In this document: positions 1-64,000 of the stretch, piece after piece
Layout of the letters: each line of letters begins with the position of its first letter
Numbering within the stretch: the first letter of the stretch is position 1
NCBI RefSeq assembly: GCF_002113885.1
Contig: NW_018407846.1
Coordinates: 81,492-145,491 of the forward strand
Source: Mizuhopecten yessoensis
Taxonomy: Eukaryota
Direction: 5' to 3'
Length of the DNA stretch: 64,000 nucleotides
Notes under the pieces: generated by a model
Told to the model about the DNA's origin: nothing
Database searches by the model: none
What the model saw: only the letters and a program-made list of their open reading frames with translations
Program-made: the position numbers and the translations under genes

Positions 1-82
1 ACACGGAGTATATAGTAAGGTGTTGGTACACTTTGTAACACGGAGTATATAGTAAGGTGTTGGTACACTTTGTAACACGGAG
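1..82. repeat. 37-bp tandem repeat, probably cut by window start
   Basis: ACACGGAGTATATAGTAAGGTGTTGGTACACTTTGTA x2 plus partial. Confidence 0.9.
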
Positions 83-3000
83 ACTTGCGGAAATAGTAGT
101 TACCTTGTAACGTAAGGTACAATGTCAATGTAATAATAGTTGACACAAAAAATAAACAGTGACCTACCTTTTGTTCTGAAGCGGTGGGTGTTCCTGAAAT
201 ATTTTGATAAATGATGACTTAAATATACAATTATGTTACCACGAAGTTATATTCATTACCTGAGTTCACTTCCAGTACTATACAAAAACAGAAATAGAAA
301 CGTTATTCGCGTTCGACTCAACATGATTTAAATTGAATATCTTATCTACGAAGCGAATCATAGTAAAACGTTTTTTTAGAAATAGTCATGCACGTTGCAT
401 TCTATGTAGCATTTGTATCAAACCTGTTGTTTGTGTGACATAGTCTTTTTTTCTTTGTTTGTTTGTTTTTCCATGACAGGATTTATAGTTAACCAACAAT
501 AAACAGTTTATGTACCAATACTTAACTTTCGTTAAAGCGATAGTAGTCAATAAGCATTACCGTTGTCAGCCCTATAGAGAAAGTGTTAGCATTCCGAGGC
601 CAGTCATAACGCATTTTGCAAAAAATTTTGCTTGGAAATCTAATCTATGCTTATTCAAGAAGCTTAACAATCATTATGCATTAAAGCTGTATAGTATCGT
701 TGCTGTATAACGGGCTATGATTAATAAACAAATGCCTTTTACAGATAAAAATATACCCACCTTTTCTTGTTGGTAAGGAGCTCATTCAGTGACGTTATAG
801 TAGCAGGGGCGATAACTCGTACAGCATTGCGCGACAAAATAGGGGACGTTACTGTGACGCTACGTATATACCGTTCTACAACAAGTTACAAGATATAAGA
901 CACAAGAAATTTTATTTAACGTTGCATACAGGTAGACAAGGAACATTAGCTCTTGATACCTATTATTGCGACAAACATATGTAAAATAACAATTACAAAT
1001 TGTATTACAAGTAAAGGTATATAATGACATATATTAATAAAAAACAGTAATAATCTTCTTTATTTTACGGTGGCTCCATCAATGTTGATGTTTATGCCCT
1101 CGGGGGTCCTATTGCAGAGGCGTGAAAAAGGGGGCTATTTACAGTGATTAGTCTTAATCATCACAGAAAAAGAAAGTATACATATCCCAGGTTTCTAAAT
1201 GATTGGGTGTCCCCTACCTACAAAGGCCCCCGGGATATATTTATGAAAATAGTGTTAATATATGAAAAGCATTAAATGTGATCACAGATAAGTAGTATTC
1301 AGAATAAGTAAATAAAGAAAAAGTTAATAGTGAATGAATACTTGTATATCACACAAGAAGTACTTAGGACTTAGGATTAAAACACTATGAAGTGGAATAT
1401 ACATACAATACTAATATAACAAAGAATAAAATTGACAGAATATAAACTATTAGAGTGTGAATTAAATATGATACTGAAATCAATGAACAAAATTTATCAA
1501 GTTTTAAACATTTATATTTTAGAATTTATGGAATTAAAATACAAATAAGAATAAAATATAGAATAGAATTAAAACATATAAGAAATGAAATAATACAATA
1601 AACTACTATATTACAGGAAGCCGTTGAAGCTCCATATTTATCGTGCAGTCCGTGCTATTTCTCTTGTAATTGTTGCAAAACTGATCCGTTTGAGATGTTC
1701 TTTTAGCCTGGCTAGCGGTATGGTATGATAATGAATCGGCCGTTTTAAAGTAATGAAACATGTCATAGAGGGCAGTAAATCGTTACTACTGAGAATAACA
1801 ATTGTTAATATGGTGTTTAATACTGTCTGGTTGACTATCTGTTAAATATTAAAAAAAATACAGAATAATGGACAGAATGATATTTCATTTTGAAAAATTA
1901 TTTGAAAAAGAAAGTGGTTGTATTTCTTTTTTATTTAAAGAACCAATGAGAGCAACGAGAAAATTGTATATGAAATGAAATGATGTCTTCTACACTTAAA
2001 ACAATCCTATAATTTCAATATGCCATTACAAGTAACCAAGGCTCAACATTTGTACAGAACGTGTCTTATTCTCAGGACGGACAAATACATATCACAACCA
2101 AAACACGTGTGATTGCTCTCATTAAAAGTTACAGTTTAACAATTTAAAATAGATCAATTTTAAAGATTTCAGAAACACTGTCGTTTTATCTTAATGTCCG
2201 TAACATATGCAGAAAAAGAGGGAGTGGGAAGTAATCGTTTCTGTCGTGTCATAAATGATTCATGGTTAGAAAATATTTGATATCAGGCAGAATGGGGGAA
2301 AAGTGCATGGAGAGATATCGCCGACCAGAGGTAATCAAGATTGACTACGTCTGAGATGTCATTCTTCTGTAGCCTTGCTTATCTCCCCTTGTATTTAGTG
2401 GGTGTGACACGTATACCTACATTACACACGTAAATTGATACTACCAGGGAGCATCGCAAAACTTTACTGGGGATATCTTATCATAAAAATACACATACGA
2501 AATTCTTTTGTGCGATTACTAGATAAGTACGGGTTTACGGAAGGGTATAGGTCTCGTAAAACATATACTGTATCTGTGAGGTATCACCAACAGGTGACTG
2601 ATCGAATGCCGGAGCCTGGAATACGGGCTGATCAACGGCGATAATACATGTAGTTGTATTATATTCGGTGTTCTAGGTTTGGAAAATTTCTTTCTGCATG
2701 AACAGTGCATTTCAAAGTCATTCTGATGTCTTTGAAGCAGCAGTATTTTTTTAATCTCTAGCTGATGAAAATGCAATCAATAAGTTAATTAAGGAAGAGG
2801 TCAAATAAAGAGATGTTTTTGTTTGCATGTAACATACGATAATCTTACCTGAATCTGTACCTTAACCATAGTCTGACTTACCGCTGCACATCTGCACATA
2901 AAAAATAATCAAGGACGTTTTTCATCGTCTTAGAGTTTTTTTAAATTGATTCTGCTAATGCCAATGTGTAACTATTCTTTGAGAAAGGACAGATAGAGAG

Positions 3001-4744
3001 CAACGCTGAAGTGGTTTAATCTCGTGTATGTGAAACATAAGATATTAGATCAGGTCGGTATCTAACATAAACACACGGTTCGTGGGCGACGCACTATAGC
3101 GGAAAGGAATTCGAATACTATGGCGCTGCTGACCTGTTACACCTTTAGATCAGAGATCTAGACATAAGTATATGTATATGACTTCAGTAAAATGGGTCAA
3201 AATACAACCACACGATGAAGATAATCTATTTAGCGTTCGACATCATTTCTTGATATTTTATCAAAGCCAGCTGCAATATGGAGATATTAGCTGTATGTCA
3301 TATCTTATCATCCGTCCTATTCATTACAATGATTAATAAGGAGAAGAGATGGTGTACCACAAATATCGAAGTTTCTATTAATTTTTGTTATCACAAAGCG
3401 CACATTTAAAATTAAAAATATCGTGGGTTAGGCGATTTAGCATTCCGATATTCCTTATCTAAATTTTGTCTTGATTATGAATTATTAAACAAATTCTTTG
3501 GCACACATGTTGTTTATTTTGGAAGGGTCTTCGTGTCGGCGTTGATTCCAAAGGTGAAACTGCTCTCTTCGTACCGATACGTCACTTTTAGTTTTTGCTT
3601 TCTGAAAAAATGCTAACTTTTATTAAAATTAAAAATAAATTAACGGACATGATGCAGTTATATACATATTTAAAAGGATGTTTGACATTTCATTTGTCTC
3701 CATCATGTTTTTTTTTTGTTTGGTTTTTTTACTTTTGACCTTCCCATCTTCACTGTTTGATTCACTTCCTTCGATTATATCATGAGAACATCAAAGAGTG
3801 TTCAGAAGATATGTTTATCGAGAGTTCGACCCTTGGGTTTCGAAGATGGTTTACCTGCTTTATCATTTAAAACGCTTATAGCACACGGGAGACAACTGCT
3901 TGTTGTAAATATAGTCTTAAATCTATATTCTTGAGTTGTAAACAGTTGAATTGTTACACTTATTCGATGTACAATTGTTAATTGTATATTTCATTCAACT
4001 GTATTCATGGTTAATTTATTTACACGGAATGCAACATCCAGCGAAAGCTGTCGATTAATAATGGTGGTACAACATCGATTACTTATGTAGTATGAATATC
4101 CTTTGAATACACATAGAGCCGTAATCCAAAGATGCCGACGACAAAGTGTTGACTTTACTTTTGTCTTGGCGTTTGGTAAAAACGTGGAGCTGGCACTGTC
4201 AAATCAAGGTGATTCACATCGTCAACTTCAACCTTTCTTAAATCAGTTGACAGTATCAGAAGTATCTGGAGGTCATAGACCTACTTATTCTACGAATAAC
4301 AGTTATAAGGCTATAAGAATTCAGAGAATTCGGCTGACAGTATCTGAGGTTTATTGTGACGTCATAATTAGAATCAAGGGCGTTAACTCTAGTTACATGT
4401 GACTATTATAGATGGGAGATCACTGATAATGTTTGCATTGTGAATGAAAATATGATGTACACTACTTGTACATGTATAGTGTCCGGTAATCCCCTCACGT
4501 CGACCACCAACAACAAATGCAATTTCACTTTAGTCAGATGTAGCAAGTTAAGGACCACAACTGTAAATTACAAATCATCTTCTCAGCTGTTGCGTATTGT
4601 TCACTCCCGTCAGGCTAGGCTATTGGACACTCCAGTCCTGTCGTGCTAATCTATTACCTACTCCTGTCATGCTATGCTATTGTCGACTCATTTCAGGCTA
4701 TGCTTGTGTCTGCTCTTGTCAGTATGGGCTAGTGTCTACTTCTG

Positions 4745-4870
4745 CCAGGCTAGGATACTGTCCGCTCCTGCCAGGCTAGGATACTGTCCACTCCTGCCAG
4801 GCTTGGATACCGTCTGCTCCTACCAGGCTAGGATGCTGTCCACTCCTGCCAGGCTAGGATACTGTCCACT
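4745..4870. repeat. 26-bp minisatellite (~5 copies)
   Basis: CCAGGCTAGGATACTGTCCACTCCTG units. Confidence 0.9.
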
Positions 4871-5860
4871 GTTTATACCGTACTGATGGTTCTTCACTGT
4901 TTATACCGTACTGATGAGTCTTCACTCTTTATACCGTACTAATGGTTCATCACTGTTTATACCGTACTAATGGTTCTTCACTGTTTATACCATACTGATG
5001 GTTCTATACTGTTTATACCGTACTGATAGTTCTTCACTGTGTATACCGTACTGATTGTTCTTCACGGTTTATACCGTACTAATGGTTCTTCACTGTTTAT
5101 ACCGAACAGATTGTTCTTCACTGTTTATACCGTACTAATAATTATTTACTGTTTATACCGTATTAATCATTCTTCACTGTTTATACCGTACTGATGGTTC
5201 TTCACTGTTTATACCGAACAATTCGTTCTTCACTGTTTATACCGTACTAGTGATTCTTCACTGTTTATACCGTACTAGTGATTCTTCACTGTTTATACCG
5301 TCCTAACGATTCTTCACTGTTTATACCGTACTTGTGGTTTTTCAATCTTTATACCGAACAATTCGTTCTTCACTGTTTATACCGTACTGATGGTTCTTCC
5401 CTGTTTATACCGTGCTGATGGTTCTTCACTGTTTATACCGTACTGATGGTTTTTCACTGTATATACCGTACTGATGGTTCTTCACTGTTTATACCATACT
5501 GATTGTTCTTCACTGTTTATACCGTACTGATGGTTCTTCACTGTTTGTACCGTACTAATGATTCTTCACTGTTTATACCGTACTGATGGTTCTTCACTGT
5601 TTATACCGTACTGGTGGTTCTTCACTGTTTATACCGTACTGATGGTTTTTCACTGTATATACCGTACTGATGGTTCTTCACTGTTTATACCGTGCTGATG
5701 GTTCTTCACTGTGTATACCGTACTGATGGTTCTTCACTGTTTATACCGTACTGATGGTTCTTCACTGTTTATACCGTATTGATGGTTCTTCATTGTTTAT
5801 ACCGTACTGATGGTTCTTCACTGTTTATACCATACTGATGGTTTTTCAGGTTATACCGTA
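4868..5860. repeat. 28-bp minisatellite (~35 copies)
   Basis: CACTGTTTATACCGTACTGATGGTTCTT units; degenerate copies to ~6040. Confidence 0.96.
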
Positions 5861-6954
5861 TAACCACTGCTGGTATTTTATTGTTTACAAATTAACTACT
5901 GGTGGTTCTTCAATGTTAATGCTCTCTTTTTAACTTTTATTCACTGCTAACATTTTACCTTCCGATGGTTCTTCACTATTTACACATTACTGATGATTTT
6001 TCATTGTTTGTATGGTACCTTCTGGTGGTTCTTAACTGTTTCATCTTTACCTACTGACCTACCAGAGGAGACGTTAGCCGTAGTTACAGTAACACGACAC
6101 AGATAAAGGCTGACCGAGAAGACGAATTTGACATAGGATAATGCACCCCAAGTGTTCCACGACACAACCACGTCAAGGGTACGTTTGATTTGAATGGTAT
6201 TTGACAGCGTATCAGATATAACAAGACCTGTAACGCAGCATCGGCAGTAGATTACACGTGTATCCTCTGTACATCTATAGATCATCGAGCACACGTGGTT
6301 ACTGCCGTTGTAGGTCTTCATATTATAGCGATGAGGAGTGCCAGGTCAACTTAATCATTAAAACGCTATCTTGCTCTCATATAAAAGTTTTTGATATCTA
6401 GACATTTTACTGTAACCAATATTTGTGAATGATTATTAATCATGGTCTGGTCATTATTGGGGAAAACAATTAAAAGGTTCACAAAGATATTCTTTGGTAA
6501 ATCTAGTGTCATTCTGATATATTTTTGAAACAAAAGAACGCAACCTAAAACTCAAGGGTTAATAAACTAACGTTTTTGAAAAGTATGTCTAAATTTTGAA
6601 TGTATTAGTTATCTTTGAATATAGCATTAATCGCTTACAACTTTAAAGGGTTTTTATCTTAAGGGCCTTCAACGTAAACTAAGTTATTCAAGCCTAAAAT
6701 GGCGGTCGTTCCCTAATATCGTGTGTTCCCCCCTTGAACAGCTAAACCGTTTTAATTCTGTATAGGAATGTCATTACATTCCTCAACAAGAGCATTGGCT
6801 AACTTAGGAAGATTATTGTCATTAAAGTCAGAGAATGCTTTATGTACATAAAATATGTGTCCATTTTAAAACAAAAAGGACTTTTAAATAAATATATTCG
6901 GTGGAAGTGCTGTTTTGAGAAATCGAAATTGGCCGTTTGGATTTCTTACAATGC

Positions 6955-8460
6955 TCCATACAGCGTACATACATTATACATACAGCGTACCAACTACATT
7001 ATTACAAACAGCGTACAAACATACATTATCATATACAACGTACAAGCATGTATAATACAAACAGAGTACAAACTTCACAATGACATTCAAGGTGTAAACA
7101 TACATTATACATACAGCCTACAAACATGCATTATACATACAGCCTACAAACGTGCATTATACATAAAGCCTACAAACATGCATTATACATAAAGCCTACA
7201 AACATACATTATATATACAGCCAACAAAATACATAATACATAAAGCCTACAAACATGTATTATACATACAGCCTACAAACATGCGCTAACTTAGGAAGAT
7301 TATTGCATGCATTATACAGCCTACAAAATACATAATACATAAAGCCTACAAACATGCATTTTACATACAGACAATATACATGCATTATACATATAGCCTA
7401 CAAACATGCATTATATATACAGCCAACAAAATACATAATACATACAGCCAACAAACATGCTATATACATACAGCATACAAACATGCATTATACATAAGCC
7501 TACAAACATGCATTATACATACAGCCTACAAACATGCATTATACATAAAGCCTACAAACATACATTATATATACAGCTAACAAACATGCATTTTACATCC
7601 AGACAATAAACATGCATTATACATATAGCCTACAAACATGCATTATATATACAGCCAACAAACATGCATTATACATACAGCCTACAAACATGCATTATAC
7701 ATAAAGCCTACAAACATACATTATATATACAGCCAACAAACATGCATTTTACATACAGCCTACAAACATGCATTATACAAAAGCCTACAAACATGCATTA
7801 TACATACAGTCTATAAACATGCATTATACATACAACTTACAAACATGCATTATACATACATCCTACAAACATGCATTATACATACAACCTACAAACATGC
7901 ATTATACATAAAGCCTGCAAACATGCATTATACATAAAGCCTGCAAACATGCATTATACAAAAAGCCTACAAACATGCATTATACATAAAGCCTACAAAC
8001 ATGCATTAAACATACAGCCTACAAACATGCATTATACATACAGCCTACAAATATGCATTATACATACAGCCTACAAACATGCATTATATATACAGCCTAC
8101 AAACATGCATTATACATTGTACATACAACCTACAAACATGCTATATACATACAGCCTACAAACATGCATAATATAAACAGCGTACAGACATGCATTATAT
8201 ATAAAGCCTACAAACATGCATTATCCATACAACCTACAAACATGCATTATACAAACAGCGTACAAACATGCATTATACATAAAGCCTACAAACATGCATT
8301 ATACATACAGTCTATAAACATGCATTATACATACAGCATACAAACATGCATTATACATACAACCTACAAACGTGCATTATACATACAACCTACAAACATG
8401 CATTATACATACAACCTACAAACATGCATTTTACAACATCTAGCGTACAAACTACATAAT
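6955..8460. repeat. 26-bp minisatellite
   Basis: ATACATACAGCCTACAAACATGCATT units. Confidence 0.95.
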
Positions 8461-9992
8461 TTTATCCATATACCCACAGAGCATTTAGTGGTTTTAATCA
8501 TTTTGAACTGTTGTACAATTATAATGATTCATGAAGGCTTTGTATTTTTTTACAACAATTTTTTTGAACGCTTAAATTCTGTTGCTATAGAAACAATATT
8601 TCGTAAGAATTTTGTAATTCTGTACACAATTAATTGTACTCTGTAATCCAATATCCCCGGGAGACTTTAATTAATTAGAATGCCTTTTTTTTGGTATAAT
8701 TCTGAAGATTCAGATTAATTCATTTGTTTGTTCCATTTGGTTTTAATAAACTTACTCAGCCTAATGCATTCCTATCACATCTATATTTCAGATTTTCTCC
8801 ATCTGTTATATATGTACAGTGTATCTACACATCATTTACTTACATGTATCTATACATACTTCTATACATAACGTAAATGTGCTTTCTTATCGCCTAACAG
8901 CACATTGAATATCATTCAGAAATATTAGAACATTCCAACTGCTTGTTAGGTCCCAAAGTATTAACAGAGGTCCGAACATCTAACACTGGTGTGCTCAATA
9001 GTAATACTAAGTGTATTATGGCTATATATCAATTTTCTATAAAAAAAATCTCGTAAGGATTTTTTTTTTTTAATTTCAAATTGCGTTAAATCTGGGGCAA
9101 CTTTAATGCTATTTATAAAATAATAGATGTACGCCCCATCTAGTTTCTTAGTATGACGAGGTAATATTTATAACAAATTGCATATTTGAGTATTGAATAT
9201 TTCTTTCTTTCTTAATTTCGTTCACACAATAATGTCAGGTTCACATTGCAAATTCATCGCTTAAACGATCATAGCTGGCCCATCTTCCCTGAAACCTTGA
9301 GGGGATGAAGTGATATCGAAAAAAGACAGCGACATGTTTAGTGCGGATGTAATTCGAATGACACAGATATATAGGTGCGCCAATCTGTAGGAAATATACC
9401 TCAAATAGCCAGTAGCTAATTATAGACGTCGACACTGAGATATAAACAGAGGTCGACTGAAATTGGATATTTGAAAGTCAGACTCCTTAATAAATAATAT
9501 TGATTTCTATGATAAGTGTCATAAAATTGGGGTTAACACATATTATGTTTTGGTTAACCAGTTTTGATCATTGGTTTACCTATAAAAAAAACTTCGCTAC
9601 CTCCTTGTTGTAATGATGCAAGCTAATGTTACCTATATTTCAGTTCACTCGAAACTTTAACAGTATTCAAGTTATCAAAAGCCAATACATGTAACTGCGA
9701 TTGAACAATTGTGCATGTATACAGCAGTTATATTTACATTTCCACTGCACAGAGCCTAGATGTTTCTACTGGGCCCAATGTATGTTATTTCCGTATAACA
9801 TACAGTGGACCATTGTGACGTCGCTACGCTTATGACGTCATAACTGTAACGTTGGAGATTGCACTGCTCCACTACTGTCACCTGGTGGCTGTTCTCTGTA
9901 TGGATTTACCCTGACGTTGAAACGTGTTCAGACAAATATCATGTCTGCGTGAACTGTAAGTTGATCAACATAAAATGTAAATATATGTATTT

Positions 9993-10134
9993 GTTGTCAT
10001 ATTTTTGGCATGCATTGGTGTGTAACATACATTAGCTTACCTACATATTTAAAATGGTGCGCTAGCGCGCACCATTCAATATGTAGGTAAGCCAATATAT
10101 GTTACACACCAATGCATGTCAAAAATATGACAAC
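9993..10134. mobile_element. Long hairpin, probable terminus of a non-autonomous Crypton-type element
   Basis: ~65-bp inverted arms around GCGCTAGCGCGC loop. Confidence 0.55.
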
Positions 10135-10216
10135 CAATTCTTAAATATACCGCTTTTCACAATCAATATCCGGTTCATGACAGATAATGGTCTTCAGTCC
10201 GATCTTTTTTCAAAGC

Positions 10217-10920
10217 ATTTTAGTCGTCCGTCCGTCTTTATCCTCCAGAAAGAATCAGTGAAGGATATAGCGGGCATGCGTTGCGTCCTGATGTCTGTCC
10301 GTAGCGCATTACTGCACGATAACTTGAGAAAAAGTGATCGCACAAAATTCAAACTTGGTGTGTGGGTGTCCCTAGTAGATGTAAACAACCCTATTGATTT
10401 CGGGCATGTTTTGTCTGAGGTCAAGGTCGCCTTTGCTAAAAACAGAATTCTGCTTTGTTGTGCTTGACCTGCATACCAAGTTTTAACTTGATACGTAGAT
10501 TTTCCTAGTAAATGCAAAGAACCCAAATGAGGTTTGGTGAAGTTTATAATCGGAGGTCAATATCACTATTGCTAAAAATAGAGTTTTGCTTGGTTGCTCT
10601 TGTCCACATATGACGAATGACCATACATACTTCAAACTTGGTGTGTGAGTTGCCCTGGTGATTGCAAATACACGAATTGCTTTTTGGCGTGGTCCAGCAA
10701 GGTCAATGTCACTGATGCTAGAATTAGATTATTGTTTCTCTGAATGATAACTTGAAAACTTATTATCATACAAAGTTAACCTTGGTGTTTTTGTGGTTCT
10801 AGCAGATATACTCCAGCGGTCTTAGTGTAACCTGTAACACAAATCCGTGATGGGTTCATAGCTTATCTCGCACATGACATTTTCGAGGGATATGCTGCCC
10901 TCGACAGCTCTCTAATTGTT
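10217..10920 (+). mobile_element. HINE/Helentron-like non-autonomous element with internal tandem subunits
   Basis: T-rich start, GTCC motifs, repeated TTCAAACTTGGTGTGTG...GGTCAAGGTC subunits, short 3' hairpin GAGGG...CCCTC then T-run. Confidence 0.65.
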
Positions 10921-13900
10921 TAGGTGGTGTTTATTATTGGAAGGACAAATAAAATGTTACATTTTTACAATGTTGGTTCTAGCGGATCCAAGATTTCTGA
11001 AAGGTTCAGTATTTCATTTGCATTCCCTATCTATGAAGGGAAATGGGTCTAACCTCTAAAATATACCAAAACCTATCGATTTTAAAGAAATGTATTTTTC
11101 GGTGCTGAAAGGGGTGGCGGGTGAATGGTCCACCACTACGTGCTATAGACTAATAACCTGATTAATATGCTAATGGTGATATTCGCGCATCATACACACG
11201 TGTAGTTCATCCGTCCTATATGTAACGCACATACATCAATACATGTGCGAGGCATGTGTGGTTACGCATGTTTACATTATCATCAGGATCAAGGGCGATC
11301 GTCACTCCTAAGTTTTAGGTAACTAGGCTGTGAAACACTTATGAGGTCAGTGGATATATGTCGTCATAGACAAGCATGATGACGCCGAAAGATACGTCAC
11401 GAAAGTATTTACTTCAAAGAAGCTGGTTACGCTAGTATATATATATACGCTTGGGACATGTGATGAACGTTTAATGGTTCAATATATTGTATATGTACAA
11501 GTACATATACTTTGCATCACAGGTATTGGACACGTTAACATTATGTGTGCAATTCATATTAGTGTATCCAGCACTTGTGCCTTACGTAATGGCTAGAAAA
11601 CACCTCAGGAATCGTCTTAACGAAAACTCGCCTACAAATGTCACTGTTTAGATTATTAAAGGATATCCATGTACAGAAATAATAATAATAAAAACCTGTT
11701 GAAAAATGCACGTGTACAAACCACGTGTCAGATACTAAAATTGATATTTAGGAGTGATGTATCACTCAGAGGCAAAACTAAACACGCGCAAATATCACAG
11801 AGATGTCAGATATTCAATATGGAAAGTATCCGGCAAAAGAATGCGAAAAATACCTAGATCTACATGTAGGATAGTGATCTATTGGAGGTCTGATTACCGT
11901 GACCTTTACAAGGCCACATAAGGTCATATAAGGTCAATACGCAACCGTTTTATCGCACGGCAGCTGGGTAAGAAAAATATCTTATGTAAAATGTATGCAT
12001 TTCACAGAAGTCTTGATTTACAGTAACATACATAATCCCAACACCGTACTGCGATAACCACGAAAGACCAGAAGCTATGGTGTGATACACGGACGGACGC
12101 TTAGCTTGAAAAAAAGGCTTGTCAGTTAATAATTTAAAGTGACTCTAAAATCTGACTATCTGCTCCATGGTTCCGATAACATTTTAGTCTTCTCATTTTT
12201 ATATAAAGAATATCTTGTTGACATAATAAAAAAATATCTTGTTGAAAGATTCGTTGATTTTAAGTTTTATTATAAAAATTACTTGGGGCAATGAAGTATT
12301 AAAATCTAGGCCGTGCCAGGATGCTTGTCCTGATAGACAGCGGGGTATCAAACTTGAGTTTTAGATCTATATTAGCTCTACATTCACAACGAGATTACAT
12401 ACATTTTGAGGGTATAATAGTCGTTTATTTCTTAAAATTTCCATTTTCCTTGTCATTGAAATACACATTTTAACGCGAAAACTAATCAATGGGAGTTTAG
12501 ATTGACATACACCGGTTTTTCAGTGAGCACAAACTTTTGAACAGTGACAAAGCTAACAGTGAGTACACGTAAGTGAGCATAGAGAGACAGATATACCTAT
12601 CAACGAGCGCGAGATAACACCAATCACCTGACACAAATCGTTAGAAGATATTAGGTTGTTATGCAACATCTGGGTCCAGATACGCAACGAAACATCCGGA
12701 TTTACGATCAACTTGAATGACACGCACTATCAACGTATATAGTGCATTACGTCGCTAGTTTCTTTTACCTCAGTAAAGGTCACAATATAAGAACATAAAA
12801 CCATAATGTCATATCAATATTAACATTGGACTCCAATTATTAGAAAAAATATAATAGTATGCAAATACAATGTATCGTGTCTATAAAATAAAAATAAACA
12901 GTTTGTTACATGTCTATGAGGGAAATACACTGTATACTATTATAATATTAAAGTCAATAAACTTGAAATAACTTGAAGAGCCATTTGATAAACCTGTCAG
13001 CTAAAGATGTTGCTCTGATATAACAACATCACGAACCATTGCTTTCCAATCGGAAATTCTTCGAGTCTTTCCGTCATACTATAATATTAGAGAAATCGGG
13101 GGCCAGTCATGTGACTTCGACTTAGATTCAAACTCTGTCGGCAAATCCCGAATATTTTCCGAGGGCCGTTCGCCACCTGATGGAAATAGTATGTAAAGAA
13201 AACATCCACTTTTACAGCAAAAATAGCTGTTCCGCCACTTGGTAAAACCGTTTGTTTAAAATTACTGCGCCCAATCTTTCGGGAAAATTGTGGTTAAAAC
13301 TAAATTCTCATTCTTTTCAAATATAACATGACATTTGATACGACATTTGATTGGTAAACCACAATATATTGTCGCGAATTTCAAAATACAGTAAGGTTAT
13401 CCCCTAAACGAAATTCCGTAAATATTATAAGTATATTAGTTTGAAAAGATTTAAAATATCAATGAATTTTGTCAAGTATAAGCGTACGAAGCCTTCTCCC
13501 AACAGCTACGTATCTCATCAGAAGCTGCTCACATCATTATTATGCATACACGAATTCACGGGAAGTCACGAGAGCAGAAACCAACGAATGGCGACCTCGT
13601 CTTCGACTGGGCTGGGTCAGAGGCAATTTTTACGCAATAAACGTACTACCCTTCACAGCGCAAACATTGTTTTCTCTCTAAGCGCATTTCATTGGTAACG
13701 CTGTTGATCGGCTTCCAGTATTTTTTTCCTTTTCTAGCCGATTGCGTCTGCCTGCTTTAGCATGGTATCGCCATTATAGTGTACGTGTCCGCGCATGCGT
13801 GACATTATGTAAAACTAGCGAAGTCTTTCCAGCACACAAGAAAATAAAATCCAGTTCCTTTTTATTTGATATCTTTGACACGTATCACATCGTGAGTGTG

Positions 13901-14678
13901 TTATTTACGGAAAGGTAAAAAGTTTTGTTACCTACGAAAAATCAGAAATGCCAGTTTTATCTTGCTGATTTGAAAAAAAAAAAGATCGAAAATATATCTC
14001 GAATCAAAACAAACCACTCAAAAGTATAGAGTCTACTTTTCTTTGCTAATTTTAACGTAGGTGAAAAGATTGAAAAGGGTATTCTCAATGTTTCATGTCC
14101 TCAGATATGATATTTGAATACTACATGATATGCTTTGAGATTGAAACCTCGTTAGCTAGAGATTACGTCTAATTAAAAAGTATCAGGTCACAATCTTTGT
14201 CAATTACAGCGACTAGTATTGAAGTACGGTTGCATATTGAGTGGTAGTTATATTCGGTACACATTTGGGTGGTACGTTATCTTTGGGTATTTATCGGATG
14301 CTTTCAGATTGATCATGACATCCTGATACAATATTGTTGACGATGGGAAACTTATGGTGAAGGATATTTAACATATGCTCTCAACTTGAAGACTGGTTTC
14401 GTGTGCGTGTTACACGGATTCTTTTGATAGGTCAAACAGCTTTTTTTGCCATAACTTTAAAATTCTGTATTGGTATGGTACATGTAAAAACTTGGATTTA
14501 TACAGCATATTCTTCGTTGCAAAGGTGATTTATCGAAGCAGCAAATTGAATATAAGCGCACAGAATTGACCAAACTGTTATCAGCGCCCACTATTAATGG
14601 AACTGGATGCCAAAGAATGACGGAACTGCGATAACTGACGCTAAGTGACCCTGGTTTCCTGGTTCCATCATGGTTAGA

Positions 14679-14858
14679 GGCCGCGGTGGCCAAGTGGTTT
14701 AGGCTTGGTCCGCGGGTTCGCCCCTAAGTCCACGCGTACGTAGGTCAGTGGCTTTTCTCCGGTAACTCAGACTTTCCACCACCACCAAAACCTGGCACGT
14801 CCTTAAATGACGATAGCTGTTAATAAGACGTACAACACAAACAACCCAAACCAAACCC
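14679..14858 (+). mobile_element. tRNA-derived SINE
   Basis: A-box GGTGGCCAAGTGG, GGTTCG, core TTTTCTCCGG...TTTCCACCACC, (AAACC)n tail. Confidence 0.8.
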
Positions 14859-15878
14859 TGGTTTCCCTTTATCTTGCTCTTGTTTTTGTTTTGTTTGGAA
14901 TGTACCTTTGAAGCAAGGGATGCCGAATAATGACGGCACTTTGTTTGGTATTAGTTGGCATCTATATAAACTATTTCGATGCAGAATTTGTGTTGACGCA
15001 AGTTACATAAGTGCCAAGCTACGATTTGTTGTAGACATACAGTATATTTGTTATAGGAGCGGGAAAATGCACGGACAGACCGGGATTCGAACCAGGGACT
15101 CTCCGACCTCTTGACGGACGCTTTATCTGGTCGCCGGAGATCGATCCAGTCCAGTTCTGCTACATTCCTCCCTCCTTTTAAGTCTTCACCCTCAAAGAAA
15201 CAAATCATGTTTGGGTATCCATTTGCCAGGAATCCACGAAGTAAATGTACTTAAAACAAGGGTTGGCAAGCTCGCCAATTTTGTATTGGAGCGGGAAAAT
15301 GCACGGCCAATGCGAGATCCGAACCCGGGACCATCCGAACTCTAGACTCTAGACTCATACTTTTGTAATTACATTAAATATCCCAGAGTTCATAAAGTGA
15401 TCAGTACTTTCTATTAGTTCGACATCAAATCAATCCCTAGTTTATACAAGTTCTTTTTCTCCATGAAAACCCTGCAAGGATATTGTGTCTCGGTACCCAA
15501 CATCGGATAAAATAATTCTTTATGCAAAACCATCATTGTTGTATCATCAATGTGAAAAATGGTTACAGTGTGGTAATTCCAATTAGCTTCAAAGCTTCAC
15601 TAATAACCCATGTAAGATGCTCCTGTCTTTTCTCATAAAGCTGAGTCGAATAACCTCTCGCACTCCCCCTACCTAAGGACTAACCCACTTAATTGACGCG
15701 CCTACTGACTAATCATTGGAAGTGCATGCTTGGGTTATGTATATTCAACTTCAAAGAAGCAGTATAAAACATCGAAAAAAAATGTTTTTGTGATTATCAA
15801 ACATACAATATTGGAAATCAGTGAATATCTGCAGACACTGGTTTGATATTTGTTTTAGAGGAACATGATTTTATTTAC

Positions 15879-16087
15879 CGCAGAATATGCCGTCGATGTC
15901 TGTTCACTAAGAGCTGGCTTCTCCTCGACCCTTTCGTTTGTCCAGTTTAATCAGTGTTACTCGTGCAGCGATCGTACTTCACCGCGAACTTTGAAGTACA
16001 TCAAACGAATCATGGTTTATATATAAGGGGTATGCGTTTCACGCGATAACAAACCTGAGCCAAGGGACTGATTGAGATTTCTATTGG
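15879..16087 (-). promoter_or_regulatory. Candidate Pol II promoter and non-coding first exon of a minus-strand gene
   Basis: Minus strand CCAAT (16087-83), TATATAAA (16023-16), Inr-like TCAAAGT ~30 nt downstream, ~115-nt CpG-richer stretch ending GCG|gtaaat. Confidence 0.4.
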
Positions 16088-18475
16088 TAGACTATAACAT
16101 AACGCTACAGCTGTTTACGTAAGTATGAAACCTCTGGTCCCGGTAAAAGAATAGTTTGCAATGAGAAAGAGGATGTGTTTCTATTAAAACTTCAATTATA
16201 CCGTAAAAAGATTAACAAGAAGTACACAAACACAAAGTTAACTTGAAAATGACAATATTGCGCGATCTTGAATCTGAATTCCCATCTGGTATGNCACCCT
16301 CCACCCCCACCCCCTATCCTCATAATATGTTCAAAATATCGGTTTTCACGAACACGTTCTGTTTTTATTTTCGTACTATTGTCTCGATATATAGGAGAAG
16401 TGTGAGGTTTAACTTTGCGCTTCCACTAATACGACATCCTGGCTCTTGATCTGGTTATAACCTCGACCTTTAACGTTGACAGTCTGTATACACTGCTGCG
16501 ATGTAATTAGTAGGTGATAACGGAATGTCCGAGGGAAAGGGGGCGGGTGGGTGTGATTTCTGTCAAGTTACTCCGTGAACGATCGAGTAAACAATGTTTG
16601 AAATAAAACAGTTGAACAAACACATCTGTGTTAGAAGTACTGGAAAGTAAGGACGAACTGATAACAATGTTCTAATAGTATAATACAGGCGCAGATATNC
16701 CTCCTCTCTCTCTATCCCCCTCCCCCTCTTAATTGTCAAATGACCTTGGCAAGTAAAAAATCCCCCCGCATCTTCAAAATCCTTACACCTATTTTAAAAT
16801 CCAATTCCTGGATCGGTTCCTGTCGGGGGAAAAAAGAGTGCCAAAGAGAGGAAAGGAAAAAAAATGTCAAAGGTTGCGCGAACTGGGCTCAGCACCTTAA
16901 AAAATATGTAAACAAGCTATCTGATCGTGGCTTCCTATAATATTACGGTACTTCCGGTAGGATTACTTTACTTCCGGTTGGATTACGATGAATCGTATAG
17001 CTGAGAACAGGCTAGTGCTTAAATGATACATTGTAGATAAAAGTAATCCCTTGTAAATCTTAGCATTGTTTACAATTCAGAAAATAATTGAATTTGTTAT
17101 TATCTTTTCCATTTTCTTAAAGTATTACGAAACGATAAGGAAATAAAGAGAAATATGAGGGTATTTTGTTCTTGAAATAGAAGGACGGGTCTTTGAATTA
17201 CTGTAGAACAATTTTTTGATCAGACGAACTCGTATCTAACATTATAACCAAAAGACAATTCTGCTCTCGATGAAGATCAGTTCCGCTACATTCGAGAAAG
17301 CAGCTCCGAACCACGTTGAACCTTCGGACAATCAGTTAATCGAAATCAGAACTATCAGACAATGCAACGTATTGATGAAGATTGATCTATTGGACACCAG
17401 CAATATCAAGACTAATATAAAATGGTTTACTACGTACAGCTCCCAGCGTAGGGACACCTTGATTATATAAATTGTTACTCTGCATTTACGCGATTAAAAC
17501 TAACTTTGAACTCGGCTTAACAATGAGATATGTATTCAAAATTCAGGCAAACTGTTTTTAAGTTCAAGTGTTTTGTCAATATTAGAACGGGATCAATACG
17601 AGTTCACAAACTCACTCATTTCGATGGCGTACGGACAACGTGCTTATGTATGAATGGAATGTAAAGGAAGAGTAGGTACACACGCCAGAACGAGAAACGT
17701 TCCTTCATATCTATGTTCGCTGCTAGCTACACCCGACTCCGCTCTCACCGCGGTATTTTTATTCATACCACTACCGAGTATGATTACAAGCAATTGTTCT
17801 GGACCGCATACACTGTGAATACGTACACAACATCCGGAACGGATGCTGAATTCATTTTCCTAATGAAATATTCATCTGTTACAAAAGGAGCATCGAGAAT
17901 GATATCAAAATTGGATTACTGTGAGTGCTTAAAATGAAATCGTAAAAAATATTATTGAAACTTCTCGGTGTTGGATTAATGCTGCTTTGATTCTATATCA
18001 CTTTGTGTACCAGAGATTTCTTTAGAACAATATGTCACGCACATGACCACAACATAAAAAAACATAGTTCGATCGTCATTGGATTGATGTAACATCATCA
18101 TTGAACAAGCTAGATTCGGTTTACCAGGTGAAATGAGTGAATAACGCACAGGAGCAGTCTTCCGGATTATAATAGAATGTCTATGACGGTTTACTAGTAA
18201 AACCCCGAACGGAGAAATTTCGTTTTTTGACATTGGCCACCTGGCGCTAGTGACAGAGCTCAACATAATACATTTCACGGAAACGGTAAAAGAAATACGG
18301 TCTGAAAAACTTAACCGTTTTGCCAGTGTGTGAGAACATGTTTTACTTATGAATAATTGAATAATCAATGGATGGATGTTAAGAAGGCTATTCCCCGGAA
18401 AAAGTGATTTTGATATAGACTTCACATACATTCTTTCACCTGTGTTCGTCTATACGTCACATTCCAAATTTTAAT

Positions 18476-18700
18476 ATGGATGTATTAAGGTATATGTTCC
18501 TTATGATAGGGTTTATATCAACTGTTTGTGGCAACGTCACTAAACACCAAAGTGATATTGGTGACAAAATTACAGACGAGGAGGCTGCACGTGCATGGCT
18601 CGATCAATACAATCGGGATGCCACGGACATTTTCTATGAGAGTTCAGTCATCAGCTGGAACTACAGCACAAATATAACAGTATATAACCAGAAACTAACG
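18476..18700 (+). CDS. ACE: ACE-like exon 1 (signal peptide + start of domain 1)
   Basis: [19 protein letters not shown] then [11 protein letters not shown]...[16 protein letters not shown]; donor ACG|gtaagt, phase 0. Confidence 0.9.
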
Positions 18701-21700
18701 GTAAGTATCAATATCGGTACCCATTATAATCAAACGGGTGAAATAATACTTACACAATGTAAGTATAGCGCATGATCGTTTGTCCTATAGGTATAATGTA
18801 TATATGTATAATCTGTACTGTACATACCTGTACCATGTTTAGTACGTACATGCAGGTTTAATGTACAGTACATTGTATGATATTATATGATATACATCAT
18901 ACATGTTTGATGCAACACGTGTCATCCATAATATGTACATCTGTACATACAGATATTCTGTGTACCACATTGCTTATTTTACCTGAAGATATTACCTAAA
19001 AGATGTAATACACTGTACAAGTATTTTGTGTTAATAATTACAAATAAATGTTATAAAAGATATGAACATGTAATTCATATATCAAGAATAATATGTAAAT
19101 ACAGGTATCATATATCAAACACACAATCAGGGTGAACTCGTCGTTACATACATATACAATGTACATATAATTCGTATATTCAGGTGTAACATGTTTTCGA
19201 ACCTACAGGTGTAGCATAAAATGTATATTATGTACGTAAAGATGTAACATAAAATTCGTACGCACAGATAGAGTATATTTCTTGAGTGTAGATAGAATGT
19301 AAAATTCGTGATACAGGTGTTACGCATGATCGTATAATTTGTAAGTACATATAGATAATATTTTTCTTGCGTACATAAATAATGCATAATTCGTGCAACA
19401 GTTGTAACGCATAATACGTACGCAAAAGAGTACCGTTCAAATCTATAATGTATACGAACAGGTGTAACATACTAGTACGTACAGAAAGGGGATATTTCTT
19501 ACATACAGATACGTGTATACTGTATTATGTGTGCGACATATGTAACGTATACTTCGCACGTACAAGTGTAAAGTATAATGTATACGTATAGGTGTTAAGT
19601 AAAATGAGTACGTACAGGTGTTAATTAGAATTTGTACTTACAGGTGTAAAGTATAATTCCTATGTACGGGTGTAACTTATATTCGTACGTACAAGTGTAA
19701 CGTATAATTCATTTGTACAGTTATGGCGTATAAATCTTACGTACACGTGTAACGTATCATCCTTAAGTACCGATGCAATATGCAGAGTAATCCGTAGAGG
19801 TGTAACGTGTAATTAGTTTCGGGTGTGACGAATTGTACAATGTGCATGTATATATGGTACGTACACGTGTAAGGTATTCTGTAACGTATACTTCGTACGT
19901 ACCGGTGTAACTTACTATTATTTCCCCTTTGAGAAAAATCTAGGAATCTGATTGGTTACAAACTACAGTGTACCAAAACCGCATTTGTCAATCTCAGAGG
20001 GTATACGAAAATCTCAGGGGATATACGGTCATGTCACGTGATTCTCAGCAGTAATACGGTGGAATCACGTGATTTTACAAGGGTCACGTGTCTTTGTATC
20101 TTGCGGCCGGGCAACGGGAGACAACTCGCATTCGTCGTCTGCTTCCGGCGCTGTTTACAAAATGGCAAAACGTTTCGCTTCGCATACTGATGAGGAAATA
20201 CTCGCCAAAAGGGCAAACTATGTGCCACAAAACACACAAAAGTCGAACAGACGAGTGGCAAACATGCTGAGGACGTATTTGAAAGAAAAGAATCAGGAAG
20301 AACAGTTCGAGGAATTTGATAAAACGAAACTAAATGAGGTACTGTGCCATTTTCATCTTGACAACTGAAAAGTTGACGGAGAACCGTACAAAACCAATAT
20401 AAAAGACTCAAAGAGGGAATAAATTCGTTACACGGATTTTTGGCAGGGTATAAGGGATGGTATGACCCTACGGGATTTCGTATTTCCTTCGGCCTATCGG
20501 CCTCAGGAAATACGAAACCCTTTCGGGTCATACCATCCCGTATACCTTGCCAAAAATCCGTGTAACTAATATTATACGTGCAATGTATATTTCGTACGTA
20601 CCGGTGTAACTTACTATTTTAAATGTACGTGCACTGTGTATTTCGTACGTACCGGTGTAACTTACTATTATACGTGCAATGTGTATTTCGTACGTACCGG
20701 TGTAACTTACTATTATACGTGCAATGTGTATTTCGTACGTACCGGTGTAACTTACTATTATACGTGCAATGTGTATTTCGTACGTACCGGTGTAACTTAC
20801 TATTATACGTGCAATGTGTATTTCGTACGTACCGGTGTAACTTACTATTATACGTGCAATGTGTATTTCGTACGTACCGGTGTAACTTACTATTATACGT
20901 GCAATGTGTATTTCGTACGTACCGGTGTAACTTACTATTATACGTGCAATGTGTATTTCGTACGTACCGGTGTAACTTACTATTATACGTGCAATGTGTA
21001 TTTTGTACGTACTGGTGTAACTTACTATTATACGTGCAATGTGTATTTCGTACGTACCGGTGTAACTTACTATTATACGTGCAATGTGTATTTCGTACGT
21101 ACCGGTGTAACTTACTATTATACGTGCAATGTGTATTTCGTACGTACCGGTGTAACTTACTATTATACGTGTAATGTGTATTTTGTACGTACCGGTGTAA
21201 CTTACTATTATACGTGCAATGTGTATTTCGTACGTACCGGTGTAACTTACTATTATACGTGCAATGTGTATTTTGTACGTACCGGTGTAACTTACTATTA
21301 TACGTGCAATGTGTATTTTGTACGTACTGGTGTAACTTACTATTATACGTGCAATGTGTATTTTGTACGTACCGGTGTAACTTACTATTATACGTGCAAT
21401 GTGTATTTTGTACGTACCGGTGTAACTTACTATTATACGTGCAATGTGTATTTTGTACGTACCGGTGTAACTTACTATTATACGTGCAATGTGTATTTTG
21501 TACGTACCGGTGTAACTTACTATTATACGTGCAATGTGTATTTTGTACGTACCGGTGTAACTTACTATTATACGTGTAATGTGTATTTTGTACGTACCGG
21601 TGTAACTTACTATTATACGTGTAATGTGTATTTCGTACGTACCGGTGTAACTTACTATTATACGTGCAATGTGTATTTTGTACGTACCGGTGTAACTTAC

Positions 21701-24700
21701 TATTATACGTGCAATGTGTATTTTGTACGTACTGGTGTAACTTACTATTATACGTGCAATGTGTATTTTGTACGTACCGGTGTAACTTACTATTATACGT
21801 GCAATGTGTATTTTGTACGTACTGGTGTAACTTACTATTATACGTGCAATGTGTATTTTGTACGTACCGGTGTAACTTACTATTATACGTGCAATGTGTA
21901 TTTTGTACGTACTGGTGTAACTTACTATTATACGTGCAATGTGTATTTTGTACGTACCGGTGTAACTTACTATTATACGTGCAATGTGTATTTTGTACGT
22001 ACTGGTGTAACTTACTATTATACGTGCAATGTGTATTTTGTACGTACCGGTGTAACTTACTATTATACGTGCAATGTGTATTTTGTACGTACTGGTGTAA
22101 CTTACTATTATACGTGCAATGTGTATTTTGTACGTACCGGTGTAACTTACTATTATACGTGCAATGTGTATTTTGTACGTACTGGTGTAACTTACTATTA
22201 TACGTGCAATGTGTATTTTGTACGTACCGGTGTAACTTACTATTATACGTGCAATGTGTATTTTGTACGTACTGGTGTAACTTACTATTATACGTGCAAT
22301 GTGTATTTTGTACGTACCGGTGTAACTTACTATTATACGTGCAATGTGTATTTTGTACGTACTGGTGTAACTTACTATTATACGTGCAATGTGTATTTTG
22401 TACGTACCGGTGTAACTTACTATTATACGTGCAATGTGTATTTTGTACGTACCGGTGTAACTTACTATTATACGTGCAATGTGTATTTTGTACGTACTGG
22501 TGTAACTTACTATTATACGTGCAATGTGTATTTTGTACGTACCGGTGTAACTTACTATTATACGTGCAATGTGTATTTTGTACGTACCGGTGTAACTTAC
22601 TATTATACGTGCAATGTGTATTTCGTACGTACCGGTGTAACTTACTATTATACGTGCAATGTGTATTTTGTACGTACCGGTGTAACTTACTATTATACGT
22701 GCAATGTGTATTTTGTACGTACCGGTGTAACTTACTATTATACGTGCAATGTGTATTTTGTACGTACTGGTGTAACTTACTATTATACGTGCAATGTGTA
22801 TTTCGTACGTACCGGTGTAACTTACTATTATACGTGCAATGTGTATTTTGTACGTACCGGTGTAACTTACTATTATACGTGCAATGTGTATTTTGTACGT
22901 ACTGGTGTAACTTACTATTATACGTGCAATGTGTATTTTGTACGTACCGGTGTAACTTACTATTATACGTGCAATGTGTATTTTGTACGTACTGGTGTAA
23001 CTTACTATTATACGTGCAATGTGTATTTTGTACGTACCGGTGTAACTTACTATTATACGTGCAATGTGTATTTTGTACGTACCGGTGTAACTTACTATTA
23101 TACGTGCAATGTGTATTTTGTACGTACTGGTGTAACTTACTATTATACGTGCAATGTGTATTTTGTACGTACCGGTGTAACTTACTATTATACGTGCAAT
23201 GTGTATTTTGTACGTACCGGTGTAACTTACTATTATACGTGCAATGTGTATTTTGTACGTACTGGTGTAACTTACTATTATACGTGCAATGTGTATTTTG
23301 TACGTACCGGTGTAACTTACTATTATACGTGCAATGTGTATTTTGTACGTACCGGTGTAACTTACTATTATACGTGCAATGTGTATTTTGTACGTACTGG
23401 TGTAACTTACTATTATACGTGCAATGTGTATTTTGTACGTACCGGTGTAACTTACTATTATACGTGCAATGTGTATTTTGTACGTACTGGTGTAACTTAC
23501 TATTATACGTGCAATGTGTATTTTGTACGTACCGGTGTAACTTACTATTATACGTGCAATGTGTATTTTGTACGTACTGGTGTAACTTACTATTATACGT
23601 GCAATGTGTATTTTGTACGTACCGGTGTAACTTACTATTATACGTGCAATGTGTATTTTGTACGTACTGGTGTAACTTACTATTATACGTGCAATGTGTA
23701 TTTTGTACGTACCGGTGTAACTTACTATTATACGTGCAATGTGTATTTTGTACGTACCGGTGTAACTTACTATTATACGTGCAATGTGTATTTTGTACGT
23801 ACTGGTGTAACTTACTATTATACGTGCAATGTGTATTTTGTACGTACCGGTGTAACTTACTATTATACGTGCAATGTGTATTTTGTACGTACCGGTGTAA
23901 CTTACTATTATACGTGCAATGTGTATTTTGTACGTACCGGTGTAACTTACTATTATACGTGCAATGTGTATTTTGTACGTACCGGTGTAACTTACTATTA
24001 TACGTGCAATGTGTATTTTGTACGTACCGGTGTAACTTACTATTATACGTGCAATGTGTATTTTGTACGTACCGGTGTAACTTACTATTATACGTGCAAT
24101 GTGTATTTTGTACGTACCGGTGTAACTTACTATTATACGTGCAATGTGTATTTTGTACGTACCGGTGTAACTTACTATTATACGTGCAATGTGTATTTTG
24201 TACGTACCGGTGTAACTTACTATTATACGTGCAATGTGTATTTCGTACGTACCGGTGTAACTTACTATTATACGTGCAATGTGTATTTTGTACGTACCGG
24301 TGTAACTTACTATTATACGTGCAATGTGTATTTTGTACGTACTGGTGTAACTTACTATTATACGTGCAATGTGTATTTTGTACGTACTGGTGTAACTTAC
24401 TATTATACGTGCAATTTGTATTTCGTACACACTGGTGTAACTTACTATTATACGTGCAATGTGCATTTTGTACGTACTGGTGTAACTTACTATTATACGT
24501 GCAATGTGTATTTCGTACACACCGGTGTAACTTACTAATATACGTGCAATGTTTATTTCGTACGTACCGGTGTAACTTACTATTATACGTGCAATGTTTA
24601 TTTTGTACGTACTGGTGTAACTTACTATTATACGTGCAGTGTGTATTTCGTACACACCGGTGTAACTTACTATTATACGTGCAATGTGTATGATGTACGT

Positions 24701-27700
24701 ACTGGTGTAACTTACTATTATACGTGCAATGTGTATTTCGTACACACAGGTGTAACTTACTATTATACGTGCAATGTTTATTTCGTACGTACCGGTGTAA
24801 CTTACTATTTTATATGTACGTGTACTGTGTATTTCGTACGTACCGGTGTAACTTATTATTATACGTGCAATGTGTATTTCGTACGCACCGGTGTAACTTA
24901 CTATTATACGTGTGCTGTGTATTTCGTACGGACCGGTGTAACTTACTATTATACGTGTACTGTGTATTTTGTACATACCGGTGTAACGTGCATCACACGC
25001 ATTACACAATGTATTACATGTATTTAGTTAAAGGTCATATGGTAACAATCAGTTATGCAGATATACATTAAATAATTATTATATATATGAATATTTGTTT
25101 TGCACTTCTTTTCAAATAGTATGCATGTTTCAGAAAAAAAGATTCAGCTGATTTAAGAAAGATCATTTATTATACCGTGCATACAAAAAGTTGCACAAGT
25201 ATAGAAGTGGCACTTAGATGTAGTTGAATACTGGTGAAGAGGGTCGGGACGACCTGTAAATCATAAGTCTGTTGGTTGATTATGGGTACATTGTACCTGT
25301 AATTGGAACACTGTAAAATATGGAATATACAGAAAAAATGGAAACACACATTACATCTGGAGATTGTTAACCAAGTATACACAATAACAATACGTGATGG
25401 ATAGCAATTAATGATAAAATGATTAAAATGATTAATCCAGTAATGTTTGGTTTTGTCACTGGAATTTATGGTTTGCAGCATTACTCTGTGTTACTGTTGA
25501 CAGGAATAACTTATACTCTCCCATTACTGTATACAGTACGGGCGCGTTTAAATGTATGCCATCTCTTTGAGCCCTAAATCAAAATGGGCCACAGCCTACG
25601 TTTATACATGTACAAAATTAAGTCCTTTTTGCCCAAGTTTGCTCTAGACCAAACGTCTTTAGAATAAACGAAGCAGGATTTTGAATATTTAGTTTAAAAC
25701 CTTCTTCTGTAACCAAAGAGAAGAATATTAAGAGTTATCTTTATTTCCCCTATTGGGCGCCTGTACCTTTGGCCAAGGAGGCCACACCATCCGTTTATGC
25801 AAATTGAGTACCCTTTGCCCAAGAATGATTAAGAACAAATCTGGTTAAGATTCCTCCATTCGAACAGGAAGAGAAGAATTTTGGAAGGTGACCTCTATTT
25901 TCACTACTATGCCCGCCCTTTTGCCCCACAGAGGTGGGGAACTCCTTAATTTATACAAAATTGAGTCCCTTTTACTCAAGGATGTTCCAAACCTAGTTTA
26001 CTTAAAATGTTTCCTTTCGTTTAGAAGGAAAAAGAAATAAAATTTAACCTCTGTTTCCCTCATTTGGCCCACATGACTCTGCCCCTAGAGGAGTCCATTT
26101 TTACCTAGGGTGCTCGCAACAAAATTTGGCAAACATTCTCTTCATTCGTAATGAGGGAAAAGGACTTTTTAAGAATGAATTTCCCCGCCCCTTAAATCCC
26201 AGGGAGGCCACACCTTCCATGCATACAACATTGAGTCCCTTTGCTCTAATGGAGATCCAACCAAATTTGGTCAAAATCCACTTAGCAGTTCAGGATTATT
26301 AGCGGTTTTACGAAAAAGTTGAAGGATGGACGATACCGTGCCACAGCATGATCCTTTTTTGACCAGATGAGCTAAAAAAAAGGGTGTGGAGTTATCTAGC
26401 ACGTCAGACTTCTATGACAACTGTTTCCCTTACTGATACTGTTTGTAGGACAGTTCCAGCAATTGCCTGTACATATGTCGAATGGAGATCTAACATAGCG
26501 GGCATGTATTCAGGGAAAATGATTAAAGATTTGTTTTCGGGGTGAAGCGTGTAGCGGATCTGATCGAGTCGAAATCTGGTGATTATATATACATTATAGC
26601 GATGGAGCGTCCGTCAAAAGTTCGGAAGGTCAAGATTTTGAATTTCTGACTGGTCCTTACATCTTCTTGTTTTTACAAAATGTGTACAAATGCATTAGGA
26701 AGGTCAAAATTACGCTAATAACGGCAAGTAGTGCATCACAGCGAGTGTGGGTAAGAAGTAAAACAGTTCACATTTTACATACTGCCATATTTTGGTGCTT
26801 GCGTTCGATTCGCACTTACACAATGTATAAGCGTAGCGCGATTGAAAACACTACGGAGAATATCTGTGTCGTATCAAACAAGATTAGGCACATAGTGACC
26901 GCTATCTTTAGCCTCGCTAGCTAAAAACTCGCAATCTTCTTCATTACACGAACGAATGATTTGGTAATGTCTTGCGTAGCATATGATAACACATTCATCG
27001 TTTTCGCCTTTAACAAATGGCAGTTTTGATAATGTCCGCCCCGTGCTTCGTTCCTTGACGGTGACAGGTTCTTCAGATAAGGGGCTCTTACTGCTTGAGC
27101 TAATGTGCTGTTGTCATCTGATATACAGGAGAGGCCCAAGCTGTAAAAATAAATCACGGCTTTGGTTTACAACAACAGTTTAGCAATGCCTTCAGCATGA
27201 TACTCGTTTTGAAACATTACATATGCTGACATCAGTTTTCTTTTTAGTGCATTTACATTAGTCTCCCTGATTTTGCGTGATTTTTTTTTTGTAACTAAGT
27301 AATGTCTTAAAGAATGTTGAAATTAAAGTCACGACATTTGCAACCATCTGTTTTTTCCCAATAGTTCGTGAAGTACTTGATGAATGTTTCTGGTCGTGTG
27401 TAGCGCAGTGCCCTACTGAGACTATTCTCGAATTGTATTACAATTCCAATTGTATCCAATCAACGAAATCATATAAAAACAGACGTTTCGTGGAATAGTA
27501 AACTACACAGTAAAAGATAACAGTCAGCGGAACAGCTGGAGGATCAGAGCAACAACAATGCTAGAAGTATTGAAGCGATCACTAATGAAAAAGATAGTAA
27601 GTGGTTGCATGAGATTTACTCATACAATCCTCAATTAAAGTCATGTAAAAGCATGCACGCGTGATCAAAACTTCAGAAGTTTTTTTTTTTTTTTACATTT

Positions 27701-30700
27701 AACGACGTAAAACGATTTTGAGCATGTGAAAATGGTTTGTCTAGTTCCGAATAAAGTGCCATCTTACGCATATATAAACAAAAGCAAACATAGACAAACA
27801 TTTTCCCGTTGAAAAATTGTTGATTAAAATTACCATTTTGCAATCAGAACTGAGCAGTGAAGGACACAAACTTACTGGAAAGTCCAATAATCTGCATAAT
27901 ATAAACTAATTGTCCGGACACGTAGACCCTGTAAATGTATGTGATGCAGACGTTACTTATGACACGTTTTATCTATATATTGTAGTTGTTACTTATGACA
28001 CGTAGTATCTATATATTATAGTTGTTACTTATGACACGTATTATCTATATACTGTAGTTGTTACTTATGACACGTATTATCTATATATTGGAGATGTTAC
28101 TTATGACACGTATTATCTATATATTGGAGACGTTACTTATGACATGTATTATCTATATATTGGAGATGTTACTTATGACAGGTATTATCTATATATTGGA
28201 GCTGTTACTGATGACACGTATTATATATATATATTGTAGATGTTACTTATGACACGTATTATCTATATATTGTAGTTGTTACTTATGGCACGTATTATCT
28301 ATATATTGGAGACGTTACTTATGACACGTATTATCTATATATTGTAGATGTTACTTATGACACGTATTATCTATATATTGTAGTTGTTACTTATGACACG
28401 TATTATCTATATATTGTAGATGTTACTGATGACACGTAGTATTTATATATTGGAAATGTTACTTATGACACGTATTATCTATATATTGTAGTTGTTACTT
28501 ATGACATGTATTATCTATATATTGTAGATGTTACTTATGACACGTAGTATCTATATATTGTAGTTGTTACTTATGACACGTATTATCAATATATTGTAGT
28601 TGTTACTTATGACACGTATTTTCTATATATTGGAGATGTTACTTATGACACGTATTATCTATATATTGGAGATTTTACTTATGACACGTATGATCTATAT
28701 ATTGGAGATTTTACTTATGACACGTATGATCTATATATTGGAGATTTTACTTATGACACGTATCATATATATATTGTAGATGTTACTTGTATTATATATA
28801 TATTGGAGATGTTATTTATGACACGTATTATCAATATATTGGAGATGTTACTTATGTCACGTATTATCTATATATTGGAGATGTTACTTATGTCACGTAT
28901 TATCTATATATTTTAGTTGTTACTTATGACCCGTATTATCTTTATATTGTAGATGTTACTGATGACACGTATTATCTAGATATTGGAGATGTTACTTATG
29001 ACACGCATTCTCTATATTTTGGAGATGTTATTTATGACACGTATTATCTTTATATTGTAGATGTTACTTATGACACACATTATCTATATATTGTATATGT
29101 TTCTTATGACACGTATTATGTATATATTGTAGTTGTTACTTATGCCACGTATTATCAATATATTGGAGATGTTATTTATGACACGTATTATCAATATATT
29201 GGAGATGTTACTTATGCCATGTATTATCTATATATTTTAGTTGTTACTTATGACCCGTATTATCTTTATATTGGAGATGTTACTGATGACACACATTATC
29301 TATATATTGGAGACGTTACTTATGACACGTAATATCTATATATTGTAGTACTGTAGTTGTTACTTATGCCACGTATTATCTATATAATGTAGATGTTACT
29401 TATGACACGTAGTATCTATATATTGTAGCTGTTACTGATGACACACATTATCTATATATTGGAGACGTTACTTATGACACGTAGTATCTATATATTGTAG
29501 ACGTTACTTATGACACGTAGTATCTATATATTGTAGTACTGTAGTTGTTACTTATGACCCGTATTATCTTTATATTGGAGATGTTACTTATGCCATGTAT
29601 TATCTATATATTGTAGCTGTTACTGATGACACGTATTATATATATATTGTAGATGTTACTTATGACACGTATTATCTATAATAACATTCTTTTCTCAATT
29701 CTGGTGAAAGCTAGATCTGTAGCTTTTTCTGATCAAGATATCAGAAAGTAATATTTATTAATTATGGACTTTTATTGAGGTGAATATGCAGTTCTATAGA
29801 CATGAGATAGTGTTATTCACCGGCACGAGCTCGAGATTAATATCACTTTCTCAGTCATTATAACAATATGTACATACTCCTTAATTGTATAGGAGAGAAT
29901 ACTGCGGCATTTGGCACAGAGCACCATTGTAACGTCATAACTGAAGTAACTTCATAAAGTAAATATCTTTGACACTGATGTTTCTAGAACAAATTACCAA
30001 CCTTCACGTGATTATTATCCAACAAATGAGGATGAAGGAAGTTTGGCATAATTTGAGGACACACCTTTTCCCGACATCCTCATTGATCGGACCACAGAGG
30101 CACGCAACTACTATTAATATGGATCTTGTTTTAGGTTTTCAGTCGCTGGGTACATTATATAACGTACCCAGCGACTCAAAGCCTAAAATAAGTTACGTAC
30201 CTAGCGACTGAAAGCCTAAAACAAGATCAATATTAATAGTAGTTGCGTGCACCTGTGGTTGGACCATAATCACGCGGAGGTAGGAGGTTCGGGATATAGA
30301 CCTAAATTCTTGTGTAGAAGCACAAAGGGAAGCGACTCGTAAAACTGATGTTTTATCTAGCTTTCTCTACGTATTTTCTCTACCCCCTTGGAATATGTCT
30401 TGCAAACAGTACGCGCCACATTGCGGATGTTACGGAATACATCATAACTTAAATATCTTTGGTTTTGATTTTGTGAGAGATAAAACGAATCCCACACACA
30501 CACATTTTGCCCTGTATACAATCTTCAACACACAGGTATCAGCCGAGCGATAGGTTATTTTTGTATAAATGGAACTAATCAAACGGCAAGGTGTGAATGA
30601 TATGTACGATGAGAGCGAAACCCCCGAATTTCTAAAACGAGATGGAGCATAAAATAAAAGTCAACAATAAAAATACAGTCCGCTATCTGGGTGATCTTCC

Positions 30701-33700
30701 TTGGATTCATCGCCGTCTTGCTATATGCGTGGAAAAAAACCCCGATTTTACCCTAGCTCCAAGCACAGGGGTCGGACACAAAACATGTTGAGCTTCTTGT
30801 AAAAGTCTCACCCTCGAAGTTTAAGGATTTCTTTTGTGCAGAGAACGTGTGAAAGTATAAGCCCTAGACGTTTGAGGATTATTCAAGTCTTTGAATCGTA
30901 GTTGAGATACCTTGGAGCATTCCATCAATGTAACCATACTTTCTAAAACATTTACAGTACATGTATAATGTTATATTATCAAAGTTGCTTAGGTTCGATT
31001 CCCCAATCGGACGTAAAAATGTAAGGGGTTCCGGCCCGACCACGGTTTTTTTCGAGAACTCTGGTACATCCGGGCTAACAAGAGTGATTAGTATAAGTTA
31101 AAATAACTTGTTTCATTATTGTTGTAAAATTATTCAAGTTTACATTTTCATTATCAAAGTTGTTTTGACAGCATTTAAAAACATATTTGACAAATTAGAC
31201 CCTAGGTCTGAATTTGACTGATATTCTTGAACAATATCCTGGACTTTTGAAATTACTTGTCTTTATCTCGTTTTCAACGGATTTTCAAATTTTTAATTAT
31301 ACCGGTACACAGATCGAAACCACATACGTAATTCGAAATAATCATTTATGATATGAATATCATCCATTTTCATTTCAGTTGGAAAACTATTTAGAGGTAT
31401 CCAAATTCCAGAAAAACATGTCTGAAGAAGCCAACACATTTGCCTGGAGAAACTTCACCGACAGTTCTTTACGAAGACAGTTCCGACTCATCACGAATAT
31501 TGGGCTCAGTGCTTGCAGGGACGAGGACCTATTGAAACAGGTTACACTTGTATAATTGCAGGGCGTTTATAGCCAGGCGCGGATTTAGGGGGGAGGCACA
31601 CCCGGCCGGCCCGAAATGGTCTGATCGGCCGGGAATGGGAACATATTAACATTTTAAAATGCATCAAATAATTCACGGAGCTTGTATAAAAAAAATCTGG
31701 GGCTACGCCCCACACATCCCATACGGCATCCTAGCAAATATTGTGGGTTTCCGCTATCTGATGTTTTTACTATATTTTCTTTATTAAAACAATATTTGTT
31801 GGCATCGCTACGCTCGTCTACTTTGTATCTTGACCCTAAAGTGTGTTTTTTATTTTACCACCTCCGCAAAACCCCAAGTTGCAACTTGCAACGCTCGGCG
31901 GAAATATACTAGCATAAGTTGCATAATTATATTATTGACCGCTCGTTATAGATGATCTGAAAATTAATANCCCCCCTTTTAGGAAATCCTGGATCCGCCC
32001 CTGAGAGCTACATCCAGGTAAGTAAAGAGTATATAAATCTTTCTTACTGCCTGTTCGAAGTATTACGGGTTTCTTTATAGACGAACCGATCACTAGGAAC
32101 TTATGATACCACTAAAGAGCTCGGTGTTTAAATCTACAAAGAAGATACTTGAACTTCACATTGTCATGGCTTGTTTGATTTACATCTATGTGATGTCAGT
32201 GTGTCTGCGTAATGGATGATATGATCGCTCTATTGTTAGCCATTACTGTCACGCAGACCTAACATAACTGGACTGGAAACCACATGTCACGCAGACCTAA
32301 CGTAACTGGACTGGGTACTACATGTCACGCAGACCTAACATAACTGGACTGTGTACCACATGTCACGCAGACCTAACGTAACTGGACTGGGTACCACATG
32401 TCACGCAGACCTAACATAACTGGACTGGGTACCACATGTCACACAGATCTAGTGGCATAACTGGACTGGATACCACATGCAGTTCAGGAAACGCGTGCCC
32501 TTCTGGGGCTTGACGGGATGCTAGATGCGGTTCAAGAAATGCTTCAACTTTTCTGGAGCTTGGCCGGATGCCACATGCAGTTCAAGAAAGGGGTGCTCTT
32601 CTGGAGCACATAGTTTCCGGTTTTTTCCTTTCTTTTTGGCAACGCATTCCCTTCCTACTTCAGAGTATTGACGTTACTTATTTGTCTAGTATACATGTGC
32701 AAGCGTTTTTGTGATGCGGTGCACTGCATCTTAGTAATGGAACGGCCAAATATTAAACTGGATATCAGTTTCATTATTTTATACTTTATGTGAGACAGAT
32801 AGTCTAAAATGTATTTTTATTTCTATTTATTTTCAGATCATTAAGATACAGTCTGACATGGAGAAAACTTACAGCACAGGAAAAGTCTGCTACAAGTCTA
32901 CAGAAAACTGCTTGGCACTTGAACCCGGTAAGAAAACATCCAGAAAGGGAGAGGGAGGGGGAGGGGAAGATATTAATTTGAAGTAACGTTTGCATCTGGC
33001 GCAATTTTAAATACAATGGAGCTTTAAAGTTTAAAAAAAAAAAATCATTAATAAGGAAAAGAGTAGAGGCCCGGTTTGGGAGAATGGGGTGGGTGGGTTC
33101 CGAATCTCTAGGAACGAAGTTTGATTAAAATTGTAATGTTTTAAATCCGCAACATGTACCTTGAACTATTTTCAATCAGTCTCAATTTAAATGAAAATGC
33201 GTTTTAACTTTTCGTTACAGATTTAACACGCCTGCTTGCAAATTCTAAAGATTATAACGAGCTGCTGCAGGCATGGAAAGGCTGGCGGGATGTCACTGGG
33301 AAGAAGATGAGGGAAGAATACGAACAGTTCGTCAACCTCAGCAACCATGCTATTAGGTCAATAGGGGGTAAGGTTACACTATATGACATACACTGTGGAT
33401 ACACCAACATGCCTTGTCAATAGACATAGTAGGATTAAATTTCACATAGTTTTTCCGGTAAGATGACATTACTGTACACTGTATTTTGCGATTCGTGGCG
33501 GTATGTCCTATTTAGAGCCTCGATGGCTTAGTGGTGTTTGGCTACTTTATGATCACTAGCCCTCCACCACACTGGCCACAGGTTGGAGGATTTTCTCCGG
33601 GTACTCCGGTTTTTCTCCACCACAAAAACCTGCATGGCTTGTACCTAAATGATCACAGCTGTTACCAGTTACATCACACACAAACCAATATCGTAAAGAT

Positions 33701-36700
33701 ACTGTCGAAATGAAGTTTTATTGGCGACTCCAATCACAATATACAAAGTATACAGACGCAAATTTCAAAACAGATCGAGTACGGTAATCCCTTCCCTAAT
33801 TTATATAAGCTAAAACTACAAAAAAACCGACTATTTTAGAATAGTTTTATGTGGGGTTTCCCCCTAAACATCTTGGGCACTCTGCCTTGGACTAGTGAAG
33901 TCAGTAACATTCAAAAGACGTGGCGCCATTTCCTGACCTGCGCCATTCGAGCTTAATATGTAAATTAGAAATTAGCGAATAGTATGTACACACGTACTAA
34001 TATAAAAGGTATGATTACTATAACAGTTAGCCTAAATTAACAACAACAATAAAAAATAAATCAATACAAAATAAATCAAACAAATGACATAAGAAGTTGT
34101 TCATTAGAACAGGTGTTTGTATGCTGTGAATGTGTTCATTATGGTTTTTCCCTTCTAATCTTTGAAAACTAGTTCTGAAACAGATCTGACTGTTTCAGGA
34201 TTACTTTTCTATTTTATATATAGTTTTAGGTTATCGGTTGCTAACTACAATGGAACTCGGGTAAATTGAATAATAGGCGAAGCAGTTGAAAATATTACGG
34301 CAAAATTGCCGTATATCGAACGTTATTGTCAAAATTGAATTTAATATTGTATTTCTGGGTATTGTTTACACTATGTCATCAAAGTAAACATATGTAAATG
34401 AACACAAACATGTAAAAAAAAAAATCCAGCCGTCCTCTCAGTCATTATCGGGCGCTGTAAACAACATGACGTCATCGGAATGTATAAATTTCAAAAATGT
34501 ATCTTTTGCATGAATACACTAAATGGGTTGTACAAATCTGGTATCCCCGGGTTGTTACAGTGTAACTTAGACAGATTTACACGGTGTATGTATCACTGCG
34601 CGCACGAGAATAAAGGCAATGACCTCAAAAAAGGTTATTGAGTCAATTACACTTGAAACTGTAAATATTATCGTTTCTTTCTTTTCTTCAGACTTCGACA
34701 ACTATGCGGAGTATTGGCTGTCTTTATATGACTCCGCGGGCTTCGAGGAGGAAGTTATCGCCATTATGGAGCAACTGAAACCTTTATACCTGGAGCTACA
34801 TACCTACGTCCGTGAAAAACTCCAGGAAATATATCCTAGCCACATGTTCCCGGCTACAGGACACATACCTGCTCACTTGCTCGGTACGTTATGCGAAAAT
34901 TCTTAAATCCTGAGTCTGATGGTCCGAGACCAGACGCTTTAGTCTGTGGACAAGTGAAGGTTTGTGTCTACTAGGCCGTCGGACCAGTATACATTAATCT
35001 GATACAACTACATTCGAAACATAATCATTTCACATTAACGCAATTGGCAGGAAACAAGTTTTTGTTTTCGAAAAATACTATTTCAAAAGTACCTTGATGA
35101 AGGGCTAGTGGATCTTAACATTTTGTTTTCTCCCTGTTATTCAATCTATTTAAATACTTTTAGTGATGTTTATATACATAACAAACCAGATAGTAACCTA
35201 TCAATTTGCACTTCTTGGCATGTAATACAGATTAAAGTACATGTATAAAGTATTAGTTGAATGACTATTAAATTTAGTCCATTAAATGACATAAAACCAT
35301 AGACAATCAAGGTCATAATCAAATTCAACTAAACCAGGAGACATTGAATTACTGCATTCAGACAGCAGAGGTGTTTTTCCCGTTGTCGCCGGGAGAGATC
35401 AGCTTGTAACCCCCTGGGGAATGATAGCCTCGTGCCGATTATCACGTGTTCAACTGTGACGTCATTAAAATGCTTCATCGGTAATTGTGACGTCATCAAG
35501 AGTGAATGACGATATACATACCCCACATGTGGTTTTGTTTACAAACATGGAATAATATGATGGGAAAAAACAATCATTCCCTACCTTGAGGATATAACAG
35601 AGAAATCTCCAACCCTCGGGGTGATTTTTTGCTTGTCTAACCCTCGGCAGAGCCTCGGGTTAGACAAACAAAAATCATCACCACTCGGTTTGGAAATTTC
35701 TCTGTCACACCCTCAAGGTAGGGGAAGATTTTATTAGTGTTAAGTGGCAAATGCAATACGACTAGCATGGTTTCGTGTTAATCTCCTAATCGACCAATGC
35801 TCGTTAGGTCACTTCTTTCATTTGGCTTAACGTTTATAAAATGAAATGTCTTTACTTAGGTGATATGTGGGGACAGAGTTGGGATAACCTGTTTGACATC
35901 ATGCAGCCCTTCAAGAACAAGACCAGATTCGACGTCACTGAAGCAATGGTCTCTCAGGTAACTTTACCCTATAGACAATGATGCTTATGGTAGAATTCTA
36001 TTTGAAACTTACTAGGGAAAAGACGAATTTCCGCAATATATCGCAGACTTCTGTGTTTTCATAAGCAGTCACTAAAAATGAATAAATAAATGCGCATTCT
36101 GGTAGCAAAGTTTCCAAAATTGATTTGACTGCTCTATGAATTTTCCCTTTATTTTTCAGAATGTTTATAACATGAAATCGTGATCACGCCATAATCCATA
36201 ATAACATTAGTCAGATCGGGTCTCTTGATATGTCCTAAACGAAAGATAAGCAGAACAGTTATGTATTTTGAGACCGTATAATCCTTTATGTACAAACTAA
36301 GTTGTACACAGCCGACCGATCAGTTTGCTACAATTAGCGCCTAGAATATCCTCACCCTAACAGTAATTTATAAGACACATTTTTTCATAAACAAAGTAGT
36401 TTGTTTCCAAGAAAAATAGCAAAAGAAATGCTTACATAATCATTAGCTACTTTTGATGTTCTTTTATAGAATTATACAGTGGAAAAGATGTACACAATTA
36501 CTGAGGAATTCTTCACTTCATTAGGACTGCCAAAATTACGGGATAGCTTTTGGAAAAACTCCATGCTGGAGCGACCAAATAACCGAGAAGTTAGTTGCCA
36601 CGGCTCTGCATGGGATTTCCTAAAAAATTATGATTACAGGTGAGACATATATAATTTGATTAAAGGTTAGACACAAACATTGATTACAGGTCACAAAACA

Positions 36701-39700
36701 GTTATTGCAGTGAATTCATGAAACTAAATGGTTATAATAAGAGACAAATACAATCACTACAGGAAAGACCTTAACAAACACTATTTACAATATAAAGAAT
36801 CCCTCCATTCTTGCTTTTGCTGATATGTATCAGGAAATGGAAACATGAATCATTCCTTTCCAAATCCTTCCGTATCGATAATCAGACCTATCCCTTTCCA
36901 TGTCTTACCCATTGTTCCCCACTTCTTCAATATATCTCTTTCCTCCATATCCGTCTAAAAAATTTACTCTCATTCCCACTTACCCCCGCACGCAGCCTTT
37001 ACTCCTATCCATACATTGTCTATTGCCTTCTTCCAGATCTAACCCCCTCCCCGTCCCCCACATTCCAATCCGACACCACTTCATTTTTCCTTACCATCTC
37101 TTTTTGTCGATTCTCCATTCCAACACTTTGTTGTCGAAAGTTTCTCTTTCTCTATCATTAATATTTCCGTCCTACGTAGGATAAAGATGTGTACTGACAT
37201 CACCATGGTAGATCTGTACACGGTACACCACGAGATGGGCCACATCTACTATCAGATGGCCTATGAGAACCTGTCCATGCCATTCCGGGATGGAGCCAAC
37301 CCAGGTATACTATCACTTACTGTTAACACAATGAAACACCTAATTGATCCGTACGGGGTGTCTGACATGTGCTTTCTGTACGCCTAATTCCTTACAAATT
37401 AAAATTAATTTCAAACTAAAACATTAAGATTTGATTCTTCTTATGTCAACGAACAGTCATCCTAGTGGAGTATCACGTGATTTAAGGATAAGATGAGATA
37501 AGACAGTCATAATTTGCCTTTATATCTAAAATATAATCATACGACTTGATAGCAACCAAAATGATTTTATTTCCACAACGTCTTGTTGAAAGTAGATATT
37601 CCTAATGATTAGTTATGGCAAAACAATGTGGTATATGTGATAGGAATATCATTCAATGCCATCATTATGGAATCCGATTCTAGCATCTCGATGAACCTAA
37701 GAGTTATGCTGGGTAGGCATTGGCCGAGAGTGAGGAACTAGACAAAGATAAATCCACCTTTTCCGTTTTATACCTTGAATTTTCTATGTGCCATTACATC
37801 TAATAAAGGCTCATCGGTGGCTTTACTGTATATAACGCACCCAGTTACGATAGTTAGGATATTATCTCTCTCTATTCTGTTTTTCCTTTATTTTTCTATT
37901 GTGACACCCGCAGCACCACCTCACGTTTGGCTATATTGCTATTCGTCACTTAACAGCTGCTATTCCGTCTTTGGGTATTGCAGAGTTATCTTCTCTTGTG
38001 AGCAGGTATTGATTGTTACGTCATTGGTTTGTGTAGGAAAATTATGTCGTTTTTTCAAAAATTGATGACGTTACTCTCACAAACAAATGACGTTACAATC
38101 AATACCTGCGCACAAGAGAAGATAACTCTGCAATACGCAAAGACGGAATACCTGTTGTTAGAAACATGTGACTGGGTGGAGTGCTGTGCTGGGTGCCTTC
38201 GATGTATTATTTCATTGTGATAACACTCTAAAGTCGACATCAGGAGTCCGTTACTGAAAGGTCACTCTTAACTAAGCATTTACGGAATGGTTTAGGATGA
38301 CACAAAGAATGCTGGAAGAGTGTAACTGAAATGTGTTCGTAAGCCGCCCCTACCAACCTTAAACTTCTCTCGTTCGACCATCGCTAAGAGCTGTAAATTT
38401 TCTGGAAAATAAAGTTTACAGCCTTCCGTGTTTCTAACTATTCATGGCAGCCAGGATAGCGTTTTTTTCTGTGTAATTAAATGCAAAGAAAAGGTATGGC
38501 CACCCTTAGTTAAGTAATACAATTTGGAAAGTAAGAATGTTACCAGTTACACCATAAAACGTCAATAAATGTCTGAAGGTAATCTTAACTAAGTAGGGAT
38601 GCTTCCAGATACCCTACATAACTAATAGAGCAGTAAGAGAAGCAGGTCCCGTTGCTCTTAGCGGATATACCGTTATATTCCTAACTCTACCCTACGACTG
38701 CTTTTAGTTACGGGCCCCTGAGCTATCACTAAGAGGCAAATAAACTAACAAACAGCCTCAAGAACACCCCCCTATATTATTAACATGGTTTGGTTCGGTT
38801 TAGTATTGTTTAACGTCCTATCAACAGCTATGGCCGTTTAAGGACGGCCTCCCAGGTGTGCAAGATGCATTCGTCTAGTGTATGCGTGTGTGTTTTGGAA
38901 GGCTGCGATGTGTTCGTGTTTGTCTCCTTGTGAAAGCGCGGAACTGATGCCGACTTTATAGTGCTATCTCAATGAAACATACTGCCGAAGACACCCAGCA
39001 GGACACTCCAACCGGTCACATTATACTGACAACAGGAGTAGAAACTACCATTTTGATACATCTCCTTAATTGACATTAGTTGTTATGAGGACACTACAAC
39101 TCAATAAACCAAAACCGAACCGAACCAAACCGAACCAAACCGTACCCAGTTGTTCAAACATCTCTTGGCTATCGACTTGTTACCTTAAAGTTTCAAATTG
39201 ATAATAGACATTTGTTTTTTCTTATAATCAGGGACAATGCACTAGCATTTGTGCATCATTAAAAAATATGGTAGGAAATGACCAGTTTTATTTTTTGTGG
39301 CAAATAAGGTTTTTATAACATTTCTTCTGTATACAAAAGCAATATAATGTGTTCAAATTTTTTGAGGAATTTAAATTATAATGTCATAGTGATATGTCAC
39401 AGGGTCTTAGAATTTGAAAACAGTTGTATAAGATACAATGTGTAAGCATGCTTTTTTAGTGGAAAAGCTCTATGTATTAAATACTGTTTATGGAATTATC
39501 AAAAAAAATGAAATCTGTTTCCATAACCTTCGACATAATTTTGAATACTACCTTTATTATTTTTTCTATTGTAGCTTTCCACGAAGCTATTGGAGACACA
39601 ATAGCCTTATCAGTGGTCACCCCTACTCATCTACACAAGATTGGACTACTCGACACCGTTGAAAATGATCAAGGTGAGGTTGAAAATGTATGGGGAGAAT

Positions 39701-42700
39701 GATGCATGACACTAACTTCAATTGATTACAATAACGAAACAAGCAAAAATAATGGTTCTTTGTCTTCTTTCTGCTGTTTACATACATCATCTATAGAGCA
39801 ATCATTAGGAGGAAAAAATATCTCTTAAATATGAGAATGTGTTTAGAGTACTGTGAAGGAAGCTAAAATTCCATGAGTCTGTCGGTATATATAAGGCTTT
39901 TCCTGTCTGGCAATCCGATTACAATTGTACTTCTGATCACTGAAGACATTACTATTGCAGCACTATCGTCTCTGATTACTTTTTAAAAGCAGCAGTAGAA
40001 CAAATCAAATACAGCACCAAAATCTGACCCAACACACGTTATAATTATGTGGCATATTAACTATTTCACTAACATATGACAGAACAGTTGATTCAGGAAT
40101 ACTGTTTTTGTATTTGTATCTTTTAGTAAAGGTTAGTCTACAAGGTAAAACATTCTAAGAAGCATAATCAGTTTGAAATCAAAACTAATTAACCAAATAG
40201 AAGTCTGTATTTTTCGACCTCATTGTCCAACTAACAATCAACAGCTCGCATGATGAAATATTGGAAAGGACATAATAACTGGATCCTTATCCGTAACCAT
40301 TTTTACACCTTCTGCTTGTAAACACAACTAGGCTGGCTGGAGAACCAAGAACACCGTATCATATGTTGTTCGTATTTTTCTCTATTATTCTTTCACTCTT
40401 TTACCTGATACTTTATTCATATGCTCGTTTGTTAAGCTCAACCGCATTTCCCACTCAGCGACAGTAATTTGTTTTTCAAAATGCATATAATGTAGACATA
40501 TTGTGAATTATTTGAATATATACTTCTTAATAGTTTAATCAGTATCACTGATGATGTACGCCTTTGTTTTAACTGTTGTACATTTCTATATTTCACGGAT
40601 CACTTTTAAAGTTTGTGTTTTCATTGACGTGTTAGTTATTTATAGGGCTGCTATCTGTTAGGTGTTGGTACAAAACTGTCCTTTTTAGATGGCGTTTAAT
40701 TCCCAAAATGTTTTACTCCTTTGTCATGATATCTCTTAAGTAAACTTTATAATTACACCTCAACCTAAATATATGATCTCCGTTGGTAAAATTGATTAAT
40801 AGTTTTACTGTATCTGATATGACCAACATACAAAAATTGCACTGTATCTCTTCTTTAAAACCGGTGAAAATAAAAGGTGATTTTCGGGATATCAAAGTAG
40901 GATTATGTATCTATTTTTTATATATAAATTTACTACACAATCTCCAACAATGTAGCATTCCAAACCATCTTATATCCTTTACATATTTACACACTATAAA
41001 CAATCCTACATAAGGCAACATTACACACATTCTTACACAATGCACCACTACATACAATCCTACATAATGCAATACTAGACACAATCCTACATAAGGCAAC
41101 ATTACATACAATCCTACATAATGCAACACTACATACAATCCTACATAATGCAACATTACACACAATCCTACACAATGCAACACCAAACATAATCCTACAT
41201 AAGGCAACATTACATACAATCCTACATAATGTAACACTACACACAAACCTGCATAAGGTAACATGACACACAATCCTACATAAGGCAACATTACATACAA
41301 TCCTACATAATGTAACACTATACACAATCCTACATAAGGCAACGTTACAAACAATCCTACATAATGCAACATTACACACAATCCTACACAATGCAACACT
41401 ACACACAATCCTACATAAGGCAACATTACATACGATCCTACATAATGTAACACTATACACAATCCTACATAAGGCATTATTACATACGATCCTACACAAT
41501 GCAACACTACACACAATCCTACAGAAGGCAACATTACACACAATCCTACATAATGCAACATAACACACAACCCTACATAAGGCAACATTACACAAAATCC
41601 TACATAATGTAACATATTAACTCTCATTACATATACGAGCTATCGACATGATTGACCAGGATCCACACTGAAGCACACAATCTATATTCAATTCATCATT
41701 AAGCCTCTATAACACGATGTTAATTATTATTTCATAGAAGTATGATACAGTTTCAATCGGAACTATTAGCATTGCTTCTATTACAATATAACCACAGGTC
41801 ATTTTTCAGTTGTCTTTTTATTTATAATTTTGTTCGTTCCAGGTTTGGTTGTTTGCTGTTATGCTTTATATCATTTCTTCCCTTTCCATATGTTCCATTT
41901 CAAAATACTTATGACTGTATTTAGCAATATTGAAAAATTATTATTCCCTGGATATCTTAGTAAAGTATTTTCCTCTGTATCGAGTACATTGTTATTATAT
42001 CCAGGAACAGTGTTCCTCATTAATGTTTCTACATAATATATACAATTTTGTATGTCTACATCTTCGGTTTTGTAAAAGTGACATTTTCCGTTTGAATTTC
42101 CAAACGTCTTAATTTTCGTTTCTGTATATGTATTCTGTGTACACATTTCATTGAAACTCCTTAATTTTTAAAGATGTCAGTATTTTAAAACAGTTTTGCC
42201 CAATTTGACACCATGAAAATAGTTTTCAGATATTTTCCCATTTCCTATATACTTCTGGTTCCGTATTGCCATTCAATTTCCTACGAATAGAACACAATTT
42301 TAGTGTTCTATAATCGATATGTTTATTGTATTTATCTACAACATGTAATGTTGAATCTTGTTTGGGTGGAATACTCAACAGATTCACTTATTGTTTCTTT
42401 CACTTTCATCATTCTTTTATACTTTTCCGGAACAGACTTTAGTCTTGGCAATTCAGAAATGCAGTTTCTTCTATCAATAAACCTCCCATATATTTCTTGA
42501 TAGTTTCTAAATTTATTTTGCAAAGTGTCCCATATATCTTCTATCGTGTGTAAGACACTTATTGCAAAAGAACTAAAAAACAAAGGTTTTCTGTAAAATT
42601 ATATCATACGGTTGCCAAATAGTTCTTTTATAGATTATGTATCTATTAATAGATAAGTTCGAATGATATCTGTCATACATAATACCATATTCATCATTTA

Positions 42701-45700
42701 ACATTTGCCATAAATATATCACAATGATTTCATCAAGATTCATTAGTTTGGAGATATGTAATATCAAAGTGTTACTTTCTACACAAAAGTACGTTTATTA
42801 CGTACATTGTTTGTGAAGAAAGTAAAACTTTGATATTATATCACAATGCTACATTATTGCAACGATTTTTATTTTGTTAACAGAAAGTGACATCAACTTC
42901 CTGATGAACATTGCATTAGATAAGTTGGCGTTCCTTCCCTTCAGCTTCACGTTAGATAGTTGGAGGTGGGGTGTTTTCAGAGGAGACACTCTTCCACAGC
43001 ACTACAACTCTAAATGGTGGGAGTTACGGTAAGACATTGTAGGGACAACTGATGGATACAGGTATCTGAAACAGAGCCACATCTCTGAAACATTATAATT
43101 TAAGTTAAGTAGGTCCGTAAGCTTGTGACACTACTGTTTCGTTCGAATGTTTCCCTCCCTCCAATCCATTTTGGCGCCTTATCAAAATCAGCTCTCCAAC
43201 TGCTCTTGATTTTAAATATACAATATCACTATATTAAACGTGGACAATATATACTGTTATCAAGGGCTGTCCTGAAAGAAGCAATTTCTTTAAGGCATAG
43301 CCAGGTTTTTGGGGTTACATGTATACGGGATATGACCGATTCAAACATTGCGGTAAATGACGTAATCCCCTTTGGTGTAGTACCTTCTTTTAGGTTATAC
43401 GAGTTAACGTCAATAAGTCTAATTGGGGCATAGCTAAAATTACATTATATATGATAATTTAATATCATAGTTTAATGTCCAGCAAACGTTGCCGCTGATG
43501 CTTAGATCAAAGCTGGACCTATCAGCTCAATAGGGTTCAAATGATGACAAAAGCTCTAGAAAACACGACCGACAAGGTATGTCCCTGTCTGAATTCACTG
43601 TCTTGTACAGGAAATACTAATGAGCCCAGGGCAGTAATTGGTATTGGTAGCCTGATAAGATTGAAATCAGGCGTTTTTACGGGTTAATTGTATATATTCT
43701 TCAGGTGTAAATATCAGGGTGTTTCTCCACCTGTCGAAAGGACAGCGGAGGACTTTGACCCGGGATCTAAATATCATGTACCTTTCCAAGTATCTTATAT
43801 AAGGTAAGTCAAGTGGTGTGTAAATAATTACTTTGAATTAAAACAAGACAGCCACATATATTTTAAAAGTGTAGAACATTTCAAGATAAGGAAAAAAATG
43901 AAATACATTGAGAGAAAAAAGATATTGATGAATACTGGGGGAAAAAAACACAAACATGTTTTGAGAATTTGAGAGGTTAACAAACTACGTAAACATTTCA
44001 AATACTGCAATTTGATAGACCGTTGGTTGTTTCCCAGGTATTTCGTGGCATTCATACTGCAGTTCCAGTTCCAGAAATCTTTGTGCGATGTCGCTGGGCA
44101 CAAGGGTCCGCTTTATCTCTGTGATATATACAACTCAACTGCTGCAGGTGACAAACTCAGGTGTGTGTAGTAGCAAAATGTACTTATGACAATAAAGGAT
44201 GTATTGATGACAGGCTACAGAGTGTGCAGGTAACACATTATGTGCTTTTATCGGACGATCTCAAACCTCTATGACCAAATAATATTTGCGAGTGATATGT
44301 TTTAGGTGATAAACTCATGAGTGGGAAGATGAGAATCTATGTTATTTGTGGGTGAACAGGATGGGTTTATCTTTGTAGTCTTGTCAACCTTTTTTACGTT
44401 TTCATGCATGGAAATTATGCTCGAAAAACTGCAAAATCAGTGAAATTGAGCAAATGCTCAACTTTGATGAGATCACACAGTATGTTTACGAATAATTATT
44501 ACCTTGTACCTTTATAGAGAATTACTCAGTCTTGGGTCGTCCAAGTCATGGCCAGATGCCTTGGAAATCATGACAGGACAAAGAAATATGGACGCAAGAG
44601 CCTTTATTGAATACTTTCAACCTTTGACTGATTGGCTGAAAATCCAGAACAAAAATAAACGGTCGGGATGGACGGAGTTGTCGTGCCCTTCATCGACAAC
44701 AGGATTAATTGACAGTGAGGAAGCAGGATGGGAATGGATCGAGCAGAATGATAAATTGTTTACCGATATCTTCTCCGAAATGGCAAATGCTGAATGGCAG
44801 TATGCTACCAATATCACCGATCATAACAGAAAAATAAAGGCAGGTTATGTTAAAGATAACTGCTATTTAAAATAAAAAATCCATTTAAGTCCTTTCATCA
44901 TTCGTATTACATTCATTCCACCATAACGGCTGATATTGTAACGAAACATATTTGTATATCAAATAGTTTGTATAATCATATAAACGTTGCATGATTTGTA
45001 GGAGATCATTCAGCAATCCCAGATTGGAAAGTGCATTCGAAGGTTTATGCCCCTATTACAAATGTATACCGCGAGTGTGTCATATGTATTGACTTACGGC
45101 TAGGATTCAAATTCCACACAAAAAGTGCATTCAAGGAGCTTTCCGTAAATTGAAAAATGGACCGATTAAACGAGTCCAAAAACAGCTGTTTGTATTTTGT
45201 AGGTAGACACCACTTTGAAATTTGCAGAATATGAACAGGTAGCTGTTCAGAAAGCAAGTATGTTCGATTGGACAAGCTTTCAAAACAAGACCCTGCGAAG
45301 ACTGTTTAAAAAACTTAATACCACCATTGGTATTAACTCTCTTGAAGGCAAAGACAAACTTGAACAGGTAAGTAGACGAAACAATGATTTGCAGATCAAC
45401 ACATTTCTAATTATATTTTGTCCATGTGTTTAACACATATTTCGATGGAAGTTACAACGAAGACACCGTCGTTCCTAGAAGATTATCCAGGTACCTTCGT
45501 TCTCAATAAACAATCTTGACAATTTTGTTTTAAGTAGAAAAACCACTTTTGACTCTAGTAGTTAATCCATGCTCTGACATTCACAGGAAAAGGTGGTTGG
45601 ATTATGGAATGGTAGGTTGTATTGGATTATGGTTGTGTTGGTTTGCTATAAATGAGGTCCGGAATACGACTCTACTTCATTGTTGTTTATTCAAAAGGAT

Positions 45701-48700
45701 GAGTTCACATATGAGCTGACGTCATAAAAGACAATTGGATACAACGTCATAATACGCCGTTAATAAGGTGTCCGTAGTTTGGCGCCATTACTCTAACTAT
45801 TACATTTCTCGACATCCTCGGGGCCACAGAATGGTTTTAAATAATCCTTCAATATACAAGTTCAAATGTATATACACTTAACAATAACAATTTCCGACAT
45901 TCTCGGGGCCGCACAATGTTCATCATATTATGAATAGCAATGTATAGACATACATGTATAAATTAAGTTGCGATTAATTAATTGTTCTCGATATCCTTAT
46001 AATTGTCAATATGGTAAATAGTTGGAATATACACGATTATATATTCAATTCACACGCGTAAATCATTTTGTTTAACTTCCCGTTCATTTCTCAGTTTTTA
46101 GTTCGTGATCGTATTATAATTGTCACTTCGCGTTGTGTTTTTGTTTAAGTCTTTCGCTTCTCCGGATTCTGAGACCATCGACATTGTCACTAACTTCTGG
46201 GGGTACAGTTTAGTGATCGGTCTGTTTATCACTCCAATTTTTGTTCCTGATGACTGCTGCTCGGACTTGTCCATCTCGGCCTTCCATGAGTTCCTCCACG
46301 ACGGCGAGCTTCCAGCCTACCCGTTTAAAATCCCCGTGGACTTGCACAATATCTCCGACCGTTATTTTACAGTCATTATTTCCAGATATACGATGGAACT
46401 CTCTAAGCGACGTCAATTACTCAGTTTTCCATTGTATTCAAAAGTTGTTTAGGATGCGTGATTGTCTCTTTATGCGCTCATTAACCTTAACATGGTTGAT
46501 AACACTTGGCTCCATAGCGGTGTCGTCAGTGAACGGATAGGATAGGGACGTCAATCTTCGGCCGAATAGCAGTTTGGAAGGTGTAAGTGGTGCTGGGTTG
46601 TTTGGATTTGTTGATATGTAGGTCAAGGGGCGGTCATTCAGCATAGCTTTCGCTTCAGTGACGATGGTGTTTAGTGTCTCTATATCAACTCAAGATTTCC
46701 CTAATACTTTCTTAAGGGTAGTTTTTTTTAATCTAATTAGCCTTTCCCACCAACCCCCATACCACGGGGCACGGTAAGGGATGAATATCCACTCTACTCC
46801 ATGTCTCCCAATTTCTTCTCAAAGTTTATCCGCTTGGCATAGTTTTACAAACTCCTCAGCTGCCGCTTTATACGTCGAAGCGTTGTCGGATATTACAATG
46901 CTCGGCAATGATCGGCGACTGACGCAGCGTAAAAAGCTAACATGAATGAATTGAACGTAAGGTCATTCACAAGTTCCAGATGAATAGCCGTCGTAGACGC
47001 GCACGTGAACAGACATAAATATACTTTTCGGTCATTGTTGTCGTGATCTTTAACAGTAAGCGCTCCGGTAAAATCCACTCCAGTCACAGTGCTCCTGGGG
47101 CTGTTTTCCCAGTGTGGCCATTTTGAATCGTCTGTAAGCCAGTTGAGTCCTTTCCACCAAAGTGTATTATCCTTAAATTGAGCTGCGGAAATGCCACGCG
47201 TGAGAAGATCTGCTGAGTTGCTGTCAGTTAGGCAATATTTCCATGGAAAGTGTCCCGTTTTCTCCTTGATTTCCATCATGCGGTTAGCAACAAACTGCTT
47301 CAGTCGTTTACTTGATGAAATCCAGCTCAGGACGATCTGGCTGTCGCACCAGAATATAATGTCATTAACTTCAATGCTTTTTTTGTATGTGTGAAGCTAG
47401 AGGTGCTCCCCTAACTGCTTCATTAACTCAAGTGGCTGTTGTGTAATAGGACGAATGGATGCCACTCTGTTCCTCGCCATAAGAAGTGTCACTTGATCTG
47501 GTGTCTCTAAGTATGCGCATGTTCAATACGCTCGTTAGCTGGCATCTTTAAAGATGTGTAGTCGTAATTTTCCTTGTGTTGCTGACTGAAGGGCTCCAGG
47601 GATTTGGATTTTCACTATTTCCTTGATGACCCCCGAAAGATAGTTCCATTGCGTTTGAACATCAGTAGGTAGACTTTCATCCCACTCCTTTGTCTCCTTC
47701 CATAGCGTTTGCATGAGCATTTCCGCTCGCACAGTTACTGGACTCAGTAATCCCAAAGGACCGAAGATTTTCGAAGACTCTTGCAGTATGGCGCGCTTGG
47801 TAACCTCCGGGTGTGTATGCGTTCCGAATTTGTTTCCTTGATATTGCAATGTGTCTTCTTCGACGTTCTAAGATCTTCACCAATGTGCCGTTGTCAAGTG
47901 TTCCTTCCAATTTTGCACGATCCTGAAGTTTTCCGCTGTTTGAGTTCCAGGAATGTAAATTGAACCCTCCTTTGCTGAGGAGATCTCGCGATTCTTCGTA
48001 TAATTGTAGAACTGAACTTTCATTTTTGAAACTCATGAGGACAATGTCAACATACAAATCCTTCTCCAAGATCTCTGATACTTCGCTCGGGTTGTCCTTG
48101 AAGTGCTTTAAAAGCGTTGCGTTCAAGATGAAAGGCGAACAAGTTGCTCCGAATAATACTGCCTTGAAGCGGTAGGAGATGAGAGGACTCGTAGGGTCTG
48201 TAGGGTCACTCCACCAAAGAAAACGTGTAACATCACGATCATCTTCATCCAGTTCAATCTTTAAAAAAGCTTTCTCGATGTCTGATGAAACTGCGTATCT
48301 TTGTAGCCTGAACCTTATAAGTATTGCGGTTGAATCGTTCATTATCGGTGCATGAGACTCGAGACATTCGTTCAAACTGGTTCCTGTTTTTTTCTTTACA
48401 ACTACAGTCGAACACAATACGAATAGGTGTTGTTGACGAATCCTTGTGAACAGGATGGTGAGGGATGTATTGGATTTTCTTTCCGTCGTTTTCCGTGTCT
48501 GGAACTTTCTCTTTGAATCCACGCTGTTCTTGCTCCTCCATTATGTTGCTGTAATGTGTCAGTAAGTGCGGTTCTCGCTCCAACCGTCTGACTACACTTT
48601 CCGTCCTATGTTTGATAATCTCGTAGTTTGTTGGTAAGAAACCAGATTCCTGTTTCAACGGAAGTTTTGCCTAGTACTTTCCATCATTCAATGCTATTGA

Positions 48701-51700
48701 CGTTGCTCCGTACTCCTCAATCGTTCTGACTTGTTTCGGCGTTTGCTCGTCCTCACTCACACCTAGCGATTCAAGTTTCCAAAAAGTCTACACCCTCTGC
48801 ACTGTGGTTGATCAAAATGTTCATGATTGATGTATTCATAAATCCCATTGTTGAGGTCAACATTGTAGAAGCATTCGACGTATCGATTGGACCCAATAGC
48901 AAGTATCCGATTACCTGATCTTGCACTATGTCCCAATATTAGTTTGCTCCAATCAGAAGTGATATGTTGAACTTGTCATCGTTTGAGACTAGGTGCGCGA
49001 GCGGTAGATTTTTTTAGTACGGCAACAGTAACACTTTACTCCGGGCTCTGATCTCTATAGGTGTGGTGATCTTTGGTATAATTACAACCTCCATTGGAAT
49101 TCGGTCACCATTATAGGCTTCAACAGAAATGCGCGCGGTCTTCAAATGACGTGCATGTTGTTCATTGCCTCCGAAGGCAGCTATCCTAATGGAAATGGTT
49201 CCTACGCACTCATTCTCTAACTTCTCGGCTATGTCTTCAGTTATAAACGAATTTTGCGCACCTTTGTCGAGAAGAATGTTAGCCAAAGTGTTCTGATCAT
49301 CTGACCATACTGGCGCTACTGCGGTTTTTAGTAGGACATCTGAGTGTGTGGTGATGGATGTAGAATGAAGCGCTGAAGTTTTCCCTAGTTTCTCCTCTTT
49401 CTCGTTACTCCTTACGGAATTTGTAAATTTAGTACTGGATGGCTGAGGTCGCTGTTGTTCTCTACTGGTATGGTGTTTTTTCCCGCATTTCCTGCACTTG
49501 AACTTGTAACGGCAATCAACTACTTTGTGTGACCCGAAACAGTTAAAACACATGTTCTTTGCCATTACATTATCAACGCGCACTATATAATCTGTGACAT
49601 TTGTGCATTCATTTGGCGAATGTGAATCCTGGCAAAACAAGACTTTCGGTTCTCGGTGTTTGTGGAATGTAAGGCTTGACCCTTACCTTTAGGTGGTTTG
49701 TTATCGAAAGTTCCCGTTACAAATGATGCCGTTGGTACTACTTCCGGTTCCGTTTGTCCGGACTCCAAAATGCAAACCTCCTTTCTGATTGCTTCACGCA
49801 AGGATTGTAAATCCCAGTTATCGTTTCCGTGGTCTCTCGTAATGTTCCGTTTTAAATCGGGCGTTAGTTTATTTTTGATAATCGGAACGGGAAGTGATCC
49901 AAATGATGACTCACATTGTCCTAACGAATTTAATCCGCGAATGTAGGACTCCATTTTATCATAGGTAGCAGAATACAGTAGAAATGGCCCGACTCTGATA
50001 AACAAGGCACATGTCGAGGAAATGTAAACACAGCGGATTTACCCTACACAACACATGTATACATGTATATATATTTGTAAACTGCATTACATTTACAATA
50101 CATNAACCCAAAATTTGACCCCCGCAACTAGTAATTTTTTTCCTAAGCTCTGTCTGAAATTAAAGATTACCTACCTGGTTGCAGAATTATCTGGGTCCCA
50201 GTAAAATTGTAAAACTTCAAAATTTTACCTCCTGTAAAGCTAGCTTTTCATGTGTACGCACCCTTTCGTATTATGGCCAAAATTTTATTCTCGAACCAAA
50301 GAAATCTTCTTTCTTTTTTACAAATGTGAAGCTCACATAGCCCACTTTATCATGCTTATACCAATTTTAGTACAGTTTTATGTTTATAATTGTTTTACAT
50401 ATTATTATACAGGGGTTAGCCATTTAACAAAAATATCACCCATGGCCACAACCCTCTACTGTACACTGCTACCATAGAATGATATGAGGCCACTAGCGTT
50501 GGATCGCGGGACTGGGATGTTGATAAGATTTTCCATGTACGCGTTTTTGACTTGATGTGGTTGTCCAAAGCGTTGTATGAGGATATCAATGGCTTGCACA
50601 CAGTTATCAATGGTGAGGGGTAAACCTTAAATACACTGTGATGCTTGACCATGTAGCTGGACTTTGATGTAATTAAACTTCTGAATTTCCGTCAAACTAG
50701 CGTTGAAATGAATGGTAGATTGAAACGAATCCCAAAATGTCCGCCATTGCAAAATGTCCCCACTAAATGTTAGAAGGTTCATCTTGGGAAGTTTGTTGAA
50801 CTCGATGACAGCTGATGGCCAACGGGATTGAAACTGGAATCTGACTGATTCGCATTCACTCTGTCTACTCTGGGGGTACAATTCTGGACGTGTGGGGTGA
50901 AATTCTGGGCGTGGGCGTTCAACACAGATTGGGTTGTTTGATGAGGGTGTGAAAAAAATACTTCGTGTTCACCAATGGATGCCTTGATTTCGGACAGTTT
51001 GTATTCTAAATCGAACAAATACTCATCTGTATCGACGATCTCGTCTTCTATGTTCTCCTCCTTAATTTGTAGAATGATCTTCTCGTTGAGTTGTTGAATA
51101 ACTTCCTTCTTGTCCGACAGTGATCCCAAGACTGTGCGGACAGCTGTTAGGTTCTTTGATGAAGTGAAGTCCTCTAGTTTTGTCAGTAATCGAGTAATAG
51201 TGCTCTTGTTTCCGGCTCTCACTTGTCTTAGTTTGGACAGCTCCATATTCCCTTTTGTTACGGCACCAATGTATTGGTTTATGGTTGTGTTGGTTTGCTA
51301 TAAATGAGGTCCGGAATACGACTCTACTTCATTGTTGTTTATTCAAAAAGATGAGCTCACATATAGATGACGTCATAAAAGACAATTTGATACAACGTCA
51401 TAATACGCCGTTAATAAGGTGTCCATAGTTTGGCGCCATTACTCTAGCTATTACATTTCTCGACATAGGTTTACCAGGACAATTATGTATAAAAAGGGTC
51501 AATCTGTACTCTAAAACTTAACTGACTGCTGGTACAACCTGACTGCTGGCATGCGATTACATGTACCTTACTTTATATTTCAATTTCTATGTATTCACAA
51601 CACTTAATGTGACGTGTGATAACGTGTTGTCGAATTAAGTGACATAATCAACCCCATACTGAAATAATATCTTTCGTATTAATGACCGATATTTAGCACA

Positions 51701-54700
51701 CATTCTGAGATTTCAGTTGAAATTCAGAAAAAAAGTGAATACCGACGTGTATAAACCAAACCGTTATTCGAACTCAAAATCGATGATATAATGATGAAAT
51801 ATAAACAAAATAAAGGTTTACATTGATACGCTTGAACAAAATACAGGAATGGTATGTACAGGTAATCCAGGAGGGTAAGCGTCTTCAGTTCCATCGACCT
51901 TATTCGTTAGTCAAATCTAAGCCAAATCCACGTAATGACGCTTTCTCAAAGGCGGGTGAGTGAAACCACTATACGGTAAGGCGTCATAATGAGCATCAAT
52001 ATAAATGTCGACATTCACGTAGTTCAAGGAAATATAATTTTTTCCCAACGAGATCATGTTTTCAACCATAGAACGTCTCCATAGTCTCCGTCGATGTGAA
52101 TCTCAAACTCAAGCGTTGTAAGGTTACCCGTCTTCACAGAAATTGCGATAATGTAAATTAGGTTGTTGTAAGAAGCAGCGTTGTAACTATAAAGAAAGGA
52201 TAAAGTCCTAATACAAAGCTCGAAATCATACTGCTTAGGAGTAAGCCACCCCTGTTAGTCATGATATGAGTAAAGCTCGAGGTAAACGGCTAATATAGGA
52301 GAGTCTGTCGTGTTGTTTATTTTAAGTTCAGTGGCTACGTGCGGTCGACTTGGGAAATAATGTTCTCCTTTTATAAAGATGACACAACATCGATATATTT
52401 GACAGTAAAAATTAGTTGTTTTAATATATTTGTAATCTGTTAGCATAAGTGTTTCCATTAAGTCCCCCATGAGAACGAAAACTCGCCAATTTACCGAAAT
52501 ATCTTATCATAAGATGTGAAATAATCCCAACCATAAAACGTTTTATATGCCTGTCATGTCATGTTTGTAGCATACAATGGTTGGTTCCTGTTCTCTGACT
52601 GTTGTCATTTTATTGTCGCGAGTGTAAGCAGGGGTTTGATAAATATAAGCACAATGACCTGTGCAATATATGCACATATGTCTGTCTATGATTGTGTATA
52701 TATATGCTGAAATAAATGTATTTGTACATGTACTTGTATGTGTGTGTAAGTGTGTATGAGGTGTGTGAGATGTTTCCTTCGGGAGTTACTCCCCCATAGC
52801 CTTGTGTTAATATGAATTATTTTGTGTTATTTTTTTCATTTGCAACATGTCTAAAATATTATGTCTCCTTGTTTATTCCACTTTGGCCATTTGACGGAGA
52901 GAATTTATAAAGGATTTGCCTGTTATTCAATCCAATTGACTACGACATCTTGTCAATAAAATTTGATGAAATGAAATGAAATAAGTACAATGTTGATTAT
53001 AGTGAAATTGTGATGTAAATCACACTGTGCAATCTACCTGTACTGTCAGTTTTTGTTCAGCAAATTGTATTATAAAGAAGGCTTGTGAAATAGCGATGAC
53101 GATATGCAAAGAATATATATGTTTTGTCACTAGGTAGGAGATGATGGTAATAGAGGAGGTGGAAGAGCCGTATTGACGTTTTTATTATTATATTTTAGCA
53201 CAATTCAATAATCTCCGAAATGAAGGCTATCACCAGTAAGGCCAACGTGTGTCTGTCAGATGGACAGTGTCATCAGATCATGCCAGGTAAGTGTTAAAGT
53301 AAGGCTTAATTTGTGTAGTGCCACAGCGAGGCCAAGGTGTATACTGTTTGAATTATAAATCAGGAGGGATCATTCCCCTGGTTTAAGGTTCAATTATAGC
53401 GCTAGAAGCTCTAATTCACACCTTTCATGTAACAAATATTGTCTTGTTAAACTGGCATGAGAATAACCAGTTCATGTTACGGGTTATGTTTGGTGATGTA
53501 TTTTTTCTAGATTTCTCGCCTAACTTATGCTGTTCTATCAATTTCTCATGATGAATAGGTCTCACTCAGGTCTTTTCCGAGTCCCGTAACTACAGCCTGC
53601 TGACTGAAGCCTGGAGAAAATGGCGGGATGCGACTGGGCGGAAAATGAAGGATCTGTACAAAGATATGGTTAACATTAGCAATGAGGCCTTCATGCAACT
53701 AGGTACGACATACTGTTTTTCTTAAAAACTTCTTAGATGGTATGTCAATCGTTCTTTCTATAAGTTTTGTTTTTAAATTTGAGATATATCAATATTCAAA
53801 TAATAAATGCATATGAAATGCTGAATATAAAACAGAATTGATTACTTGTATGCTATTTGTATGTGAACAGAATGTAAGTTATATTGTAGATTTGATTAAA
53901 AACACATTTTATTTTATATTTTAAACTAAGGATATGAAGACACTGGAGATTACTGGAGATCCTGGTATGAATCGCCAACATTACAGGAAAATTTAGAACA
54001 ACTGTTAATGCAGTTAGAGCCGCTATATAAAAATCTTCATGCTTATATTCGACGGAAATTACGGAACTTCTACGGAGAAGAACATTTCCCTGCCTCCGGC
54101 CATGTTCCTGCACATTTATTTGGTAAGTCAGAAAAAATGTTTTTAAAATATTTTAACTAGTTAGTGTCGTCGATAGAGCTATTTCACTTTCAGTGCATTT
54201 CTCTCAAACTTTATGCAGGTATCAATTATGCATTAGATGTGTTTGTGTTTCAGAGTCCAACGTTTAAATTCACTGTTGCACTACTAAAATTGTCAAACAA
54301 TGACATCTATTGTACATGGCATTAGGGTATAAATGTCTAACATGTTACATGTTGTAGGTTCTATGAGATTTGGAAGAAACCACACTCTGTGTATTTTGTA
54401 ACAATACCTACAACGAGTTCTGTATGGTCGAGATATATTTTATGATTATAACCCGTAAATATGCACAACTTAACTTGTATTTATAATAAGAAAGTACGTG
54501 CAAAACATTGTTTTGTCTTAACTAATGATCCATCCGACCATTTACTCTACCACACATTTATCGACAGTGTTATTATGTTGATTGACATTTGGTGATTTAC
54601 CTTTAAATGTATAAAGGAAACATGTGGGGACAACAGTGGAATAACATATACGACCTTGTGGAACCTTTCAAGGGCAAATCCAGTATGGACGTTACTTCTA

Positions 54701-57700
54701 GGTTACAAAAAATTGTGAGTAACAGTTGACTGTTATCATACACACTGACATGAATATGTACAATTTAACTATCTTTATCTATATAAATCAAGTAGGTGAT
54801 ACTATTCAATCTTGGTGCATTATAGGAAAGTTAATTTTAGAACAGAAATGATTGTGGCATTTTAAATTAAAAAAAAAATACGTGACAAGTGGATACATGA
54901 CATTAATTGATGGGTTATTTTTCTGATTTATGCCTAAAAAAAATCTGATTTATGCCTATGTTTTTTTATGTATGCCTATGTTTTTTTTCTGATTTATGCC
55001 TATGATTTTCAGGGACTTAAGCCGTTGAACCTGTTCAAGGTTGCGGAGGAATTCTTCACCTCACTAGGTCTTCTAGAAATGCCACAATCATTTTGGGAAG
55101 ACTCTATGATCGTTAAGCCTGAGGATCGCGATGTCATGTGCCACGCGTCTGCCTGGGATTTCCATAATGGCAAAGATTTCAGGTAACACAAAAACGACCC
55201 GGTGTATCGATTACCAATATTTTAATACAGTTATCATATCTCTTCTCCCTATCGAGGAAGACTTAATGTAAAATAAATAAAAATAAATATATGATATTCA
55301 ACGGAAAACCATTAAATAATCTGTGTGTATTTCATTTTGCAGCGTATTTCCCTATTAAACACTAGCAAAACTCTCGTATGTTAGCTATGATTGTAAACCA
55401 TCTGTCCACATTGATGATGTCATTATGATTGTTCGTAATCGTAGATATTCTGCAAACCACAGTCCAATCGTAGAATTTGTACACTGTAAATGTTATTAGA
55501 CGTAAAGGCGTACTTTTAATGTATATATTTAACTTTGTTTATATTTAGCATTCATAATCAATAATCTACAGCGCGTTCAATACTTATAACAATTGGTAGA
55601 ACATATGCTTTCACTTTCATAGTCATTTAGCTCAACGAATTTGAATGATCACACAAAATGATAATATCCGTGTATGTCAGAATATTTCATTAATAGACGG
55701 TAAATCGGGACTCTTTCGCCCATCTTACCGGTAAAGTCTATATCACCCCTGTGTTTATAAAATAAAAGCGTAACGCTAATTAAGATTAACTATGCATTAA
55801 AACTAAAAAGTAAAATAAAAGGCATTGTTTTATGTAGAATTAAGATGTGTACAAAAGTTGACATGGAGGATTTGATGACTATCCACCACGAGATGGGACA
55901 CATTCAGTACTTCCTACAGTACAAGGACCTCCCGATATCCTTCAGGAACGGAGCAAACAATGGTTTTCATGAAGCTGTCGGAGATGTCATGGAACTTTCC
56001 GTCTCAACACCAGAACATCTACGCAAAATCGGTTTCCTTGACAACGTTGTACATGATTCAGGTCTGTATCGTTGTAAAGGCATTATTTTAAGATTTAAAT
56101 ATTAAAATAGTTTGAACTGGGACTCTAGATCTCAAAACAAAGACAGTAACCACAACCAAAATGAATAAACTTGTGTACAGTTAACGCTTATTATAACAGG
56201 AAAAGTTAAATATAAGCAGTCAGTCATTCATAAATGTATTGTGGACCTTTGCAATCTGCATATGCATAACTTAAAAAACGATATCCTGATTGTTCAAGCC
56301 CACATGATAGTTATCACTTTATGGACGTTTTCTGTTGGTGTTTAGTATTTGGTATGATAGTTATCACTTTATGGAGGTTTTCTGTTGGTGTTTAGTATTT
56401 GGTATGATAGTTACACTTTATTGAAGTGTTCTGTTGGTGTTTAGTATTTGGTATGATAGTTATCACTTTATGGAGGTTTTCTGTTGGTGTTTAGTATTTG
56501 GTATGATAGTTATCACTTTATGGAAGTGTTCTGTTGGTGTTTAGTATTTGGTATTATAGGTATCACTTTATGGAAGTTTTCTGTTGGTGTTTAGTATTTG
56601 GTATGATAGTTATCACTTTATTGAAGTGTTCTGTTGGTGTTAAGTATTTGGTATGATAGTTATCACCTTGTGGAAGTTTTCTTTTGGTGTTTAGTATTTG
56701 GTATGATAGTTATCACTTTATTGAAGTTTTCTGTTGGTGTTTAGTATTTGGTATGATAGTTATCACTTTATTGAAGTGTTCTGTTGGTGTTTAGTATTTG
56801 GTATGATAGTTATCACCTTATGGAAGTTTTCTTTTGGTGTTTAGTATTTGGTATGATAGTAATCACTTTATGGAAGTTTTCTGTTGGTGTTTAGTATTTG
56901 GTATGATAGTTTTCACCTTATGGAAGTTTTCTGTTGGTGTTTAGTATTTGGTATGATTTTCTTGTTGCTGTTAATAAACAAAAAATATTTCAATTCTTAT
57001 TGTGTGCTTGTAAATTGCGATTGTTTTCAGATAGCGATATCAACTTCCTAATGTCCATGGCCTTGAAAAAGATAGCGTTCCTTCCATTCGGATATATGAT
57101 CGACCAATGGCGTTGGAGTGTTTTTAGTGGAGAGACAACTCCAGAAGAATACAACGAAAAATGGTGGCAGCTAAGGTGAGTAAAATCTATATGCCGTTAA
57201 GATAATGAGATTCCGCTTACCGACTTATTTCCTACAATGAATCGAAAGCGGCGACTTATGTGGGGCCCATTTAAATCGGGTTTTCTTTGTTTCTTCCACT
57301 AGAAAGATACGCAGAAGAGACAACAATCGATTGCTTTACGCATTGCAGAATTTGGAATCTGTTATTGTACTTTCCTTCCTACCTACTCTTTCTAAACGTA
57401 ACACTCCAAAAATACATGTAACAGACACTGTAGTTCTTGCTTGCATTAACGTAGCTGCTACGTTTATCTAGAGCGTCGAATAATGATCACGGAAGTTTGA
57501 AAATGTCTCGCATCAGCAATGGTAGTTGTGGAGTGTCTTGTTCTTAATCAATTATTATTTATACTCATGTATCGTCTTTGCCTTTGCAACAGCGTAAGGT
57601 CATAGTGGTAAGGTCAATGTGTGGTGCTAAACATAACACCCGGAACACATGTTAATATGTATATTAACATCGATATGCAGTAACAAGCAACTATTTTATA

Positions 57701-60700
57701 TAATAGGTGTAAATTACAAGGGATGTCGCCTCCAATCGCTAGGACTTCAGATGACTTTGACGCAGGGGCCAAGTACCACGTCGCGTCCAACACTGCCTAC
57801 ATCAGGTGAAAGGTGTATTTGTTATGTGATTAGAATGTTATCTATTGAACGCTTTGTCCAAACATCAACAATTAGGAAATGGGAGGGGTGGGGCAGTTAA
57901 GTCAAAATATGTTGGAAGTTCTTTAAATAACTACTTACTGTTGTATAGTGGGCCCTATTCAAATGAAGGGGACCTCATGTTCAAATATCAACAATTAGGA
58001 AATGGGAGGGTGGGGCAGTTAAAGTCGAAAATATATTGGAAGTTCTTTAAATAATTACTTACTGTTGTATATTGGGCCCTATTCAAATGAAGAGGACCTT
58101 CTCTCTACCTCTTAATATTGTTACCGTTTCTGTATGTTGAGATGGGAGGATAACAAAACATTCATGTGACTTAAACGTTTAAAATAAACGTTGCAACAGT
58201 CTTTTTGGCCTACAACATGTATTGATGGGACTTAAATGGTCTGTTTTAGGTACTTTATTAGTTTTGTGATACAGTTTCAATTCCATAAGGCCTTATGTAC
58301 TGCCGCGGGGAAAACAGGTCCTTTACACCGATGTGACATCTACCAGTCAAGAGAAGCAGGTAAACTCTTAGGGTAAGTGAAATAGTATATACTTCAATAT
58401 GCTGGAACACAAAAATACTTCACCTTAAAAACAGGCAAATATACACTTCCTTATACTTTTGATCATCAATTAGATTAGTTAATGTAGGATAACTTAAATC
58501 ATCCGACGGGAAATTGTAATAGCTGAAATAGGCCACTGTGGGCCATTTGTATATGTCCATTATAAGGCAGTTTCACCACGAGTGACTTAGTGATATTAAT
58601 AATAATGTAGTAGTCATATAATTTTCGCAAAAGATCTAACAATTTCCAGAACTCGTTCAAATTATTGTATTGCACGAACAATAAAATATAGCAAATAGGA
58701 CGAAAATTATTTCTTGTAATTGTAATGGTTCAAGAGATCTAACTATGTTATTGTTGAGTTATTGACAGTATGGTTAATAAAGGACGAGTCATGATATATA
58801 TTTGATATATCATTGACAACATGTGATACTGATTAGATATCTCATTGACAACATGTCGTTTTTATTAGATACATCGTTGACAACAAGTCGTATTTATTTG
58901 ATATATCATTGACAACAAGTCGTATTTATTTGAGATATCATTGACAACAAGTCGAACTGATTATGTATATCCTTGAAAACAAATCGTACTGATTAGATAT
59001 CTCATCGACAACATGTCGTATTTATTTGATATATCATTGACAACATGTGGTACTAATTAGATATATCATTGACAACATGTGGTACTAATTAGATATATCA
59101 TTGACAACATGTGGTACAAATTAGATATATCATTGACAACATGTCGTTTTTATTAGATATATCATTGACAACAAGTCGTACTGATTATATATATCATTGA
59201 CAACATGTCGTACTGATTCGATATCTAATTGACAACATGTCATACTGATTAGCTATACCATTGACAAAATGTCGTATTTATTAGATATCCCATTGGCAAC
59301 ATGTCGAATTTTTTAGATATCCCATTGGAAACATGTCGTATTTATTAGATAAAATCAATGACAACAAGTCTTACATATAGGATATCTCATTGACAACATC
59401 TCGTTTTTGTAAGATATACCATTGACAACATGTCGTTTTTTTTTAATATATCATTGACAACATGTGGTACTGATAATATATCTCATCGACAACATGTCGT
59501 ATTTATTTGATATATCATTGACAACAAGTCAAACTGATTATGTATATCATTGACAACAATTCGTACTGATTAGATATCTCATCGACAACATGTCGTATTT
59601 ATTTGATATATAATTGACAACAAGTCGTACTGATTATATATCTCATTTACAACATGTACTGATTAGCTATACCGTTGCCAACATGTACTGATTCGATATC
59701 TAATGACAACAAGTCAAACTGATTATATATCTCATTGACAACAAGTCGTACTGATTATATATATATTTGACAACATGTCGTACTATTTCGATATCTAATT
59801 GACAACAAGTCGTACTGATTATATATCTCATTGACAACATGTCGTTTTAATTATATACATCATTGACAACATGTCGTACTGATTTGCTATACAATTGACA
59901 AAATGTCGTATTTATTACATATCTCATTGGCAACATGTCGTATTTATTATATATGTCATCGACAACATGTCGTATTTATTACATATCTCATTGGCAACAT
60001 GTCGTATTTATTATATATCTCATTGACAACATCTCGTATTTATTAGATATATCATTGACAATATGTGGTACTATTAATGTCTCATCGACAACATGACTTA
60101 CTGAATACATATTTCATTGACAGCATTTTTCATTGATAGCATATCTTACTGGCAACATATTTGACAATTTATCATATGTACAATATATTTGATGGACGAT
60201 ATGAATAGCTGATTACATTGGCGTTACGCAATGTCTCTGAATAACATTATATGTATTGACAGCATATCTGATTGAGGTAATTTCAGATTGACAACATGAC
60301 TCGCTGATACATATTAAATCAAAACTGTTGTGTTATTTTTTTCGGATATACAGAGATATGTTGGCAATGGGTTCATCGCAACCTTGGCAGGAGGCCATGG
60401 AAAAGATTACAGGTCAGCGAGAAATGAATGCTGAACCACTGATGGAATATTTCAAGCCGCTTACTGATTGGTTGAGAGAACAGAATCAGAACGATACGAT
60501 TGGCTGGACTGACGAGTGTCCTCAGGACGAACCAGAGCTAATCAACGATGCTGAGTTAGCCAAAGAATTCCTTTTGAATTATGACAATGAGGTACAAGAA
60601 ATGGACGCATTCTATATGTCTGCCTACTGGAATTACGTCACAAATATCACTGATTACAACCAGCAAAAACAGGTAGGTATTTACAAAGTTCATAGAACTC

Positions 60701-63700
60701 ATCTGACTACATGCGGCCTTTATCAAGACATTTGTTCCATTCCCTTTTTGTTTCATTCAGTGATATTATGCCAATCAACAAGTTAGGGAAGTTACTTTCA
60801 TACACTTCATATTTATAAGATTTTCTACAGCAACGAAATATCAGTATGCTCATTGGGCAAGAAGTACAATTTTACCCTAATGTAAAATGTTTAAATAAAC
60901 GCCAGCTTTAACTGTTGACAGGAGTCAAATGAGCTATGACGATTAAAAGCTTTGAAAAATTATTTTCCTCAGTTTAAAAATGTCTTTATTCAACAACCAT
61001 ATAGTTGTATATATTGTTTAGGCCTGAAAAGACAAAAAATATTACGACTCCATAATTTCCCTGGGGTCCTGCCTATACTTTGACGACACTTAGTCCAATG
61101 TCATAACTAGGAAACGGCGTTACCAGTTTGGTTTTGCAGAACATGCAGAAAATTGGACATGGTTAAGGGGGCGTTACATGGGAAGAATATATATCCGCTA
61201 CATATAGCCATATAAATAAATAAACGTGTCTTAGTGATATTTCTTCATCGTTGATCCTTAGGATTTGACATTTGCGTTAAAGCACATGTGCCACAAAGAT
61301 GGCAGTTTTAGCGTTTAAGTCAGTTCCTTGAAAGTTCGTCAAACTTAAATATTTTTTTCTAGAAAGAATAACTGGACAAAGATAATTAAACCCTAACTGG
61401 AATAGAGATCTTGAAAGCCGGATCCAAAAATACTGACAAAATATTATCATTGAACGTATTATTGCATATTTTCTCCATATTACTTAAGTACATAGGGGAG
61501 TGACACAGGCCCTCTCAGCTACCTTTTAATTGATAATTAAAGCAAGTTTATATCAGATTTATTTTTTGTTTTTAATAGGTTGAGGCAAACCTTATAGCAT
61601 CAGATTTCAGTAGAAATGCTGCTCTCAATGGTTCCTTGTTCAACTGGAAAACTTTACCCGACCCGCTGATGAGGAAACAGTTTGCCAGTTTAGTTGACAA
61701 AGGTACCTCCTTAAAAGACAAAGAGAAGACCAAGGAGGTACATAAGCTTGGTTATGCAGATATTTATTTTAACCTAAATATTATATTTTCATATAAGTTA
61801 TAATGAGGTTACTGTATGAACACACTGCAGTTTCTAAATGCTGCACAATGAGATTCCTATATGATATATATCACTACATGTATATGATAAATTTAATTTA
61901 ATTATCTAATAATATTCATATAAGATTTCTATATGATCTTTGAATCATTTAAGCTACACCGTATACAATATAATGTTATCTCTAGGATAATTTTACTTGA
62001 ACAAAACAAATATTAATAAATGATGGTTAAAGTATAATGCCTCTTCTCTAGGTAATAACAGGAGTAATACCATACGATGTCGATATGCTATGCAATACGA
62101 TTTCCGGATGATATATAATAATACTATATATGTATTACACAATAACATTTCGATGTGACAAAAATTATAAATTATATATATTAGACAGTTCCATTTTCTA
62201 TATGCTATACAATGCAATTATTTCTTATACAATAATGCAACAAACTGTTTTATGCCAAACTGAGCAAAAGCAAAATGCTATTTGGACAATATTGTCATTT
62301 CTCTTACTATCGGGACATGGTATAAATTACAATTGTTGAAGTGTCAGTATGATTTAAATTCTTTGTTATTTACTCCCTATTTAGACAGAGCTTACAGCTG
62401 TTCAGAGTGGCGGAATTGGATTTAAATGAAATCTTGTAGACTGTTACACAATTATATATATTTCTACACCAGAAATTAGATTGTTATAGATGATTTAGCT
62501 GATGGACTGTTGGTGGGCGAATTCCCCTATATGCATCTCGAAGCCATGTTCATTGCGACAGGATTGATGTTGCTATATGAATGTGAATTTTTGCTTAACA
62601 ACATTTTACAGCTCTGCTTCTAAACTGAATGAATCTATTTATAATGATTATGATAATAAACACTTAATGGATTTATGATTAACTCAGCGCAGCAACGTGA
62701 TGGCAAAACTCAAATCCATTTACGCCAAAGCCAAAGCTTGCCTTACAAAGGACAGATGTCTGAAAATGGAGCCAGGTAAGATATGATGATCTTCAGTTAG
62801 GCTTTTGTTTGTTGATTTTCAAATTAGTTAGTTTTAGTAAAGTACCGATCTCTACCGCTTTTTAAAGATATCTCTTGCAAGTTAAATTATCCTGCAATGT
62901 TATAACACAGAACGTAACTTTGTTTACCACCTGATATGAGTAGATAATGTGTTACTTCCAGCAATCAATTATGCTTGTCCATCGTGAAATCTTATATGTT
63001 ACCTATATATGTGTAGCGCTTGCGAGCAGAAATGTTGGTAATGGCTGTCGATGGAAGCCACATAATAACCAGTACTGCATATATGAATCGATGATTGACT
63101 TGCTAATACTTTGGCTACTCTGATGGTACCGTCTAGTTGATCTCGTGTTTGGTACAGTAAGTATGTAACAAAAGTGGAGTGATGAAAAGTGAAAACCAGC
63201 ACCACTAACCTTCAACTTATGTCTTCCACTTATCGAGGGTGCTCGAACGGCACTGTGTGGTATGTTTTATATTTATGCGATTAGTATTGTTGCTTACATT
63301 TTTTCAAGATAACTATCAATACATGTATTACAAAAATGCTTTCATGTCTGTATTTTTGTATTTATCATTTAATTTATATAGTCTGAAAGGCCTTTGTTAA
63401 TAAATATTTAGCTTTATATTGCACTGAAAAAGTTTGATTCAAAGTGGGTTTTCACTTATTTCTTAGACTTGAATGTGCTGATGGCAACGTCAAGAGATCA
63501 GGAAGAGCTTTTACAGGGCTGGAAGTCATGGAGAAATGCTACAGGGCCCAAAATGAAAAACCATTATGCTAGATTTGTGGAGCTAAGTAATGAGGGAGCG
63601 AAGGAAAATGGTAAATTTATAAAGTTATACTGAAGGAACTTTAGGCACATCATATATGTTAATCTTCACTTCGTTCTGGAAACATGAAATTTGATAGGGA

Positions 63701-64000
63701 ATTTTTTTTTTTATTTACAATGGAAGTACAGAATTGGTTATGAAAAATACATAAAATTTTATACCTATTTGATGATTGCTATATTTCAAACAAATATGAC
63801 ATTACTACTCCATTTTGCTAGGTTACAACGATGTCGGTGAGTACTGGCGTTCCTGGTATGATACGCCCAGTCTCCGTGACGACCTGGTCATATTGTTAGA
63901 CCGGCTACAGGTGTTATATCTGCAACTTCATACATACGTCAAGGGCAAACTGGTGACGTATTATGGAAAAGAGCATTTCCCGCGGTCAGGCCATATTCCT
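18476..64000 (+). CDS. ACE: Multi-domain (>=3 peptidase M2 domains) angiotensin-converting enzyme-like zinc metallopeptidase gene; 28 coding exons in window, 3' end beyond window
   Basis: Exons splice in phase into one 1445-codon frame: signal peptide, HHEMGH + FHEAIGD (domain 1), HHEMGH + FHEAVGD (domain 2), ACE motifs WxYx[39 protein letters not shown]; third domain begins in exon 60354-60672. Confidence 0.95.
19150..19915. repeat. Degenerate ~25-bp tandem array related to the 45-bp minisatellite
   Basis: Recurring CAGGTGTAACGTATAATTCGTACGTA-like units. Confidence 0.7.
19916..20575 (+). mobile_element. Crypton-derived (DUF3504/ZMYM-KCTD1-type tyrosine recombinase) non-autonomous element
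   Basis: Remnant [31 protein letters not shown]...[21 protein letters not shown] resembles the Crypton YR N-terminus; 6-bp terminal direct repeat TATTAT; ~60-bp-arm 3' hairpin 20427-20566; 5' end is inverted copy of 20407-20422. Confidence 0.78.
20575..24990. repeat. 45-bp minisatellite, ~98 copies
   Basis: Unit TACGTGCAATGTGTATTTYGTACGTACYGGTGTAACTTACTATTA; near-identical core, more diverged ends. Confidence 0.98.
25530..26380 (-). mobile_element. HINE/Helentron-like non-autonomous element with internal tandem subunits
   Basis: Minus strand starts TTTTTTTAGCTCATCTGGTC; repeated AAATTGAGTCCCTTTGCCCAAG...AAATTTGG subunits about every 160-180 bp; distal boundary approximate. Confidence 0.65.
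27948..29680. repeat. 36-bp minisatellite (~48 copies)
   Basis: GATGTTACTTATGACACGTATTATCTATATATTGKA units. Confidence 0.96.
29996..30285. mobile_element. Foldback/MITE-like inverted repeat element
   Basis: Inner arms 30092-30153 / 30197-30260; outer IR CCTTCACGTGATTAT / ATAATCACGCGGAGG. Confidence 0.7.
30990..31145 (+). mobile_element. SINE fragment
   Basis: B-box-like GGTTCGATTCCC followed by degenerate SINE core. Confidence 0.45.
31379..31540 (+). CDS. ACE: ACE-like exon 2
   Basis: tttcag| [54 protein letters not shown] |gttaca. Confidence 0.88.
31574..32003. mobile_element. TIR non-autonomous DNA transposon (CAGG.GCGGAT termini, hAT-like)
   Basis: CAGGCGCGGATTTAGG ... CCTGGATCCGCCCCTG inverted ends; TSD not clear. 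Confidence 0.7.
32247..32478. repeat. 38-bp minisatellite (6 copies), followed by ~3 degenerate ~50-bp units to 32610
   Basis: TGTCACGCAGACCTAACATAACTGGACTGGGTACCACA units. Confidence 0.92.
32837..32927 (+). CDS. ACE: ACE-like exon 3
   Basis: tttcag| [30 protein letters not shown] |gtaaga. Confidence 0.92.
33221..33367 (+). CDS. ACE: ACE-like exon 4
   Basis: ttacag| [49 protein letters not shown] |gtaagg. Confidence 0.92.
33516..33688 (+). mobile_element. tRNA-derived SINE, degenerate, related to 14679-14858
   Basis: GATGGCTTAGTGG head, TTTTCTCCGGGTACTCCGGTTT...CCACCACAAAAACCTG core. Confidence 0.72.
34692..34883 (+). CDS. ACE: ACE-like exon 5
   Basis: 192 nt; DFDNYAEYW...[12 protein letters not shown]...GHIPAHLLG |gtacgt. 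Confidence 0.93.
35572..35736. mobile_element. Long hairpin, probable 3' terminus of a non-autonomous Crypton-type element
   Basis: ~70-bp inverted arms around CCTCGGCAGAGCCTCGGG loop, ending in TATTA. Confidence 0.6.
35860..35957 (+). CDS. ACE: ACE-like exon 6
   Basis: 98 nt; [33 protein letters not shown] |gtaact. Confidence 0.93.
36470..36639 (+). CDS. ACE: ACE-like exon 7
   Basis: 170 nt; [20 protein letters not shown]...[24 protein letters not shown]...DYR |gtgaga. Confidence 0.93.
37180..37304 (+). CDS. ACE: ACE-like exon 8 (domain 1 HEMGH zinc motif)
   Basis: 125 nt; [41 protein letters not shown] |gtatac. Confidence 0.94.
37905..38197. mobile_element. Palindromic MITE/foldback element
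   Basis: Arms TATTCCGTCTTTG.GTATTGCAGAGTTATCTTCTCTTGTG.GCAGGTATTGATTGT and its reverse complement, centre ~38055. Confidence 0.8.
38788..39050 (-). mobile_element. tRNA-SINE 3' portion, minus strand
   Basis: (GGTTT)n tail then TTTAACGTCCTATCAACAGCTA...TTTAAGGA, the reverse complement of the tail of SINE 14679-14858. Confidence 0.72.
39575..39673 (+). CDS. ACE: ACE-like exon 9 (domain 1 third zinc ligand)
   Basis: 99 nt; ttgtag| [33 protein letters not shown] |gtgagg. Confidence 0.93.
40990..41615. repeat. 27-bp minisatellite (~23 copies)
   Basis: CAATCCTACATAA(T/G)GCAACATTACACA units. Confidence 0.95.
41750..42780 (-). mobile_element. Decayed LINE 3' fragment (L1/Tx1-like, zf-RVT region)
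   Basis: Broken minus frames read KWENI...[24 protein letters not shown], similar to the post-RT zf-RVT motif; boundaries approximate. Confidence 0.5.
42884..43028 (+). CDS. ACE: ACE-like exon 10
   Basis: 145 nt; [32 protein letters not shown]...YNSKWWELR |gtaaga. Confidence 0.93.
43705..43803 (+). CDS. ACE: ACE-like exon 11
   Basis: 99 nt; [33 protein letters not shown] |gtaagt. Confidence 0.93.
44038..44160 (+). CDS. ACE: ACE-like exon 12
   Basis: 123 nt; [41 protein letters not shown] |gtgtgt. Confidence 0.93.
44518..44839 (+). CDS. ACE: ACE-like exon 13 (end of domain 1, linker, start of domain 2)
   Basis: [16 protein letters not shown]...YFQPLTDWL...GWTELSCP...[17 protein letters not shown]; donor AAG|gcaggt (GC) or 4 nt later GCAG|gttatg. 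Confidence 0.9.
45203..45367 (+). CDS. ACE: ACE-like exon 14
   Basis: ttgtag| [55 protein letters not shown] |gtaagt (alternative start 45207). Confidence 0.88.
45618..45814 (-). repeat. 3' LTR of BEL/Pao element (197 bp)
   Basis: Direct repeat of 51270-51465; preceded on the minus strand by PPT-like GGCCCCGAGGA. Confidence 0.95.
49964..50473. mobile_element. Non-autonomous TIR DNA transposon (MITE, 3-bp TSD, possibly PIF/Harbinger-like) nested in BEL gag
   Basis: 19-bp TIRs GGTAGCAGAATACAGTAGA / TCTACTGTACACTGCTACC (2 mismatches), ATA duplicated on both sides; removal restores gag codons ...[13 protein letters not shown]. Confidence 0.9.
51257..51268 (-). promoter_or_regulatory. Primer-binding site, tRNA-His type
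   Basis: Minus strand TGGTGCCGTAAC one base after the 5' LTR; near-match to the complement of the tRNA-His 3' end (TGGTGCCGTGAC). Confidence 0.8.
51270..51465 (-). repeat. 5' LTR of BEL/Pao element (196 bp)
   Basis: Direct repeat of 45618-45814; followed on the minus strand by PBS and gag ATG at 51246. Confidence 0.95.
51860..52500 (-). mobile_element. Decayed Penelope-like retroelement RT fragment
   Basis: Broken minus frames KYIDVV...[20 protein letters not shown], resembling the RYIDDV...ELEIKETTDS..SASYLDL motif; tail GACGCTTACCCTCCTGG. Confidence 0.6.
53199..53286 (+). CDS. ACE: ACE-like exon 15
   Basis: 88 nt; [29 protein letters not shown] |gtaagt. Confidence 0.88.
53559..53702 (+). 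CDS. ACE: ACE-like exon 16
   Basis: 144 nt; [48 protein letters not shown] |gtacga. Confidence 0.9.
53931..54122 (+). CDS. ACE: ACE-like exon 17
   Basis: 192 nt; [14 protein letters not shown]...[15 protein letters not shown]...GHVPAHLF |gtaagt. Confidence 0.93.
54617..54714 (+). CDS. ACE: ACE-like exon 18
   Basis: 98 nt; [33 protein letters not shown] |gtgagt. Confidence 0.92.
55013..55182 (+). CDS. ACE: ACE-like exon 19
   Basis: 170 nt; [20 protein letters not shown]...[17 protein letters not shown] |gtaaca. Confidence 0.93.
55838..56061 (+). CDS. ACE: ACE-like exon 20 (domain 2 HEMGH and EAVGD zinc motifs)
   Basis: 224 nt; [28 protein letters not shown]...[28 protein letters not shown] |gtctgt. 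Confidence 0.95.
56304..56957. repeat. 50-bp minisatellite (~13 copies)
   Basis: ATGATAGTTATCACTTTATGGAAGTTTTCTGTTGGTGTTTAGTATTTGGT units. Confidence 0.96.
57031..57175 (+). CDS. ACE: ACE-like exon 21
   Basis: 145 nt; [32 protein letters not shown]...YNEKWWQLR |gtgagt. Confidence 0.94.
57707..57805 (+). CDS. ACE: ACE-like exon 22
   Basis: 99 nt; [33 protein letters not shown] |gtgaaa. Confidence 0.93.
57858..58099. repeat. ~122-bp tandem duplication (2 copies)
   Basis: CAAA.ATCAACAATTAGGAAATGGGAGGG...GGGCCCTATTCAAATGAAG.GGACCT repeated. Confidence 0.9.
58250..58372 (+). CDS. ACE: ACE-like exon 23
   Basis: 123 nt; [41 protein letters not shown] |gtaagt. Confidence 0.93.
58800..60120. repeat. 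32-bp minisatellite (~40 copies)
   Basis: ATATCATTGACAACATGTCGTACTGATTAGAT units; degenerate to ~60300. Confidence 0.95.
60354..60672 (+). CDS. ACE: ACE-like exon 24 (end of domain 2, linker, start of domain 3)
   Basis: 319 nt; [14 protein letters not shown]...YFKPLTDWL...[24 protein letters not shown]...[17 protein letters not shown] |gtaggt. Confidence 0.93.
61579..61737 (+). CDS. ACE: ACE-like exon 25 (domain 3)
   Basis: 159 nt; [53 protein letters not shown] |gtacat. Confidence 0.87.
62688..62775 (+). CDS. ACE: ACE-like exon 26 (domain 3)
   Basis: 88 nt; [29 protein letters not shown] |gtaaga. Confidence 0.9.
63467..63610 (+). CDS. ACE: ACE-like exon 27 (domain 3)
   Basis: 144 nt; [48 protein letters not shown] |gtaaat. 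Confidence 0.92.
63822..64000 (+). CDS. ACE: ACE-like exon 28 (domain 3), truncated by window edge
   Basis: tgctag| [22 protein letters not shown]...[13 protein letters not shown]...HFPRSGHIP. Confidence 0.92.

Follow-up and report, generated by a model that had tools for sequence, protein, structure and literature searches.

How many peptidase domains can a single ACE chain hold? Vertebrate somatic ACE has two and invertebrate ACEs typically have one, AnoACE9 of Anopheles gambiae being a two-domain exception (PMC7642307); Ciona and Branchiostoma also have two-domain ACEs (PMC1325048, PMC3354321). Two-domain ACEs arose several times and their advantage is unexplained (PMC1325048, PMC3354321), and why one somatic ACE chain has two active sites, in place of separate single-domain enzymes, is an open question (PMC1325048). 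All described lophotrochozoan ACEs have a single catalytic region (PMC3235092). A sequence-only reading of a locus in the scallop Mizuhopecten yessoensis had proposed at least three tandem M2 domains in one polypeptide, and perhaps more. Its premise that characterised ACEs have one or two domains stands, in that our literature search found none described with three or more, but two-domain ACEs are not confined to vertebrates. We followed up this proposal in the 64,000-nt stretch of contig NW_018407846.1 in which the locus lies, hereafter the window.

Using a motif scan and per-exon translation, we traced an ACE-like gene on the plus strand from 18476 to 64000, with 28 exons comprising 4335 nt and 1445 open codons (Table 1). 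The gene had been placed at 44518-64000; the end, at the window edge, is retained, and the start moves to the ATG at 18476. The window contains the signal peptide, the complete M2 domains D1 and D2, and the first 40% of D3. Every one of the 28 exons is open in the phase passed on by the preceding exon, all acceptors are AG, all donors are GT save a GC after exon 13, and the N positions (16294, 16699, 31970 and 50104) all fall outside exons. A local M2 profile run against six frames of the window matched these 28 exons, in profile order, and found no match upstream of exon 1; an extra domain upstream of D1 was rejected on this basis. Exons were translated and searched singly, and full-length comparisons used the database proteins P0172 and P0280 together with proteins of relatives. 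Most exons tested passed the PF01401 gathering cut-off singly, with the short, variable exons 14 and 25 below it. Faint Dark_WHD matches in Pfam, which had no passing stretch and lay inside M2 domains, were disregarded.

Table 1. Features of the ACE-like gene, in window positions
Feature	Position	Strand	Remark
Exon 1, ATG, hydrophobic signal-peptide-like leader, D1 start	18476..18700	+	N-terminus same in Ylistrum and Pecten orthologues
Exon 2 (D1)	31379..31540	+	
Exon 3 (D1)	32837..32927	+	
Exon 4 (D1)	33221..33367	+	
Exon 5 (D1)	34692..34883	+	
Exon 6 (D1; Gln281 equivalent)	35860..35957	+	
Exon 7 (D1; His353 equivalent)	36470..36639	+	
Exon 8 (D1; HEMGH zinc motif)	37180..37304	+	
Exon 9 (D1; third zinc ligand, HEAIG)	39575..39673	+	
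Exon 10 (D1)	42884..43028	+	
Exon 11 (D1; Lys511, His513, Tyr520 equivalents)	43705..43803	+	
Exon 12 (D1; Tyr523 equivalent)	44038..44160	+	
Exon 13 (D1/D2 junction; linker ~14 residues; GC donor)	44518..44839	+	
Exon 14 (D2)	45203..45367	+	
Bel/Pao-type LTR retroelement, decayed, within intron 14, no protein part	45618..51466	-	
Exon 15 (D2)	53199..53286	+	
Exon 16 (D2)	53559..53702	+	
Exon 17 (D2)	53931..54122	+	
Exon 18 (D2)	54617..54714	+	
Exon 19 (D2; His353 equivalent)	55013..55182	+	
Exon 20 (D2; HEMGH and HEAVG in single exon)	55838..56061	+	
Exon 21 (D2)	57031..57175	+	
Exon 22 (D2)	57707..57805	+	
Exon 23 (D2)	58250..58372	+	Its end is the loose 5' end of RNA contigs
Exon 24 (D2/D3 junction; linker ~13 residues)	60354..60672	+	RNA contigs
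Exon 25 (D3)	61579..61737	+	RNA contigs
Exon 26 (D3)	62688..62775	+	RNA contigs
Exon 27 (D3)	63467..63610	+	RNA contigs
Exon 28 (D3), truncated by window end	63822..64000	+	Gene runs on: rest of D3, D4, D5, hydrophobic tail

The intron that separates the HEMGH exon from the third-ligand exon (37305-39574 in D1) is also present in Ylistrum D1, D3, D4 and D5 and missing in D2 (55838-56061), which indicates a loss in D2 and not a D1-specific gain. Seven long tandem arrays were found, at 20560-24987, 27948-29680, 41000-41615, 56304-56957, 58800-60126, 4867-5860 and 6967-8457 (units of 45, 36, 27, 50, 32, 28 and 26 bp, respectively); five of them lie in the gene's introns. The 5.8-kb retroelement of intron 14 has 198-bp terminal repeats that are 96% identical and broken ORFs matching RVT_1, DUF1758, DUF1759 and aspartic protease.

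The claim of a multi-domain chain depends on the junctions. Exon 24 (319 nt; AG/GT; from phase 2 to phase 0) has no stop. One Peptidase_M2 domain ends in it (profile 529-581) and the next begins, and its alignment to the N/C-domain junction of human somatic ACE (PDB 9CLX 573-680) is unbroken. Exon 13 has the same pattern of two stretches, a PF01401 end and then a start, and requires the GC donor. Both the D1/D2 and the D2/D3 junctions therefore sit within a single exon, with no stop, stalk or membrane helix, as had been asserted for exon 24. The exon 13 donor (44839-44845) is GC here and GT at the equivalent place in Ylistrum; the nearest GT is 4 nt further on, and its use would shift the frame.

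The four exons that follow exon 24 (159, 88, 144 and at least 179 nt) are open and in phase, in agreement with the sequence-only reading, and their joints were confirmed in RNA-type contigs from three studies, which carry GT..AG joints at 60672-61579, 61737-62688, 62775-63467 and 63610-63822. All four joints are in X3 and X6 contigs, and in an X4 contig as well, there with the third intron on a short side. X3 is RNA on record and X4 and X6 are RNA by guess; such contigs show joints, not single molecules, strand or level. As the joints lead from the end of exon 23 through exon 24 and into exons 25-28, D2 is spliced into D3. Of the 8015 nt of the X3 contig, 6902 nt lie past position 64000, where the five-domain model needs 4644 coding nt. 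Corresponding exons of the domain copies are 24-64% identical as protein, with 43, 41 and 54% for exons 5/17/28, previously judged about half identical by eye, and whole domains are mutually 39-54% identical. Comparison of the gene's introns with one another gave no match at E<1e-5. The divergence of domains and introns, the RNA splicing and the conserved domain order uphold the earlier view that this is neither a recent duplication nor an assembly stutter.

Database models are the source for D4, D5 and the tail, which the window does not reach, and the downstream exon structure was read from the Ylistrum locus. Two models, P0172 (2265 aa) and P0280 (3320 aa), match the window exons at 96-100%, and both are on one 564-kb contig. 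P0172 begins in D2, after the retroelement, and P0280 begins in D1, skipping several exons; both run on through complete D3, D4 and D5, and P0172 then ends in a hydrophobic tail. Adding the rest of P0172 to the window codons yields a protein of ~2990 aa with five domains. The nearest other proteins are those of the scallops Ylistrum balloti and Pecten maximus. The Ylistrum orthologue has 2991 aa, five domains and a GPI-type tail, is collinear with the scallop gene (61-96% match per exon), and has 4/4 junctions inside single exons; PF01401 gave five stretches in it and four in P0172. The 28 in-phase exons, the RNA joints, the database models and this orthologue thus bear out the proposal of at least three tandem domains, and counting downstream to the hydrophobic tail in the models turns "perhaps more" into five.

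Linkers between domains of the scallop protein are 9-14 residues long, and P0172 has 20 sequons. Its terminal hydrophobic stretch ends 5 residues before the C-terminus; in 12 mollusc proteins this distance is 0-5 residues, compared to 23-33 in vertebrate ACE. By hydropathy and by eye, the pattern resembles that of GPI-anchored proteins, which have a signal peptide, a small residue at the omega site and a hydrophobic stretch at the very end but no cytoplasmic tail, and the tail is most likely a GPI-anchor signal. A sixth domain, seen in P0280 and in the Pecten model, was read as probably an annotation fusion with an adjacent inactive ACE gene, because in Pecten a full hydrophobic tail precedes it; the length of the X3 contig fits either version. 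Immediately downstream of the scallop gene there seems to be a gene for a single-domain, inactive ACE that ends in a hydrophobic tail of its own, and P0280 (2800-3320) and P0308 (3067-3680) carry it as a fusion.

To ask which domains could be catalytic, we used human testis ACE numbering, taken from an aligned primate C-domain. D1-D3 retain Q281, H353, H383, E384, H387, E411, K511, H513, Y520, R522 and Y523. The HExxH motif with its downstream Glu ligand is found in D1 and D2 in the window and in D3 and D5 in the database model, and not in D4. The roles of Q281, K511, Y520 and R522 are described in PMC7642307; the first three bind the substrate C-terminus in S2' and place substrates for dipeptide release, and ACE2 is without these three (PMC7642307). 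The presence of Q281, K511 and Y520 in D1-D3 and their absence from ACE2 lead us to predict that D1-D3 are dipeptidyl carboxypeptidases of ACE type, not of ACE2 type. At pocket positions, D1/D2/D3 have Y/M/Q at 379 and Q/F/Y at 391, and D2 has K at 453. These differences are common to the scallops, which suggests different substrate preferences for the three domains.

In D4, the two zinc histidines are missing from each of the three scallops that have full models (3/3), and Q281 and K511 are gone too. The predicted structure of this domain has a pLDDT of 89.5 and a TM of 0.91-0.95 to human ACE domains (the alpha-helical clam-shell fold), D4 is 63-65% identical between scallop genera, and we predict it to be a folded pseudo-enzyme. 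D5 keeps HExxH and E411 here, and H353, K511, H513, Y520 and Y523 are gone; in Ylistrum it is without E384 and in Pecten without both histidines, so that it is probably inactive. R522 of the second chloride site is found in 5/5 domains. The multi-active-site peptidase proposed earlier thus appears to be one in D1-D3, with intact catalytic residues, and not in D4 and D5. A predicted D2-D3 structure (pLDDT 90, pTM 0.59) is consistent with independent domains, although lack of signal could also yield a low pTM. Each domain probably works by the usual ACE chemistry. We note that a cysteine at testis-ACE position 490 and one just past the terminal GW occur together in 106 domains, neither occurs in 24, and the two are discordant in 8; this pair (window exons 11, 13, 22 and 24) may be a lophotrochozoan disulfide pinning the linker, a pattern confounded by kinship.

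A search of mollusc proteomes for three or more M2 repeats, as the sequence-only reading had suggested, started from the junction exon, a three-domain hit in Lymnaea and P0280. It recovered ACE models with 3-7 domains in more than 20 species of bivalves and gastropods, all automatic annotations. Examples that share a signal peptide, tandem M2 domains, GW..CP linkers and a hydrophobic tail are Ylistrum XP_060075065 (the one-to-one orthologue), Pecten XP_033759589, Mytilus XP_071156754, Ostrea XP_055997290, Haliotis XP_067685542, Mercenaria XP_053409042 and Littorina XP_070175022. Three-domain models occur in Mercenaria, Dreissena, Mactra, Potamilus, Sinanodonta, Solemya, Biomphalaria, Physella, Lymnaea, Nucella and Argopecten (the last probably truncated); four-domain models in Pomacea, Littorina and Babylonia, each with a dead first domain, and in a Haliotis paralogue; five-domain models in Mytilus and Haliotis species, Gigantopelta and scallops. 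Crassostrea isoforms have five and six domains, Ostrea isoforms six and seven, and one Haliotis model seven. Dead domains are D4/D5 in scallops and D1 in the three caenogastropods, with none in mussel, oyster or abalone. A complete three-domain clam ACE is encoded by an intron-free contig of 6071 nt. The oyster RefSeq isoforms (Crassostrea gigas, six or five domains, P0310 and P0165; Ostrea edulis, seven or six, P0335 and P0309) are one whole domain apart, which reflects either alternative splicing of a complete domain or mis-mapping between recently copied domains.

Domain trees were built with FastTree and as a quick IQ-TREE run, the latter without the long-branch dead domains. Domains cluster by position across species: D2 of scallop, mussel and oyster group together (SH-aLRT 97), as do the last domains of bivalves and gastropods (83-91, a moderate value from a quick tree in which deep branches are weak). 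Oyster D3-D5 appear in the trees as recent internal copies, and the mollusc M2 domains form a group of their own, apart from vertebrate N and C domains (SH-aLRT 97). The position-wise grouping makes the array at least as old as pteriomorph bivalves. Judged from these trees, it predates the scallop/mussel/oyster split and probably also the bivalve-gastropod split. The location of all four Ylistrum junctions within single exons suggests that each duplication joined the last exon of one copy with the first exon of the next.

Separate models with 3-5 domains occur in fireflies and other beetles, Daphnia, Culicoides, a mite, Trichuris and Trichinella, where annotation fusion is possible. In the firefly models (P0183, P0186 and P0187), which represent an independent expansion, four ACE domains keep their zinc motifs and the tail is of the transmembrane kind. 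The ACE-like worm models P0013, P0319 and P0313 have three domains in Trichuris (zinc motifs degenerate in T. trichiura) and five in Trichinella, the latter annotation-fused to a carboxylase gene. A Tamandua model of 1918 aa with three ACE domains (P0312) is probably a read-through of ACE into ACE3.

We favor, with moderate confidence, the reading that the scallop gene encodes an intact, membrane-anchored ACE array with active D1-D3 and inactive D4/D5 that trims peptides at an epithelium. The chain would enter the secretory pathway, become glycosylated and be GPI-anchored by a hydrophobic tail with no cytoplasmic part, and its five M2 domains, on short linkers, would probably fold independently like beads on a string. 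Each domain would take small peptides into its own zinc site, and D1-D3 would act as zinc dipeptidyl carboxypeptidases, removing C-terminal dipeptides from small extracellular peptides. As D1-D3 differ at pocket residues kept among scallops, one anchored chain may hold several specificities, and several specificities plus more sites per anchored molecule would most simply be the benefit. The three active domains would be distal, carried on the two inactive ones; given their membrane-proximal position, D4/D5 are most simply a stalk, a peptide-binding module or an interaction module. Tandem duplications would have built the array by fusing one copy's last exon to the next copy's first exon, each dropping the anchor signal and signal peptide that lay between copies, and copy number would still be changing. 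Most likely the protein would trim a broad range of peptides at the surface of an epithelium (gut, palp, gill). This role is a guess of moderate weight, because it is borrowed from the single-domain oyster CgACE, a different and mainly testicular protein (PMC3235092).

Four other readings were weighed against this one. That adjacent single-domain ACE genes or an assembly duplication were taken for one gene has almost no probability left. Annotation fusions do occur, as in the sixth domain of P0280 and the Pecten model, which follows or replaces a complete hydrophobic tail, and in Tamandua, but here the junctions are inside single exons without a stop or signal peptide, RNA splicing in three studies refutes such an artefact for D2/D3, the domains and introns are too diverged, and domain order is conserved across species. 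It is very improbable that D1 is uncoupled in this species, with the GC donor or the retroelement splitting the gene and leaving a D1-D5 chain rare or absent. The donor differs from the GT of Ylistrum, an LTR element occupies intron 14 and P0172 begins past it; against this, P0280 spans the D1/D2 junction in frame, no stop interrupts D1 or exons 13-14, which share 76-83% identity with the D1 of Ylistrum and Pecten, and D2 has no signal peptide of its own. A polyprotein, in which the long chain is a precursor cleaved at its linkers into soluble single-domain ACEs and an anchored remnant, seems improbable too, if less so. Such cleavage would suit domains that are predicted to fold independently, with no confidence in their relative orientation, and in Crassostrea gigas and Ostrea edulis (P0310, P0309) the D2/D3 linker includes a basic run, RKR, that could be a convertase site. 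RKR is missing in Saccostrea, however, the short scallop linkers have no basic cluster past the terminal GW motif, the D2/D3 junction corresponds to that between the N and C domains of somatic ACE, which stays uncleaved, and two dead, folded, membrane-proximal domains would better suit an intact chain.

The fourth reading concerns function and is unlikely, though it weighs more than the preceding three: a specialised role in peptide hormone or neuropeptide processing, in gametes or in adhesion, with the dead domains being ligand-binding or adhesive and not a stalk. Oyster CgACE is required for fertilisation (PMC3235092), and nematode ACN-1, according to a passage citing it in PMC1325048, functions without an active site. 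D4 has stayed open and folded across three scallop genera, the dead domain of caenogastropods is the distal one and so cannot be a stalk, and one RNA-seq run of the species (X24) without reads is compatible with restricted expression, while being no test of it. On the other side, D4 and D5 evolve faster than D1-D3, the D5 lesions differ per scallop as under relaxed selection, and oysters, mussels and abalones have 5-7 intact zinc motifs, which fits a benefit from dosage or breadth. Beyond the epithelial array that we favor, a broader proposal is possible but tentative: an old mollusc family of giant GPI-anchored ACEs with 3-7 domains and up to 4200 aa, acting as intact multi-specificity platforms, with dead domains co-opted for ligand binding or regulation and domain number tuned by whole-domain alternative splicing.

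Our literature search, which covered mainly journals outside subscription, found no account of ACEs with three or more domains. Within that coverage the novelty claimed earlier holds for published description, and it is lowered by the models already in many bivalve and gastropod annotations. Since such models exist across both groups, a five-domain ACE is not unique to this genome. The arrangement is apparently old, widespread and undescribed, its sequences public for years and many of them named 'uncharacterized protein'; the novelty is in architecture and biology, with no new enzyme class. These proteins correct the published view of lophotrochozoan ACEs as single-domain (PMC3235092). A natural series of 3, 4, 5, 6 and 7 domains, intact and dead at varied positions, makes the tandem-domain question testable among its options of cooperativity, substrate division, reach from the membrane and dosage. 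ACE-inhibitor experiments in bivalves and ACE gene counts may contain a large unrecognised target.

Surface hydrolases made of tandem catalytic repeats include lactase-phlorizin hydrolase and maltase-glucoamylase, and carboxypeptidase D has three tandem domains, the third inactive. These offer a functional analogy only, as their folds are unrelated to that of the scallop ACE. Within family M2, CgACE (a single domain of 613 aa, ~75 kDa, expressed in digestive tract, gill and foremost testis) and leech TtACE are likewise lophotrochozoan dipeptidyl carboxypeptidases of ACE type, but single-domain (PMC3235092); C. gigas itself also has 5-6-domain models (XP_034299426, UniProt K1R5X4). AnoACE9 and the Ciona and Branchiostoma ACEs likewise represent independent M2 tandem duplication in invertebrates; they have two domains, closest to each other, whereas in the mollusc arrays, of 3-7 domains, orthology follows domain position across families. 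The nearest working parallel is vertebrate somatic ACE (peptidyl-dipeptidase A, EC 3.4.15.1; PDB 7Q3Y, 9CLX), which also has tandem M2 domains in one chain, a junction alignable in one piece, and HExxH...E with Q281/K511/Y520 in common with scallop D1-D3, each 46-52% identical to a primate ACE domain. The scallop protein has five domains, two of them degenerate, in contrast to N and C, a linker ~10 residues shorter, and a GPI-type tail in place of the transmembrane helix and cytoplasmic tail. It is thus an M2 member of independent origin that is predicted to work like somatic ACE and is not its orthologue.
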